DNA of 40,000 nt. Origin: Halobellus limi (GTDB lineage: Archaea; Halobacteriota; Halobacteria; Halobacteriales; Haloferacaceae). A program made the translations under genes and the position numbers. Shown piece after piece: positions 1 through 40,000 of this stretch (positions within the stretch are counted from its first letter, which is position 1; every line of letters starts with the position of its first letter). The DNA is taken from positions 2,371,355 to 2,411,354 of the forward strand of contig NZ_CP031311.1 in NCBI RefSeq assembly GCF_004799685.1, in the 5' to 3' direction. The notes beneath the pieces are model-generated. The model saw only the letters and a program-made list of their open reading frames with translations. It was not told where the DNA came from and ran no database searches.

Positions 1-5
1 AGCCG

Positions 6-692
6 TCAGCCCCAGGCCTCGCCCGACGCGAGGTCGACGTCGCCGTCGAGTTTCGAGGACGGACAGACGTCTTCGAGCACGCACGCCTCGCAGTCGGGGT
101 TGCGCGCGGTGCACACCGCCCGGCCGTGGCTGATGAACAGGTGCGTGAACTGCTGCCAGTCCGATTCGGGCACGAGTTCCATCAGCTCGCGTTCGATCTT
201 CGTCGGCGACTCCTCCTCGGCGATGCCGAGTCGTCGCGCGATCCGCTGGACGTGCGTGTCGACGACGATGCCCTCGACGACGTCGTGGCCGTGCTGGAGG
301 ACGACGTTCGCGGTCTTGCGGCCGACCCCCGAGAGGTCCGTGAGCTCGGCCATCGTGTCCGGCACCTCGCCGTCGTGTTCGTCGCGAAGCGTCTCGCCGA
401 TCGACTTCAGGTAGCCGGCCTTGTTGTTGTGGAACGTGATCCCGTAGATGTCCTCGGCGAGTTGCTCCTCGTCGGCCTCGGCGTAGTCCTCGGCGCTCCG
501 GTACTTCTCGAACAGCTCCTCGGTCACCTCGTTGACTCGCTCGTCGGTGCACTGCGCAGAGAGCACGACCGCGACGAGCAGTTCCAGCCGGTTCGAGAAG
601 TTCAGCGAGATGGTCGAGTCGGGGTACTCCTCGTAGAGCCTGTCCAGAACCTCCGCGGCCTGTGCTTCGCGATCGGAACGCGGCGTGCCCAT
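6..692 (-). CDS. nth: Endonuclease III (HhH-GPD DNA glycosylase/AP lyase)
   Basis: ORF 6..767. Helix-hairpin-helix LSGVGRKTANVVL. C-terminal 4Fe-4S ligand spacing C-x6-C-x2-C-x5-C (CTARNPDCEACVLEDVC). Start moved to the ATG at 692 (MGTPRS...) because the 25 upstream codons are R/P-rich and non-coding-like. Confidence 0.9.
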   Translation of the reverse strand: MGTPRSDREAQAAEVLDRLYEEYPDSTISLNFSNRLELLVAVVLSAQCTDERVNEVTEELFEKYRSAEDYAEADEEQLAEDIYGITFHNNKAGYLKSIGETLRDEHDGEVPDTMAELTDLSGVGRKTANVVLQHGHDVVEGIVVDTHVQRIARRLGIAEEESPTKIERELMELVPESDWQQFTHLFISHGRAVCTARNPDCEACVLEDVCPSSKLDGDVDLASGEAWG

Positions 693-794
693 ACGCGGAG
701 GTCGTGGCCGTCGGTGTTGACACTGTCGACCGCGGCGACGGTGTCGAACTTCCGACTCCGAGCACACGCGGCGGCGGACTCGGATCCGGCGATG

Positions 795-3527
795 TCAGTC
801 GTCGGCGCTCGACTCGATCGCCGCGAGCGACGCGTCGGCGACGCGGTCGACCGACGAGCGGTTGCTCGTCGGGTCCTTCTCGACGGTCACGAGGTCGTCC
901 GCGGCGGCGACGAGGTCGTCGTCGTGGCTCACGATGAGGATCTGTGCGACCCCGAGGCGGCGCATCTCCTCGACGAGGTCGACGAGCCGTGAGACGTGCC
1001 CCGAATCCAGGAACACCGTCGGCTCGTCGAGGATGAGCGGGGGCATCGGCGCGGACCCCTCGATCCCCTCCGCGAGGAGCCGGTAGATCGCACACCGCAG
1101 CGAGAGGTTGAACAGCGCGCGCTCGCCGCCGGAGAGCTGTTCGGGATCGAGCGCGGTGCCGTCCTTCTGGAAGACCGTCAGTTCGTACTCGTCGTCGAGG
1201 CGGATCCGCGAGTAGGCGTCGTTGCCGTAGACGAGGTCGAACGTCTCGTTGAGCATCCGTTCGAGCGTCTCGACGTTCCGCCGTCGGAGCTCCGCGCGGA
1301 GGGAACTGTACGTCGATTCGAGCGTCGAGATCTCCTCGTGCAGGGAGTCGAGGTCCGCGACCCGCTCGGCGAGTCGGTCCCGGTCTTCCCGCAGCGATTC
1401 GAGCTCCGAGAGCTCGCTTTTGACGCCGCCGATGTCGTTCTGGAGGGCGTCGCGCTTCTCGCGGAGTTCGGCGAGTTTCTCGGCGACGTTCTCCAGGTAC
1501 GCTTCGGCCTCGGCCCTGTTCTCCTTCGCCGTCTCGATGCGCTCCTCGTCGACCGCCTCGGCGAGTTCCTCGCGCCGCTCGCGCTTCTCCTGGAGGTACT
1601 CGCGGCGTTCGTCGTTCCGCTCCGCGATCGACTCGCGGCGCTCTCGGAGCCGGTCGATCTCGGACTCCGCCTTGTCGATCTCCGAGTGCAGCGTCTCGAC
1701 CCGGTCGAGTCGCTCGCGTGCCGCCTCGACGGCGTCGAGTTCGTCTTCGAGCGCGGCGACTCGCTCTGCGGCCTCCTCGGCCGCCTCCGACTGCGCCGCC
1801 GCGGCCTCGCGCTTCTCTTCGGCCTGATCGTCGAACTCGGCCGCCTGCTCGCGGAGCGATTCGGCCTCCGCGCGGCGTTCGCTGGCGGTTTCCCGGGCGT
1901 CCTCGATGCTGCTCTCGATCAGCGATCGCTTCTCCCGGAGGTTCCCAAGGCGCGTCTCCGCCTCGGCCAGCGACTCGGCCGTCTCCAGGTCCGCTTCGAG
2001 TTCGCTCTCCGCCTCGCGGAGGTCGTCGAGGTCGGCTTCGAGCGTCTCGACCTCCGCTTCGTGTTCACCGATGGCGTCGACGTGCGGTGAGTCCTCGACC
2101 GGCTGGCCGCACTCCGGGCACTTGCCCTCCTCGCGCAGCGTTTCGGCCTCTTCGAGTCGGTCGCGGGCCGACGCCAGCTCCGCCTGCGTGGTCGCGATCC
2201 GCTCGCGCGCCTCCCTGAGCGCCTCCTGTATCGACTCGCGGTGGTCGCTCGCCTCGCCGACGTCGACGGGTGCCCCGTCGAACCGCTCGCGGAGCGCTTC
2301 GATCTCGTCGTCGACGTCGTCCAGTTCCGCTTCCCGCTCGTCGACGCGGGCTTCGGCGTCCGCGGCGGTCGACTCGGCCTCGTCGGCGCGTTCTCGCGCG
2401 TCGTCGGTACGCTCTCGGAACTCCTCGGCGCGTTCTGCCAGCTTCTCGGCCTGGTTCGACAGCATCGTCTCGCGCTGTCGGGCCTCCCGTAGCTCTTCGC
2501 GGACCGTCTCCTCCTCCGCGTCGAGCGCCTGCCGCCGGTCCTCGATCGCCTCGGCGTCGACGTCGCCGGCGTCGAGAGGTCCCTCAGACGCCGACGCGTC
2601 GCTCGCGACCTCGTCGAGACCGGTCTCCGCGACCGCGGCGTCGAGATCGGACTCCAGCTCGTCGATCCGATCGCGGGCCTCGACGATCTCGTCTCGGAGG
2701 TCCTCGCGCTCGGATTCGTCCGCCCGGATCGTCTCGCGGAGGTCCGCGATGTCGTCGTCGAGGTCGTCGAGTCTCGCCTTCGTCTCCTCGTAGGCCTCGA
2801 TGACTTCCTCGGCGTCGGCGAGCGTCTCCTCGGCGCGCGCCTCGTTCTCCTCGAAGCGCTCGATCTCGGAATCGACCTCGGAAAGCTCCGTCTCCAGATC
2901 GTTCAGCCGCGCGTGGAGGTTCGCGTCCTCCTTGGCCTCGATCTGCGCGTCGAGCTTCGAGAGCGCGCCCTGCTTCTCCGAGCGGACGTCCTCGACGCCG
3001 AGGCGCGCCTGAGCGGCCCGCTCGCGGTACTCCTCTAGCTTCCCCAACTGGAGGAGGTCGTCGATGGTGTCCTGCCGCTCGGTCGGCGTCGCGTTGATGA
3101 GCTTGTTCACCTCGCCCTGGCGGACGTACGCGCAGTTGACGAACGCCTCCGCGTCCATCCGGAGGAGGTCGGTGACGAACGCCCGGACGTCGGTCGCGCC
3201 GTCGACCGCGACGTCGGGGCCTTCGAGCGTGCAGGTCGTCGTGCTCATTCTGTCGCCGGAGCGCCGCAGTTCGCGCGTGATCTGGTACGTCTCGCCCGCG
3301 TGGGCGAACCGCAGCGACACCTCGGCCTCGTCCTCGCCGGTCGTCACCACGTCGTCGAGCGTCTCGTCGAGCGCGCGAGCGCCGTACAGCGCGAAGAAGC
3401 AGGCTTCGAGCAGCGAGGACTTGCCGCTGCCGTTCAGTCCGTGGATGACGGTGACGCCGTCGCGGAGATCGAGATCCGCGTCCGCGTACGGCTTGAAGTT
3501 CCGCAGCCGGATTCGCTCGAAGCGCAT
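795..3527 (-). CDS. rad50: Rad50 DNA double-strand-break repair ATPase (SMC-like)
   Basis: 910 aa. N-terminal Walker [14 protein letters not shown]. Very long E/A/R-rich coiled coil with a central zinc hook CPECGQP. C-terminal ABC signature [14 protein letters not shown] and Walker [12 protein letters not shown]. The start codon abuts the mre11 stop (3527/3528). Confidence 0.95.
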
Positions 3528-4982
3528 CTAGAAGTCCCCCATCGTGACTTGCCCGTCGGTGGTCCCCGCGTCTCCCGTCGAGTCGTCGCCGACGTCATCG
3601 GTCCCGGCGGTGTCGTCGCTGTCGCCGGTATCGTCGGCGCCAACATCGCCGACGTCGACATCGCCGGCGGCGGCACCATCGACGCTCTCGGTGTCGTCGC
3701 CGAACTCGTCGTCTTCGGTGTCGTCGTCCACATCATCCTCGATGCCGTCGTCAACGTCGTCGTCCTCGGTGCCGTCATCTATGTCGCCCTCGGTATCGTC
3801 GGCGTCCGAAGCGTCGGGCGCCGGTGAGAACGCGTCGCGGTCGGTTTCTAAGAGGTCCGACACCCGCTCTTCGACGGCCTCGCGGACGTTCGAGTCGGCG
3901 GTCTTGCTCGCGCGGATCGTCTCGTCGACGTCGAGGGCGGCCGAGGAGAGTCCCAGCTCGCGGACGCGTTCCTCGACGGCGTCGTCGGGGTCGGCGAAGG
4001 AGACGTCGAACTCGGCGTCGGTCTCCTGCTCGCGGCGGTCGGTGACGCGGGCGACGAGCGCCCCGCGCTCCGTGAGCGACTCCTCGATCGACGCGGGCGT
4101 CACCGGGTCGCCCCCGCCGGTTACTTCGACGACGACGACGGCGCCCTCGACGTCGCGCTGGCGGAGTTGCTCGTGGACCCGTTCTGCGCCCTCGCTCTCG
4201 GCCAGTTCGACCGAGACGAAGACGAACGGGCGCGTGTCGAGCGTCCGCCGTCGGATGTCGACGGGGGGAAGGTCGCCGTCGGCGGCCTGTGGGGGTTCGC
4301 CCTCCGCACCGTCACCGGTGCCGCCGAACGTCACGAGGTTGTACCCGCGCGCGTCCTCCTCGGCGGCGCTGGCGCGCTCGGTCGACCCGCAGTAGGTCAC
4401 CCACGCCCCGTCGACGGTCTCGATGCCGGGGGCGTGGTTGTCGCCGAGGAGCACCGCGTCGAAGTCGACGTTCGACTCCGCCAGAACGGTCTCGGTCTCC
4501 CAGTCGGCGTGGGCGAAGGGGGTGAAGAGTCCGTGGCTCACGAGCGCGGCGTGGGCGGCGTCGTGCGGTTCGAAGTCGTAGTCGAGGTCGGCCCGCCGTG
4601 ACTTCGGCACGTGGTCGAGCCCGTAAAACGCCGTGTCGCCGACGGTCCGGGGCTCCGCGCCGAGGCGCTCGCCGAGCCCCAGGTTCTCGAAGAGGTCGAG
4701 CCACTGGCCGCCGCGGGTCGACTCGTGGTTACCGACGACCGCGAGAAACGGGATGTTCGCCTCGCTGAGCCGGCGGAGGACCCGGATCGTCCCCAGCAGG
4801 TCCCGGAGCTCCGGCCGCCGGTCGTGGAACAGGTCGCCCGCGTGGACGACGGCGTCGACGTCGGCCGAGACGGCGTCGTCGATCACCTGCTCGAACGCGT
4901 CGAGGAAGTCCTCGCGGCGCGCCGGCGAGTGATACTGCTGGTACCCGAGGTGGGTGTCGCCGGTGTGAATCACCCGTGTCAT
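3528..4982 (-). CDS. mre11: Mre11 nuclease (calcineurin-like phosphoesterase) with a long poly-acidic C-terminal tail
   Basis: Phosphoesterase motifs HTGDTHLG, HAGDLFH, GNHE, VSHG and LGDNH. Start set at the ATG at 4982 (MTRVIHTGD). The 137-codon upstream extension in the 621-aa ORF is R/P/S-rich and overlaps a better ORF and a TATA box. Confidence 0.92.
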   Translation of the reverse strand: MTRVIHTGDTHLGYQQYHSPARREDFLDAFEQVIDDAVSADVDAVVHAGDLFHDRRPELRDLLGTIRVLRRLSEANIPFLAVVGNHESTRGGQWLDLFENLGLGERLGAEPRTVGDTAFYGLDHVPKSRRADLDYDFEPHDAAHAALVSHGLFTPFAHADWETETVLAESNVDFDAVLLGDNHAPGIETVDGAWVTYCGSTERASAAEEDARGYNLVTFGGTGDGAEGEPPQAADGDLPPVDIRRRTLDTRPFVFVSVELAESEGAERVHEQLRQRDVEGAVVVVEVTGGGDPVTPASIEESLTERGALVARVTDRREQETDAEFDVSFADPDDAVEERVRELGLSSAALDVDETIRASKTADSNVREAVEERVSDLLETDRDAFSPAPDASDADDTEGDIDDGTEDDDVDDGIEDDVDDDTEDDEFGDDTESVDGAAAGDVDVGDVGADDTGDSDDTAGTDDVGDDSTGDAGTTDGQVTMGDF

Positions 4983-5006
4983 CTGCCCGGACGTTGAGCG
5001 CAGCGT

Positions 5007-5014
5007 CCTAAAAC
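5007..5014 (-). promoter_or_regulatory. TATA-like box (GTTTTAGG on the minus strand) 24 nt upstream of the mre11 ATG
   Basis: Plus strand cctaaaac at 5007-5014. The spacing to the ATG (4982) fits haloarchaeal leaderless promoters. Confidence 0.45.
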
Positions 5015-5032
5015 CGTTCCGCGAGCGGAGCG

Positions 5033-5077
5033 GAAGTGGTCGCATCGCCAGTGGTCGCGGCGCCAGTGGTTGCGTTT
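5033..5077. repeat. Three tandem 15-bp direct repeats upstream of the mre11 TATA box
   Basis: Plus strand gaagtggtcgcatcg / ccagtggtcgcggcg / ccagtggttgcgttt. The core AGTGGT(C/T)GC occurs at 5035, 5050 and 5065, an exact 15-nt period. Confidence 0.7.
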
Positions 5078-5115
5078 CCGGTGGCGCCGAGCCGCGGGGT
5101 GGTGGTGTCGCCCGC

Positions 5116-5568
5116 TCACAGTCGGGCTGTACCGATCGCGACAGCGTCGGTGCCTCGTCCGGATGGCTCGGCTTCGGGATCACCTCCGGAGGGCTCGGCC
5201 TCAGGGCCACCTCCGGATGGCCCGATTTCGGAATCACGTCCGGACACCGCGGTGTCGAGGTCGCGGAGGATCGCGCGCGCCCGACGTCCCCGCCGTGCCA
5301 CCTGCTCGTGGCCGCAGCGTTCCGCCGTCGTGACCGCGTCCCCGAGCGTCGCGAGTCGGCCGTCGAGCAGAAACGCCGACGCGGCCGCCGCACACGAGAC
5401 GGCCCGCTCGGCGTCTTCGACGACCGCTCGGAGACGCTCGGGGTCGTGGCGGGCGCTCGCGGGGTCGGGCGACGGTCCGCGCGGTGCGGATCCCTCGGCG
5501 AGCGCTCGGAGCGAGCGGCGGACCGATTCGGGGGACGGTTCGGAGGCGGCGGACTGACAGTCGGTCAC
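5116..5568 (-). CDS. Hypothetical protein (150 aa, GTG start) between the wHTH gene and mre11
   Basis: G/C at most third codon positions and an acidic composition, whereas the opposite-strand ORF 5036..5557 is S/R/A-rich. I recognise no domain. The C-terminus contains the PSGG(G/D)PEAE repeat. Confidence 0.6.
   Translation of the reverse strand: MTDCQSAASEPSPESVRRSLRALAEGSAPRGPSPDPASARHDPERLRAVVEDAERAVSCAAAASAFLLDGRLATLGDAVTTAERCGHEQVARRGRRARAILRDLDTAVSGRDSEIGPSGGGPEAEPSGGDPEAEPSGRGTDAVAIGTARL
5158..5245. repeat. 27-bp tandem repeat, about 3.2 copies, in frame within the 150-aa ORF
   Basis: Units at 5158-5184, 5185-5211 and 5212-5238 (tccgga(t/g)ggc(t/c)cg...cacc) plus a partial fourth unit. 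They encode GPSGGGPEAEPSGGDPEAEPSG. Confidence 0.8.
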
Positions 5569-5629
5569 GGCGGCAGTGGTCCCGCCATCGTACTTGAACC
5601 TCGGGGCGCGGAGCGACCGCGGGACGTCC

Positions 5630-5893
5630 CTACAGATCGAGGGTGTACAGCCGCTTTCTGGCGTCGGTGAACGAGAACCGCGAGTCGACGACGCCGGCGT
5701 CTTCGAGGCGGGAGATCGCGTATCGGACGGTCCGGGGCGGAAGGAGCGTCTCCTCGGCGAGTTGGCTCTGCGTCAGCGTCTCGTTGTAGTCGAGGACCTT
5801 CGCGACGAGTTTCGCACTCGGGGGCATCTCGCGGACCGGGTCCCAGCGGTCGGTCGACTCCTCTTCGGGCGCGAGTGCCTGGGTAGCGCTCAT
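5630..5893 (-). CDS. Small winged-helix transcriptional regulator (MarR-like wHTH)
   Basis: 87 aa. The segment AKVLDYNETLTQSQLAEETLLPPRTVRYAISRLEDAGVV is a typical HTH plus wing. An AT-rich divergent promoter region lies upstream (5894-5960). Confidence 0.8.
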   Translation of the reverse strand: MSATQALAPEEESTDRWDPVREMPPSAKLVAKVLDYNETLTQSQLAEETLLPPRTVRYAISRLEDAGVVDSRFSFTDARKRLYTLDL

Positions 5894-6068
5894 ATGTATC
5901 TCCCACTGTGAGATGTAAGGTGATAATATTTACTGTATCGATATATTACCTATAGGAATTATTCGGGTGAAAGGAGTCGGCGTCGTACCGTCGGGTCGGA
6001 GGCGTTCCTCGTTCACCGCTACCGTTTCACGCACCCGAAGTCTCTTATGAAGCCGCGACCTACGGAGG

Positions 6069-7289
6069 GTGATGACTGACACTGTGGACGACGTCGAGCT
6101 CCCGTACGACGAGGAGGCGGCGTCGCAGCAGGAGAAGATCCAAGCGCTCAGAGAGCGTCTGGATATTCTCGAGTCCCAAAACGAGGAGATGCGGGACAAA
6201 CTTCTGGACGCGAACGCCGAAAACAACAAGTACCAGCAGAAGCTCGAGCGGCTGACCCACGAGAACAAGAAGCTCAAGCAGTCGCCGCTGTTCGTCGCGA
6301 CGGTGCAGGAACTCACCGACGACGGCGTCGTGATCAAACAGCACGGCAACAACCAGGAGGCGCTCACCGAAGTGACAGACGAGATGCGCGAGGACCTCGA
6401 ACCGGACGCGCGCGTCGCGGTCAACAACTCGCTGTCGGTGGTCAAGCGCCTCGACAACGAGACCGACGTCCGCGCCCGGGTGATGCAGGTCGATCACAGT
6501 CCGGACGTGACCTATCAAGACATCGGCGGCCTCGAAGAGCAGATGCAGGAGGTCCGAGAGACCGTCGAGATGCCGCTCGACTCTCCCGAGATGTTCGAGA
6601 AGGTGGGGATCCAGCCGCCGTCGGGCGTCCTCCTGTATGGGCCCCCGGGGACGGGTAAGACGATGCTCGCGAAGGCCGTCGCCAACGAGACCGACGCCAC
6701 CTTCATCAAGATGGCCGGCTCCGAACTCGTCCACAAGTTCATCGGCGAGGGCGCGAAGCTCGTTCGCGACCTCTTCGAGGTCGCCCGCGAGAACGAGCCG
6801 GCGGTCCTCTTCATCGACGAGATCGACGCCATCGCCTCCAAGCGGACGGACTCGAAGACCTCCGGCGACGCCGAGGTCCAGCGGACGATGATGCAGCTCC
6901 TCTCGGAGATGGACGGCTTCGACGAGCGCGGCGACGTCCGCATCATCGCCGCGACGAACCGCTTCGACATGCTCGACGAGGCCATCCTCCGCCCCGGCCG
7001 CTTCGACCGCCTCATCGAGGTCCCCAAGCCCGGCCACGAGGGCCGTGCGATCATCTTCAAGATCCACACCCGCGACATGAACGTCGCCGACGACGTCGAC
7101 TTCGAGCAGTTGGCCGAACTGACCGACGACGCCTCCGGCGCCGACATCAAGGCGATCTGTACGGAAGCCGGGATGTTCGCCATCCGCGACGACCGCACCG
7201 AGATCGCGATGGCGGACTTCGTCGAGGCCTGGGAGAAGATCCAGGCCGAGACCGTCGACGAGGGAACCGCGAGCCGCGCGTTCGCCTGA
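6069..7289 (+). CDS. panA: Proteasome-activating nucleotidase (PAN, AAA+ ATPase)
   Basis: N-terminal coiled coil, Walker A GPPGTGKT, Walker B FIDEIDA and a second region of homology. From memory the N-terminus closely resembles H. volcanii PanA. The track start at 6069 is GTG, immediately followed by an ATG at 6072, and either could be used. Confidence 0.95.
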   Translation: MMTDTVDDVELPYDEEAASQQEKIQALRERLDILESQNEEMRDKLLDANAENNKYQQKLERLTHENKKLKQSPLFVATVQELTDDGVVIKQHGNNQEALTEVTDEMREDLEPDARVAVNNSLSVVKRLDNETDVRARVMQVDHSPDVTYQDIGGLEEQMQEVRETVEMPLDSPEMFEKVGIQPPSGVLLYGPPGTGKTMLAKAVANETDATFIKMAGSELVHKFIGEGAKLVRDLFEVARENEPAVLFIDEIDAIASKRTDSKTSGDAEVQRTMMQLLSEMDGFDERGDVRIIAATNRFDMLDEAILRPGRFDRLIEVPKPGHEGRAIIFKIHTRDMNVADDVDFEQLAELTDDASGADIKAICTEAGMFAIRDDRTEIAMADFVEAWEKIQAETVDEGTASRAFA

Positions 7290-7304
7290 TCGGCGCTCTA
7301 CGCG

Positions 7305-7310
7305 TTTTTT
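7305..7310 (+). terminator. Oligo-T (T6) terminator candidate after panA
   Basis: cgcgttttttcta lies 16 nt after the panA stop. Archaeal termination commonly occurs at T-runs. Confidence 0.5.
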
Positions 7311-7763
7311 CTACTTCGAACCGGTTTCGCCTTCGCCGCCGACGCGAAGCGCCGCGACGGCGCGCTCGGTCACGTCAGTCGCGTCGTACCCACGCTCGCC
7401 GTGTACCCTGGCCTCGACGAGCAGGCCGGCCGCGCGGAACTCCGCGAGCAGGCCGTGCAGATCGGACTCACAGAGGTCGTACGCGTCGAGCAGTTCCACC
7501 ACCGAGAGCGGTCCGCGGTCCGCGAGTTCGACGAGCAGCCCCAGGGATCGCTCGTCGTGTGCGGCGGAGACGACCCGACGAACCGGGCCGGGAATCCCGC
7601 TCGCGGCGACCGAGAGCGTCGGCTCGCCGTCGTCTTCGAACCGCAACCGCTCGTTCGGGAGGTAGCGCTCCGCGCCGGTTTCGGGGTCGCGAACGAGGCT
7701 CGAATCCGACGAGCGCTTCACGAGGAGGAACCGGTTGCCGTCGGCGTCGCGGACGGTCTGCAT
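7311..7763 (-). CDS. Conserved-looking hypothetical protein (150 aa), possibly with a winged-helix C-terminal half
   Basis: Acidic, G/C-ending codons, ATG start. The segment GLLVELADRGPLSVVELLDAYDLCESDLHGLLAEFRAAGLLV looks like a wHTH. Confidence 0.7.
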   Translation of the reverse strand: MQTVRDADGNRFLLVKRSSDSSLVRDPETGAERYLPNERLRFEDDGEPTLSVAASGIPGPVRRVVSAAHDERSLGLLVELADRGPLSVVELLDAYDLCESDLHGLLAEFRAAGLLVEARVHGERGYDATDVTERAVAALRVGGEGETGSK

Positions 7764-7856
7764 AGCCGTGGGGAGGACCGACTGGCGCTTATGGGTTGTG
7801 TTGAGCCGTCGTCCGTTGGGCCCGACCGGACGCGCTTCGGCCGGAGCGGTGCCTCG

Positions 7857-8279
7857 TTATTTATTGTCGGCCGACTCCCCGCCGCCATCGACCGTTTCGC
7901 CGTCGCCGTCGGCGACCTCCTCCTTGTAGGTCCGATAGAGGTCGTACGTCCGGTAGAGCGCGAACAGACCGACCGCGATGGCACCGCCGCCCCACCCCCA
8001 CTGACCCCGGAAGGCGACGAGCAGGAGGCCGATGCTGATCCCCGCGAGCGCGACGTTCGCGTAGACGACGGTGGCCCAGAAGAACTTCGCGAGGTCGCCG
8101 TCGACCTCGACGCCCGCGTCCGCCTCGTCGGCGTCCTCGCCGGGGATCTCGACCGCGGGGACCGAGACGAGGTCGTCCTCGGGCGCGCCCCAGCGCGCCT
8201 CGGGATCCGGCTCCTCGGGTTCGTCGGGCCACTCGTCGAAGTCACTCGGCACGCCCGAAGGGAGGGCCGGCGGTCGCAA
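7857..8279 (-). CDS. Small membrane protein (two predicted TM helices, acidic N- and C-termini)
   Basis: Hydrophobic segments FFWATVVYANVALAGISIGLLLVAF and GGGAIAVGLFALY. Coding-like codon usage. Confidence 0.7.
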   Translation of the reverse strand: MRPPALPSGVPSDFDEWPDEPEEPDPEARWGAPEDDLVSVPAVEIPGEDADEADAGVEVDGDLAKFFWATVVYANVALAGISIGLLLVAFRGQWGWGGGAIAVGLFALYRTYDLYRTYKEEVADGDGETVDGGGESADNK

Positions 8280-8469
8280 AAGCGGTTCGTTCCGCCGGGC
8301 CCGGGCGCTGTCGGGTAGCGGACGTCGAAAACGCGGTACCGATCCGTCGAACGTACGTCCGACGGTGCTATCGTAGCGTTTGCAAGTCGTCGCTCACACG
8401 ATCGCACGACGGCGCGCGAGCGGCTGTGCAATCAGTTGCGAACGCTGCGATAACTGTGCTCGGCGAGTA

Positions 8470-8658
8470 TCAGCAGTGCTCCGTGAGCGTCACCGTCCGG
8501 GAGGCTTCGACCCACGCGAGCGGGTTCTCCGGATCGTAGAACACGACCCCGCCGTCGACGTCGTAGGACTCGACCTCCGCGAGTCCGCTCGCTTCGCCCA
8601 CCCGCGCCGGCGCGGCTGGCGACCGATCCGTCCGCTCGGAGTCTGCAGGGTCGACCAT
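8470..8658 (-). CDS. Small acidic hypothetical protein (62 aa)
   Basis: ATG start and G/C-ending codons. It is divergent from polB. No motif recognised. Confidence 0.55.
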   Translation of the reverse strand: MVDPADSERTDRSPAAPARVGEASGLAEVESYDVDGGVVFYDPENPLAWVEASRTVTLTEHC

Positions 8659-8808
8659 CGTGAATCGTGGTAGGGTGTACCACAGTATAGGTCTTGTGCT
8701 CGTGTCAATACGTCCCCGAACGATTCGGCACTCCCGTACGGACGGGCCGAACGGAGCCGGTCGGGTACAATGCCGAAGTTTTTACTCGGGTATGCCGAAA
8801 GCGACGCT

Positions 8809-11800
8809 ATGAAACAGGCAGGGCTCACGGACAACTGGAGCGGCGGCGGGGACGACGCCGCCGAGGGCTCCCGGCCCGACGAGGAGGCGGTCGCCGTCGC
8901 CGGCAACGGCAGCCAGCACGTCTCCGAGGTCGTCGACGCCGAGGACATCCGCTTTCCCGACGCCGACGGCACGGTCGAGCTGATGGTGACGCAGGTGAAC
9001 TACTCCATCGAGGGGAGCGGAAACAGCGAGTACCCCGTCCTCCACGTCTTCGGCCGGACCCGCGAGAACGAGGTCGAACACGTCCGCGTGCTCGGCTTCG
9101 AGCCCTACTTCTACGCGCCGACGGAGACGCTCGACGACGACAAACTCGACAGGGACGTCATCACGCGCACCGAGGACGGATTCGAGAGCATCCGCGGCGA
9201 CGACCTCACGAAGATCTGCACCCGGACGCCGCGGGACGTCGGGCAGATCCGCGACGAGTTCGAACACTACGAGGCGGACATCCTCTTTCCGAACCGCCTG
9301 CTGATCGACAAGGACATCAAGAGCGGAATCCGCGTCCCCGAGCGTCGGCTCGGAGACGACGCTGACGGCAGCGGAGGAAGCGACGGTGGTGACGAGGGAA
9401 CCGACGGGAACAGTACGATCCAGATCCCCCACGACGAGATCGAGCCCGTCGACGTCGAGGCGGACCTCCGCGTGAACACCTTCGACATCGAGGTCGACGA
9501 CCGCTCGGGCTTCCCCGAGGAGGGCGAGGAGCCGATCGTCTGTCTCACGAGCCACGACTCCTACCGCGACGAGTACGTGGCGTGGCTCTACGACGCCCCC
9601 GAGGCGGGCGCGGGCGTCGACTCCCCCGACGACCTCGCCGACTACGAACCGCTCCGCGACGACACCGAAATCGACGTCCGTTCCTTCGAGCGCGAGGACG
9701 AGATGCTCGACGCGTTCGTGTCGTACATCGAAGAGACCGATAGCGATATTTTGACCGGCTGGAACTTCGAGGACTTCGACATGCCGTACCTCCTCGACCG
9801 GATGGAGGTACTGGACCCGACGTCGGAGTACGACCTCAGCCCCGAGCGCTTCTCCCGGATCGACGAGGTCTGGCGCAGCGGGTGGGGCGGCCCGAACGTG
9901 AAGGGCCGCGTCGTCTTCGACCTGCTGTACGCCTACAAGCGCACGCAGTTCTCCGAACTGGAGTCGTACCGCCTCGACGCCGTCGGCGAACTCGAACTCG
10001 ACGTCGGCAAGGAGCGCTACGCGGGCGACATCGGCGACCTCTGGGAGCAGGAGCCCGAGCGACTGCTGGAGTACAACGTCCGCGACGTGGAACTCTGCGT
10101 CGAGATCGACCGCAAGCAGGACGTCATCGCCTTCTGGGACGAGGTACGGACGTTCGTCGGCTGCAAGTTAGAGGACGCGACGACGCCCGGCGACACCGTC
10201 GACGTGTACATCCTCCACGAGGCCCACGGCCGCTTCGCCCTCCCGTCGAAGGGCCAGGCCGACGCCGAGGACTACGAGGGCGGGGCCGTCTTCGATCCGA
10301 TCACCGGGGTCAAAGAGAACGTGACGGTGCTCGACCTCAAGAGCCTCTATCCGATGTGCATGGTGACGATCAACGCGTCGCCGGAGACGAAGGTCGACCC
10401 CGACGAGTACGACGGCGAAACCTTTCAGGCCCCGAACGGGACGCACTTCCGGCGCGACCCGGACGGGATCATCCGCGAGATGATCGACGACCTGCTCGCA
10501 GAGCGCGAGGAGAAGAAGTCGCTGCGGAACGAGAACGATCCCAACACAGCGACCTACGAGCAGTACGATCGACAGCAGGCGGCTGTCAAGGTCATAATGA
10601 ACTGCTTCACGCCGGATACGGACGTACTCACGCCCGACGGCGTCCGCAACATCCGTGATCTCGACGTCGGCGACGAGGTCTACTCGCTCGATCCGGAGAC
10701 GATGCGGATGGAAGTGAAGCCGGTCGAGGAGACCCACGAGTACCCCGATTACAGGGGGGAACTCGTCGACATCCAGACCAGCAAGACCGACTTCCGCGTG
10801 ACGCCGAACCACCGGATGCTGGTCAGAAAGAACTCGAAGAACGGCGCGACGTGGGACGACTTCCGATTCGTCGAAGCGGGCGACCTCGATTCGTCTTCGC
10901 ACTACGAACTCCCGCACGAGTGGACGGTCGAACCCGGGGACCGAATCGACGAGGTCGACCTCACCGAACTGCTCGGCGAGGACGAGGAGTACGAGGTGTG
11001 GGTCCGCCCGTCCGTACACGGTCACACGTTCACCGCGGAACTGGGCTGGACGCCCCGACGCGTGCCGAAGGCGGACGTCGGACAGACCGGCTACGTGTTC
11101 ACCGCCGAGGAGTTCGAGGAACACCGCGAGTACATCGAGTCCGTCTGCGAGACCAGTTTCGTCCACCGTGAATCGGGGAGGAAGTGGATCCCGCGGACGT
11201 ACGACGGCGACGACTTCCTCGAACTCCTCGCGTGGTACGTCACCGAGGGTAACGTGTACACGTCCGAGGAAAAGCAGTTCGGCGAGAATCACCGGGGGTC
11301 GTCAACGACCGTCAAGATCGCACAGAACGCAGTCGCGGACGGCGGAGAGGCGGCGCGAGACGATCACGCGCGGATCGGTGAACTGCTCGACCGAATGGGC
11401 TTCGACTGCTACGTCGACGACCGAGCGTATCAGTTCACCTCGAAGCTTCTCGGGGGTCTGTTCGAACGTCTCTGCGGTGCGGACAGTTTCGAGAAACGGA
11501 TCCCCGACCTCGTCTTCGACGCCGCCGAGGGGCAGAAGCGCCGCTTCCTCGACACGCTCGTCGCGGGCGACGGCGACCGACAGGTGAACTCGTGGCGGTA
11601 CACGACGTCGAGCGAGCGGCTCCGCGACGACGTGCTTCGACTCTGTGCACACCTCGGAGAGACGGCGAGCTACAACCGCGACAGCGGGTCGTGGCGGATC
11701 TACTGCACCGAGGACGCGAAGAACTCGTTCCGGATGCACCGAAGCGGCGGGACGAGCACCGCGGACGAGGGTGCCTACTGCGTCACGGTCGCGGACAATC

Positions 11801-12816
11801 ACACGCTTCTGGCTGGGCGGAACGGGAAATTCCAGTTCATCGGTCAATCACTGTACGGCGTTCTCGGCTGGGATCGCTTCCGGCTGTACGACAAGGAGAT
11901 GGGCGCTGCCGTCACGGCAACGGGTCGTGACGTGATCGAGCACACCGCCGAGTCCGCGGGCGAACTTGGCAAGGAAGTGATATACGGGGACACTGACAGC
12001 GTTATGCTGGAACTCGGCGGCGACGTCTCCAAGGAAGAAGCCATAGAGCAGTCCTTCGAGTTGGAGGAGCACATCAACGACTCCTACGACGAGTTCGCCC
12101 TTCGGGAACTCGACGCGGCCCACCACCGCTTCCAGATCGAGTTCGAGAAGCTCTATCGCAGGTTCTTCCAGGCGGGCAAGAAGAAGCGCTACGCCGGCCA
12201 CATCGTCTGGAAGGAGGGCAAGGACGTCGACGACATCGACATCACGGGCTTCGAGTACAAGCGCTCGGACATCGCGCCGATCACGAAGGAGGTGCAGAAG
12301 CGCGTCATCGAGATGATCGTCTACGGAGAGGACAACGAGACGATCGCCGACTACCTCAACGGGATCATCGAGGACTTCGAGACCGGCGAGGTCCCCGTCG
12401 AGGACATCGGCATTCCCGGCGGGATCGGGAAGCGTCTGGACGCCTACGACACCGCGACGGCGCAGGTCCGCGGCGCGAAGTACGCCAACGAGTTCCTGGG
12501 GACGAACTTCGGACGGGGGTCGAAGCCGAAGCGGCTCTACCTGCGGAAGGTCCACCCCTCGTGGTTCCGGAAGATGGAAGACGAGGAGGGCTTCGACCCG
12601 CAGCGGGACGCCCTCTACGGCGAGTTCAAGCGCGACCCCGACGTCATCTGCATCGAGTACGACGACCAGCTCCCCGAGGAGTTCGAGGTCGACTGGGACA
12701 AGATGCTGGAGAAGACCCTCAAGGGCCCGATCGCGCGCATCATCGAGGCACTCGGGATGTCGTGGGACGAGGTGAAATCCGGGCAGGAGCAGACCGGACT
12801 CGGCAGTTTCGTGTGA
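8809..12816 (+). CDS. polB: Family-B DNA polymerase (PolB) interrupted by one intein
   Basis: Exo I FDIEV, motif A DLKSLYP, motif B KVIMN|SLYG split by the intein, motif C YGDTDS. The ATG at 8809 (MKQAGL...) is preferred over 8770 because the 13 intervening codons use rare A/T-ending codons (TTT TTA TAT GCT). Confidence 0.93.
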   Translation: MKQAGLTDNWSGGGDDAAEGSRPDEEAVAVAGNGSQHVSEVVDAEDIRFPDADGTVELMVTQVNYSIEGSGNSEYPVLHVFGRTRENEVEHVRVLGFEPYFYAPTETLDDDKLDRDVITRTEDGFESIRGDDLTKICTRTPRDVGQIRDEFEHYEADILFPNRLLIDKDIKSGIRVPERRLGDDADGSGGSDGGDEGTDGNSTIQIPHDEIEPVDVEADLRVNTFDIEVDDRSGFPEEGEEPIVCLTSHDSYRDEYVAWLYDAPEAGAGVDSPDDLADYEPLRDDTEIDVRSFEREDEMLDAFVSYIEETDSDILTGWNFEDFDMPYLLDRMEVLDPTSEYDLSPERFSRIDEVWRSGWGGPNVKGRVVFDLLYAYKRTQFSELESYRLDAVGELELDVGKERYAGDIGDLWEQEPERLLEYNVRDVELCVEIDRKQDVIAFWDEVRTFVGCKLEDATTPGDTVDVYILHEAHGRFALPSKGQADAEDYEGGAVFDPITGVKENVTVLDLKSLYPMCMVTINASPETKVDPDEYDGETFQAPNGTHFRRDPDGIIREMIDDLLAEREEKKSLRNENDPNTATYEQYDRQQAAVKVIMNCFTPDTDVLTPDGVRNIRDLDVGDEVYSLDPETMRMEVKPVEETHEYPDYRGELVDIQTSKTDFRVTPNHRMLVRKNSKNGATWDDFRFVEAGDLDSSSHYELPHEWTVEPGDRIDEVDLTELLGEDEEYEVWVRPSVHGHTFTAELGWTPRRVPKADVGQTGYVFTAEEFEEHREYIESVCETSFVHRESGRKWIPRTYDGDDFLELLAWYVTEGNVYTSEEKQFGENHRGSSTTVKIAQNAVADGGEAARDDHARIGELLDRMGFDCYVDDRAYQFTSKLLGGLFERLCGADSFEKRIPDLVFDAAEGQKRRFLDTLVAGDGDRQVNSWRYTTSSERLRDDVLRLCAHLGETASYNRDSGSWRIYCTEDAKNSFRMHRSGGTSTADEGAYCVTVADNHTLLAGRNGKFQFIGQSLYGVLGWDRFRLYDKEMGAAVTATGRDVIEHTAESAGELGKEVIYGDTDSVMLELGGDVSKEEAIEQSFELEEHINDSYDEFALRELDAAHHRFQIEFEKLYRRFFQAGKKKRYAGHIVWKEGKDVDDIDITGFEYKRSDIAPITKEVQKRVIEMIVYGEDNETIADYLNGIIEDFETGEVPVEDIGIPGGIGKRLDAYDTATAQVRGAKYANEFLGTNFGRGSKPKRLYLRKVHPSWFRKMEDEEGFDPQRDALYGEFKRDPDVICIEYDDQLPEEFEVDWDKMLEKTLKGPIARIIEALGMSWDEVKSGQEQTGLGSFV
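10603..11847 (+). mobile_element. Intein (415 aa) with a LAGLIDADG homing-endonuclease domain, inserted in PolB motif B
   Basis: It starts with Cys (CFTPDTDVL) directly after KVIMN. Block B is VTPNHRMLV. The two LAGLIDADG blocks are LLAWYVTEGN and FLDTLVAGDG. It ends ...KFQFIGQ and is followed by the extein SLYGVLGW. Confidence 0.9.
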
Positions 12817-12820
12817 CACT

Positions 12821-12900
12821 GAGTACTCTCACTTTTTATCGCCGAGCGCCATCCACGTTGCCCGCTCTCGACGGTGAGAGCCGAGAGTAATCGGTGTGAG
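12821..12900 (+). repeat. Intergenic repeat family, copy R1 (imperfect hairpin)
   Basis: It shares collinear blocks with 32023-32118: GAGTACTC, TACTCTC, CGCCGAGCGCC, GTGAGAG, AATC and (AC)GGTG(A/T)GAG. The ungapped alignment 12824-12850 vs 32044-32070 has 21/27 identities. Internal 7-bp stem 12826-12832/12874-12880. Confidence 0.6.
12833..12837 (+). terminator. Oligo-T (T5) terminator candidate after polB
   Basis: cactttttatc lies 17 nt after the polB stop, inside repeat copy R1. Confidence 0.4.
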
Positions 12901-12938
12901 TCGGCGCGACCCCGCCATGCGTCGACACGTCACGTATC

Positions 12939-12952
12939 CGAAACTGGTTTCG
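12939..12952. promoter_or_regulatory. Perfect 6-2-6 palindrome CGAAAC-TG-GTTTCG just upstream of an AT-rich TATA-like stretch in the suf leader
   Basis: Read directly from the sequence. The AT-rich stretch gcaaataatttttacc follows at 12958-12974, and the sufC ATG is at 13057. Confidence 0.35.
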
Positions 12953-13056
12953 TAAAACGCAAATAATTTTTACCGACAGTAAAGCGACGAGTGGGGAATG
13001 CGTAACCATTATGGGTGCAAGAGCCCACTTTAGCGATACGAGGCAACGAAACAACG

Positions 13057-13971
13057 ATGGCTACACTCGAAATCAAGAACCTCCACGCGAGCGTGGCGGA
13101 GGAAGGCGGCGAACAGATTCTTCGTGGCGTCGACCTGGAGGTCAACTCCGGGGAGATCCACGCCCTGATGGGACCGAACGGGTCGGGGAAGTCGACGACG
13201 GCGAAGATCATCGCCGGGCACCCCGCCTACGAGGTGACCGACGGAGAGATTCTCCTCCACCTCGAAGACGACGAGTTCGGCGACGACGTCGAGATCCCCG
13301 CGGACAAACGCACCTGGGACCTTCTGGACCTGGAGCCGAACGAGCGCGCGGCGCTCGGTATCTTCCTCGGCTTCCAGTACCCCGCGGAGATCGAGGGCGT
13401 CACGATGACGAACTTCCTGCGCACGGCGCTCAACGCCAAACTCGAAGAACGCGAGGAGCTCTTCGAGGAGGACGACGAAGCGGAGGCCGAGACCGACGAC
13501 GAAGAGGGCTACGAGACCTCGCCGATGGAGGGCCCCGCCGACGAGGGCGAGATCGGCGTCGCCGAGTTCCAGAAGCTCCTCAAGGAGAAGATGGAGCTCC
13601 TGGACATGGACGAGAAGTTCATGCAGCGCTACCTCAACGCCGGGTTCTCCGGCGGCGAGAAGAAGCAGAACGAGGTGCTGCAGGCGGCCATCCTCGAACC
13701 GTCGATCGCCGTCCTCGACGAGATCGACTCGGGGCTGGACATCGACCGACTCCAGGACGTCTCCGAGGGGATCAACGCCCTCCGCGACGAGCAGGGCACG
13801 GGCATCCTCCAGATCACCCACTACCAGCGGATCCTCGAGTACGTCGAGCCCGATCACGTCCACGTGATGCTCGACGGCAAGATCGCGAAGAGCGGCGACG
13901 CATCGCTCGCCGAGGAGCTCGAAGACGAGGGCTACGACTGGGTCCGCGAGGAAGTCTACGAGACGGCGTAA
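13057..13971 (+). CDS. sufC: Fe-S cluster assembly ATPase SufC
   Basis: Walker A GPNGSGKST, ABC signature FSGGEKK, Walker B AVLDEIDSGLD. It carries a halophile-style acidic insertion. Start set at the ATG at 13057 (MATLEIKNL). Confidence 0.95.
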   Translation: MATLEIKNLHASVAEEGGEQILRGVDLEVNSGEIHALMGPNGSGKSTTAKIIAGHPAYEVTDGEILLHLEDDEFGDDVEIPADKRTWDLLDLEPNERAALGIFLGFQYPAEIEGVTMTNFLRTALNAKLEEREELFEEDDEAEAETDDEEGYETSPMEGPADEGEIGVAEFQKLLKEKMELLDMDEKFMQRYLNAGFSGGEKKQNEVLQAAILEPSIAVLDEIDSGLDIDRLQDVSEGINALRDEQGTGILQITHYQRILEYVEPDHVHVMLDGKIAKSGDASLAEELEDEGYDWVREEVYETA

Positions 13972-14029
13972 CTATGTTCAGTTACGCACAGCCTCATAAG
14001 CAACGAACCGTAAACACACACTACCCACA

Positions 14030-15460
14030 ATGAGTTCCGAACAAGACCACCTCAAAGAGACCGACACCGAGGCCCGCTTCGACTTCAAGAAGGAGGAGAC
14101 CTCGGCGTTCCAGACCGAGAAGGGCCTGACCGAAGAGACGGTCCGCGTCATCTCCGAGGACAAAGACGAGCCCGAGTGGATGCTGAACCGCCGCCTCCGG
14201 GCGCTGGAGCAGTTCCAGGAGATGCCGATGCCGACCGACTGGCCCGGCCAGCCGGACCTCTCGGAGGTCGACATCGCCGAGATCGTCCCGTACATCCGTC
14301 CCGACGTCGACGTCCGCGCGGGCGTCGACGACTGGACCGAACTCCCCGACGAGATCAAAGACACCTTCGACAAACTGGGCATCCCCGAGGCCGAGAAGAA
14401 CGCCCTCTCCGGCGTCGGCGCGCAGTACGAGTCGGAGGTCGTCTACCAGAACATGCAGGAGCGCTGGGAGGAGAAGGGCGTCATCTTCATGAACATGGAC
14501 GAGGCGGTGCAGAAGCACCCCGACATCGTCCGCGAGCACTTCATGACGAAGTGCGTCCCTCCGTCAGACAACAAGTTCGCCGCGCTCCACGGCGCGGTCT
14601 GGTCCGGCGGTTCGTTCGTGTACGTCCCCGAGGACGTCACCGTCGAGATGCCGGTCCAGGCGTACTTCCGGATGAACTCGGAGGGGATGGGCCAGTTCGA
14701 GCACACGCTCATCGTCGCCGAGGACGGCGCGGAGGTCCACTATATCGAGGGCTGCAGCGCGCCCAAGTACTCCGCGTTCAACCTCCACTCCGGCGGCGTC
14801 GAGGTCTTCGTGGGCGAAGACGCCCACGTCCAGTACTCGACGGTCCAGAACTGGTCGAAGAACACCTACAACCTCAACACCAAGCGCGCGCTCGTCGAGG
14901 CCGGCGGCCGGATGGAGTGGATCTCCGGATCGATGGGCTCGAAGGCGACGATGCTGTACCCCTCGACCGTCCTGAAGGGTCCCGGCGCCTCCGACAACCA
15001 CATCACCATCGCCTTCGCGGGCGAGGGCCAGAACATCGACACCGGCGCGAAGGTCTACCACAACGCGCCGAACACGAAGTCGACGATCGAGTCGAAGTCG
15101 ATCTCGAAGGACGGCGGCCGCACCAACTACCGAGGGCTGGTCCACATCGCCGACGGCGCCGAGGACTCCTCGACGTCGGTCGAGTGCGACGCGCTGATGT
15201 TCGACAACGAGTCGACGTCGGACACGATGCCGTACATGGAGATCAACGAGTCGAAGGTCGACGTCGCCCACGAGGCCACGGTCGGGAAAATCGGCGACGA
15301 GGACGTCTTCTACCTCCAGTCGCGCGGTCTCGACGACGACGACGCCAAGCAGATGATCGTCTCGGGCTTCATCGAGCCGATCACGGAGGAACTGCCGATC
15401 GAGTACGCGGTCGAACTCAACCGCCTCGTCGAACTCGAGATGGAGGGGAGCCTCGGGTAA
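14030..15460 (+). CDS. sufB: Fe-S cluster assembly protein SufB
   Basis: 476 aa. It shows SufB-type sequence throughout (FEHTLIVAEDGAEVHYIEGC..., C-terminal beta-helix region) and sits between sufC and sufD. Confidence 0.95.
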   Translation: MSSEQDHLKETDTEARFDFKKEETSAFQTEKGLTEETVRVISEDKDEPEWMLNRRLRALEQFQEMPMPTDWPGQPDLSEVDIAEIVPYIRPDVDVRAGVDDWTELPDEIKDTFDKLGIPEAEKNALSGVGAQYESEVVYQNMQERWEEKGVIFMNMDEAVQKHPDIVREHFMTKCVPPSDNKFAALHGAVWSGGSFVYVPEDVTVEMPVQAYFRMNSEGMGQFEHTLIVAEDGAEVHYIEGCSAPKYSAFNLHSGGVEVFVGEDAHVQYSTVQNWSKNTYNLNTKRALVEAGGRMEWISGSMGSKATMLYPSTVLKGPGASDNHITIAFAGEGQNIDTGAKVYHNAPNTKSTIESKSISKDGGRTNYRGLVHIADGAEDSSTSVECDALMFDNESTSDTMPYMEINESKVDVAHEATVGKIGDEDVFYLQSRGLDDDDAKQMIVSGFIEPITEELPIEYAVELNRLVELEMEGSLG

Positions 15461-15461
15461 T

Positions 15462-16676
15462 ATGAGCAGCGCACAACTCCCCGCGAACCTGTCGACGGAG
15501 ACGGTTCGAGAGATCTCCGAGAGTCGCGACGAGCCCGAGTGGCTGCTTGACGCCCGACTCGACGCGCTGGACGCGCTCGAATCGCTGGACCTGCCGGACG
15601 TCATCCAGACGCCGGGCCGGCGCTGGACGAACCTCGAAGCGCTCGACTTCGAGTCGCTGGTCGACCCGCTCGACCAGGCCGACGAGACCGAGCGGACGTC
15701 CGACGAGGGCGTCGAGGTGCTCACGTTCACCGAAGCGCTCGAGGAGCACCCGGACCTCGTCGAGTCCGCCTTCGGGTCGACGATCGACCCCCAGGAGAAC
15801 TACCTCACGGCGCTGTCGGCGGCGCTCTTCACGACCGGCACCGTCGTCTACGTCCCCGAGGGCGTCGACGCCGAGGACGTGACGATCCGCGCGGAGATGA
15901 ACTCCCGCTCGCTGTTCAGTCACACGCTCGTCGTCACGGAGAAATCCTCCTCGGTGACGATCCTCGAAAGCATCGAGTCCGGCGCCGAGGTCGACGCCGA
16001 CGCCCGGTACTTCTCGAACCTCGTCGAGATCGACGCGGGCGAGAACTCCTACGTGCAGTACGGATCGCTGCAGGACCTCGAAGAGGACACCTACACGTAC
16101 TCGCTGAAGCGCGCCGACGTCGGCACCTACGCGACAGTCAACTGGATCGAGGGCAACCTCGGCTCCCGGCTGACCCGCTCGGACGTCGAGTCCGAACTCA
16201 ACGGCGACTCCGCGGAGACGAAGATCGTCGGCGCGTTCTTCGGCCACGGCGGCCAGCACTTCGACGTCAACGCCCGCGTCTGGCACGAGGCCGAGAACAC
16301 GACGGCTGATCTGGTCACCCGCGGCGTCCTCGACGACCAGGCGCGCTCGGTGTACGAGGGCGTCCAGGACGTCGGCCGCGACGCGTGGAACACCTCCTCC
16401 TACCAGCGGGAGAACACGCTGATGCTCTCAGACGAGAGCGAGGCCGACGCGTCGCCGAAGCTGATCATCCACAACCACGACACCGAGGCGTCGCACTCGG
16501 CGACGGTCGGACAGGTCGACCAGGAGGACCTGTTCTACATGGTCTCGCGGTCGATCCCGGACCAGCAGGCGCGGAACATGCTCGTCGAGGGCTTCTTCGT
16601 GCCCGTCCTCGAGGAGATCGAAGTCGACGAGTTCCGCGAGGACCTCGAAGAACTGATCGCCGCGCGGCTTCGGTGA
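15462..16676 (+). CDS. sufD: Fe-S cluster assembly protein SufD
   Basis: 404 aa and a SufB/D-family paralogue. Its start lies 1 nt after the sufB stop. Confidence 0.92.
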   Translation: MSSAQLPANLSTETVREISESRDEPEWLLDARLDALDALESLDLPDVIQTPGRRWTNLEALDFESLVDPLDQADETERTSDEGVEVLTFTEALEEHPDLVESAFGSTIDPQENYLTALSAALFTTGTVVYVPEGVDAEDVTIRAEMNSRSLFSHTLVVTEKSSSVTILESIESGAEVDADARYFSNLVEIDAGENSYVQYGSLQDLEEDTYTYSLKRADVGTYATVNWIEGNLGSRLTRSDVESELNGDSAETKIVGAFFGHGGQHFDVNARVWHEAENTTADLVTRGVLDDQARSVYEGVQDVGRDAWNTSSYQRENTLMLSDESEADASPKLIIHNHDTEASHSATVGQVDQEDLFYMVSRSIPDQQARNMLVEGFFVPVLEEIEVDEFREDLEELIAARLR

Positions 16677-16759
16677 CGGCGATCCCCCGCTGATCTCGGG
16701 CTTCGTTCCCGGCGGAGCAGTTCTCGCGGCTTTTCTCGACGGATCTGTTCTCGCGGAAT

Positions 16760-19700
16760 CTATTCGCGCGGACACGCCCCCGTCGGCGTGACACAGCGCG
16801 GTCCCGGCGACGGATCGCTCCACGCGACGGACCGCTCGTCGGTGTTGCCGTCGGTGTCGCCGACGCCGAACTTTCCGGGCGGCACGACCGCGATGGCGAC
16901 CGTTCGCACGCTGAACTGCACCCGCCTGCTCCGCCCCAGCGACTCCGCGACGCCGTCTCCGTCGACGTCGAGGTCGGCTTCGGAACCGTCGCGGACGTAC
17001 GTCGTCTCGCCGCCCTCGACGCCGACGGCGAAGCGGCCGTACGCGCCGCGGGACTCGACGATCCAGAGGTTCGCCGTGGCGACCCACGGGCTGAGCGTCG
17101 GCGAGATCGGGAGGCCGGCCGGGATCGCGCCGACGGTGCCGTTCGTCGCACGGGAGATTCCCTCTTCGGTGGCGCGCTCGGCGGCGTCGGTCGCCTCCCG
17201 CTCGACGAACTCCCGCGTCGAGGAGACGGCGTCGTCGACGGCAGATTCGGGGACGCGAACGCGCTCGGACGTCGCGACGCGCCGGAGATCGACCCGAAGC
17301 GCGACCCGAATTCGATCCCGGGCGACCGGCGAGGAACCGTCCCGTCCGTCCGACCGCGCCTCGACCGCGACGGCGGCCACCTCGCGGGCCAGCGACCCGT
17401 CGGTGGCCGCGACCGCGCGCTCGCCGGGACCGTCGAAACGGGCGAACGAGCGGTCGACGATCCGTCTGCGCTGGTTCCGATCCAGCGACGTCTCCCGGGC
17501 GAGCGTCCGCGTCGCCGCCGCGCGGACGTCCCCCATCGAGCCCTCGACCTTCGTTTCCAGGACGTCCCGGCGGGCTTCGAGCGTCTCGTCGGGGTGCGTT
17601 TCGAGCGTCCGGTCGGCGGCGACGAGCGCCTGGCCGGCCGTGTGTAGCGACACGCGTCCGGGGTCGCCGAACAGCGTCCGCGTGACGAGGTCCGCGGCGT
17701 CGCCGTAGGGGACGCTGAAGACGTTCACGTTCCTGACCGCGAGGCCGACGTACCGTTCCCCGTCGGCGACGCCATCGACGAGCGTCCCCTCGACGGGGTC
17801 GGGCGCGAGGTAGGCGGGGTCGCCGTCGGGGATCAGCGTCGTCTCGCCGCGAGCGCCCTCGGATCCGCCGAAGTCGGTCCGCGGCGACGGCGCGTCCGGC
17901 GTGAGCTTCGCGAGGTCGTTCACCCGCGAGGCGGCGAGTCCCCTCGCGTCGAGCGCGCGGTCGATGCCGGCGTTCTGCGCGCGCGTTCGTCCGGCGCGCG
18001 CGTCGAGACCGGCGAGTACCTGATCGAGGTACGCGGCGCGAGCGGCCACGCGGGTCCGGTCGGCGACGCCGTCGTACCGGTTCGGGGCGTCGACGAGTTC
18101 CGCGCGCCGGTCGCGAACGAGCGCGGCCAGGCGCGCCGCACCGTTGGCGTGACCGGTCGCCGCGTCGCTGGCCTCTACTTCGATCGAGAGGTCGCGAACG
18201 CGGCCGCGGAGGTCGGCGACGTCGGCGTAGACCCAGGGTTCGAGGTCGGCGGGGCGGTCACCGGTGATCGTTCGCGACGCGCTCGTCCGGCCGCCGGTCA
18301 CGGCCCTGCGAGCGACGGTGTCGGGGCCGCCGAGGTCCGAGACGAGCGTTCGACTCACTTCTCCCGCCTCCTGCAGGTTCGGCCCGCCGAGCGCGCCGCC
18401 GGATTCGAACAGCGGTCGGACGGGTCGCGTCGGTGCCGCGCTCCCGGGGAGTCGGCCGGTGCCCGTGATCCGAACGCGGTGGACGTCGCGCCACGACGCG
18501 GTCGTCGTCCGCGGCGTCTCGTTGACCTTCACCCACGTCCGCTCGACCCGCCACCGCTCGGTGACGCGTCTGGTCGCCGAGTAGAGCCGTCGCTCTTCGG
18601 TCCCGGTTCGGGAGACCGAACGCGTGCTCCCGCCGCCGCTCACGGAGACATCCTTCGAGACATCGGAGAACACGAGCGTCCAGTTCTCACCCGGCGCGCG
18701 CGGCGAGGGGCGGCGCTCGTTTCTGATCGCCCGAGTGCTGGCCCGAACCGAGACGCTCGCCCGATACCCGTCGCGCCGGATCGAATCGAGGCTCGCTGCC
18801 CCGCTCGCTCCCCGGAGGAGTTCCAGGAACGCCTCGTCGGCCGTCCCGTTGACGCCCACCGAGACGGTTTTCGTCGCCGGGAGCGCGCCGGACTCGGGCG
18901 TTTCATCCGAACGCTCGGCCGCGTTCGGGTCCGGGAGTTCACCGGTGACCGCGGAGACGACGTGGCCGTCGGCGTACGGGTCGAGGACGTCGGTCACGCC
19001 GGTCCGAAGCGTCGCCGCGCGGACGCCGGCAGCCGCGTCGGGGTCGCTCCGTCCGAAAGCGGCCCGCTGAGCGTCGAGCAGTCCGGCGTTCGTCGAGAGC
19101 GCGACGTGGCGGTTCGCGACGACGTTCGAGATCGGCAGCCCGCCGTACTGGCCGAGCCCGCGGGCCTGCGCCATCGCCGTGACGCCCACCGTCGTGCGGC
19201 GGGCGAGCCCCGGCGCCTCGATCGGCCCGGCGTCGAGTCGCTTCTGGAACGCGTCCGTTCGGTCGTGGAGCGCCAAGGCGGGGACGCCGACCGTGACCGT
19301 CCGGTCCACCCGACGCGCGTCGAGCGGCCGGCCGTCCCGTTCCACGGTCAGTTCGAGGTCGTAGAGCGTGACCCGGAGTTCGGTCCCGTCGTCGACGCCC
19401 GCGATCGAGACGCGATCGATCGCTTCGGACGCGCTCTCGACCGACTCGCCGAACGACGCGCGGGCCACGCTCGCTCCGCGTCGGTGTTCGACGGGGACCA
19501 TCGCCTCGCGCGCGGCGAGGAAGATCCGAAGTCGGAGATAGCGGCGGAAGGTGTCCGGGCCGTCGAGTGCGCGTCCGGCCTCGGTGTCGGCCGCGACCGT
19601 GACCGGATCGCGCGCGGCGGCCCTCGCGGCGTCGCGAGCGGCGACTCTGAGCGCGGCGGTCGCCTCGGCGTCGACGCGGTCGGCGGCGACGTCGGCCGAG

Positions 19701-19822
19701 CGGTCAACGGGCGCGACCCCCGGCGTCGCGAGCGACACCGCGAACGTCGAACTGGCGACGAGGAGCAGCACGCCCACCAGCGCGAACGGGACCCGGCCGC
19801 GGTCGTCCTCCGCGAGCCGCAT
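16760..19822 (-). CDS. Large (1020 aa) uncharacterised extracellular/anchored protein, last gene of the type-IV-filament-like block
   Basis: Start set at the ATG at 19822, which overlaps the upstream TAA by 1 nt (TAATG). The N-terminus MRLAEDDRGRVPFALVGVLLLVASS resembles an archaeal class III (prepilin-like) signal, D-R-[GA]-x-x-P followed by a hydrophobic helix. I recognise no other domain. There are two Cys near the C-terminus. Confidence 0.8.
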   Translation of the reverse strand: MRLAEDDRGRVPFALVGVLLLVASSTFAVSLATPGVAPVDRSADVAADRVDAEATAALRVAARDAARAAARDPVTVAADTEAGRALDGPDTFRRYLRLRIFLAAREAMVPVEHRRGASVARASFGESVESASEAIDRVSIAGVDDGTELRVTLYDLELTVERDGRPLDARRVDRTVTVGVPALALHDRTDAFQKRLDAGPIEAPGLARRTTVGVTAMAQARGLGQYGGLPISNVVANRHVALSTNAGLLDAQRAAFGRSDPDAAAGVRAATLRTGVTDVLDPYADGHVVSAVTGELPDPNAAERSDETPESGALPATKTVSVGVNGTADEAFLELLRGASGAASLDSIRRDGYRASVSVRASTRAIRNERRPSPRAPGENWTLVFSDVSKDVSVSGGGSTRSVSRTGTEERRLYSATRRVTERWRVERTWVKVNETPRTTTASWRDVHRVRITGTGRLPGSAAPTRPVRPLFESGGALGGPNLQEAGEVSRTLVSDLGGPDTVARRAVTGGRTSASRTITGDRPADLEPWVYADVADLRGRVRDLSIEVEASDAATGHANGAARLAALVRDRRAELVDAPNRYDGVADRTRVAARAAYLDQVLAGLDARAGRTRAQNAGIDRALDARGLAASRVNDLAKLTPDAPSPRTDFGGSEGARGETTLIPDGDPAYLAPDPVEGTLVDGVADGERYVGLAVRNVNVFSVPYGDAADLVTRTLFGDPGRVSLHTAGQALVAADRTLETHPDETLEARRDVLETKVEGSMGDVRAAATRTLARETSLDRNQRRRIVDRSFARFDGPGERAVAATDGSLAREVAAVAVEARSDGRDGSSPVARDRIRVALRVDLRRVATSERVRVPESAVDDAVSSTREFVEREATDAAERATEEGISRATNGTVGAIPAGLPISPTLSPWVATANLWIVESRGAYGRFAVGVEGGETTYVRDGSEADLDVDGDGVAESLGRSRRVQFSVRTVAIAVVPPGKFGVGDTDGNTDERSVAWSDPSPGPRCVTPTGACPRE

Positions 19823-20766
19823 TATCGAGCCTCCGACGTCGGAGACTGCGGTCCCGCCGGAGACGGCGACCACGTCCGGACGACGATTCTGACGGACGAA
19901 ACCGAGACGGCCTCGGCGGCGGCCGCCGGGGCGTCGTACCGGGCGCGCAGATCCTCGGTGAATCGCGGGGCGAGCGCGGCCGCGATCCGCTCGTTCGCCG
20001 CCTCGGTGTCCTCGGTGGCGAGCGGCTCCGCGAGGGACGCGTTGGTCTCCGTTTCGAGGCGGGCGTATCGGTGACGGACCAGCGCGGCGGCCGGGTCGTC
20101 GCCGCGGAGCGTGATGCGAGCGGGGCCCGCGGGGACGAGCACGGCAACGGTCCGCTCGGCGACGGCCGCACCCAGGGAATCGAAGTCTCTCGCCGCCGAC
20201 GCGGGAATCGAGTCGACGCCCGTGGGGACGACGAGCGTCGCGGCGTGAACGCCGTCGGCCGGCGGCTCCGGACCGACGCCGACCGCGCCGCCGACGGGTG
20301 CGCCGGGGTAGGGCTGCCAGGTGGCGTCCACGCGAACGGACGAGCCGGTTCGTGCCCGAACCGCGTCCTCGACGCCGTTTCGGAACGACGCGCGGGTGCG
20401 CGTGAGCGGCGGGACGGCGGCGGGACCGGCCGTCGCGTTCGCGTCGACCGTCGCCGCCGAGTCGATCCCGCTCGTCGTCGTCGCCGCGCGGGCGAGCAAT
20501 CCGGCGAGGCTGCCGTGGGCCGTCCGGTCCAGTTCCGGCGAGTCGAGTGCGATATCGGGAGCGTCGGAGGTCGTCTCGTTCGCGGCCATCCCGCGCACGC
20601 CGGGGGCGAGCGAGTAGTCGACCTGCGCCGTCGTCGTCGCGAGGGCGTCCGCGACCGCGTCGGCCTCGCCGGCCGTCGCGGGCGGGGACTGCTCGACCGT
20701 GACGAGACCGACGACGGCCGCCGAGACGAGGAGTAAGAAGACGACCGCGTCGATGGCGACGTTCAT
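19822..20766 (-). CDS. Uncharacterised N-terminally anchored protein (314 aa)
   Basis: N-terminus MNVAIDAVVFLLLVSAAVVGLVTV, a TM helix directly at the start. The rest is A/T/D-rich and looks soluble. Its stop overlaps the next start. Confidence 0.75.
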   Translation of the reverse strand: MNVAIDAVVFLLLVSAAVVGLVTVEQSPPATAGEADAVADALATTTAQVDYSLAPGVRGMAANETTSDAPDIALDSPELDRTAHGSLAGLLARAATTTSGIDSAATVDANATAGPAAVPPLTRTRASFRNGVEDAVRARTGSSVRVDATWQPYPGAPVGGAVGVGPEPPADGVHAATLVVPTGVDSIPASAARDFDSLGAAVAERTVAVLVPAGPARITLRGDDPAAALVRHRYARLETETNASLAEPLATEDTEAANERIAAALAPRFTEDLRARYDAPAAAAEAVSVSSVRIVVRTWSPSPAGPQSPTSEAR

Positions 20767-20797
20767 CGCCGCACTCCGACGTCGATCGCTCTCCGGT

Positions 20798-21256
20798 TCA
20801 TCGCCACACCCAGACGTCGAGCGTTCCCCAGACGACGTCTCCGTCTCCCGTCGCGACGCTCACCGGACGCTCGGCGTGGTTGACGGGGACGCCCGAAGAC
20901 GCCGGCGGGTGACGCCGGTTCGTCCACGTTCCCGTCGGCGTCGTCACCGCGACCGCGACGCGGTAGCCGTCGGGGACAGCCGGTCCCGCGCTCGGCAGGC
21001 CGACGGGCGAGACCACGCCGCCCTCGCTGACGTCGTCGTACACCCGTTCGAGCGTCGGCTCGGCCAGCGCGTTCTCCGTCTCGTCTGGCGTCACGGCGCC
21101 CAGGGTCGTGGCGTACAGCGAGAGGCCGGTACAGACGGCAAAGAGCGCGATCAGGGCGACGACGGGAGTCGTCTGCGCCCGTGAGGTACCGTCGTCGATC
21201 CGGCAGCGAGCGACGGCGCGCCGCCCGGCGGACTCACGCGTCGACGAGGACGACAT
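20798..21256 (-). CDS. Pilin-like small protein with a class III-type signal motif (start uncertain)
   Basis: The segment ...SRAQTTPVVALIALFAVCTGL matches [KR]-[GA]-Q followed by a hydrophobic helix, as in archaeal prepilins/archaellins. The ATG at 21256 overlaps the upstream gene by 23 nt. Confidence 0.7.
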   Translation of the reverse strand: MSSSSTRESAGRRAVARCRIDDGTSRAQTTPVVALIALFAVCTGLSLYATTLGAVTPDETENALAEPTLERVYDDVSEGGVVSPVGLPSAGPAVPDGYRVAVAVTTPTGTWTNRRHPPASSGVPVNHAERPVSVATGDGDVVWGTLDVWVWR

Positions 21257-21713
21257 TCACTCCCTCCCAGGAGAGGCGGCGGACGATCAGCGTGCGGTCC
21301 ACGGTGCGCCAGGGGGCGTCGCTCGCGTCCGCCCGGGCGTCGACGACGGCCTGCCTGAACGCCTCCGGCGAGTCGAAGGCTCGTTCGGGGGGCGTCCCGT
21401 AGAGGACGTCGCGCAACGGCGATCCCTCGGTCGGAACGGGCGTGACCGGCCCGAACGACAGCGTCGCGTGCGCCGTTCCCGAGTCGGACCGGAGCCCGAT
21501 CCGGCGCGTCCCGAGTCTGATCTCGTCGGCGTCGAGCGGGTGTTCGCCGGTGGCCGCGTACTCCGCGGCGGCGACCCGATCGACCGTCGCCCCGGCGGCC
21601 CCCGCGTCCGGCGGCGGTGCCGTCGGAAGCCCGGCCGCCGCGCCGACGAGCGCGACGCCCGCGAGCGACAGTCCGATCCAGCCGTACCACGCGTCCACCG
21701 TGAGTTCGAACAT
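21234..21713 (-). CDS. Uncharacterised N-terminally anchored protein (159 aa), first gene of the distal sub-operon
   Basis: N-terminus MFELTVDAWYGWIGLSLAGVALVGAAAGL. A TATA box lies 22 nt upstream of the ATG, implying a leaderless mRNA. Confidence 0.75.
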   Translation of the reverse strand: MFELTVDAWYGWIGLSLAGVALVGAAAGLPTAPPPDAGAAGATVDRVAAAEYAATGEHPLDADEIRLGTRRIGLRSDSGTAHATLSFGPVTPVPTEGSPLRDVLYGTPPERAFDSPEAFRQAVVDARADASDAPWRTVDRTLIVRRLSWEGVNVVLVDA

Positions 21714-21743
21714 AGCCCCCCTGGTCCCGCCTCCGTATATAAA
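21714..21743 (-). promoter_or_regulatory. Leaderless promoter P1: TTTATATA-N6-CGGGACCA-N8-ATG
   Basis: Minus strand reads tttatata cggagg cgggacca ggggggct ATG. The TATA box is at 21736-21743, with exactly 22 nt to the ATG at 21713. Confidence 0.65.
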
Positions 21744-21785
21744 GGCTCGTCCCGGAATCGTCGAGGAACGGCCGTCAAATCCACC

Positions 21786-23546
21786 TCAGAACAGCATCGA
21801 CGCGCCCAGGAACGCGACGAGATACGTCGCCGTCGCCGCGAGGAGTGCCAGGCCGATCCGGTAGCCGACGAGCGTCCGATCGAGACCGCGGTCCAGCCCC
21901 GTCGCCACCGCCGTGAGGACGGCCGCGAGCGCGAGGACGTACACCCCGACGGCCGTCCCGAGCGTCGACGGGGAGAGCGTCGCCGCCCCCGGGGCGGCCG
22001 ATCCCGCGAGGGAGGCGCTCTCGGCCGCCGTCGCCCCCGACGCGGCCATCTGGGTGGCCATCGCGACGGTCGCGCCGCCGACGAGCGGGCCGAAGAGCGC
22101 CGCCGTGTGGCTCAGCGTCCCCGTGATCGCCGCGAGTTCGCGTCGCGCCTCGTCCTCGACGCGTCGGAGTTCGGTGAGGTGATCCGCCAGACGCGTGAGC
22201 GTGTCGCCGGCCGGCCGACCCTCCTCGGCGGCGACCGCGAGCAGCGACGCGGTGGCGCGACCCCGGCGGCTCGGGAGGTGTCTGAGCGCGCCGTACTCGC
22301 CGAGGAAGGCGCGGTACACGCCGACGCGGAGTCGACGCTGGACGCCCGAGGCCGACTCGAACAGCTCGCTGGTTCGCCCGGTCGTCGCTGTCGCGGCCGA
22401 TCCGATCGCCGACTCGACCGACTCGCCGGCGCCGACGCGGCGCCCGACGACCGCCGTCGCGTCCGCGAGTCCGCGCTCCGCCTCGTCGACCCCCCGTCGG
22501 ACCGCGGCCATCGGGCGGAAGTGGACCGTAAGCGCCGCGCCGGTCCCCGCGCCGACGGCACCGACGGGGGCCGCCCAGGCGGCGACGGCCGATCCGACCG
22601 CGAATCCGCAGACGGCTCCCACCACGCCCGCCGCGAGCGCCCGCGTCGGGCCGGACGGGACGTCGGGGTGGGCGGCCGTCACGCGGGGTGGCGCGAGCGC
22701 GATGGGGCGTCTGAGGAGGAGCCACGCGCCGGCACCGATCAGGCCGGCCGGGAGCAGGACGTCGTAGAGGACGACGAAGGCGGACGCGGGAACGGTTACG
22801 CCGCCGGCGCGCGCGGCGGGCAACACGCCGACGAGCGCCAGCGGGAGGAGGACGCCGAACGCGTAGATGCCGCTCGCCGGGCCGCGAACGTCGCCCGCGA
22901 ACTCGGCCATCTCGGTGCGCGCGCCGTCGAGAACCGTTTCCAGCGCGCGGTCGAGCGCCGCGTCGCGCTCGTCCGGCGGTGCCTCGACGGCGGCCGACAG
23001 GAGCGCGACGGACCGTTCGAGCGCGGGGAACCAGGGCCGCCACTCCGCGGCGAAGGCGTCGAGGCCGGCGGTCGGTCCCGACCGGGTCCGTTCGGCGTGC
23101 GCGCCGAGGCTTCGAGCGAGCGGTCCCGTCCCCGTCCGTGCGGCGAACGCCGCGGCGCGCTCGGGAGTCGCTTCGAGGCGGAGACGCAGCGCCGCGCGGG
23201 CGACGAGGCCGGGCGCGTCCCCCAGCGCGCGGGTCCGGCGAAGCGTCGCGGCGGCGACGGGGAGGCGGTGAATCACGTGCGTCGCCCCGAGGCCGATGCC
23301 GGCGGCCGCCGGCATCGACGCCGCGACGGGGAGCCCCGGAAGACCGACGAGGAGGGCACAGAGGGCCAGGACCGCGACGGGGACGGCGGCGACGTAACCC
23401 GCGCGGACGACGGTGTCGGCCCGGAGGTCGCTGTCGAGAAACGCCAGCGAGCGGTGGAGTTCGGCCGTCGACTCGACGTCGTTCGGGTACCAGCGGGCCA
23501 GCGACCGCGCGGTTCGGCGGAGTCGAGTCGCCGTCGACGAGGTCAT
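21786..23546 (-). CDS. PilC/TadC-like polytopic membrane protein (type II secretion system F family)
   Basis: 586 aa from the ATG at 23546, which overlaps the ATPase stop by 1 nt (TGATG). It has multiple hydrophobic helices separated by soluble helical domains. Its position directly after a secretion ATPase is the standard arrangement. Confidence 0.8.
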   Translation of the reverse strand: MTSSTATRLRRTARSLARWYPNDVESTAELHRSLAFLDSDLRADTVVRAGYVAAVPVAVLALCALLVGLPGLPVAASMPAAAGIGLGATHVIHRLPVAAATLRRTRALGDAPGLVARAALRLRLEATPERAAAFAARTGTGPLARSLGAHAERTRSGPTAGLDAFAAEWRPWFPALERSVALLSAAVEAPPDERDAALDRALETVLDGARTEMAEFAGDVRGPASGIYAFGVLLPLALVGVLPAARAGGVTVPASAFVVLYDVLLPAGLIGAGAWLLLRRPIALAPPRVTAAHPDVPSGPTRALAAGVVGAVCGFAVGSAVAAWAAPVGAVGAGTGAALTVHFRPMAAVRRGVDEAERGLADATAVVGRRVGAGESVESAIGSAATATTGRTSELFESASGVQRRLRVGVYRAFLGEYGALRHLPSRRGRATASLLAVAAEEGRPAGDTLTRLADHLTELRRVEDEARRELAAITGTLSHTAALFGPLVGGATVAMATQMAASGATAAESASLAGSAAPGAATLSPSTLGTAVGVYVLALAAVLTAVATGLDRGLDRTLVGYRIGLALLAATATYLVAFLGASMLF

Positions 23547-25756
23547 CAGGGGCCTCCGCGGCGGCCCCGGTCGCACGCGTCGGGTGTCGTCAGCGCGGCC
23601 GTCGCGAGGCGGTCGAACCGACCCGCACGTCGTTCCAGTCTCTCGAGGAGGGCGCCGTAGGACTCGTCGTCCCGACAGGACCGCTCGAACACCGCGCTGT
23701 CGCCCCGTTCGACCGCCCCCGTCGACCGGAGCGCGCCCTCTCGGCGTTCGAAGAGGGGAACGAACGTGGCGTCGTCGCCTGCCGCTCGCACCTCCTCGAC
23801 GGCGGCGACGTACCGGGAGTCGCCGTCGCGCGCGCAGGTCACGACGAGGTCCGTCGCGCCGAAGGAGGACGCCGGGACCCCGAGGTCCGAGACCACGCGC
23901 TCTCGGACCGCGGCCGCGGAGTCGCCGTGGATCGTCCCGAGCACGGCGTGGCCGTGCGCGCCGACGCGCATCGCCTCGTAGAGCGACCCCGCCTCCTCGC
24001 CGCGGACCTCGCCGACGACGAGCGCGCCGTCGCCCAGTCTGAGCGCGGCGCGGAGCGCCGCAGTCGGCGAGAAACCCCCGCGGCCGCAGCCGTTCGGTCC
24101 GTTCCTCCGGTTCCCGCTCGCGCCGCCTCCCGCCCCCGCCCCGACGTCGGTGTGCAGTGCCTGCACGTCGCGGCCGTGTTCCCGAAGCGCGTCGACGGGC
24201 AGTTCCGGCGTGTCCTCGATGCTGACGAGCCGGGTCGCCGCCGGGAGTTCCCAGAGCAGCGCGCCGAGGAGCGTGGTCTTGCCGGCCCCTCGCGTACCGG
24301 CGACGATGGTCGCCGCCCCGCGTTCGACCGCGAGCGAGAGGAACGCCGCGGCCTCGGCGGGGAGCGACCCGACGGAGACGAGGCGGGGCAGCGTCCAGGC
24401 GTCGTCGTCGCGGGCGCGGAACGCGAACCCGACGCCCTCGCTCGCGGGGGCCGTCACGCCGGCGACCCGGATCCGCCGGCCCGTCTCGGCGACGACGGAT
24501 GCGTCGAGCGTGGGCGAACTCCGGGAGAACGCGCGTCCGCTCTCGCGCCGGAACCGCGAGGCGAGCGACGCGGCCCCGTCGGGCGTCAGCCGGACGTTCG
24601 TGGGAAGTCGCTCGCCGTCGACGACGACCCGGACGGGCGTCTCAGTCACCGGCGCCGAGACGACCACGTCGGAGACCCGCTCGTCCGCGAAGAGGTGCTC
24701 GAAGACCCCGAGGCCGTGGGTGTGGCGATCCAGAACCGCGGCGAGCGTCTCCGTCGGATCGTCCGGGTCGGCGACGCGCCGCACGGCGCGCCCGGCCGCC
24801 CGCGCTCCGCCGCCGACCGACCCCTCGGCGAGTACCGCATAGGCCGCCGCGAGCGTGGCAGTCGCGTCGGGTTCGAGATCGTGCGCGACCGGAGAGAGGT
24901 GGTAGACCGCTCCCTCCGACTCCCGGCCGTCGTAGATCCGCGCGGTCGCGCCGGTCGGGAGCGAGGTCGTATCGCGGAGCGAGCGGGCCGGCGGCGGACG
25001 ACGGGAGACCCGGGCCCGGGAGACGACGGGACCGACGAACGCACGGAGCGCGACTTGGTAGGGGTCCGGATCGGGGTCACCGGCTCGGGGCTCCACTGTC
25101 GTGGGGCCGACGGATCGATCCCCGCCGTCCGGAACGCGATCCCAGACGCGGTCGGCTCCCGCGGCGAGCCCGGACTCGGCCGCGATCCGCGCCAGCGCTC
25201 CCGCGCGTCCCGTCGCCCGACGCGCGGCCGCGAGCGGATCCGAGCGGGCGCGGTCGGCCAGCGCCTCGTCGTGGAACCGCGCCCGCTCGGCGAACCGGCC
25301 CGCCGCGAGCAGCAGCCCCACCGCCGCGTCGGCGTAGGTCCGTTCGGTCCCGTCCGATCGCGTTCGGACCGCGTCCACGTCGCGCGCTTCGAGCGACGAG
25401 ACCACCGTCGCCCGGCAGGCCGGACTCGACGCCAGGTCGCCGTCGCCGGGACACGCCGACGCGTCGACGACGAGCTCGTGGCGGTCGGTGATTCCGGTCC
25501 CAGCGGGCTGTTCGACCGTCGGACGGCAGCGACACGCCCCGACGGCGGGTACATCCGTCTCGCTCGTCTCACCCTGGGAATCCCCGCCGGTGGCGAGTCC
25601 GAGCGCGGCGGCGAAACCGGCGACGGAAGACGGGAGATCGGCGATCGCGGCGTCGAAGTCGGTGAACGCGTTCGAGCGGTCGGCGAGCGCGGGGACGGCG
25701 CGCGCGGGCGATTCGTCGGTGTCCGGTTCGAGAGCGCGGTCGGGGGTGCGTGTCAT
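23546..25756 (-). CDS. Type II/IV secretion-system family ATPase (FlaI/PilB/TadA/VirB11-like) with an extended Cys-containing N-terminal region
   Basis: 736 aa from the ATG at 25756 (MTRTPDRAL). Walker A GTRGAGKTT (residues 488-495), Walker B-like ALVVGEVRGEEA, His box GTIHGDS. The 1085-aa track ORF is an upstream read-through. A TATA box lies 22 nt before the ATG at 25756. Confidence 0.88.
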   Translation of the reverse strand: MTRTPDRALEPDTDESPARAVPALADRSNAFTDFDAAIADLPSSVAGFAAALGLATGGDSQGETSETDVPAVGACRCRPTVEQPAGTGITDRHELVVDASACPGDGDLASSPACRATVVSSLEARDVDAVRTRSDGTERTYADAAVGLLLAAGRFAERARFHDEALADRARSDPLAAARRATGRAGALARIAAESGLAAGADRVWDRVPDGGDRSVGPTTVEPRAGDPDPDPYQVALRAFVGPVVSRARVSRRPPPARSLRDTTSLPTGATARIYDGRESEGAVYHLSPVAHDLEPDATATLAAAYAVLAEGSVGGGARAAGRAVRRVADPDDPTETLAAVLDRHTHGLGVFEHLFADERVSDVVVSAPVTETPVRVVVDGERLPTNVRLTPDGAASLASRFRRESGRAFSRSSPTLDASVVAETGRRIRVAGVTAPASEGVGFAFRARDDDAWTLPRLVSVGSLPAEAAAFLSLAVERGAATIVAGTRGAGKTTLLGALLWELPAATRLVSIEDTPELPVDALREHGRDVQALHTDVGAGAGGGASGNRRNGPNGCGRGGFSPTAALRAALRLGDGALVVGEVRGEEAGSLYEAMRVGAHGHAVLGTIHGDSAAAVRERVVSDLGVPASSFGATDLVVTCARDGDSRYVAAVEEVRAAGDDATFVPLFERREGALRSTGAVERGDSAVFERSCRDDESYGALLERLERRAGRFDRLATAALTTPDACDRGRRGGP

Positions 25757-25786
25757 AGCGCCGGTGGTCCCGTCTCGGTATATAAA
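25757..25786 (-). promoter_or_regulatory. Leaderless promoter P2: TTTATATA-N6-CGGGACCA-N8-ATG
   Basis: Minus strand reads tttatata ccgaga cgggacca ccggcgct ATG. The TATA box is at 25779-25786, 22 nt from the ATG. Confidence 0.65.
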
Positions 25787-25860
25787 CCATCGGGCGGAGC
25801 GTCGCCCGCGGGCGGTCGAGGTCGATTCGAGCGCGCGCCGATTCAGTCCCGAGCGCCGGT

Positions 25861-26322
25861 TCAGCCCCGCGTGACGACGAGCGTCGGTCGCCCGCCGTCG
25901 CGGACGAGCGCGACGTCGACCGCGTGCCGACCGGGCGCGGTGAAGACGACGGGTCCGTCGGGCGTGGAGACCGGGATCGGCAGCGAGACGCCGCGGAGAC
26001 GCGTCGGCGAGGTCCCGACCGCGTAGGCGACCACCGAGCGGTTTCCCGGCCCGCCCGGACGACCGCCGACCGCGACGAACGCCGGCCGCGCAGTCGTCAG
26101 CGACGCGTCCGGCGTCCGAAACGCCACGCGACGCGTCGCCGCGTACGCCCGCGTCGGCGTGGCGTCCTCGGAGGTCGCGAGGCTCCGGCCAGCGCGTTCG
26201 ATGCGGTCGATCGAACCCGCCAGGTCTGCGTCGGTCCGCGTCGCACGCGCGTCGTCGACGGCCGGGAGCGCGGCCGAGAGCGTCGCCACCGTCAGGACCG
26301 CGGCGACGACCAGCCTGATCAC
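25861..26322 (-). CDS. Uncharacterised N-terminally anchored/secreted protein (153 aa, GTG start)
   Basis: N-terminus MIRLVVAAVLTVATLSAALPAV. GTGA overlap with the upstream gene (26319-26322). Confidence 0.7.
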   Translation of the reverse strand: MIRLVVAAVLTVATLSAALPAVDDARATRTDADLAGSIDRIERAGRSLATSEDATPTRAYAATRRVAFRTPDASLTTARPAFVAVGGRPGGPGNRSVVAYAVGTSPTRLRGVSLPIPVSTPDGPVVFTAPGRHAVDVALVRDGGRPTLVVTRG

Positions 26323-27029
26323 CGGAACGCGTCGCGGAGTCGCGACGCGAGCGAGCCGTCGCTTCCGGGCGAGTCGGTCCGCGGTTCCGCCGCGTCGGCG
26401 TCTGGGCTGACACCGGTGACCCGGGAGGGATCGCGCTCGTCCCCGGAAGCGGCGTCGCCGCCGTTAGTGAGCGTGGAGCCGACGCCGTCACCGTGGGCGC
26501 GCCCGGAACCGACGCCCCCACGGTGGACGCTTTCGACCCCGACGCCGGGGCTGGGACGGTCGCGGGCGTCGGGAACGCGTCCGGACCGGGAATCGCCGTC
26601 GACGGCCTCTGGGGACGCGGGGTCGTCGGTGGTTGCGGCTGACTCCGTCGGTTCCGTCTCGGAGATCCGCTCGCGGACCAGTCCGCGCTCTCCCCCGTCG
26701 AGCCGCCGTTCGAGCGCCTCGACCTTCGCCAGCGCGATCGACGCGCGGCGTTCGATCGACTCGTCGACGGCGTCGATCCCGTCGAGGAGGCCGCGGACCG
26801 CATCGATCTCGGCCTCGACGGCCGTCAGCCGGCGGTCGAACGCGTCCAGCCGTTCTCCCGTGGCGTCAGAGTGGCCGTCGCTCGGAGCGGCCGCGTCCGT
26901 CGAGCCCTCGGCCGGTTCGTGTTCCACTGTCGCCGCAGGGTCGCGCTCGATCGTCCCCGAAGGGTCGTGCTCGGTCGTCGCCGCAGGATCGTGTTCCGTC
27001 GTCGCGACAGAGTCGTGCTCGGTCGTCAT
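26319..27029 (-). CDS. Coiled-coil protein with an N-terminal TTEHDPAA octapeptide repeat and a disordered acidic/Gly-rich C-terminus
   Basis: 236 aa. Five repeats (TTEHDSVA, TTEHDPAA, TTEHDPSG, TIERDPAA, TVEHEPAE). A heptad-like segment ERLDAFDRRLTAVEAEIDAVRGLLDGIDAVDESIERRASIALAKVEALERRL. A TATA box lies 22 nt upstream of the ATG. Confidence 0.75.
   Translation of the reverse strand: MTTEHDSVATTEHDPAATTEHDPSGTIERDPAATVEHEPAEGSTDAAAPSDGHSDATGERLDAFDRRLTAVEAEIDAVRGLLDGIDAVDESIERRASIALAKVEALERRLDGGERGLVRERISETEPTESAATTDDPASPEAVDGDSRSGRVPDARDRPSPGVGVESVHRGGVGSGRAHGDGVGSTLTNGGDAASGDERDPSRVTGVSPDADAAEPRTDSPGSDGSLASRLRDAFR
26915..27029. repeat. 24-bp in-frame tandem repeat, about 5 units
   Basis: Units at 26915-38, 26939-62, 26963-86 and 26987-27010, plus a partial unit at 27011-29 (g(g/a)tcgtg(c/t)tc(g/c)gtcgtcgc(c/g)(g/a)cag). 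Confidence 0.8.
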
Positions 27030-27059
27030 ACCGCCGGTGGTCCCGTCCCGGGATATAAA
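27030..27059 (-). promoter_or_regulatory. Leaderless promoter P3: TTTATATC-N6-CGGGACCA-N8-ATG. The same AT octamer may serve the divergent cetZ gene.
   Basis: Minus strand reads tttatatc ccggga cgggacca ccggcggt ATG. The TATA box is at 27052-27059. On the plus strand it reads GATATAAA, 45 nt before the cetZ ATG. Confidence 0.6.
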
Positions 27060-27104
27060 CGCTCGGCACCAACGTTCAAGGGCCGCTGCCGCGAGACGTT
27101 AGCT

Positions 27105-28190
27105 ATGAAGTCCGTCCTGATTGGCGTCGGCCAGGCCGGCGGGAAACTCGCCCGCGAACTGGTCGAGTACGACGAGCGGATGGGGTTCGGCGCCGTCCGC
27201 GGCGCGGTGGGCATCAACACCGCGAAGGCAGACCTCCGAGACCTCCCCTTCGAGACCGTCCTCGTCGGCCAGGATCGCGTGAAGGGCCAGGGAGTCGGCG
27301 GCGACAACGAACTGGGTGCGGAAGTGATGCAGGCCGACATCCAGGAGGTCCTCGCGTCGCTCGACGGCCGCGTGACCGCCGGGACCGAGTCGATATTCGT
27401 CGTCGCCGGCCTCGGCGGCGGCACCGGCAGCGGCGGCGCGCCGGTCCTCGCGAAGGAACTCAAGCGCATCTACGACGTTCCCGTCTACGGTCTCGGGATC
27501 CTCCCCGGCCGCGACGAGGGCGCGATGTACCAGGTGAACGCCGGCCGCTCGCTGAAGACCTTCGCCCGCGAGGCCGACTCGCTGCTTCTGGTCGACAACG
27601 ACGCCTTTCGATCGAGCGGCGAGAGCGTGACCGAGGGGTTCGACTCGATCAACCGAGAGATCGCGAAGCGGGTCGGTCTCTTGCTCGCCTCGGGCGAGTC
27701 CGTCGAGGGGGTCGCCGAGAGCGTCGTCGACTCCTCGGAGATCATCAACACCCTCCGAAACGGCGGGATCGCCGCGCTCGGGTACGCGTCCGCGGAGGCC
27801 GCGCCCGAAGCCGAGGACAACATCAACGCGGTGATGAGCACCGCCCGGCGTGCGTTGCTCACGGGATCGAGCCTCCCGGACGCGACCGACGCCGACGCGG
27901 CCCTCCTCGTCGTCGCCGGCGAGCAGGACGCCATTCCGCGGAAGGGCGTCGAGCGCGCCCGCCGCTGGGTGGAAGAGGAGACGGGGAGCCTGCAGGTCCG
28001 CGGCGGCGACTTCCCCCTTTCGAGCGGCCGCCTCGCGACGCTGATCCTCCTCGGCGGGGTCGAGCGCTCCGACAGGCTGGAGGCGTTTATGCAGCGTGCG
28101 AAGGACGCCGAGAAGGAGGACGAAACGACCCCCGAGCGGGCGTCTCCCGGAGAGCAGTGGACGAACGACGAACTCGACGACCTGTTGTAG
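27105..28190 (+). CDS. cetZ: CetZ-type tubulin/FtsZ-superfamily protein
   Basis: 361 aa from the ATG at 27105 (MKSVLIGVGQAGGKLA). Tubulin signature GLGGGTGSGGAPVLA. Overall CetZ-like layout with an acidic C-terminal tail. The upstream 78 codons of the track ORF are R-rich junk. Confidence 0.9.
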   Translation: MKSVLIGVGQAGGKLARELVEYDERMGFGAVRGAVGINTAKADLRDLPFETVLVGQDRVKGQGVGGDNELGAEVMQADIQEVLASLDGRVTAGTESIFVVAGLGGGTGSGGAPVLAKELKRIYDVPVYGLGILPGRDEGAMYQVNAGRSLKTFAREADSLLLVDNDAFRSSGESVTEGFDSINREIAKRVGLLLASGESVEGVAESVVDSSEIINTLRNGGIAALGYASAEAAPEAEDNINAVMSTARRALLTGSSLPDATDADAALLVVAGEQDAIPRKGVERARRWVEEETGSLQVRGGDFPLSSGRLATLILLGGVERSDRLEAFMQRAKDAEKEDETTPERASPGEQWTNDELDDLL

Positions 28191-28263
28191 GCGGTCGCTC
28201 GGGCGTTCGAGGGCCGGATGTGGGCGGGGGACGGATGTGGACGGGAAACGGTCTGCGGGACCG

Positions 28264-29610
28264 CTACTTACAGAGGCTCGCGCCGTCGAACTCCGCGCGG
28301 GCGTAGTCGACGTCCATCAGGTCCAGAATCGTCGGCGCGATGTCGTAGAGGTCGGCGTCCGTGATCTCGACGTCGGGGTCGTCGACGAACAGCGACGCGT
28401 TGTCGAAGCTGTGCATCCCGTTCCGGGGGCCTTTCCCGAAGACGTCTTCGTGGCCCTTGAAGCCGGACTTGAGGTCGAACCCGTGGTTGGGAACGACGAC
28501 GAGGTCCGGCGCGATGTCGTCGTGATCGCCGCGGAAGGCGTCCTCCTTCTCGACGACGCGCTCGGCGACCTTCCGCCCGTTCGGCCCTTCGAGGGTTTCC
28601 AGTTCGGCCTTGAGTTCCTCGCGCGTCTCCTCGTACTCGTCTCTCGGAACGCTCCCCCGCGGTTCGCGGCCCTCGAGGTTGATGTAGAACCGCCCCGGGA
28701 TGAGCGAGTACGCTCGCGTGTCGTCGGAGATGTCGCCGAGTTCCTCGTGGTCGTCGTCCTCGTAGGAGAGCCAGCCCTGCTCTTCGAGCCAGGCGTTGCA
28801 GTGGACCTCGTGGTCCAGCGACGTGAAGCCGTGGTCCGAGGCGACGACGAGCGTGACGTCGTCGGGCAGTGACTCGCGGATCTTCCCGACGTACTCGTCG
28901 ACCTTCTCGTAGAACTCGACGAAGGCCTCCCTGTTCTCGCCGTCGCGCTCGTAGTCCGCGAAGAGGAAGTGGTTCACGCGGTCGGTCGTCATGAAGACGC
29001 CGAAGAAGAGGTCCCAGTCGTCGCGTTCGAGGACGGACGAAAACGCCTCGTAGCGTCGGTCGAGCGTCTCGTGGGCGTTCTCGACGAAGTCCGACTTGTC
29101 GTCGTCGTGGCCGAGTTTGGCGTTGACGTCGATTCGGTAGTCCATCGAATCGAGTTCGTCGCGGAACTCCTCGGGGTGGGCGGCCTTCTTGACGCCCGGC
29201 GAGAGGAAGCCCGAGACCATCCGCTGGACGTTCCGCTGCGGCGGGAACGTCACCGGGACGTTCATCACGCTGGCCTGTCGGCCGTCGTCGGTCACGCGGT
29301 CCCACAGACGCGTCGCCTGCACGTCCCGACCCATCGGAACGTAGGTGTCGTAGGAGCCGTTCTCGCGGTCCTGGAAGCCGTAGACGCCCGTCTCGCCCGG
29401 GTTCACGCCGGTCGTCAGCGAGGGCCAGCAGGCGGAGGACTCCGGCGGGACGATGCTCTCGATCGCGCCGGCGGTGCCCTCCGCCCTCAGCGCGGCGAAG
29501 TTCGGAAAGGTGTCGGGGTTATCGGCGAGGAGACTGAAGGGTACGCCGTCGATACCGATGAAAGCGACGCGCGGATTATCGTCTCCGCGCAGCCGGTCGA
29601 ACAATCCCAT
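28264..29610 (-). CDS. Alkaline-phosphatase-superfamily protein (type I phosphodiesterase/nucleotide pyrophosphatase-like)
   Basis: 448 aa. N-terminal FIGIDGVPF metal-ligand motif, a C-terminal-half SDHGF motif and GMH. Typical of the AP/NPP superfamily. Confidence 0.75.
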   Translation of the reverse strand: MGLFDRLRGDDNPRVAFIGIDGVPFSLLADNPDTFPNFAALRAEGTAGAIESIVPPESSACWPSLTTGVNPGETGVYGFQDRENGSYDTYVPMGRDVQATRLWDRVTDDGRQASVMNVPVTFPPQRNVQRMVSGFLSPGVKKAAHPEEFRDELDSMDYRIDVNAKLGHDDDKSDFVENAHETLDRRYEAFSSVLERDDWDLFFGVFMTTDRVNHFLFADYERDGENREAFVEFYEKVDEYVGKIRESLPDDVTLVVASDHGFTSLDHEVHCNAWLEEQGWLSYEDDDHEELGDISDDTRAYSLIPGRFYINLEGREPRGSVPRDEYEETREELKAELETLEGPNGRKVAERVVEKEDAFRGDHDDIAPDLVVVPNHGFDLKSGFKGHEDVFGKGPRNGMHSFDNASLFVDDPDVEITDADLYDIAPTILDLMDVDYARAEFDGASLCK

Positions 29611-29805
29611 ACGGGTCGTATTCCGCCGTGAGTCATAAGAAGTTTCGTCTCTACGCGAACTGCTGCCGCCGTCTCCGACGAGAATCGTGATCGTGGGTCG
29701 CTAACACGGCACACGAACGGGGACGACCGACAGGTCCGATCCGGGCTGGTCGTCTCTCACGGCGAAGGAGCGAAGTAGACGCCGCCGTAAGGAGAGACAA
29801 GAGCC

Positions 29806-30258
29806 GTGAAGGAGTTCGAGCGAAAGCAACTGCTGGAGCGCGTCAATCGCGAGGGCGCGACGGTGGGCGCGGAGATCCCCGACGAGATCGACGTACAGGG
29901 CGAAGAGATCGCGCTCCGGGAGTTCGTCTTCGAGATCAAGCGCCGCGACACGGTCCCGAAAGGCGAGCGCGACCGCGTCGAGGAGGCGAAGAAGAACCTC
30001 CGCCGGGAGCGCTTACAACGCCTCCAGCGGATCGAGGAGGGAGAGATCCCCTACGAGGAGGGCGAGCGCCTCGCCGAGAGCATCGTCGGCATCGACCGCG
30101 CGCTGAACGCGCTCGAACAACTGCGACCGGTCGATATCGAACAGGAGGCCGAGGTGCAGGAGACCGCCGACCGGAAGCGCTGGATGCGCTTCCTGAAACA
30201 GGCCCTCGGCCACAGGGACGGGAGTAACACGAGCGGTCGCGGAGGGGGGCGGCCGTGA
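29806..30258 (+). CDS. Small highly charged helical protein (150 aa, GTG start) translationally coupled to polX
   Basis: K/R/E-rich helical sequence with coding-like codon usage. Its TGA overlaps the polX GTG (GTGA at 30255-30258). I believe it belongs to a haloarchaeal DUF family often seen beside polX (from memory, unverified). Confidence 0.7.
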   Translation: MKEFERKQLLERVNREGATVGAEIPDEIDVQGEEIALREFVFEIKRRDTVPKGERDRVEEAKKNLRRERLQRLQRIEEGEIPYEEGERLAESIVGIDRALNALEQLRPVDIEQEAEVQETADRKRWMRFLKQALGHRDGSNTSGRGGGRP

Positions 30259-32009
30259 CCAGGAACGCCGAGGTGGCGCGCCGCCTCGAAGCGTTCGCCG
30301 ACCTCCTGGAGGCCGACGGCGTCGAGTACAAGCCGAACGTCTACCGGCGCGCCGCCGAGAACATCCGCGAGTACCCCGAACCGATCGAGGACCTGGCCGC
30401 CGAGGGGGAGTCGGCGGTGGAGGAGATCGACGGCGTCGGCGACGCCATCTCATCGAAGGTCGTCGAGTACATCGAGACGGGCGAGATCGAGGAACTGACC
30501 GAGCTGCGCGAGAAGCTTCCGGTCGACATCGAGGCGCTCACCCGCGTCGAGGGCGTCGGGCCGAAGACCGTCGGGGCGCTCTACGACGCGCTCGGCATCA
30601 CGACGCTCGACGAACTCGCCGAGGCGGCCGAGGCGGGGGAGATCCGGGAGGTGAAGGGGTTCGGCGCGAAGACCGAGCAGAACATCCGCGAGAACATCGC
30701 CTTCGCCAGGCACGCGACGGAACGGGAGCGGCTCGGCGACGCCCGTCCCCTCGCCGACGACGTCCTCGAACACCTTCGGGAACAAGAGGCCGTCGCGCAG
30801 GCCGAGGTGGCGGGATCGATCCGTCGGTGGCGCGACACCATCGGCGACGTCGACGTCCTCGTCGCCTCGGAGTCGGGCGAGCGCGTCGTCGACGCCTTCG
30901 TCGAGTGGCCGGCCGCGAGCGACGTCATCGAGGCTGGCGAGCACAAGGCGAGCGTCCGCGTGGAAAAGGTCCGGGTCGACCTCCGGGTCGTCGCCCCCGG
31001 GGAGTTCGGCGCGGCGCTGCAGTACTTCACCGGCAGCAAGGACCACAACGTCGAACTCCGGAACCTCGCGATCGACCGCGGCCTGAAGATGAACGAGTAC
31101 GGCGTCTTCGACGTCTCCGGGGTCGACGACCCCGACGCGGGCCAGCGCGTCGGCGAACGCGTCGCCGGGGAGACGGAGGAATCGATGTACGCCGCGCTCG
31201 ACCTGCCGCTCGTCCCGCCGGAGATCAGGGAGGGGACCGGCGAGGTCGACGCCGCGCGCGAGGGCGCCCTCCCCGACCTCGTCGAGGCGGACGAGATCCG
31301 CGGCGACCTCCACACGCACACCGACTGGTCGGACGGCCGCGCGACGCTCTCGGAGATGGTCGCGGCCGCCGCCGAGCGCGGCTACGACTACTACGCGGTG
31401 ACGGACCACGCGACCGGTCCCGGGATGGTCGGCGGCGTCGGGCTCTCGGAGTCGGACCTCCGCGAGCAGATCGAGGCGGTCGAAGACGAGAAAGAGGCGT
31501 TCGGCGACGACCTGACGCTCTTACACGGCGTCGAGACGAACGTCGACGCCGACGGCGGCCTCTCGACCGACGACGACCTGCTCGCCGACCTGGATCTCGT
31601 CGTCGCGTCGCCGCACGCCGCGCTCGGGCAGGACCGCGAGACGGCGACCGATCGGCTCGTCCGCGCCGTCGAACATCCGAGCGTCGACGTCCTGGGCCAT
31701 CCGACGGGACGGCTCATCAACGAGCGCGAGGGGCTGGACCTCGACGTGGCCCGGATCGCCGAGGCGGCCGCCGCGGCCGGGACGGCGCTGGAGATCAACG
31801 CCGACCCCGCGCGGCTGGACCTCCGCGGGGAACTCGCCCGCGTCGCCGTCGAGGCGGGCGCGACCATCGCCGTCGACACCGACGCGCACGCGCCAGGCGC
31901 GCTCGACGTCATCAGATACGGCGTTCACACGGCCCGCCGGGGGTGGTGCGAGCGCGCGGACGTGCTGAACGCCCGCGACGTCGACGACCTGCTGGCGTTC
32001 CTGCACTGA
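30255..32009 (+). CDS. polX: Family-X DNA polymerase with a C-terminal PHP phosphoesterase domain (PolX)
   Basis: HhH motifs (IDGVGDAISSKV, VEGVGPKTVGAL, VKGFGAKTEQ). Nucleotidyltransferase GSIRRWRDTIGDVDVLV. PHP motif GDLHTHTDWSDG with later His/Asp motifs. Confidence 0.92.
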   Translation: MTRNAEVARRLEAFADLLEADGVEYKPNVYRRAAENIREYPEPIEDLAAEGESAVEEIDGVGDAISSKVVEYIETGEIEELTELREKLPVDIEALTRVEGVGPKTVGALYDALGITTLDELAEAAEAGEIREVKGFGAKTEQNIRENIAFARHATERERLGDARPLADDVLEHLREQEAVAQAEVAGSIRRWRDTIGDVDVLVASESGERVVDAFVEWPAASDVIEAGEHKASVRVEKVRVDLRVVAPGEFGAALQYFTGSKDHNVELRNLAIDRGLKMNEYGVFDVSGVDDPDAGQRVGERVAGETEESMYAALDLPLVPPEIREGTGEVDAAREGALPDLVEADEIRGDLHTHTDWSDGRATLSEMVAAAAERGYDYYAVTDHATGPGMVGGVGLSESDLREQIEAVEDEKEAFGDDLTLLHGVETNVDADGGLSTDDDLLADLDLVVASPHAALGQDRETATDRLVRAVEHPSVDVLGHPTGRLINEREGLDLDVARIAEAAAAAGTALEINADPARLDLRGELARVAVEAGATIAVDTDAHAPGALDVIRYGVHTARRGWCERADVLNARDVDDLLAFLH

Positions 32010-32022
32010 GAGACGCCGGAGG

Positions 32023-32118
32023 GAGTACTCCGCAGATAATAATTACTCTCGTCTCGTACCGCCGAGCGCCGTAAACGGGGGTATCGGCGGTAAAAAGTGA
32101 GAGCAATCACGGTGAGAC
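32023..32118 (+). repeat. Intergenic repeat family, copy R2 (long imperfect hairpin) between polX and the Mut7-C gene
   Basis: Perfect 9-bp stem taccgccga (32057-65) / tcggcggta (32084-92). Outer stem ctctc (32046-50) / gagag (32099-103). It shares blocks with R1, and a 27/30-nt match (inverted) with R3. Confidence 0.7.
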
Positions 32119-32119
32119 G

Positions 32120-32596
32120 ATGTCCGAACGACTCCTCCTCGACGCGATGCTCGGCAAACTGGCGACGTACCTGCGGATGTGCGGCTACGACGCCGCGTAC
32201 GTGCTCGACCGGGACGTCGCCGAAGGATCTGAGGCGGACCCCTCCGACGACGCCATCGCCGCCTGGGCGGAGCGGTCGGACCGGACGCTGCTCACGCGTG
32301 ACGTCGACCTCGCGGCCCGCGTCGACGACGCCGTCCTCCTGTCGTCGCGCGACGTCCGCGAACAGCTGCGGACGCTTCACTCGGCGGGCTACGAACTCTC
32401 GCTCGAAGACCTGCCGAGTCGGTGCGGCGCGTGCAACGGCGACCTCCGCCCCGTCGACGCCGAGGAGTCGCTGCCGTCGTACGCGCCCGACCCCGCCGGG
32501 ACTGCCTGCTGGCGGTGTCGGGAGTGCGGGCAGGTCTTCTGGAAGGGGAGCCACTGGGACGACGTCGCCGCGACGCTCGCGGACGTCACGGGGTAA
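32120..32596 (+). CDS. Mut7-C RNase domain protein (PIN-like domain plus C-terminal zinc ribbon)
   Basis: N-terminus LLDAMLGKLATYLRMCGYDA, typical of Mut7-C/DUF82. C-terminal CGACNG...CWRCRECG Zn-ribbon. Confidence 0.85.
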   Translation: MSERLLLDAMLGKLATYLRMCGYDAAYVLDRDVAEGSEADPSDDAIAAWAERSDRTLLTRDVDLAARVDDAVLLSSRDVREQLRTLHSAGYELSLEDLPSRCGACNGDLRPVDAEESLPSYAPDPAGTACWRCRECGQVFWKGSHWDDVAATLADVTG

Positions 32597-32669
32597 ACAA
32601 AAAGGCGGGAGAGCGGACAGCGAAGAGGGAAAAGAGAGAGAGACAACAGCGAAGACGGGGCGAGACGCG
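32595..32669 (+). other. 75-nt T-free, 84% purine tract with an (AG)n core between convergent genes
   Basis: There is no T on the plus strand from 32595 to 32669 (12 C, 63 A/G). It includes agagagagagaga near 32632-32644. On the minus strand it gives T5 (32599-32603) and T4 (32630-32633) runs that could terminate the 32682..33686 gene. Confidence 0.8.
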
Positions 32670-32681
32670 TTCGCGATCGGG

Positions 32682-33686
32682 TCAGCGTCGGCGCTTCGGC
32701 GACCAGTCCTCGCAGGGGTCCATATCGTCCATCAGTTCCTCGTGAGCGCCGCAGTACGGCTGGATCCCCGAATCCGTCCGGACGTACTCGAAGTGCGCGC
32801 AGTTGCCGCAGTAGGTGTCTGCGGCGTCGTAGTTCCCCGCTCCCGACCGGCCCGAACCCGCAGACGAGGGGCCGTTCGACGGCGACGATCCGCCCGATGG
32901 CGACGACCCGCCCGATGGCGACGACCCGCCCGACGGGGAGCGCGGTCGCCCGCTCGCCCCAGTGGGGCCGCCCGGCGCGTTCGAGTCGGGACCGGCGCCC
33001 TCGCCGCGTGAGCCGTCCAGCGGCGAGGTGATCGACTCCGACTCGGTGCCGCCGTCGGAGGCGGTCCCGCCGGTGCCGCCACCGCCGGTCTGCGTCTCGA
33101 CCTCGCCGTCGGGGGTGCCGCCGAAGAACCCGATGCCGCCGAGGCCGCCCCGGGAGCGCTCGACCGGCACGTACTGGGTCTCCTGCTTCCGCGTCACGTT
33201 CACCATCGCCGTCCCGCCGGGGTCGTTGCGGGTCTTGAAGTTCGCAACGCCGGCGAACAGACACCAGAAGGTGAGGATCGCGCCGAGGAAGTAGACGCCG
33301 ACGGTCAGAAGCGTCAGGTCCGGTTTCCCCGCGCCGCAGAGCGATCCCGACCACTGGCAGGGGTACGCGTGAGTGAAGAGCGCGACGCCGATCACGGCGA
33401 TGCCGGCGCCGACGACGGCGGCGGCCTTCGTGAGCCGCCCCGACGGCAACACGGCGAAGATGCCGAGGAACACCGCGGGAACGCCGACGCCGGCGAGGAC
33501 GCCCCCGAGTTGCCGCTTTGCCGTCACCGCCAGCGGCTCCGTCCCGTAGAGGAGATCGGTCGTGGCGACGACGATCCCCGAGACGACCAGCAGGGACCCG
33601 GCGAGAAACAGCCCCAACCCGAAGAGCAGTCGGCGGAGGCTCGCCCCCGTTTGCTTTCCCCTGTAGACCTCCGAGAGACTGGGCAT
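32682..33686 (-). CDS. Membrane protein (about 4 TM) with a Gly/Ser/Pro-rich linker and a C-terminal Cys/His zinc-ribbon-like domain
   Basis: Start set at the ATG at 33686 (MPSLSEVYRGKQ); the track start is TTG. TM helices occupy the first ~150 aa. The C-terminus is YCGNCAHFEY...YCGAHEELMDDMDPCEDW. Confidence 0.8.
   Translation of the reverse strand: MPSLSEVYRGKQTGASLRRLLFGLGLFLAGSLLVVSGIVVATTDLLYGTEPLAVTAKRQLGGVLAGVGVPAVFLGIFAVLPSGRLTKAAAVVGAGIAVIGVALFTHAYPCQWSGSLCGAGKPDLTLLTVGVYFLGAILTFWCLFAGVANFKTRNDPGGTAMVNVTRKQETQYVPVERSRGGLGGIGFFGGTPDGEVETQTGGGGTGGTASDGGTESESITSPLDGSRGEGAGPDSNAPGGPTGASGRPRSPSGGSSPSGGSSPSGGSSPSNGPSSAGSGRSGAGNYDAADTYCGNCAHFEYVRTDSGIQPYCGAHEELMDDMDPCEDWSPKRRR
32883..32936. 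repeat. 18-bp in-frame tandem repeat, 3 units (encodes GGSSPS x3)
   Basis: cgacgatccgcccgatgg / cgacgacccgcccgatgg / cgacgacccgcccgacgg. Confidence 0.85.
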
Positions 33687-33800
33687 ACCGGGTACTTCGT
33701 GATCACCACACAAAACGATGCGTCAGACGGACGCACGACAGCCCGCCGATCGACCTTCGAAAAAATCGGTGTGAGCCCTCCTGTCACGGCGTGTCGAAGG

Positions 33801-33808
33801 GATTATTG
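33801..33808 (+). promoter_or_regulatory. TATA-like box GATTATTG 23 nt upstream of the ATG at 33832
   Basis: The spacing fits a leaderless promoter. Confidence 0.4.
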
Positions 33809-33831
33809 TCGGCCGTGGCAAATCCGGGGAT

Positions 33832-34113
33832 ATGGCAGACGAGGAGGAATCCGAGGGCCCCGTCGTCGAACTGGGCGAGGAGACGCCCGTCGAGGGACAG
33901 CCGCTGGCGCGCGTCGCCGCGCGGCTCACCTGGCCCCACGAGATGAGCCGGATCGTCGAACAGGAGGGCGACAGCGTCATCCGGACGCCGTCGGGCCCCC
34001 AGACCCTCGAAGACGTGCTCGAAGCGGTCGACGAGACTTACGTCGACTCGCGTCAGACGTTCGTCTCGCTCGTCCGGGACGTCGTCGGCGACGGCCCCGT
34101 CGAGACCGAGTAG
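33832..34113 (+). CDS. Small acidic hypothetical protein (93 aa)
   Basis: ATG start, G/C-ending codons, acidic composition. I believe it belongs to a conserved haloarchaeal DUF family (from memory, unverified). Confidence 0.7.
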   Translation: MADEEESEGPVVELGEETPVEGQPLARVAARLTWPHEMSRIVEQEGDSVIRTPSGPQTLEDVLEAVDETYVDSRQTFVSLVRDVVGDGPVETE

Positions 34114-34128
34114 CGCCGACCCGCGACG

Positions 34129-34818
34129 GTGTCCGTCCACGCCCGCATTCGCGCCCTCGCCGGCGAATCCAGTTGGCTCCAGCGAGCGCTCTTCGTCGGC
34201 CTCGTCCTCTCGATCCTGTGGAGCTCGTGGGCGGTTCCGCCGGCCGACCTCGGCGCGCGCGTCGTCCGCGACCTACTGTTATTCTTCGCGATCCCTGCCA
34301 GCCTCGCCGCCACACACGGCCGGGATCTCGGGTTTCACGTCGATCGGGTGGCCCTCCGCGACACCCTCCTCCTCGCGGCGTTCGTCCTCCCCTTCTACCT
34401 CGTCGGGTCGTCGCTGCCGAGCATCCGCGCGTACTACCCGATGTGGCAGACCACGACCGCGCTCTCCCAGTTTCTCCCACACACCCTGCAACAGCTGCTG
34501 GTCGTCGTCGCGGCCGAGACGTACTACCGCGGACTGCTCTGCGTCGGCGTCAGCGAGGAGTTCGGGTTCAAGAGCGTCTTCATCAGCCCCGTCGTCTACG
34601 CGCTGCACCACGTCGGGAAGCCGCCGATCGAACTGCTTCTTTCGGGTCCGACGGACGTCCTCTTCGGCGCGGTCGACTACCACAGCCAGTCGCTGCTCCC
34701 CTCGATCGTCGCGCACGGACTCGGACTGACGCTCCTGGATTGGCTCGCGCTGCACGATCCCATCTTCCCGCCGGAGGACGTCCTCGCCGCCCTCCGCTGG
34801 CTGCCGGTCCCGCTGTGA
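34129..34818 (+). CDS. CPBP-family intramembrane glutamic endopeptidase (CAAX protease/Abi-like)
   Basis: Multi-TM. Motif 1 AAETYYRG (EExxxR-like), motif 2 VVYALHH, motif 3 IVAHG. GTG start at 34129. Confidence 0.8.
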   Translation: MSVHARIRALAGESSWLQRALFVGLVLSILWSSWAVPPADLGARVVRDLLLFFAIPASLAATHGRDLGFHVDRVALRDTLLLAAFVLPFYLVGSSLPSIRAYYPMWQTTTALSQFLPHTLQQLLVVVAAETYYRGLLCVGVSEEFGFKSVFISPVVYALHHVGKPPIELLLSGPTDVLFGAVDYHSQSLLPSIVAHGLGLTLLDWLALHDPIFPPEDVLAALRWLPVPL

Positions 34819-34954
34819 ACGGCGGGCGAGCGGACCCGCGAGGCCGACGTCGGAGCGGTGCCCCCGCCGGGAAGCGACAGTGTGCGGTGGAGCGATAGTG
34901 TGCAGTAGACACACTCCCATACGTTTTCATCGGATGCCGTCGTACCCTACGTCG

Positions 34955-35404
34955 ATGACGTTACCAATCGACCCTGAAGCGATCGCGGCGGGCGACATCG
35001 GCGAGGAGCGAGCCACCCTTCGGATGGACCACGAGGAGGCGATCGAACACGTGCGCGAGGCGTTCACGGACGCGGGGTTCGGCGTCGCCACCGAGTTCTC
35101 GGCCTCGGAGATGTTGAACGAGAAGGTCGACGCCGGTCGGGACCCGTACTACGTTCTGGGCGCGTGCAACCCGAACATGGCGAACCGCGCGCTCGACGCG
35201 AGCGAGAAGCGGATGGGGGGGCTGTTCCCGTGCAACGTCGTGATCTGGCAGGAGGAACCGGGCGTCCAGACCGTCTATCACGTGAGCATTATGCGGATCG
35301 CCCGACTCGTCGGGATGGCGCCCGACGACGACGTGATGGCCGACATCATCGCCGACACGGGCGAACTCGTCGACGAGGCGTTCGGTAACCTCGACGCCGA
35401 GTGA
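34955..35404 (+). CDS. DUF302-like domain protein
   Basis: Pattern AGFGV..E......L......YYVLGACNP....AL.......LLPCNVV.W typical of DUF302. The start could be the ATG at 34955 (MTLPID) or the ATG at 34934. Confidence 0.75.
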   Translation: MTLPIDPEAIAAGDIGEERATLRMDHEEAIEHVREAFTDAGFGVATEFSASEMLNEKVDAGRDPYYVLGACNPNMANRALDASEKRMGGLFPCNVVIWQEEPGVQTVYHVSIMRIARLVGMAPDDDVMADIIADTGELVDEAFGNLDAE

Positions 35405-35469
35405 ACTCATCCACCACTTCGACCGTCACGAGGGGTTTCGACCCGCGAAACGGACTCCGCTGACGCCGG

Positions 35470-35571
35470 TCAGGGACCTTCGCGCTCCGAGCGCGGACTC
35501 CACGAGCCGAGTTCCCGGATCGTCGCGTCCATCTGCGAGAAGTTCGCCGTTTCCCTGGTATGAGAGTTCAT
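35470..35571 (-). CDS. Candidate leaderless small ORF (33 aa, MNSHTRETANFSQMDATIRELGSWSPRSEREGP)
   Basis: Not in the ORF track because it is too short. The ATG at 35571 is preceded on the minus strand by TTTATATC and 20 nt. About 25 of 32 codons end in G/C. No homology information is available to me. Confidence 0.3.
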   Translation of the reverse strand: MNSHTRETANFSQMDATIRELGSWSPRSEREGP

Positions 35572-35821
35572 ATCATAGACGACGGCGATATGATATAAAT
35601 ATCTTCTGACGGTATCGTTTGATGTTCCTAGTGCTCCTTCGAGTTATTATATCTGTATAGCCACTTTTGATCCACCTATCCAAACGTTCGTAAGTTAACC
35701 TCGGCTATTTTTAGTGGTGGAAAGTAGACGTCCGCTCCGGGCCGGCAGTCCGTGGTGGCAGATCGTCAGATCCGCGTCCGTCTCCGGAACACTTAGCCTA
35801 CCGCCGGCCACAGCGACACGT

Positions 35822-36655
35822 ATGACTCGAAGCGACTGGGGAGACTGGCTCCCGCGCGCCGTGGAAGCAGCGGATCCCGACACCGTCGCCGTCTGGTACC
35901 TCGGCTGCAACGGCTTCATCCTGAAGGGCAGCGAGGGCACGACCGTCGCGATCGACCCCTACCTGGGGACCGGCGATCCGCCGCGGACCGTCCGGATGAT
36001 TCCGGTGCCGTTCGATCCCGACGACGTCGCGGAGATGGACGCCGTCTTCGCCACCCACGAGCACACAGACCACACCCACGGCCCGAGTCAGGCGCCGATC
36101 CTCGAGAACACCGGCGCGCCCTTCTACGCCCCGGACGACTCGCTGTCTGTCGCCTTCGACGACGAGGCGTGGCTCGACGAGTACGACCTCGAGGAGTCGC
36201 AGTTCACGGAGGTCGCCGAGGGCGACACCCTCGACGTCGGCGAGTTCACCGTCCACGTGGAGTTCTCGCACGACCCCGATTCGACGCACCCGGTCTCGTA
36301 CGTCTTCGAGCACGACTCGGGCACGTTCTTCCACGGCGGCGACACGAAGCCGCACGACGACTTCGACGAACTGGGCGACCGATACGATATCGACCTCGGC
36401 GTGCTGGCGTTCGGCGCGATCGGCAACATCGACGACAAGGAGACCGGCGAACCGGTCCGCACGCGCTGGTACTCCACCGAGAACGAGGCCGTCAAGTCCG
36501 CCTCGGACCTCCGGTTCGATCGCTTCCTCCCGAGTCACTGGGACATGTGGAAGGGGATGACCGCCGATCCGAAGGTGCTGCACCACCACGCGCGGAGCTA
36601 CGAGTACCCGCAGTCGCTCGAACTCGTCGAGATCGGCGACCGCGTCGACCTCTGA
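35822..36655 (+). CDS. Metallo-beta-lactamase-fold hydrolase
   Basis: HxHxDH motif ATHEHTDHTHG, with downstream His/Asp ligands (FHGGDT). Start set at the ATG at 35822 (MTRSDW). Confidence 0.85.
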   Translation: MTRSDWGDWLPRAVEAADPDTVAVWYLGCNGFILKGSEGTTVAIDPYLGTGDPPRTVRMIPVPFDPDDVAEMDAVFATHEHTDHTHGPSQAPILENTGAPFYAPDDSLSVAFDDEAWLDEYDLEESQFTEVAEGDTLDVGEFTVHVEFSHDPDSTHPVSYVFEHDSGTFFHGGDTKPHDDFDELGDRYDIDLGVLAFGAIGNIDDKETGEPVRTRWYSTENEAVKSASDLRFDRFLPSHWDMWKGMTADPKVLHHHARSYEYPQSLELVEIGDRVDL

Positions 36656-36758
36656 GCGGGGGGTGTCGGCGGGGCGGCGCGCAGTCGAAACGCGGCGGGC
36701 TCGTCACAAGGAACTTGTCGGTCCGGAGTTGCGTGGCCGTATGGTTCTGGAACCGGGT

Positions 36759-36950
36759 ATGTCCGGCAAAGCGAGGCTCTTTTTCGCGGCCTACGGTCTT
36801 CTCGTCGTCGGGATCGTCGTCGCCCTCCGCGAACTCTTCGGAGTGAGCGGTGCCCCGCTCGCCGGCGCAGCGGTGGTAGTGGCCGTCGTGCTGTTCTGGG
36901 GCGGGCTGCGACCGGCGTATCGTCGCGTCGACGCCGGCGGGGGCGAGTGA
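36759..36950 (+). CDS. Small two-TM membrane protein (63 aa; an alternative ATG is at 36741)
   Basis: The sequence MSGKARLFFAAYGLLVVGIVVALRELFGVSGAPLAGAAVVVAVVLFWGGL has two hydrophobic helices. Confidence 0.5.
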   Translation: MSGKARLFFAAYGLLVVGIVVALRELFGVSGAPLAGAAVVVAVVLFWGGLRPAYRRVDAGGGE

Positions 36951-36955
36951 GCATC

Positions 36956-36983
36956 CCGTTCCGTGGGTTCGACTCCCGAACGG
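36956..36983 (+). other. tRNA T-arm-like bulged hairpin (tRNA fragment)
   Basis: CCGTTC-cgt-GGG-TTCGACT-CCC-GAACGG. The 14 nt at 36965-36978 are the exact reverse complement of the tRNA-Arg T-arm at 37092-37105. No matching 5' half is present. Confidence 0.5.
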
Positions 36984-37017
36984 TGCGCTCTGGGTCTCAC
37001 TTCGTTCGACAGCAGAG

Positions 37018-37040
37018 CGGACGCGGCGGGACTCCCGCGA
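37018..37040 (-). pseudogene. Partial degenerate duplicate of the tRNA-Arg 3' end (acceptor 3' strand plus T-stem)
   Basis: cggacgcggcggga (37018-31) is identical to 37083-96. The sequence then reads ctc-ccgcga versus gtcgaacccgcga in the gene (one mismatch, 4-nt deletion). Confidence 0.55.
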
Positions 37041-37082
37041 GCGAAGCGAGCGGGGGTACGCCGCGGGAGTGAGCGAAGCGAA

Positions 37083-37156
37083 CGGACGCGGCGGGAGTCG
37101 AACCCGCGATCTAGGGGTTAGGAACCCCTCGCCCTGGTCCACTAGGCCACGCGTCC
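37083..37156 (-). tRNA. tRNA-Arg (anticodon CCU)
   Basis: Hand-folded, 74 nt: GGACGCG TG GCCT AGTGGACCA GGGC G AGGGG TTCCTAA CCCCT AGATC GCGGG TTCGACT CCCGC CGCGTCC G. All stems are Watson-Crick or G-U. No encoded CCA and no intron. Confidence 0.9.
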
Positions 37157-37228
37157 CACCGGCCGATTGTACAGCCACCGCTTAAACGAATTGGATTTCG
37201 CGAAAAGGACCGGGTGGGCGACAGCGCG

Positions 37229-37486
37229 TCAGTTCGTCTCGGTCGACGTCTCAGTCGATGTCGACGTCGTCTTCTCTTCTTCCTCTTCGTCGTCGCCTTC
37301 CATCTGGCTGAGCTCTTCTTCGATTTCCTCGCGGCCGCGTCTGAACTCGCCCATCGCCTGCCCCGTCGAACGGGCGAGTTTCGGGATCTTGTTGGCGCCG
37401 AACAGAAGCACCAGTATGAGCAGGACGACGAGCACTTCCGGCCCACCCGGCAGCCCCGGGAACAGTGGGGTGATAGTTCCGTACAT
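37229..37486 (-). CDS. tatA: Twin-arginine translocase subunit TatA/E
   Basis: 85 aa. The TM helix plus amphipathic-helix signature is LVVLLILVLLFGANKIPKLARSTGQAMGEFRRG. Acidic tail. Confidence 0.9.
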   Translation of the reverse strand: MYGTITPLFPGLPGGPEVLVVLLILVLLFGANKIPKLARSTGQAMGEFRRGREEIEEELSQMEGDDEEEEEKTTSTSTETSTETN

Positions 37487-37510
37487 CGCTACCAGAACCT
37501 AACCCAGTGG

Positions 37511-37518
37511 TAATTATA
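37511..37518 (-). promoter_or_regulatory. TATA box (TATAATTA on the minus strand) 24 nt upstream of the tatA ATG
   Basis: Plus strand taattata at 37511-37518. Confidence 0.55.
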
Positions 37519-37521
37519 GGC

Positions 37522-37548
37522 TTTTTGCTCGGCTACCCCGAGCAAAAA
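37522..37548. other. Perfect 11-bp stem / 5-nt loop hairpin flanked by T5/A5
   Basis: tttttgctcgg ctacc ccgagcaaaaa. It lies immediately upstream of the tatA TATA box. Confidence 0.75.
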
Positions 37549-37708
37549 CGACCGCAGACGGACCGCCGGATGCGACGACGGAGGGCGAGATCACCGACAA
37601 GTGGGTGAGCGACGACCCCGGCGTCGAACCCGACTACGACGAGGTCGCCGCCGCGGCCGAGGACGCGAAGTCCGCCGAAATCGACGCCAACGCCCAAGAC
37701 GCACGGTA

Positions 37709-37761
37709 GCGCTCGGCGGGAAGAGACGAGAGTAATTAGCATCAGTACACGACTCCCGCAG
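37709..37761 (-). repeat. Intergenic repeat family, copy R3 (half element, inverted relative to R1/R2)
   Basis: gcgctcggcgg (37709-19) + 3 nt + gagacgagagtaatta (37723-38) is the reverse complement of 32040-32069, with 27/30 identities including a 16-mer. The match continues with agtac..actcccgcagata. Confidence 0.75.
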
Positions 37762-37792
37762 ATACTTTGCCGCCGCCGGAGTAGCCGGTTCT

Positions 37793-38605
37793 ATGGCGAA
37801 CTCCAGCGGAAACGGCGGTCGCGAGTACGATCCCGACGCCGAGCACAACTTCCCCGACGAGCGGGTCAACGCGGTTCTCGACGAGATCCTCTCGGATCCG
37901 GAGGTCACGACCTACCTCGAAGCGCAAAACGTCAACGCCGTCCAGCGGAAGGGGTACAACGACCACGGAACGAAGCACATCGAGATCGTCCGCAATCGCG
38001 CGCTCTGTCTCTACGACCTCCTGAAGGGCGGCGACGTCGCGTGCAACGGGGCCGCAGATCAGGGCCTCGACGAGGCCGACGAACCGGTGATCCTCGCGCT
38101 GGCGGCCACGCTGCACGACATCGGTCACGTAGTCCACCGCGACGACCACGTCTACTACTCGATCCCGCTGGCGGCGGACCTCCTCGACCGACTCGTCCCG
38201 CAGTTGGGGTTCTACGACACCGAGGAGGCGGTCCGGCTGAAGGCCGAGGTGCTCCACGCGATCCTCTGTCACCACACCGCGGAGGACCCGCTGACGACGG
38301 AGGCGGGGATCATCCGCGTCGCCGACGCGCTGGACATGGAGCGCGGCCGCTCGCGCATCCCCTACGAGAAGGGCGGCCGCGGCATCAACACGCTGTCGAG
38401 TCAGGCCATCGAGAACGTCTCGTTGCGCCCGGGCGACGGGAAGGCCGTCCTCGTCGAGATCGAGATGATCAACGCCGCCGGCGTCTACCAGGTCGACAAC
38501 CTGCTGAAGGCGAAACTCGACGGCTCGGGACTCGAAGAACACGTCCGCATCGTCGCGGTGAACACGAAGTCCGGCGACCAGCTCGTCGAGCGGATCGAAC
38601 TGTGA
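37793..38605 (+). CDS. HD-domain metal-dependent phosphohydrolase
   Basis: H...HD motif (HGTKHIEIV ... LAATLHDIGHVVHRDDH) and a later CHH motif. 270 aa. Confidence 0.85.
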   Translation: MANSSGNGGREYDPDAEHNFPDERVNAVLDEILSDPEVTTYLEAQNVNAVQRKGYNDHGTKHIEIVRNRALCLYDLLKGGDVACNGAADQGLDEADEPVILALAATLHDIGHVVHRDDHVYYSIPLAADLLDRLVPQLGFYDTEEAVRLKAEVLHAILCHHTAEDPLTTEAGIIRVADALDMERGRSRIPYEKGGRGINTLSSQAIENVSLRPGDGKAVLVEIEMINAAGVYQVDNLLKAKLDGSGLEEHVRIVAVNTKSGDQLVERIEL

Positions 38606-38630
38606 GCGGCGAATCGAAATGCCGGACGAC

Positions 38631-39545
38631 TCAGTCGTCGGCGGGCGAGATCTCTTCGAGACCGGCGACGGTGAGTTCGCCGCCGAGGGTCCGGTTCGGG
38701 TACGGGATGTCGATTCCCTCCTCGTCGAAGCGCTGTTTGACCGCCTGGACGTAGTCCGCGCGGGTCTTCACGAAGTCCGCGCGGCTCGGGTCCGAGATCC
38801 AGATGCGCGAGGTGAGCGTCACCGAGGAGTCGCCGAGTTCGGTCAGCCGTACCGAGGGTGCGGGGTCTTCGAGGATGTCCGCGTGCGCCTCGGCCTCCTC
38901 TATGATTATCTCGGTCGCTTTCTCCGTATCGTCGTCGTAGCCGATACCGAAGGGGACCTGCAGCCGGAGCTTGTCCTTCGCGACGGGGTTCTTGATGACG
39001 CCGTCGGTCAGCGCCGAGTTCGGCACCGTCAGCAGTTCGTTGTCGAACGTCCGAACCCGAGAGACGCGGAAGCTGATGTCCTCGACGACGCCCGAGTTCC
39101 CGTCCCACTGGATCCAGTCGCCGATCTTGAACGGCTTATCAGTATAAATGAAGATGCCCGCGACGAAGTTCTTCAGGACGTCCTGCATCGCGAAACCGAT
39201 CGCCAGCGTGGCCGCGGCGGCGATCGTCGCGAGCGACTGGAGGAAGTTCGGATACCCCGCCGCGCCGAACGCCGCCGTGACGCCGGCGAAGCCGACGACG
39301 ACGACGAGGAGTCGGCGGAGCGGCTTCTGGGCGTGTGATTCGAGCCCCCGAGAGTCCATCATCCGGGTCGCGATGGGCAGGAGCACGCTGCGCCCGATCA
39401 CGAACACGACCGCGAACACGACGAGGAACGCGAGCGCCTGCCCGAGCAGGCTGGCGATCGCGTCCGGGACGCCGAACCCGGCCAGGAGTCCGGCGATCGA
39501 GTCGTTCAGGCCGATGCCGGCCTGCAGCGGGGCCCCGGCGCTCAT
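38631..39545 (-). CDS. MscS-family mechanosensitive ion channel
   Basis: Three N-terminal TM helices followed by the conserved beta-domain sequence FIYTDKPFKIGDWIQWDGNSGVVEDISFRVSRVRTFDNELLTVPNS. Confidence 0.9.
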   Translation of the reverse strand: MSAGAPLQAGIGLNDSIAGLLAGFGVPDAIASLLGQALAFLVVFAVVFVIGRSVLLPIATRMMDSRGLESHAQKPLRRLLVVVVGFAGVTAAFGAAGYPNFLQSLATIAAAATLAIGFAMQDVLKNFVAGIFIYTDKPFKIGDWIQWDGNSGVVEDISFRVSRVRTFDNELLTVPNSALTDGVIKNPVAKDKLRLQVPFGIGYDDDTEKATEIIIEEAEAHADILEDPAPSVRLTELGDSSVTLTSRIWISDPSRADFVKTRADYVQAVKQRFDEEGIDIPYPNRTLGGELTVAGLEEISPADD

Positions 39546-39790
39546 CGGTGCAGGACCCCCGTGTTACCCCGCGTCTCGACGACCTCCGCGTCGGCGCGCT
39601 CGGCGAGTTCGGCGGCGAGTTCCTCTACGGTCGTGCCCCCGCGGGCCGCCCGGAGGAACTTCACCTTCACGAGCTCTCTGTCTTTCAACTGATCGGCCGC
39701 CTCCTCGACGACCGGATCGATCCCCCCTTTTCCCACCCAGACGGTGACGTCCAGGTCGTGGGCCGCCTTGCGCAGCTCCTGTTCGTCCAT
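39542..39790 (-). CDS. CRM/YhbY-family RNA-binding protein
   Basis: The sequence LRKAAHDLDVTVWVGKGGI contains the GKGG motif. Its stop overlaps the mscS start (ATGA). The start could be the ATG at 39790 or at 39811. Confidence 0.8.
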   Translation of the reverse strand: MDEQELRKAAHDLDVTVWVGKGGIDPVVEEAADQLKDRELVKVKFLRAARGGTTVEELAAELAERADAEVVETRGNTGVLHR

Positions 39791-39872
39791 ACGGCTTCGA
39801 TACGTCGGCATCCGGTTTGAAACTTAAGACTCTCGACCAGTATCCGACCTCTCGGACGGCAGGCGTCCCTCG

Positions 39873-40000
39873 CTAGGCGTCTTCGTAGGGGTACCGTTTC
39901 GTCGCACCGCAGGCGAGACACCTGACGACGACGTGTCCGGACTGGAGTCGGACCCGCGCCGTCGCGCCGGGGCGGAGGTACGCGTCGCAGTCGTCACAGG
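39873..40000 (-). CDS. 3' end of a small zinc-ribbon protein, truncated by the window edge
   Basis: The minus frame reads ...CDDCDAYLRPGATARVRLQSGHVVVRCLACGATKRYPYEDA*, with two CxxC pairs and G/C-ending codons. Its start lies outside the window. Confidence 0.5.
   Translation of the reverse strand, partial: CDDCDAYLRPGATARVRLQSGHVVVRCLACGATKRYPYEDA

Follow-up and report, generated by a model that had tools for sequence, protein, structure and literature searches.

A catalogued haloarchaeal type IV filament cluster in Halobellus limi with three copies of a shared promoter element

The 40,000-nt stretch of Halobellus limi DNA analyzed here (the window) contains eight open reading frames, all on the minus strand between positions 16760 and 27029 and with a GC3 of 0.84–0.91 in the called frames (Table 1). 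This agrees with the initial annotation, as does the assignment of the ATPase and PilC-like core to the type IV filament superfamily, which is borne out by T2SSE and T2SSF matches. Every product matched a Pfam family. The six accessory proteins, described earlier as uncharacterized, all belong to named DUF families (DUF7310, 7311, 7283, 7285, 7284, and 7286), although their roles are only predicted; Pfam pilin models gave no match to any of them. As had been claimed, a search of the window found neither a prepilin peptidase gene nor any arl or che gene. Tight coupling of the genes holds at four junctions, namely a GTGA overlap between DUF7310 and DUF7311 (26319–26322), a TGATG between the ATPase and platform protein (at 23546), 23 nt between DUF7283 and DUF7285 (21234–21256), and a TAATG between DUF7284 and DUF7286 (at 19822). 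The coupling is not uniform, however: gaps of 104 and 72 nt, each holding a promoter-like element, lie upstream of the ATPase and DUF7283 genes, and a 31-nt gap separates DUF7285 from DUF7284.

Table 1 Features of the block and its upstream neighbor (positions in the window).
Feature	Position	Strand	Match or context
Promoter element P1, TTTATATCCCGGGACGGGACCA	27038..27059	-	8 nt upstream of DUF7310 ATG
DUF7310 protein, 236 aa	26319..27029	-	Pfam DUF7310, E 1.3e-15
DUF7311 protein, 153 aa	25861..26322	-	Pfam DUF7311, E 1.1e-42
Promoter element P2, TTTATATACCGAGACGGGACCA	25765..25786	-	8 nt upstream of ATPase ATG
Secretion-superfamily ATPase, 736 aa, PilB2-type, arCOG01818	23546..25756	-	T2SSE, E 2.6e-20
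PilC/TadC-like polytopic platform protein, 586 aa	21786..23546	-	T2SSF, E 9e-6
Promoter element P3, TTTATATACGGAGGCGGGACCA	21722..21743	-	8 nt upstream of DUF7283 ATG
DUF7283 protein, 159 aa	21234..21713	-	Pfam DUF7283, E 3.8e-56
DUF7285 protein, 152 aa	20798..21256	-	Pfam DUF7285, E 1.3e-35
DUF7284 protein, 314 aa	19822..20766	-	Pfam DUF7284, E 1.8e-82
DUF7286 protein, 1020 aa	16760..19822	-	Pfam DUF7286, 1156 bits
CetZ tubulin-like gene	27105..28190	+	Pfam CetZ_C, E 5e-65, plus Tubulin

The eight genes are real and under purifying selection. Relative to H. captivus, dN/dS is 0.15–0.27 for the core genes and DUF7283–7286 (0.15 for DUF7283 itself), 0.43 for DUF7311, and 0.56 for DUF7310, compared with 0.12–0.14 for the flanking genes. 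The cluster has a GC content of 75% versus 66–67% in the flanks and encodes Ala/Arg/Gly-rich, weakly acidic proteins that evolve faster than their neighbors. This GC excess is common to all genera examined, indicating that the cluster is not a recent transfer.

The ATPase carries an N-terminal extension of ~330 aa with four invariant cysteines (C75, C77, C102, and C114). None of its Walker A, Asp box, Walker B, and His box motifs is disrupted, the catalytic motifs being invariant in the orthologue alignment, and its closest solved relatives are afGspE2 (2OAP), CpaF, and FlaI. Its sequence shows 100% identity to the H. limi protein. The platform protein is 50–79% identical to its orthologues and is tabulated as arCOG01814 TadC with nine TM helices (Makarova 2016, Table S4). 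Its start is the ATG that overlaps the ATPase stop, with a GTG at 23576 as an alternative.

Two accessory proteins bear a class III site. The small, pilin-like DUF7285 has the site R-[A/G]-Q-x-x-P ahead of a hydrophobic helix, with the arginine and the A/G position each conserved in 39/39 orthologues and the proline in 37/39. The giant DUF7286 has the pilin-type N terminus DDR-[G/A]-RVPFALVGVLLLV, in which all three positions are kept (R 42/42, A/G 42/42, and P 42/42). The earlier claim that only two accessory proteins carry the motif therefore extends to the orthologues. The three other anchored proteins, DUF7311, DUF7283, and DUF7284, have a TM helix directly at the start. DUF7283 has the N-terminal anchor MF[DE]xxxDAWYxW and then a PTAPPPDA linker, and the R-[G/A] site is absent from the alignment of its orthologues. 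A short N terminus with an invariant Asp6 precedes the TM helix of DUF7284; its family is marked FlaFind-positive in the table of Makarova et al., and leader cleavage is ambiguous. Structures were predicted for DUF7285 and DUF7286. The AF2 model of DUF7285 (pLDDT 80) comprises a TM helix, a second helix, and a four-stranded sheet, with no fold match in the PDB. DUF7286 (pLDDT 77) has a large mixed alpha/beta ectodomain and, at its C terminus, a beta domain that holds two conserved DxDxDG-like motifs, and its model has no PDB or viral fold match. Its 1020-codon frame is intact in all loci, and by position the protein is arCOG02945, a 'surface/adhesin-like protein'.

DUF7310 is acidic, lacks a TM helix, and is built of N-terminal 8-aa tandem repeats (encoded by 4.1 copies of a 24-nt repeat at 26929–27027), a conserved central coiled coil, and a disordered tail. 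Its position is unchanged in all orthologous loci and, together with these features, makes it correspond to arCOG07564 of Makarova et al., the 'aspartate-rich component'. DUF7311 is translationally coupled to it through the GTGA overlap. DUF7311 has no class III leader, its TM helix beginning at residue 1 (MIRLVVAAVL...); nearly all relatives among the matches listed align from their own residue 1–6, and Pilin_N does not match the protein even at E 10. By position it is arCOG10216, which is labelled 'predicted major pilin' (Makarova 2016); the family lacks a class III site here, placing a major-subunit role of DUF7311 in doubt. An intergenic region of 75 bp separates DUF7310 from a divergent cetZ gene, whose product is 75% identical to that of the H. 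volcanii gene in the corresponding position; synteny identifies it as the CetZ2 orthologue. A divergent cetZ lies 75–140 bp from DUF7310 in five genera.

The DUF7310, ATPase, and DUF7283 genes are each preceded by a promoter element of common pattern, TTTATAT-N7-CGGGACCA-N8-ATG, or TTTATAT-N7-CGSGRCCA-N8-ATG with degenerate letters. These three exact copies (0 expected) are the only ones in the window, and the element was not found at its remaining promoters, including that of cetZ. Across ~285 kb of orthologous loci, 27/27 matches precede the same three genes, showing that the element is conserved across genera. We predict from this pattern that the block forms three transcription units (DUF7310–DUF7311; ATPase–PilC; and DUF7283–7285–7284–7286), each with its own copy of the element, an organization that is new here. 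The 8-nt distance to the ATG implies that their mRNAs are leaderless, and the common element points to a single dedicated regulatory input. Unrelated genes (encoding a NucS_N-domain protein, a Cas4-like protein, and DUF7857) and a structured RNA are also preceded by this element, so it may be the signature of a wider promoter class and not of a TFF regulon. Both the divergent cetZ 75 bp upstream and the three-promoter structure go beyond the initial annotation.

Archaeal type IV pilus subclade 4F has been tabulated with an identical gene order, and its Har. hispanica cluster matches the order seen here (Makarova, Koonin & Albers 2016, Table S4). A pilB2/C2 regulon adjoining cetZ2 has been described, with a cluster distribution resembling that of a mobile element (Brown & Duggin 2023), as has a TFF subsystem 4F with the adhesin-like arCOG02945 (Sivabalasarma & Albers 2026 preprint). 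Gene order is identical in six genera including that of H. volcanii, whose cluster we infer to be HVO_0746–0753 (ATPase/PilC pair HVO_0748/0749, DUF7286 HVO_0753), and the cluster keeps its order in Halobellus, Halogeometricum, Haloferax (H. volcanii), Halorubrum, and Halorientalis. Halomicrococcus retains the six core genes, with cetZ, DUF7310, and DUF7311 not nearby. The likeness to H. volcanii pilB2/pilC2 covers the same eight genes, order, and sizes, the ~1000-aa surface protein, and the 4F hallmarks of a Cys-rich ATPase N-domain, an Asp-rich coiled-coil protein, and an ftsZ-like/cetZ neighbor. Downstream, the usual trio of a DUF5791/arCOG04674 HTH protein, an epimerase, and DHH is replaced in Halobellus by convergent sufD–sufB. 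Published work treats the 4F accessory proteins mostly as pilins, whereas a conserved class III site is found in only two of them here, and the literature on the locus ties no filament or phenotype to it. The block is thus the H. limi copy of a conserved, already catalogued haloarchaeal cluster. The accessory set does occur in none of the characterized systems, as first proposed, but the layout is not an unrecognized one; placement of the ATPase/PilC pair in a catalogued clade weakens the original finding without refuting it, since the accessory roles of clade 4F are only predicted.

Archaellum, bindosome, and Tad identities were ruled out by NCBIfam scores far below the cut-offs, the ATPase reaching 75.7 bits against the ArlI model (cut-off 550 bits) and 113 bits against the TadA model (cut-off 373 bits). 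The PilB3-PilC3/PilA1-6 adhesion pili of H. volcanii (clade 2) share the ATPase and platform core, and their PibD-processed pilins, coded in trans, resemble the layout we propose for 4F. The R-[G/A]-x-x-P signature of the block is likewise similar to Pilin_N. However, the block ATPase belongs to another clade, the accessory proteins have no Pilin_N/DUF1628 match, and anchored proteins, a coiled-coil protein, and a giant pilin-like protein are added. With the archaellum the block shares a FlaI-family ATPase and TadC-family platform; by analogy, its small bitopic proteins without cleaved leaders may be compared to ArlF/ArlG, and its cytoplasmic or anchored coiled-coil scaffold to ArlX or ArlCDE. 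Archaellins, ArlH, and che genes are missing from the block, and 4F ATPases stand apart from archaellum ATPases in a structural tree (Sivabalasarma & Albers 2026 preprint). Bacterial Tad/Flp and T2SS machines supply some of the closest ATPases (CpaF and TadA) and also use a small pilin alongside minor or tip pilins of larger size, but the block has no secretin, TadZ, RcpA, or TadE/F family protein.

A candidate major pilin coded outside the cluster is DUF7382, a ~150-aa Ig-like protein with a class III signal, probably equivalent to arCOG02981. In metagenomes, the same promoter element is found ahead of 15 DUF7382 class III proteins, a divergent set (32–100% identity), and in one lineage the DUF7382 gene is divergent from DUF7310 of a distant 4F cluster.

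We favor, as rather probable, an H. limi orthologue of TFF subsystem 4F that would work as follows. The PilB2-type ATPase, with its four-Cys N-terminal domain, and PilC2 would extract pilin-type proteins from the membrane and polymerize them, an activity suggested by their family assignment. The cluster-coded substrates would be the small DUF7285 and the 1020-aa DUF7286, whose invariant R-[G/A]-x-x-(x)-P class III site would be cut by PibD, the single prepilin peptidase of the genome, coded elsewhere. DUF7286 has a Ca-binding-like domain at its C terminus and most likely serves as an adhesin, either at the tip or as a low-abundance subunit, and the metagenome association suggests that the bulk subunit is probably DUF7382, provided in trans from the same promoter element. 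DUF7311, DUF7283, and DUF7284, with their TM start and no class III site, are likelier to form a membrane-anchored scaffold for assembly or alignment than to be filament subunits. Conserved adjacency hints that the DUF7310 coiled coil may connect the ATPase to CetZ2 for positioning. Against a 4F pilus, neither the DUF7285 nor the DUF7286 model matches any solved fold of a pilin or adhesin.

Instead of a long pilus, the same proteins could build a surface-display device or T2SS-like pseudopilus, in which a short DUF7285 piston or stub pushes DUF7286 through the S-layer or holds it there and a separate major pilin is unnecessary. A cluster whose class III proteins number just two, the small DUF7285 and the giant DUF7286, would suit such a device, as would the constant position of DUF7286 at the end of the pilin unit, where it is translationally coupled, and the H. 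volcanii locus has been credited with no abundant pili (2026 preprint). We nevertheless consider it unlikely: archaea have no known secretion substrate or S-layer conduit for it, and the element shared by DUF7382, together with its place beside a distant 4F cluster, fits a major pilin in trans.

An envelope complex coupled to the cytoskeleton, serving CetZ2-dependent control of cell shape or edges in stationary phase and not adhesion, appears improbable. Here DUF7310 and DUF7311 would be an ArlX-like anchor and coiled-coil scaffold joining the ATPase to CetZ2 filaments, consistent with a cytoplasmic coiled coil coupled to a TM-anchored partner, the closely spaced cetZ of five genera, and the stationary-phase upregulation of CetZ2 in H. 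volcanii and its movement along cell edges. Yet the link to CetZ2 is one of gene adjacency only, cetZ lacks the shared element, Natrialbales have cetZ2 without the cluster, and some species have the cluster without cetZ2. Very hard to credit is a cassette that was acquired horizontally, has no function today, and persists as a drifting, largely silent remnant. The cluster's high GC, biased protein composition, fast evolution, and mobile-element-like distribution (Brown & Duggin 2023) would be expected of such a remnant, but the GC excess recurs in every genus examined, dN/dS stays at 0.15–0.27, the DUF7286 frame is unbroken, neither the catalytic nor the class III residues vary, and conservation extends to the promoter element. 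The 4F block is best read as encoding a machine that displays the giant DUF7286 on an adhesive pilus or a short filament and is possibly placed in the cell via the coiled-coil protein and CetZ2.

Eight open reading frames on the minus strand make up the block at 16760–27029, and ORF calls, third-position GC (GC3 of 0.84–0.91 in the called frames) and Pfam matches agree with the initial annotation on all of them. The junctions also stand as described there, with a GTGA, a TGATG, a 23-nt and a TAATG overlap. That annotation had proposed HMM searches, in which all eight products match curated Pfam families (DUF7310, DUF7311, T2SSE, T2SSF, DUF7283, DUF7285, DUF7284 and DUF7286, in gene order), DUF7286 with 1156 bits. 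The window is haloarchaeal (GC 62–77%), and its ATPase matches a Halobellus limi protein at 100% identity. In pairwise comparison with Halobellus captivus, dN/dS is 0.15–0.27 for the ATPase, PilC and DUF7283–DUF7286, 0.43 for DUF7311 and 0.56 for DUF7310, and 0.12–0.14 for the flanking genes. Together with the ORF and Pfam evidence, these values therefore mark the cluster genes as real and under selection, yet faster-evolving than their neighbours. The string GGCGATGAAC occurs twice in H. limi, 33 nt apart, with the first copy overlapping the DUF7285 stop and the second containing the DUF7284 start. This looks like a small duplication that made a 12-codon mini-ORF between two genes that overlap or abut in other Halobellus loci.

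Positions of the features discussed, in window coordinates unless a locus is named
Feature	Position	Strand	Remark
DUF7310	26319-27029	-	
DUF7311	25861-26322	-	
ATPase	23546-25756	-	T2SSE
PilC	21786-23546	-	T2SSF
DUF7283	21234-21713	-	
DUF7285	20798-21256	-	
DUF7284	19822-20766	-	
DUF7286	16760-19822	-	
DUF7286 C-terminus	16760-17100		
Repeat of GGCGATGAAC	20764-20801		
Near-palindrome CTTGAACGTTGG	27060-27104		between shared TATA box and cetZ start
CetZ tubulin-like gene	27105-28190		divergent, 75 bp upstream of cluster
Syntenic cetZ-side genes	28264-34113		
Family B DNA polymerase gene	8674-12816		interrupted by intein
ORF with no Pfam match	13011-14033		
Frame favoured by codon-position GC	13006-13971		
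Expected place of SufC-type gene	13006-14033		upstream of sufB and sufD
Structured RNA, example	L082 820-969	+	also L027, L031, L033, L034, L056, L057, L067, L070, L076, L080, L088-L090, L094, L098, L101, L109, L113

The initial annotation saw in this block a type IV filament system that matches none of those characterised. The filament assignment holds, but the system is not new: the block is a member of subsystem 4F of the archaeal type IV filaments, already catalogued and widely conserved, and the genome scan had correctly detected a known system. In Halobacteria, subclade 4F combines a Cys-rich N-terminal ATPase domain with a unique intracellular coiled-coil protein (arCOG07564), and has an S-layer-like or surface protein and an ftsZ-like gene nearby (Makarova et al. 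2016). Table S4 of that study gives the order for Haloarcula hispanica, under the label subclade_4F, as arCOG07564, arCOG10216 ('predicted major pilin'), the arCOG01818 ATPase, arCOG01814 TadC, the pilins arCOG04673, arCOG05166 and arCOG06291, the surface protein arCOG02945, arCOG04674 (HTH) and arCOG03095 (epimerase). The H. limi ATPase is likewise a VirB11/FlaI-family protein (arCOG01818) with an extra Cys-rich N-terminal domain, and its cognate TadC/PilC platform gene follows directly downstream across the TGATG overlap, the place that arCOG01814 occupies in Har. hispanica too. Upstream, DUF7310 sits at the position of arCOG07564 as a cytoplasmic, Asp-rich coiled-coil component, and we infer from position and features that it is this Halobacteria-specific family. 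The accessory genes keep the order arCOG10216/04673/05166/06291/02945, with products of 153/159/152/314/1020 aa against about 123–157/153/131/292/1000 aa in the Har. hispanica table, and their Pfam DUFs are the same in H. volcanii and other genera. Among the companions typical of 4F (cetZ2 or, alternatively, a CBS protein or SMC homologue), the cluster has a divergent cetZ.

The same locus has been named the pilB2/C2 type IV regulon, which adjoins cetZ2 in Haloferacales and Halobacteriales and whose role was stated as unknown (Brown & Duggin 2023). A 2026 preprint reports that subsystem 4F co-localises with CetZ2 and contains the adhesin-like arCOG02945, and that visible pili in H. volcanii come from pilBC3 only. 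A study that does not address the cluster shows induction of CetZ2 in stationary phase and a role for it in maintaining plate shape (Brown & Duggin 2026). Full-text searches of the indexed literature returned no paper naming these DUFs or HVO_0746-0753; the 'pilB2' genes of papers on Natrinema and Halobacterium belong to other loci.

PDB sequence searches with the ATPase return generic secretion ATPases only, the nearest solved relatives being A. fulgidus GspE2 (2OAP), CpaF and FlaI. The NCBIfam equivalog models all fall far short of their cut-offs: 75.7 bits against 550 for archaellum FlaI/ArlI (NF058587), 45 against 1000 for BasE of the bindosome (Bas; NF053672) and 113 against 373 for TadA of the Tad/Flp pilus (TIGR03819). 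Genes for archaellins and ArlF/G/H/C-D-E are absent from the window, and Ups and Aap pili are, to our knowledge, restricted to Sulfolobales. Twelve ATPase orthologues share an invariant Walker A (GTRGAGKTT), Asp box (IEDTPELP), Walker B (GEVRGEEA) and His box (LGTIHG). Equally invariant among them are four cysteines in the N-terminal extension of ~330 aa, arranged as C-x-C, then CPGxGxL, then CRxTV. These residues probably form a metal site, and the ATPase is expected to be active, with a system-specific N-terminal domain.

To recognise type IV pilins among the accessory proteins, we looked for a [K/R]-[G/A] site directly before the hydrophobic H-domain and kept across orthologues. As the initial annotation had claimed for two proteins only, this class III site is conserved in DUF7285 and DUF7286 alone. 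The DUF7285 N-terminus has R and A/G in 39 of 39 orthologues, Q in 29 and P at +4 in 37, and that of DUF7286, with R and A/G in all 42 and an almost invariant R-V-P-F-A-L, closely resembles the archaeal Pilin_N pattern RGVSPLVGV of a control pilin. DUF7311 starts with M-I/L-R and runs straight into its TM helix, which leaves no space for a leader, while DUF7283 begins MF[DE]xxxD-A-W-Y free of any G/A constraint. DUF7284, with an invariant Asp6 followed by A/V/T, is ambiguous. Models for Pilin_N (PF07790), archaellin and FlaG match none of the accessory proteins even at E 10, and the Pilin_N search did match a metagenome pilin used as positive control. Of the 150 DUF7311 relatives listed from an exhaustive search, nearly all align from their own residue 1–6. 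Assignment of DUF7311 as a PilA-family major pilin is unsupported, with no leader among the relatives listed and no Pilin_N signal. Nor is any relationship among the small accessory families detectable by hhalign (DUF7285 against DUF7284 and DUF7283, DUF7311 against DUF7285 and DUF7283; probability at most 0.9%).

The AF2 model of DUF7285 (pLDDT 80) consists of a TM helix, a second helix and a four-stranded sheet, and that of DUF7286 (pLDDT 77) is multidomain alpha/beta with a C-terminal beta domain. Foldseek found nothing below E 0.01 for either model in the PDB, or for DUF7286 among viral models. Two family-wide DxDxDG-like motifs (YVRDGxxVxLDVDGDGxxE and GVGDVDGNADE) lie in the C-terminal beta domain of DUF7286, which also ends in a conserved Cys pair; this suggests an extracellular, Ca-binding domain. 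DUF7310 carries an N-terminal 8-aa tandem repeat and a conserved coiled coil, with 22% D+E and no TM helix. One database protein (P0502) fuses DUF7311 to the ATPase, probably by read-through of the intergenic spacer. In another (P0499), DUF7311 is extended by an acidic C-terminal region that is beta-sandwich-like by eye, a hint that the DUF7311 domain is extracellular.

The initial annotation had also proposed a conservation check, and the eight genes indeed recur, with gene order and divergent cetZ retained, in other Halobellus species, Halogeometricum borinquense, Haloferax mediterranei, Haloferax volcanii, Halorubrum trapanicum and Halorientalis litorea. In Halomicrococcus, the part from the ATPase to DUF7286 (six genes) is retained, with no cetZ, DUF7310 or DUF7311 in front. 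Identity is 75% between the window CetZ and the H. volcanii gene adjoining the cluster, and 54–55% between the ATPase and those of Haloferax; this orthology with the H. volcanii locus would indirectly place the ATPase within subclade 4F. In H. volcanii, CdpA (HVO_0739) lies to one side of the locus and the HVO_0758 family gene to the other, and by gene counting the members of the locus would be HVO_0746-0753, next to cetZ2 (HVO_0745). A scan of the genome collection with the single ATPase query recovered only Halobellus loci and three unrelated bacterial ATPases (L008-L010).

Beyond cetZ lie genes for a type I phosphodiesterase, DUF5788, PolX, Mut7-C, a CdpA-like protein and DUF5789, and the cetZ side is syntenic among Halobellus, Haloferax and Halogeometricum (loci L011, L014 and L016). 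In the genera other than Halobellus, the genes after DUF7286 encode DUF5791, an epimerase and a DHH protein. The Halobellus cluster neighbourhood lacks these three; its far side is rearranged and has sufD instead, and in the window the convergent genes sufD and sufB lie downstream, followed by an intein-containing PolB. The intein carries Hint and LAGLIDADG domains, and upstream of sufB and sufD, where a SufC-type gene would be expected, an ORF lacks a Pfam match and codon-position GC favours another frame. Elsewhere the window encodes EndoIII, Rad50/Mre11-like proteins and a PAN-like AAA ATPase, among others. As the initial annotation had remarked, no prepilin peptidase, archaellum or chemotaxis gene lies within the window.

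The block has a GC content of 75%, against 66–67% in its flanks. Recent horizontal transfer as its source was rejected because the excess over flanks, 4–9 GC points, is present in every genus examined (the window and loci L001, L006 and L011-L016). The cluster proteins are rich in Ala, Arg and Gly, nearly free of Lys and weakly acidic (8–14% acidic residues, DUF7310 excepted), a composition atypical of haloarchaeal proteins, surface proteins included.

Each of the gaps before DUF7310, the ATPase and DUF7283 contains TTTATAT-N7-CGGGACCA-N8-ATG. These three exact matches are the only ones in the window, none arose in 100 shuffles, and the CGSGRCCA part is missing from the other promoters of the window. 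A relaxed element matches 27 times in orthologous loci of seven genera (~285 kb in all), every time before one of the same three genes. The 'eight-gene operon' is therefore three co-regulated units, an organisation new here. With the TATA box at -30 to -23 from the ATG, haloarchaeal promoter geometry would place transcription start at or beside the start codon, so that the mRNAs would be leaderless. Scans for sigma-70 promoters and terminators were uninformative, the host being an archaeon. The near-palindrome upstream of cetZ is kept as CTTCAACGTTGG in L001 and L006, both of them Halobellus loci, and in part also in L014. The adjoining TATA box is itself nearly symmetric (ATATAAA/TTTATAT), and could thus act for cetZ as well, in reverse orientation.

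In metagenomes, the pattern TTTATATAC-N5-CGSGRCCA-N8-9-ATG yielded 100 stretches, of which ~45 precede 4F units, a circular result because the pattern was derived from 4F promoters. Fifteen others precede a ~150-aa protein with the N-terminal pattern D-x-R-[G/A]-IEGLP-[VI]-RLVIALVVGVA and an Ig-like DUF7382 domain. The mutual identity of these proteins is low (32–100%, median 50%), which indicates that the element is retained across divergent orthologues. In three loci (L081, L054 and L048), the DUF7382 gene stands where cetZ does in the window: it diverges from the DUF7310 gene of a distant 4F cluster, with 45% identity between the ATPase of that cluster and the H. limi one. Neither the window nor the ±10 kb around the other clusters contains a DUF7382 gene of this kind. 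The DUF7382 protein fits the stand-alone 4F pilin arCOG02981, reported as 148 aa (Makarova et al. 2016), and the two are putative equivalents.

The element also precedes a protein with NucS_N and Zn-ribbon domains, a Cas4-like protein and DUF7857 and, at 9-nt spacing to the ATG, a canonical Pilin_N-type pilin (MASRGVSPLVGVLCLLVV...) in L028, L042, L077 and L086. At ~20 further matches no ORF follows; the transcript would start AUG-NNN-UGA and continue into a structured RNA with a conserved helix (GYGRCA...UGYCRC, six pairs, five with compensatory changes) and a CUGUUCGC motif. This RNA scores below the gathering threshold of every Rfam family. In one such locus, L034, the element lies ~140 nt upstream of a gene judged from its sequence to be lipoyl synthase-like. 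Given these other genes and the structured RNA, the element may represent a broader promoter class.

Beyond the observed core-gene families, synteny, selection, class III sites in two proteins and shared promoter element, we propose a filament scheme. PibD would process the class III proteins and the PilB2/PilC2 pair would polymerise the filament, with DUF7286 as its putative tip or adhesin subunit and DUF7382 as a candidate major pilin supplied in trans. DUF7311, DUF7283 and DUF7284 would form an anchored scaffold, by analogy with ArlF/G or PilN/O, and DUF7310 may be a coiled-coil linker to CetZ2.

Set beside the two class III sites and the candidate DUF7382 pilin, a pseudopilus display device is unlikely, if worth keeping in mind. 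Rather less probable is a more novel reading, in which 4F is no ordinary adhesion pilus but a stationary-phase envelope machine placed by CetZ2; it would be switched on through the dedicated element that 4F has in common with the trans-encoded DUF7382 pilin and the unannotated structured RNA, and would display the 1000-residue, Ca-binding, pilin-like DUF7286 at the cell edge. A CetZ2-coupled shape machine, considered alongside the recurrent divergent cetZ and the Halomicrococcus cluster lacking it, is more doubtful again. That the cluster is a silent remnant is very improbable, considering both its faster evolution and the selection on its genes.

If true, the envelope-machine reading would add to the archaeal type IV filament machines a new functional class with a physical link to a tubulin-family cytoskeleton. 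Haloarchaea have several orphan type IV filament machines, among them subsystem 4F, which is conserved in many genera and adjoins a tubulin-like cytoskeletal gene. With this analysis, a catalogue entry becomes a set of testable statements: two prepilin-type substrates, three co-regulated leaderless units and, elsewhere, DUF7382 as candidate major pilin. Haloferax volcanii, with its orthologous genes (putatively HVO_0746-0753) and existing genetic tools, suits direct tests. What chiefly makes the function of 4F more testable now is the promoter element, together with the restricted set of substrates and the candidate major pilin encoded in trans.

Follow-up and report, generated by a model that had tools for sequence, protein, structure and literature searches.

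Three transcription units of a type IV pilus-like gene block in Halobellus limi begin at near-identical promoters carrying an asymmetric 8-nt box, CGGGACCA, in a fixed register with the TATA box, and promoters of the same class precede a defined set of other genes in this genome and are conserved across the class Halobacteria. We consider it somewhat better than an even chance that they form a conserved composite promoter class marking one regulon, with the box read by a single factor. The original prediction of a regulon private to the block has to be widened, as the same promoter class occurs outside the block at RNA genes, about 55 in number, and at some ten further protein genes.

The window (the whole 40,000-nt stretch analysed) holds three sites on the minus strand, P1, P2 and P3, that match TTTATAT[AC]-N6-CGGGACCA-N8-ATG and read exactly as first described, including their identical geometry: an 8-nt TATA box, then 22 nt, then the ATG. 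At P1 the TATA box (TTTATATA, 21736–21743) lies 22 nt 5' of the ATG of a DUF7283 gene (21711–21713), and the box (21722–21729) spans −16 to −9 from that codon. P2 has its TATA box (TTTATATA) at 25779–25786 and its box at 25765–25772, 5' of the ATG of a PilB-like ATPase gene (25754–25756), and at P3 the corresponding elements are at 27052–27059 (TTTATATC) and 27038–27045, 5' of the ATG of a DUF7310 gene (27027–27029). Pfam assignments (DUF7283, PilB-like T2SSE ATPase and DUF7310) indicate that all three ATGs open real genes. The spacers of P2 and P3 are indeed near-identical, but they match at 20 of 22 positions and not at 19 as previously counted. In P1, P2, P3 and 51 RNA-gene promoters described below, the TATA box occupies −30 to −23, in keeping with the spacing (centre at about 26–27 nt) of archaeal leaderless promoters. 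The three known sites in the window are real, but a fourth had been missed: TTCAAGTA-cgatgg-CGGGACCA-ctgccgcc-GTG (5566–5598, minus strand; PWM scan score 22.1), which heads a 150-codon open frame upstream of mre11 (5116–5568, minus strand; GTG start at 5568). A Pfam search with this frame returned no family.

All genes of the block lie on the minus strand. Unit 3 starts with the DUF7310 gene (26319–27029; PF23991), specifying an acidic, cytosolic coiled-coil protein, and includes the gene for DUF7311 (25861–26322; PF23993), whose translation is pilin-like. The PilB-like secretion ATPase (T2SSE; 23546–25756; PF00437) has orthologues of 64–72% identity in other Halobellus species, and is followed by a PilC/TadC-like membrane protein (T2SSF; 21786–23576; PF00482) of uncertain start codon. 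Unit 1 (16760–21713), predicted to be driven by P1, comprises DUF7283, DUF7285, DUF7284 and DUF7286 (PF23954, PF23956, PF23955 and PF23957). The assignment as type IV pilus-like comes from the Pfam matches, which give a PilB (T2SSE) ATPase next to which lie a PilC/TadC (T2SSF) gene and genes for pilin-like proteins; N-terminal hydrophobic segments are present in both DUF7311 and DUF7283, and the gene order of the block is conserved. On the other strand, a CetZ tubulin-like gene (27105–28190, plus strand; Pfam CetZ_C and Tubulin) diverges from P3 and bounds the 75-bp spacer containing it, and this divergent CetZ start next to the DUF7310 promoter recurs in most orthologous loci. In the parts of the survey by Makarova et al. 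(2016) that describe them, the clade 4 type IV pilus-like systems of Halobacteria (PilB1/PilB2-type loci) share with the block a PilB/PilC module accompanied by pilin-like genes, a cytosolic protein with coiled coils, and an association with MinD/FleN ATPases and TFIIB homologues; MinD/FleN ATPases and TFIIB homologues appear there as T4P-associated regulators (PMC4858521). The passages of that survey on Halobacteria/Haloferax and on regulation mention no shared promoter element or RNA partner.

Genome-wide there are 110 TTTATAT[AC] sites, and 11 of them have CGGGACCA at offset +6, against about 0.004 expected by composition; all 11 exact TATA–box pairs are spaced by exactly N6. This octamer is one of several interchangeable variants of a relaxed box, nGsGrCCA at −16 to −9; syntenic RNA genes in a sister species carry different variants, and the inner positions drift freely. 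All 51 RNA-gene promoters have G-15, C-10 and A-9, while 50 have C-11 and 48 have G-13. The octamer and its variants are without dyad symmetry and have G-N-G-R-CCA as their shared invariant part. Besides the pilus-like units and the RNA genes, the relaxed box precedes a gene for one TFB paralogue, genes for two MinD/ParA-like ATPases, and those for DUF7382 and DUF7857. As this promoter type is also found at other pilus-linked genes and at the unannotated RNA genes, of which there are about 55, the box probably marks a wide regulon.

The generic haloarchaeal leaderless promoter is described as a BRE (CGAAA), a TATA element (TTWT) near −27 and a WW element at −10/−11 (Brenneis 2007, Babski 2016). 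Box promoters resemble it: their TATA box occupies −30 to −23 with a CGA-type BRE immediately 5' of it, and the start codon stands where transcription should begin. They differ in an invariant G-N-G-R-C-C-A at −15 to −9, in carrying C instead of A/T at −10 (51 of 51 RNA-gene promoters) and −11 (50 of 51), and in being limited to a defined gene set. Of about 33 strong-TATA, leaderless-type promoters of ORFs of at least 100 aa, no more than about 6 have the box, and none of 57 tRNA upstream regions has it in register, so it is not a generic promoter feature, in line with what the few promoters read earlier had suggested. These counts also bear on whether the box is simply a strong-promoter variant of the promoter-proximal or initially melted region preferred by TFB, TFE or RNA polymerase, one that raises expression but defines no regulated set. 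Its fixed register with TATA and start, its non-palindromic sequence and its interchangeable inner positions would suit such a preference, as would the box in the promoter of the widely conserved TFB paralogue itself. We nevertheless think it unlikely: beyond its absence from tRNA promoters and most other strong-TATA leaderless ones, the box is lost from the TFB promoter in 8 of 10 genomes that have no pilus-like system, the protein genes that carry it form a functionally coherent set (T4P parts, DUF7857 and MinD-like ATPases), and the genome-wide consensus published for Haloferax promoters does not contain it, having BRE, TATA and WW at −10 only (PMC4983044).

Comparison with other genomes extends the promoter class to the whole of the Halobacteria. 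The order DUF7310–DUF7311–PilB–PilC–DUF7283, with box promoters at all three units, recurs across the class, and DUF7283 orthologues in three families (f1, f4 and f6) retain the arrangement TATA-N6-box-N8/9-ATG. Among PilB promoters from 15 genomes in four taxonomic families, a CCA-ending box is found in 11 and a CGA variant in three more; most of 15 genomes have a box-type promoter at DUF7310, 13 of 18 retain one at DUF7857, and the RNA genes of other genera keep it too. Conservation at orthologous loci had been proposed as a check, and its class-wide outcome makes it plausible, from comparative sequence evidence, that the three units are co-regulated by one putative factor. In one genus (g27) the box variants of the RNA genes were also set against those of the pilus genes; the two sets had changed differently and therefore gave no clean signal of co-variation.

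A promoter-proximal site downstream of the TATA box is where many archaeal repressors bind, and the box was originally read as a repressor operator. It is like known operators in its placement relative to TATA and start and in being one motif common to several units. The TFB promoter has lost the box in genomes that lack the regulon, which would also be compatible with repression, as would the Haloferax volcanii pilB1 operon, which has no primary TSS under standard growth among the TSS entries listed, consistent with silent pilus-like loci; among those same entries, box matches were out of register. However, archaeal operators usually have dyad symmetry and can vary in register, whereas this box is an asymmetric octamer with a constant 6-nt distance to TATA. 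Steric occlusion does not call for a register held exactly in more than 60 promoters and class-wide, and at the multi-copy RNA genes the box goes together with TATA boxes close to consensus. The operator reading is thus left unsupported, and we judge it improbable; we lean towards activation or recruitment.

Under the preferred reading, a composite promoter read by one factor, the elements would be a CGA-type BRE, TATA at −30 to −23, CGA at −22 to −20, nGsGrCCA at −16 to −9 and the start codon at +1, with the CGGGACCA box as the promoter-proximal module. The motif, its register, its specificity, its conservation and the set of genes that carry it are direct observations; we infer that transcripts are leaderless and that a putative sequence-specific factor binds the box, where it would adjoin TBP/TFB on the downstream side and border the melting region at its upstream edge. 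By setting the rate of open-complex formation, it could bring about joint expression of one Halobacteria regulon, made up of the pilus-like units (DUF7310–7311, PilB–PilC, and DUF7283 to DUF7286), DUF7857, the MinD/ParA-like ATPases, DUF7382, one TFB paralogue and a multi-copy, pseudoknotted RNA of about 83 nt. The gene for this factor is probably restricted to genomes carrying the pilus-like system. To our knowledge, promoter-level regulons are poorly charted in archaea, and we know of nothing on the control of most haloarchaeal pilus-like loci. A sharply defined, fixed-register element kept class-wide can be tested directly in Haloferax volcanii, and it links a TFB paralogue and MinD-like ATPases to genes of unknown function (DUF7283 to DUF7286, DUF7310, DUF7311, DUF7382, DUF7857 and DUF7858).

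DUF7857 has a presence pattern that mirrors that of DUF7283, and the TFB paralogue adjoins it. This paralogue and DUF7858, both linked to box genes, were considered as the reader. An in-register, box-like octamer (at least 6 of 8 matches) lies in the TFB promoter of 11 of 12 cluster-positive genomes versus 2 of 10 cluster-negative ones. However, almost all of the taxonomic family has the TFB paralogue, and a genome (G015) whose P1 has the box seems to lack it, which weakens its case as a dedicated reader and argues that it is not the exclusive one. DUF7858 is predicted to fold into helices (pLDDT 74.8), and a structural search of the PDB gave no significant match. CsmR of Haloferax volcanii offers a haloarchaeal parallel, in that genes for surface filaments and cell shape are coordinated through a promoter-proximal motif, but its semi-palindromic motif, TATCA-N4-TGATA adjoining the TATA box, is unrelated to the box, its targets are archaellum and chemotaxis genes (PMC13286277), and it was ruled out as the reader.

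The RNA family that shares the promoter is undescribed: it is widespread, structured and absent from Rfam, with strong covariation and an odd start–stop 5' end, and together with the box genes it offers concrete handles on unexplained haloarchaeal biology. Its members begin with GUG-NNN-stop, a two-codon start–stop frame, and fold into a pseudoknot, in which the loop of a hairpin is base-paired to a box near the 3' side. A 5' hairpin as the cause of GUG-NNN-stop was ruled out, pairing there being at the shuffled expectation. A sample of 101 genomes from the class yielded the family in 37, with a model whose sensitivity falls with evolutionary distance, and almost only alongside DUF7283, which is present in 35 of 36 RNA-positive and 38 of 64 RNA-negative genomes (raw counts, uncorrected for phylogeny). 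Of 51 copies, 28 are flanked on both sides by genes of the opposite strand and 5 by genes of the same strand on both sides, and a 5' leader or riboswitch was rejected on these counts. Seven copies scanned against Rfam (E up to 1) matched no family; the sole result was a chance miRNA match on the opposite strand, away from the RNA element.

Could the RNA gene and its promoter be a mobile, MITE- or PATE-like cassette from which pilus genes captured promoter copies? Copy number ranges from 0 to 55 within one genus, and about half of the copies in a sister species (G046) have no counterpart in the Halobellus limi genome, as mobility would predict. Yet each copy has its own promoter, with upstream similarity between copies ending at the BRE, and the 14 copies examined for an upstream ORF encoding TnpB or another transposase have none. 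Synteny between species holds for nine of 20 copies although the flanking sequences are only about 80% identical, one orthologous position is common to three genomes of two genera, and the pilus promoters are kept class-wide at three separate sites with no trace of RNA-gene sequence. We regard a cassette as very improbable. An origin from TnpB omega-RNA or PATEs was rejected on the transposase result and because the description of PATEs, IS605-derived haloarchaeal elements with IS605-type near-terminal palindromes, does not fit. The family resembles H-type pseudoknotted small RNAs and PATEs in being multi-copy, with a GC-rich hairpin and pseudoknot fold, but differs from them in its lack of an Rfam match and of TnpB, its own promoters and its two-codon frame.

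A broader version of the composite-promoter reading, quite unlikely in our estimation, would make this an ancient class-wide regulon served by a new kind of archaeal promoter-specificity factor, in which the pilus-like machine, with MinD, DUF7857 and TFB, is coupled to the RNA, which would be no bystander but a functional partner (regulator, cargo or RNP component). In the genus of Halobellus limi the RNA has expanded to 27–55 copies.

Rereading of the window bore out the three look-alike minus-strand promoters, TTTATAT[AC]-6 nt-CGGGACCA-8 nt-ATG, with the correction that P2 and P3 agree at 20 of the 22 spacer positions and not at 19. The genes that follow them on this strand make up a type IV pilus-like cluster of haloarchaea. 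P1 (TATA 21736-21743, box 21722-21729) drives DUF7283, DUF7285, DUF7284 and DUF7286, P2 (TATA 25779-25786, box 25765-25772) drives genes for a PilB-like ATPase and a PilC-like membrane protein, and P3 (TATA 27052-27059, box 27038-27045) drives DUF7310 and DUF7311. A CetZ tubulin-like gene (27105-28190, plus strand) is divergent from P3, and in most of the genomes examined this divergent start (MKTVLIGVGQAGGK...) adjoins the cluster. Antisense to the gene is a 147-codon ORF (27026-27469, minus strand), probably spurious.

The observation of a conserved octamer (the box) at -16 to -9 from the start codon is confirmed, and it generalises. In the host genome (3.75 Mb, 67% G+C) there are 110 TTTATAT[AC] sites, and CGGGACCA, expected from base composition about 0.004 times six bases downstream of them, was observed 11 times, all with the identical 6-nt spacing. 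Four of the 11 precede an ATG, namely P1 to P3 and the nearly identical promoter of a DUF7382 gene outside the window (C1:525006-525487, or L008:7006-7487, minus strand), which specifies 150 aa with an N-terminal membrane segment and an Ig-like domain, and whose downstream neighbour encodes a large protein without a Pfam family. The other seven precede GTG-NNN-stop followed by conserved sequence, and are part of a family whose copies number 51 with a relaxed sequence pattern and 55 with a covariance model. The promoter architecture common to all is GrCGwrsG-TTTATATA-CGAwsr-nGsGrCCA-N8-GTG. Across the 51 promoters G-15, C-10 and A-9 are invariant, C at -11 (50/51) and G at -13 (48/51) nearly so, and CGGGACCA is one box variant among several, being matched in frequency by GGCGGCCA and CGCGGCCA.

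A weight-matrix scan added protein genes for DUF7857, two MinD/ParA-type ATPases, a TctA-family membrane protein and a NucS-N/zinc-ribbon protein, as well as a site at 5568 in the window. This fourth box promoter of the window (5566-5598, minus strand) has a weaker TATA box (TTCAAGTA) and precedes a 150-codon, GC3-rich frame (5116-5568, minus strand) that adjoins mre11, upstream, and has no Pfam family; the first bases of the frame (GTGACCGACTGTCAG) resemble the 3' box of the RNA family described below. The notion of a regulon private to the block therefore fails, since box promoters also head the RNA family and other protein genes. A preference of the basal machinery is a rival account. The box is not a generic promoter feature: it occurs in register in none of 57 tRNA upstream regions and, where a strong-TATA leaderless promoter precedes a sizeable ORF, in only about 6 of about 33 cases. 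The published genome-wide promoter consensus of Haloferax consists of BRE, TATA and WW at -10 only (PMC4983044).

Conservation at orthologous loci supports the pattern. Other Halobellus species have the loci and retain the TATA-N22-ATG geometry at all three promoters, with CGCGGCCA, CGCGACCA, CGGAACCA and similar boxes. DUF7283 is single-copy in 47/61 genomes of the taxonomic family and 74/101 of the class, and TATA-N6-box-N8/9-ATG precedes it in almost all genomes inspected, members of families f4 and f6 among them, CGGGACCA being the commonest variant. PilB has a box promoter in 11 of 15 genomes (CGA replaces CCA in three more), as does DUF7310 in most. Since the box and the gene order DUF7310-DUF7311-PilB-PilC-DUF7283 are kept across Halobacteria, the pattern of three promoters is an ancient trait of the cluster.

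Co-regulation by one factor, part of the original prediction, still stands as a reading, but for a far larger set of genes that spans the class and is not confined to the three-promoter block. We favour a promoter-proximal element that would be read by a single putative factor adjoining TBP/TFB; an operator for a repressor is a rival reading of the same position, and CsmR was rejected as the reader, its motif being unrelated to the box. That the transcripts are leaderless, that a factor binds the box and in which direction it would act are all inferred here. Among the seven TFB paralogues of the genome, one is flanked by DUF7857 and a MinD-like gene, both with box promoters, in the order DUF7857(+), TFB(-), DUF7858(+), MinD-like(-) (C1:343074-347316), DUF7858 being divergent from TFB. 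The neighbourhood recurs in 13/18 genomes, a clear box promoter precedes DUF7857 in 13/18, and the MinD-like gene has a CCA-ending box in about half of those examined. The predicted fold of DUF7858 is helical, and comparison with the PDB gave no significant match. The TFB promoter carries a box-like octamer (at least 6/8 matches to CGGGACCA) in TATA register in 11 of 12 genomes. Of ten cluster-free genomes, eight lack the box at this promoter, and the other two, both incomplete assemblies from a single genus, retain only a degenerate one. Retention of the box thus follows the presence of the other regulon members, suggesting a putative reader that co-occurs with the cluster. The orthologue itself is near-universal in the taxonomic family, cluster-free genomes included, and is seemingly absent from one genome retaining a box-bearing P1, so that this TFB is a member of the set and not a proven reader. 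An association of archaeal T4P loci with MinD/FleN ATPases and TFIIB homologues had already been described by Makarova et al. (2016; PMC4858521).

Judged from its strong covariation, the GTG-type family is an undescribed structured RNA gene family, and it has no match in Rfam. The predicted transcript starts with GUG and has a GC-rich hairpin of 9-10 bp; the 3' end (GYGCCGRCUGUUCGCCA) would pair with its 21-nt loop as a pseudoknot. In the H. limi copies pairing reaches 98% in both helices, and 11 pairs have changes on both sides; 0 of 500 shuffles did as well, and slid controls were 27-48% paired. Among 40 copies from many genera the signal is stronger (97% paired; 106 double-change cells vs 28 in shuffles), and at one pair of the pseudoknot each of the four Watson-Crick types occurs. 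The first 9 nt (e.g., L019:1501-1509) read start codon, one codon, stop in 50/51 H. limi copies and 38/40 many-genera copies, as in GUG-AUC-UGA or GUG-ACG-UAG/UAA/UGA, UGG being almost absent; a 5' hairpin fails to explain this.

None of the approximately 55 RNA copies, each with its own box promoter, lies in the window (examples are C1:2063709-2063825, C1:406783-406890 and C2:297550-297669, these three on the plus strand, and those of loci L001-L007 and L019). A role as leader of a downstream gene was rejected, as both neighbours lie on the opposite strand in 28/51 cases and both on the same strand in 5/51. Of 101 sampled genomes of the class, 37 were found to have the family. The copy number is 1-9 in most genomes; two congeners of H. 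limi have 27, one further congener has none, and H. limi has 55. A mobile promoter cassette might be read into such numbers but is unlikely, and the copies are not recent insertions only: a sister species has 20, of which 9 are syntenic, and one position is shared by three genomes of two genera (L030, L107 and L110). The order there is RtcB RNA ligase, small membrane protein, RNA, a convergent HAD hydrolase gene and an acyl-CoA dehydrogenase gene. DUF7283 occurs in 35/36 RNA-positive genomes (H. limi left out) vs 38/64 RNA-negative ones, an association that is suggestive only, as the count ignores phylogeny and model sensitivity. An extra, variable GC-rich hairpin (10-140 nt) separates the first helix from the 3' box in the H. 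limi copies, whereas syntenic copies in the congeners compared (G046 and G106; L020, L067-L085) are of a short form of about 83 nt, indicating that the insert spread within the H. limi lineage.
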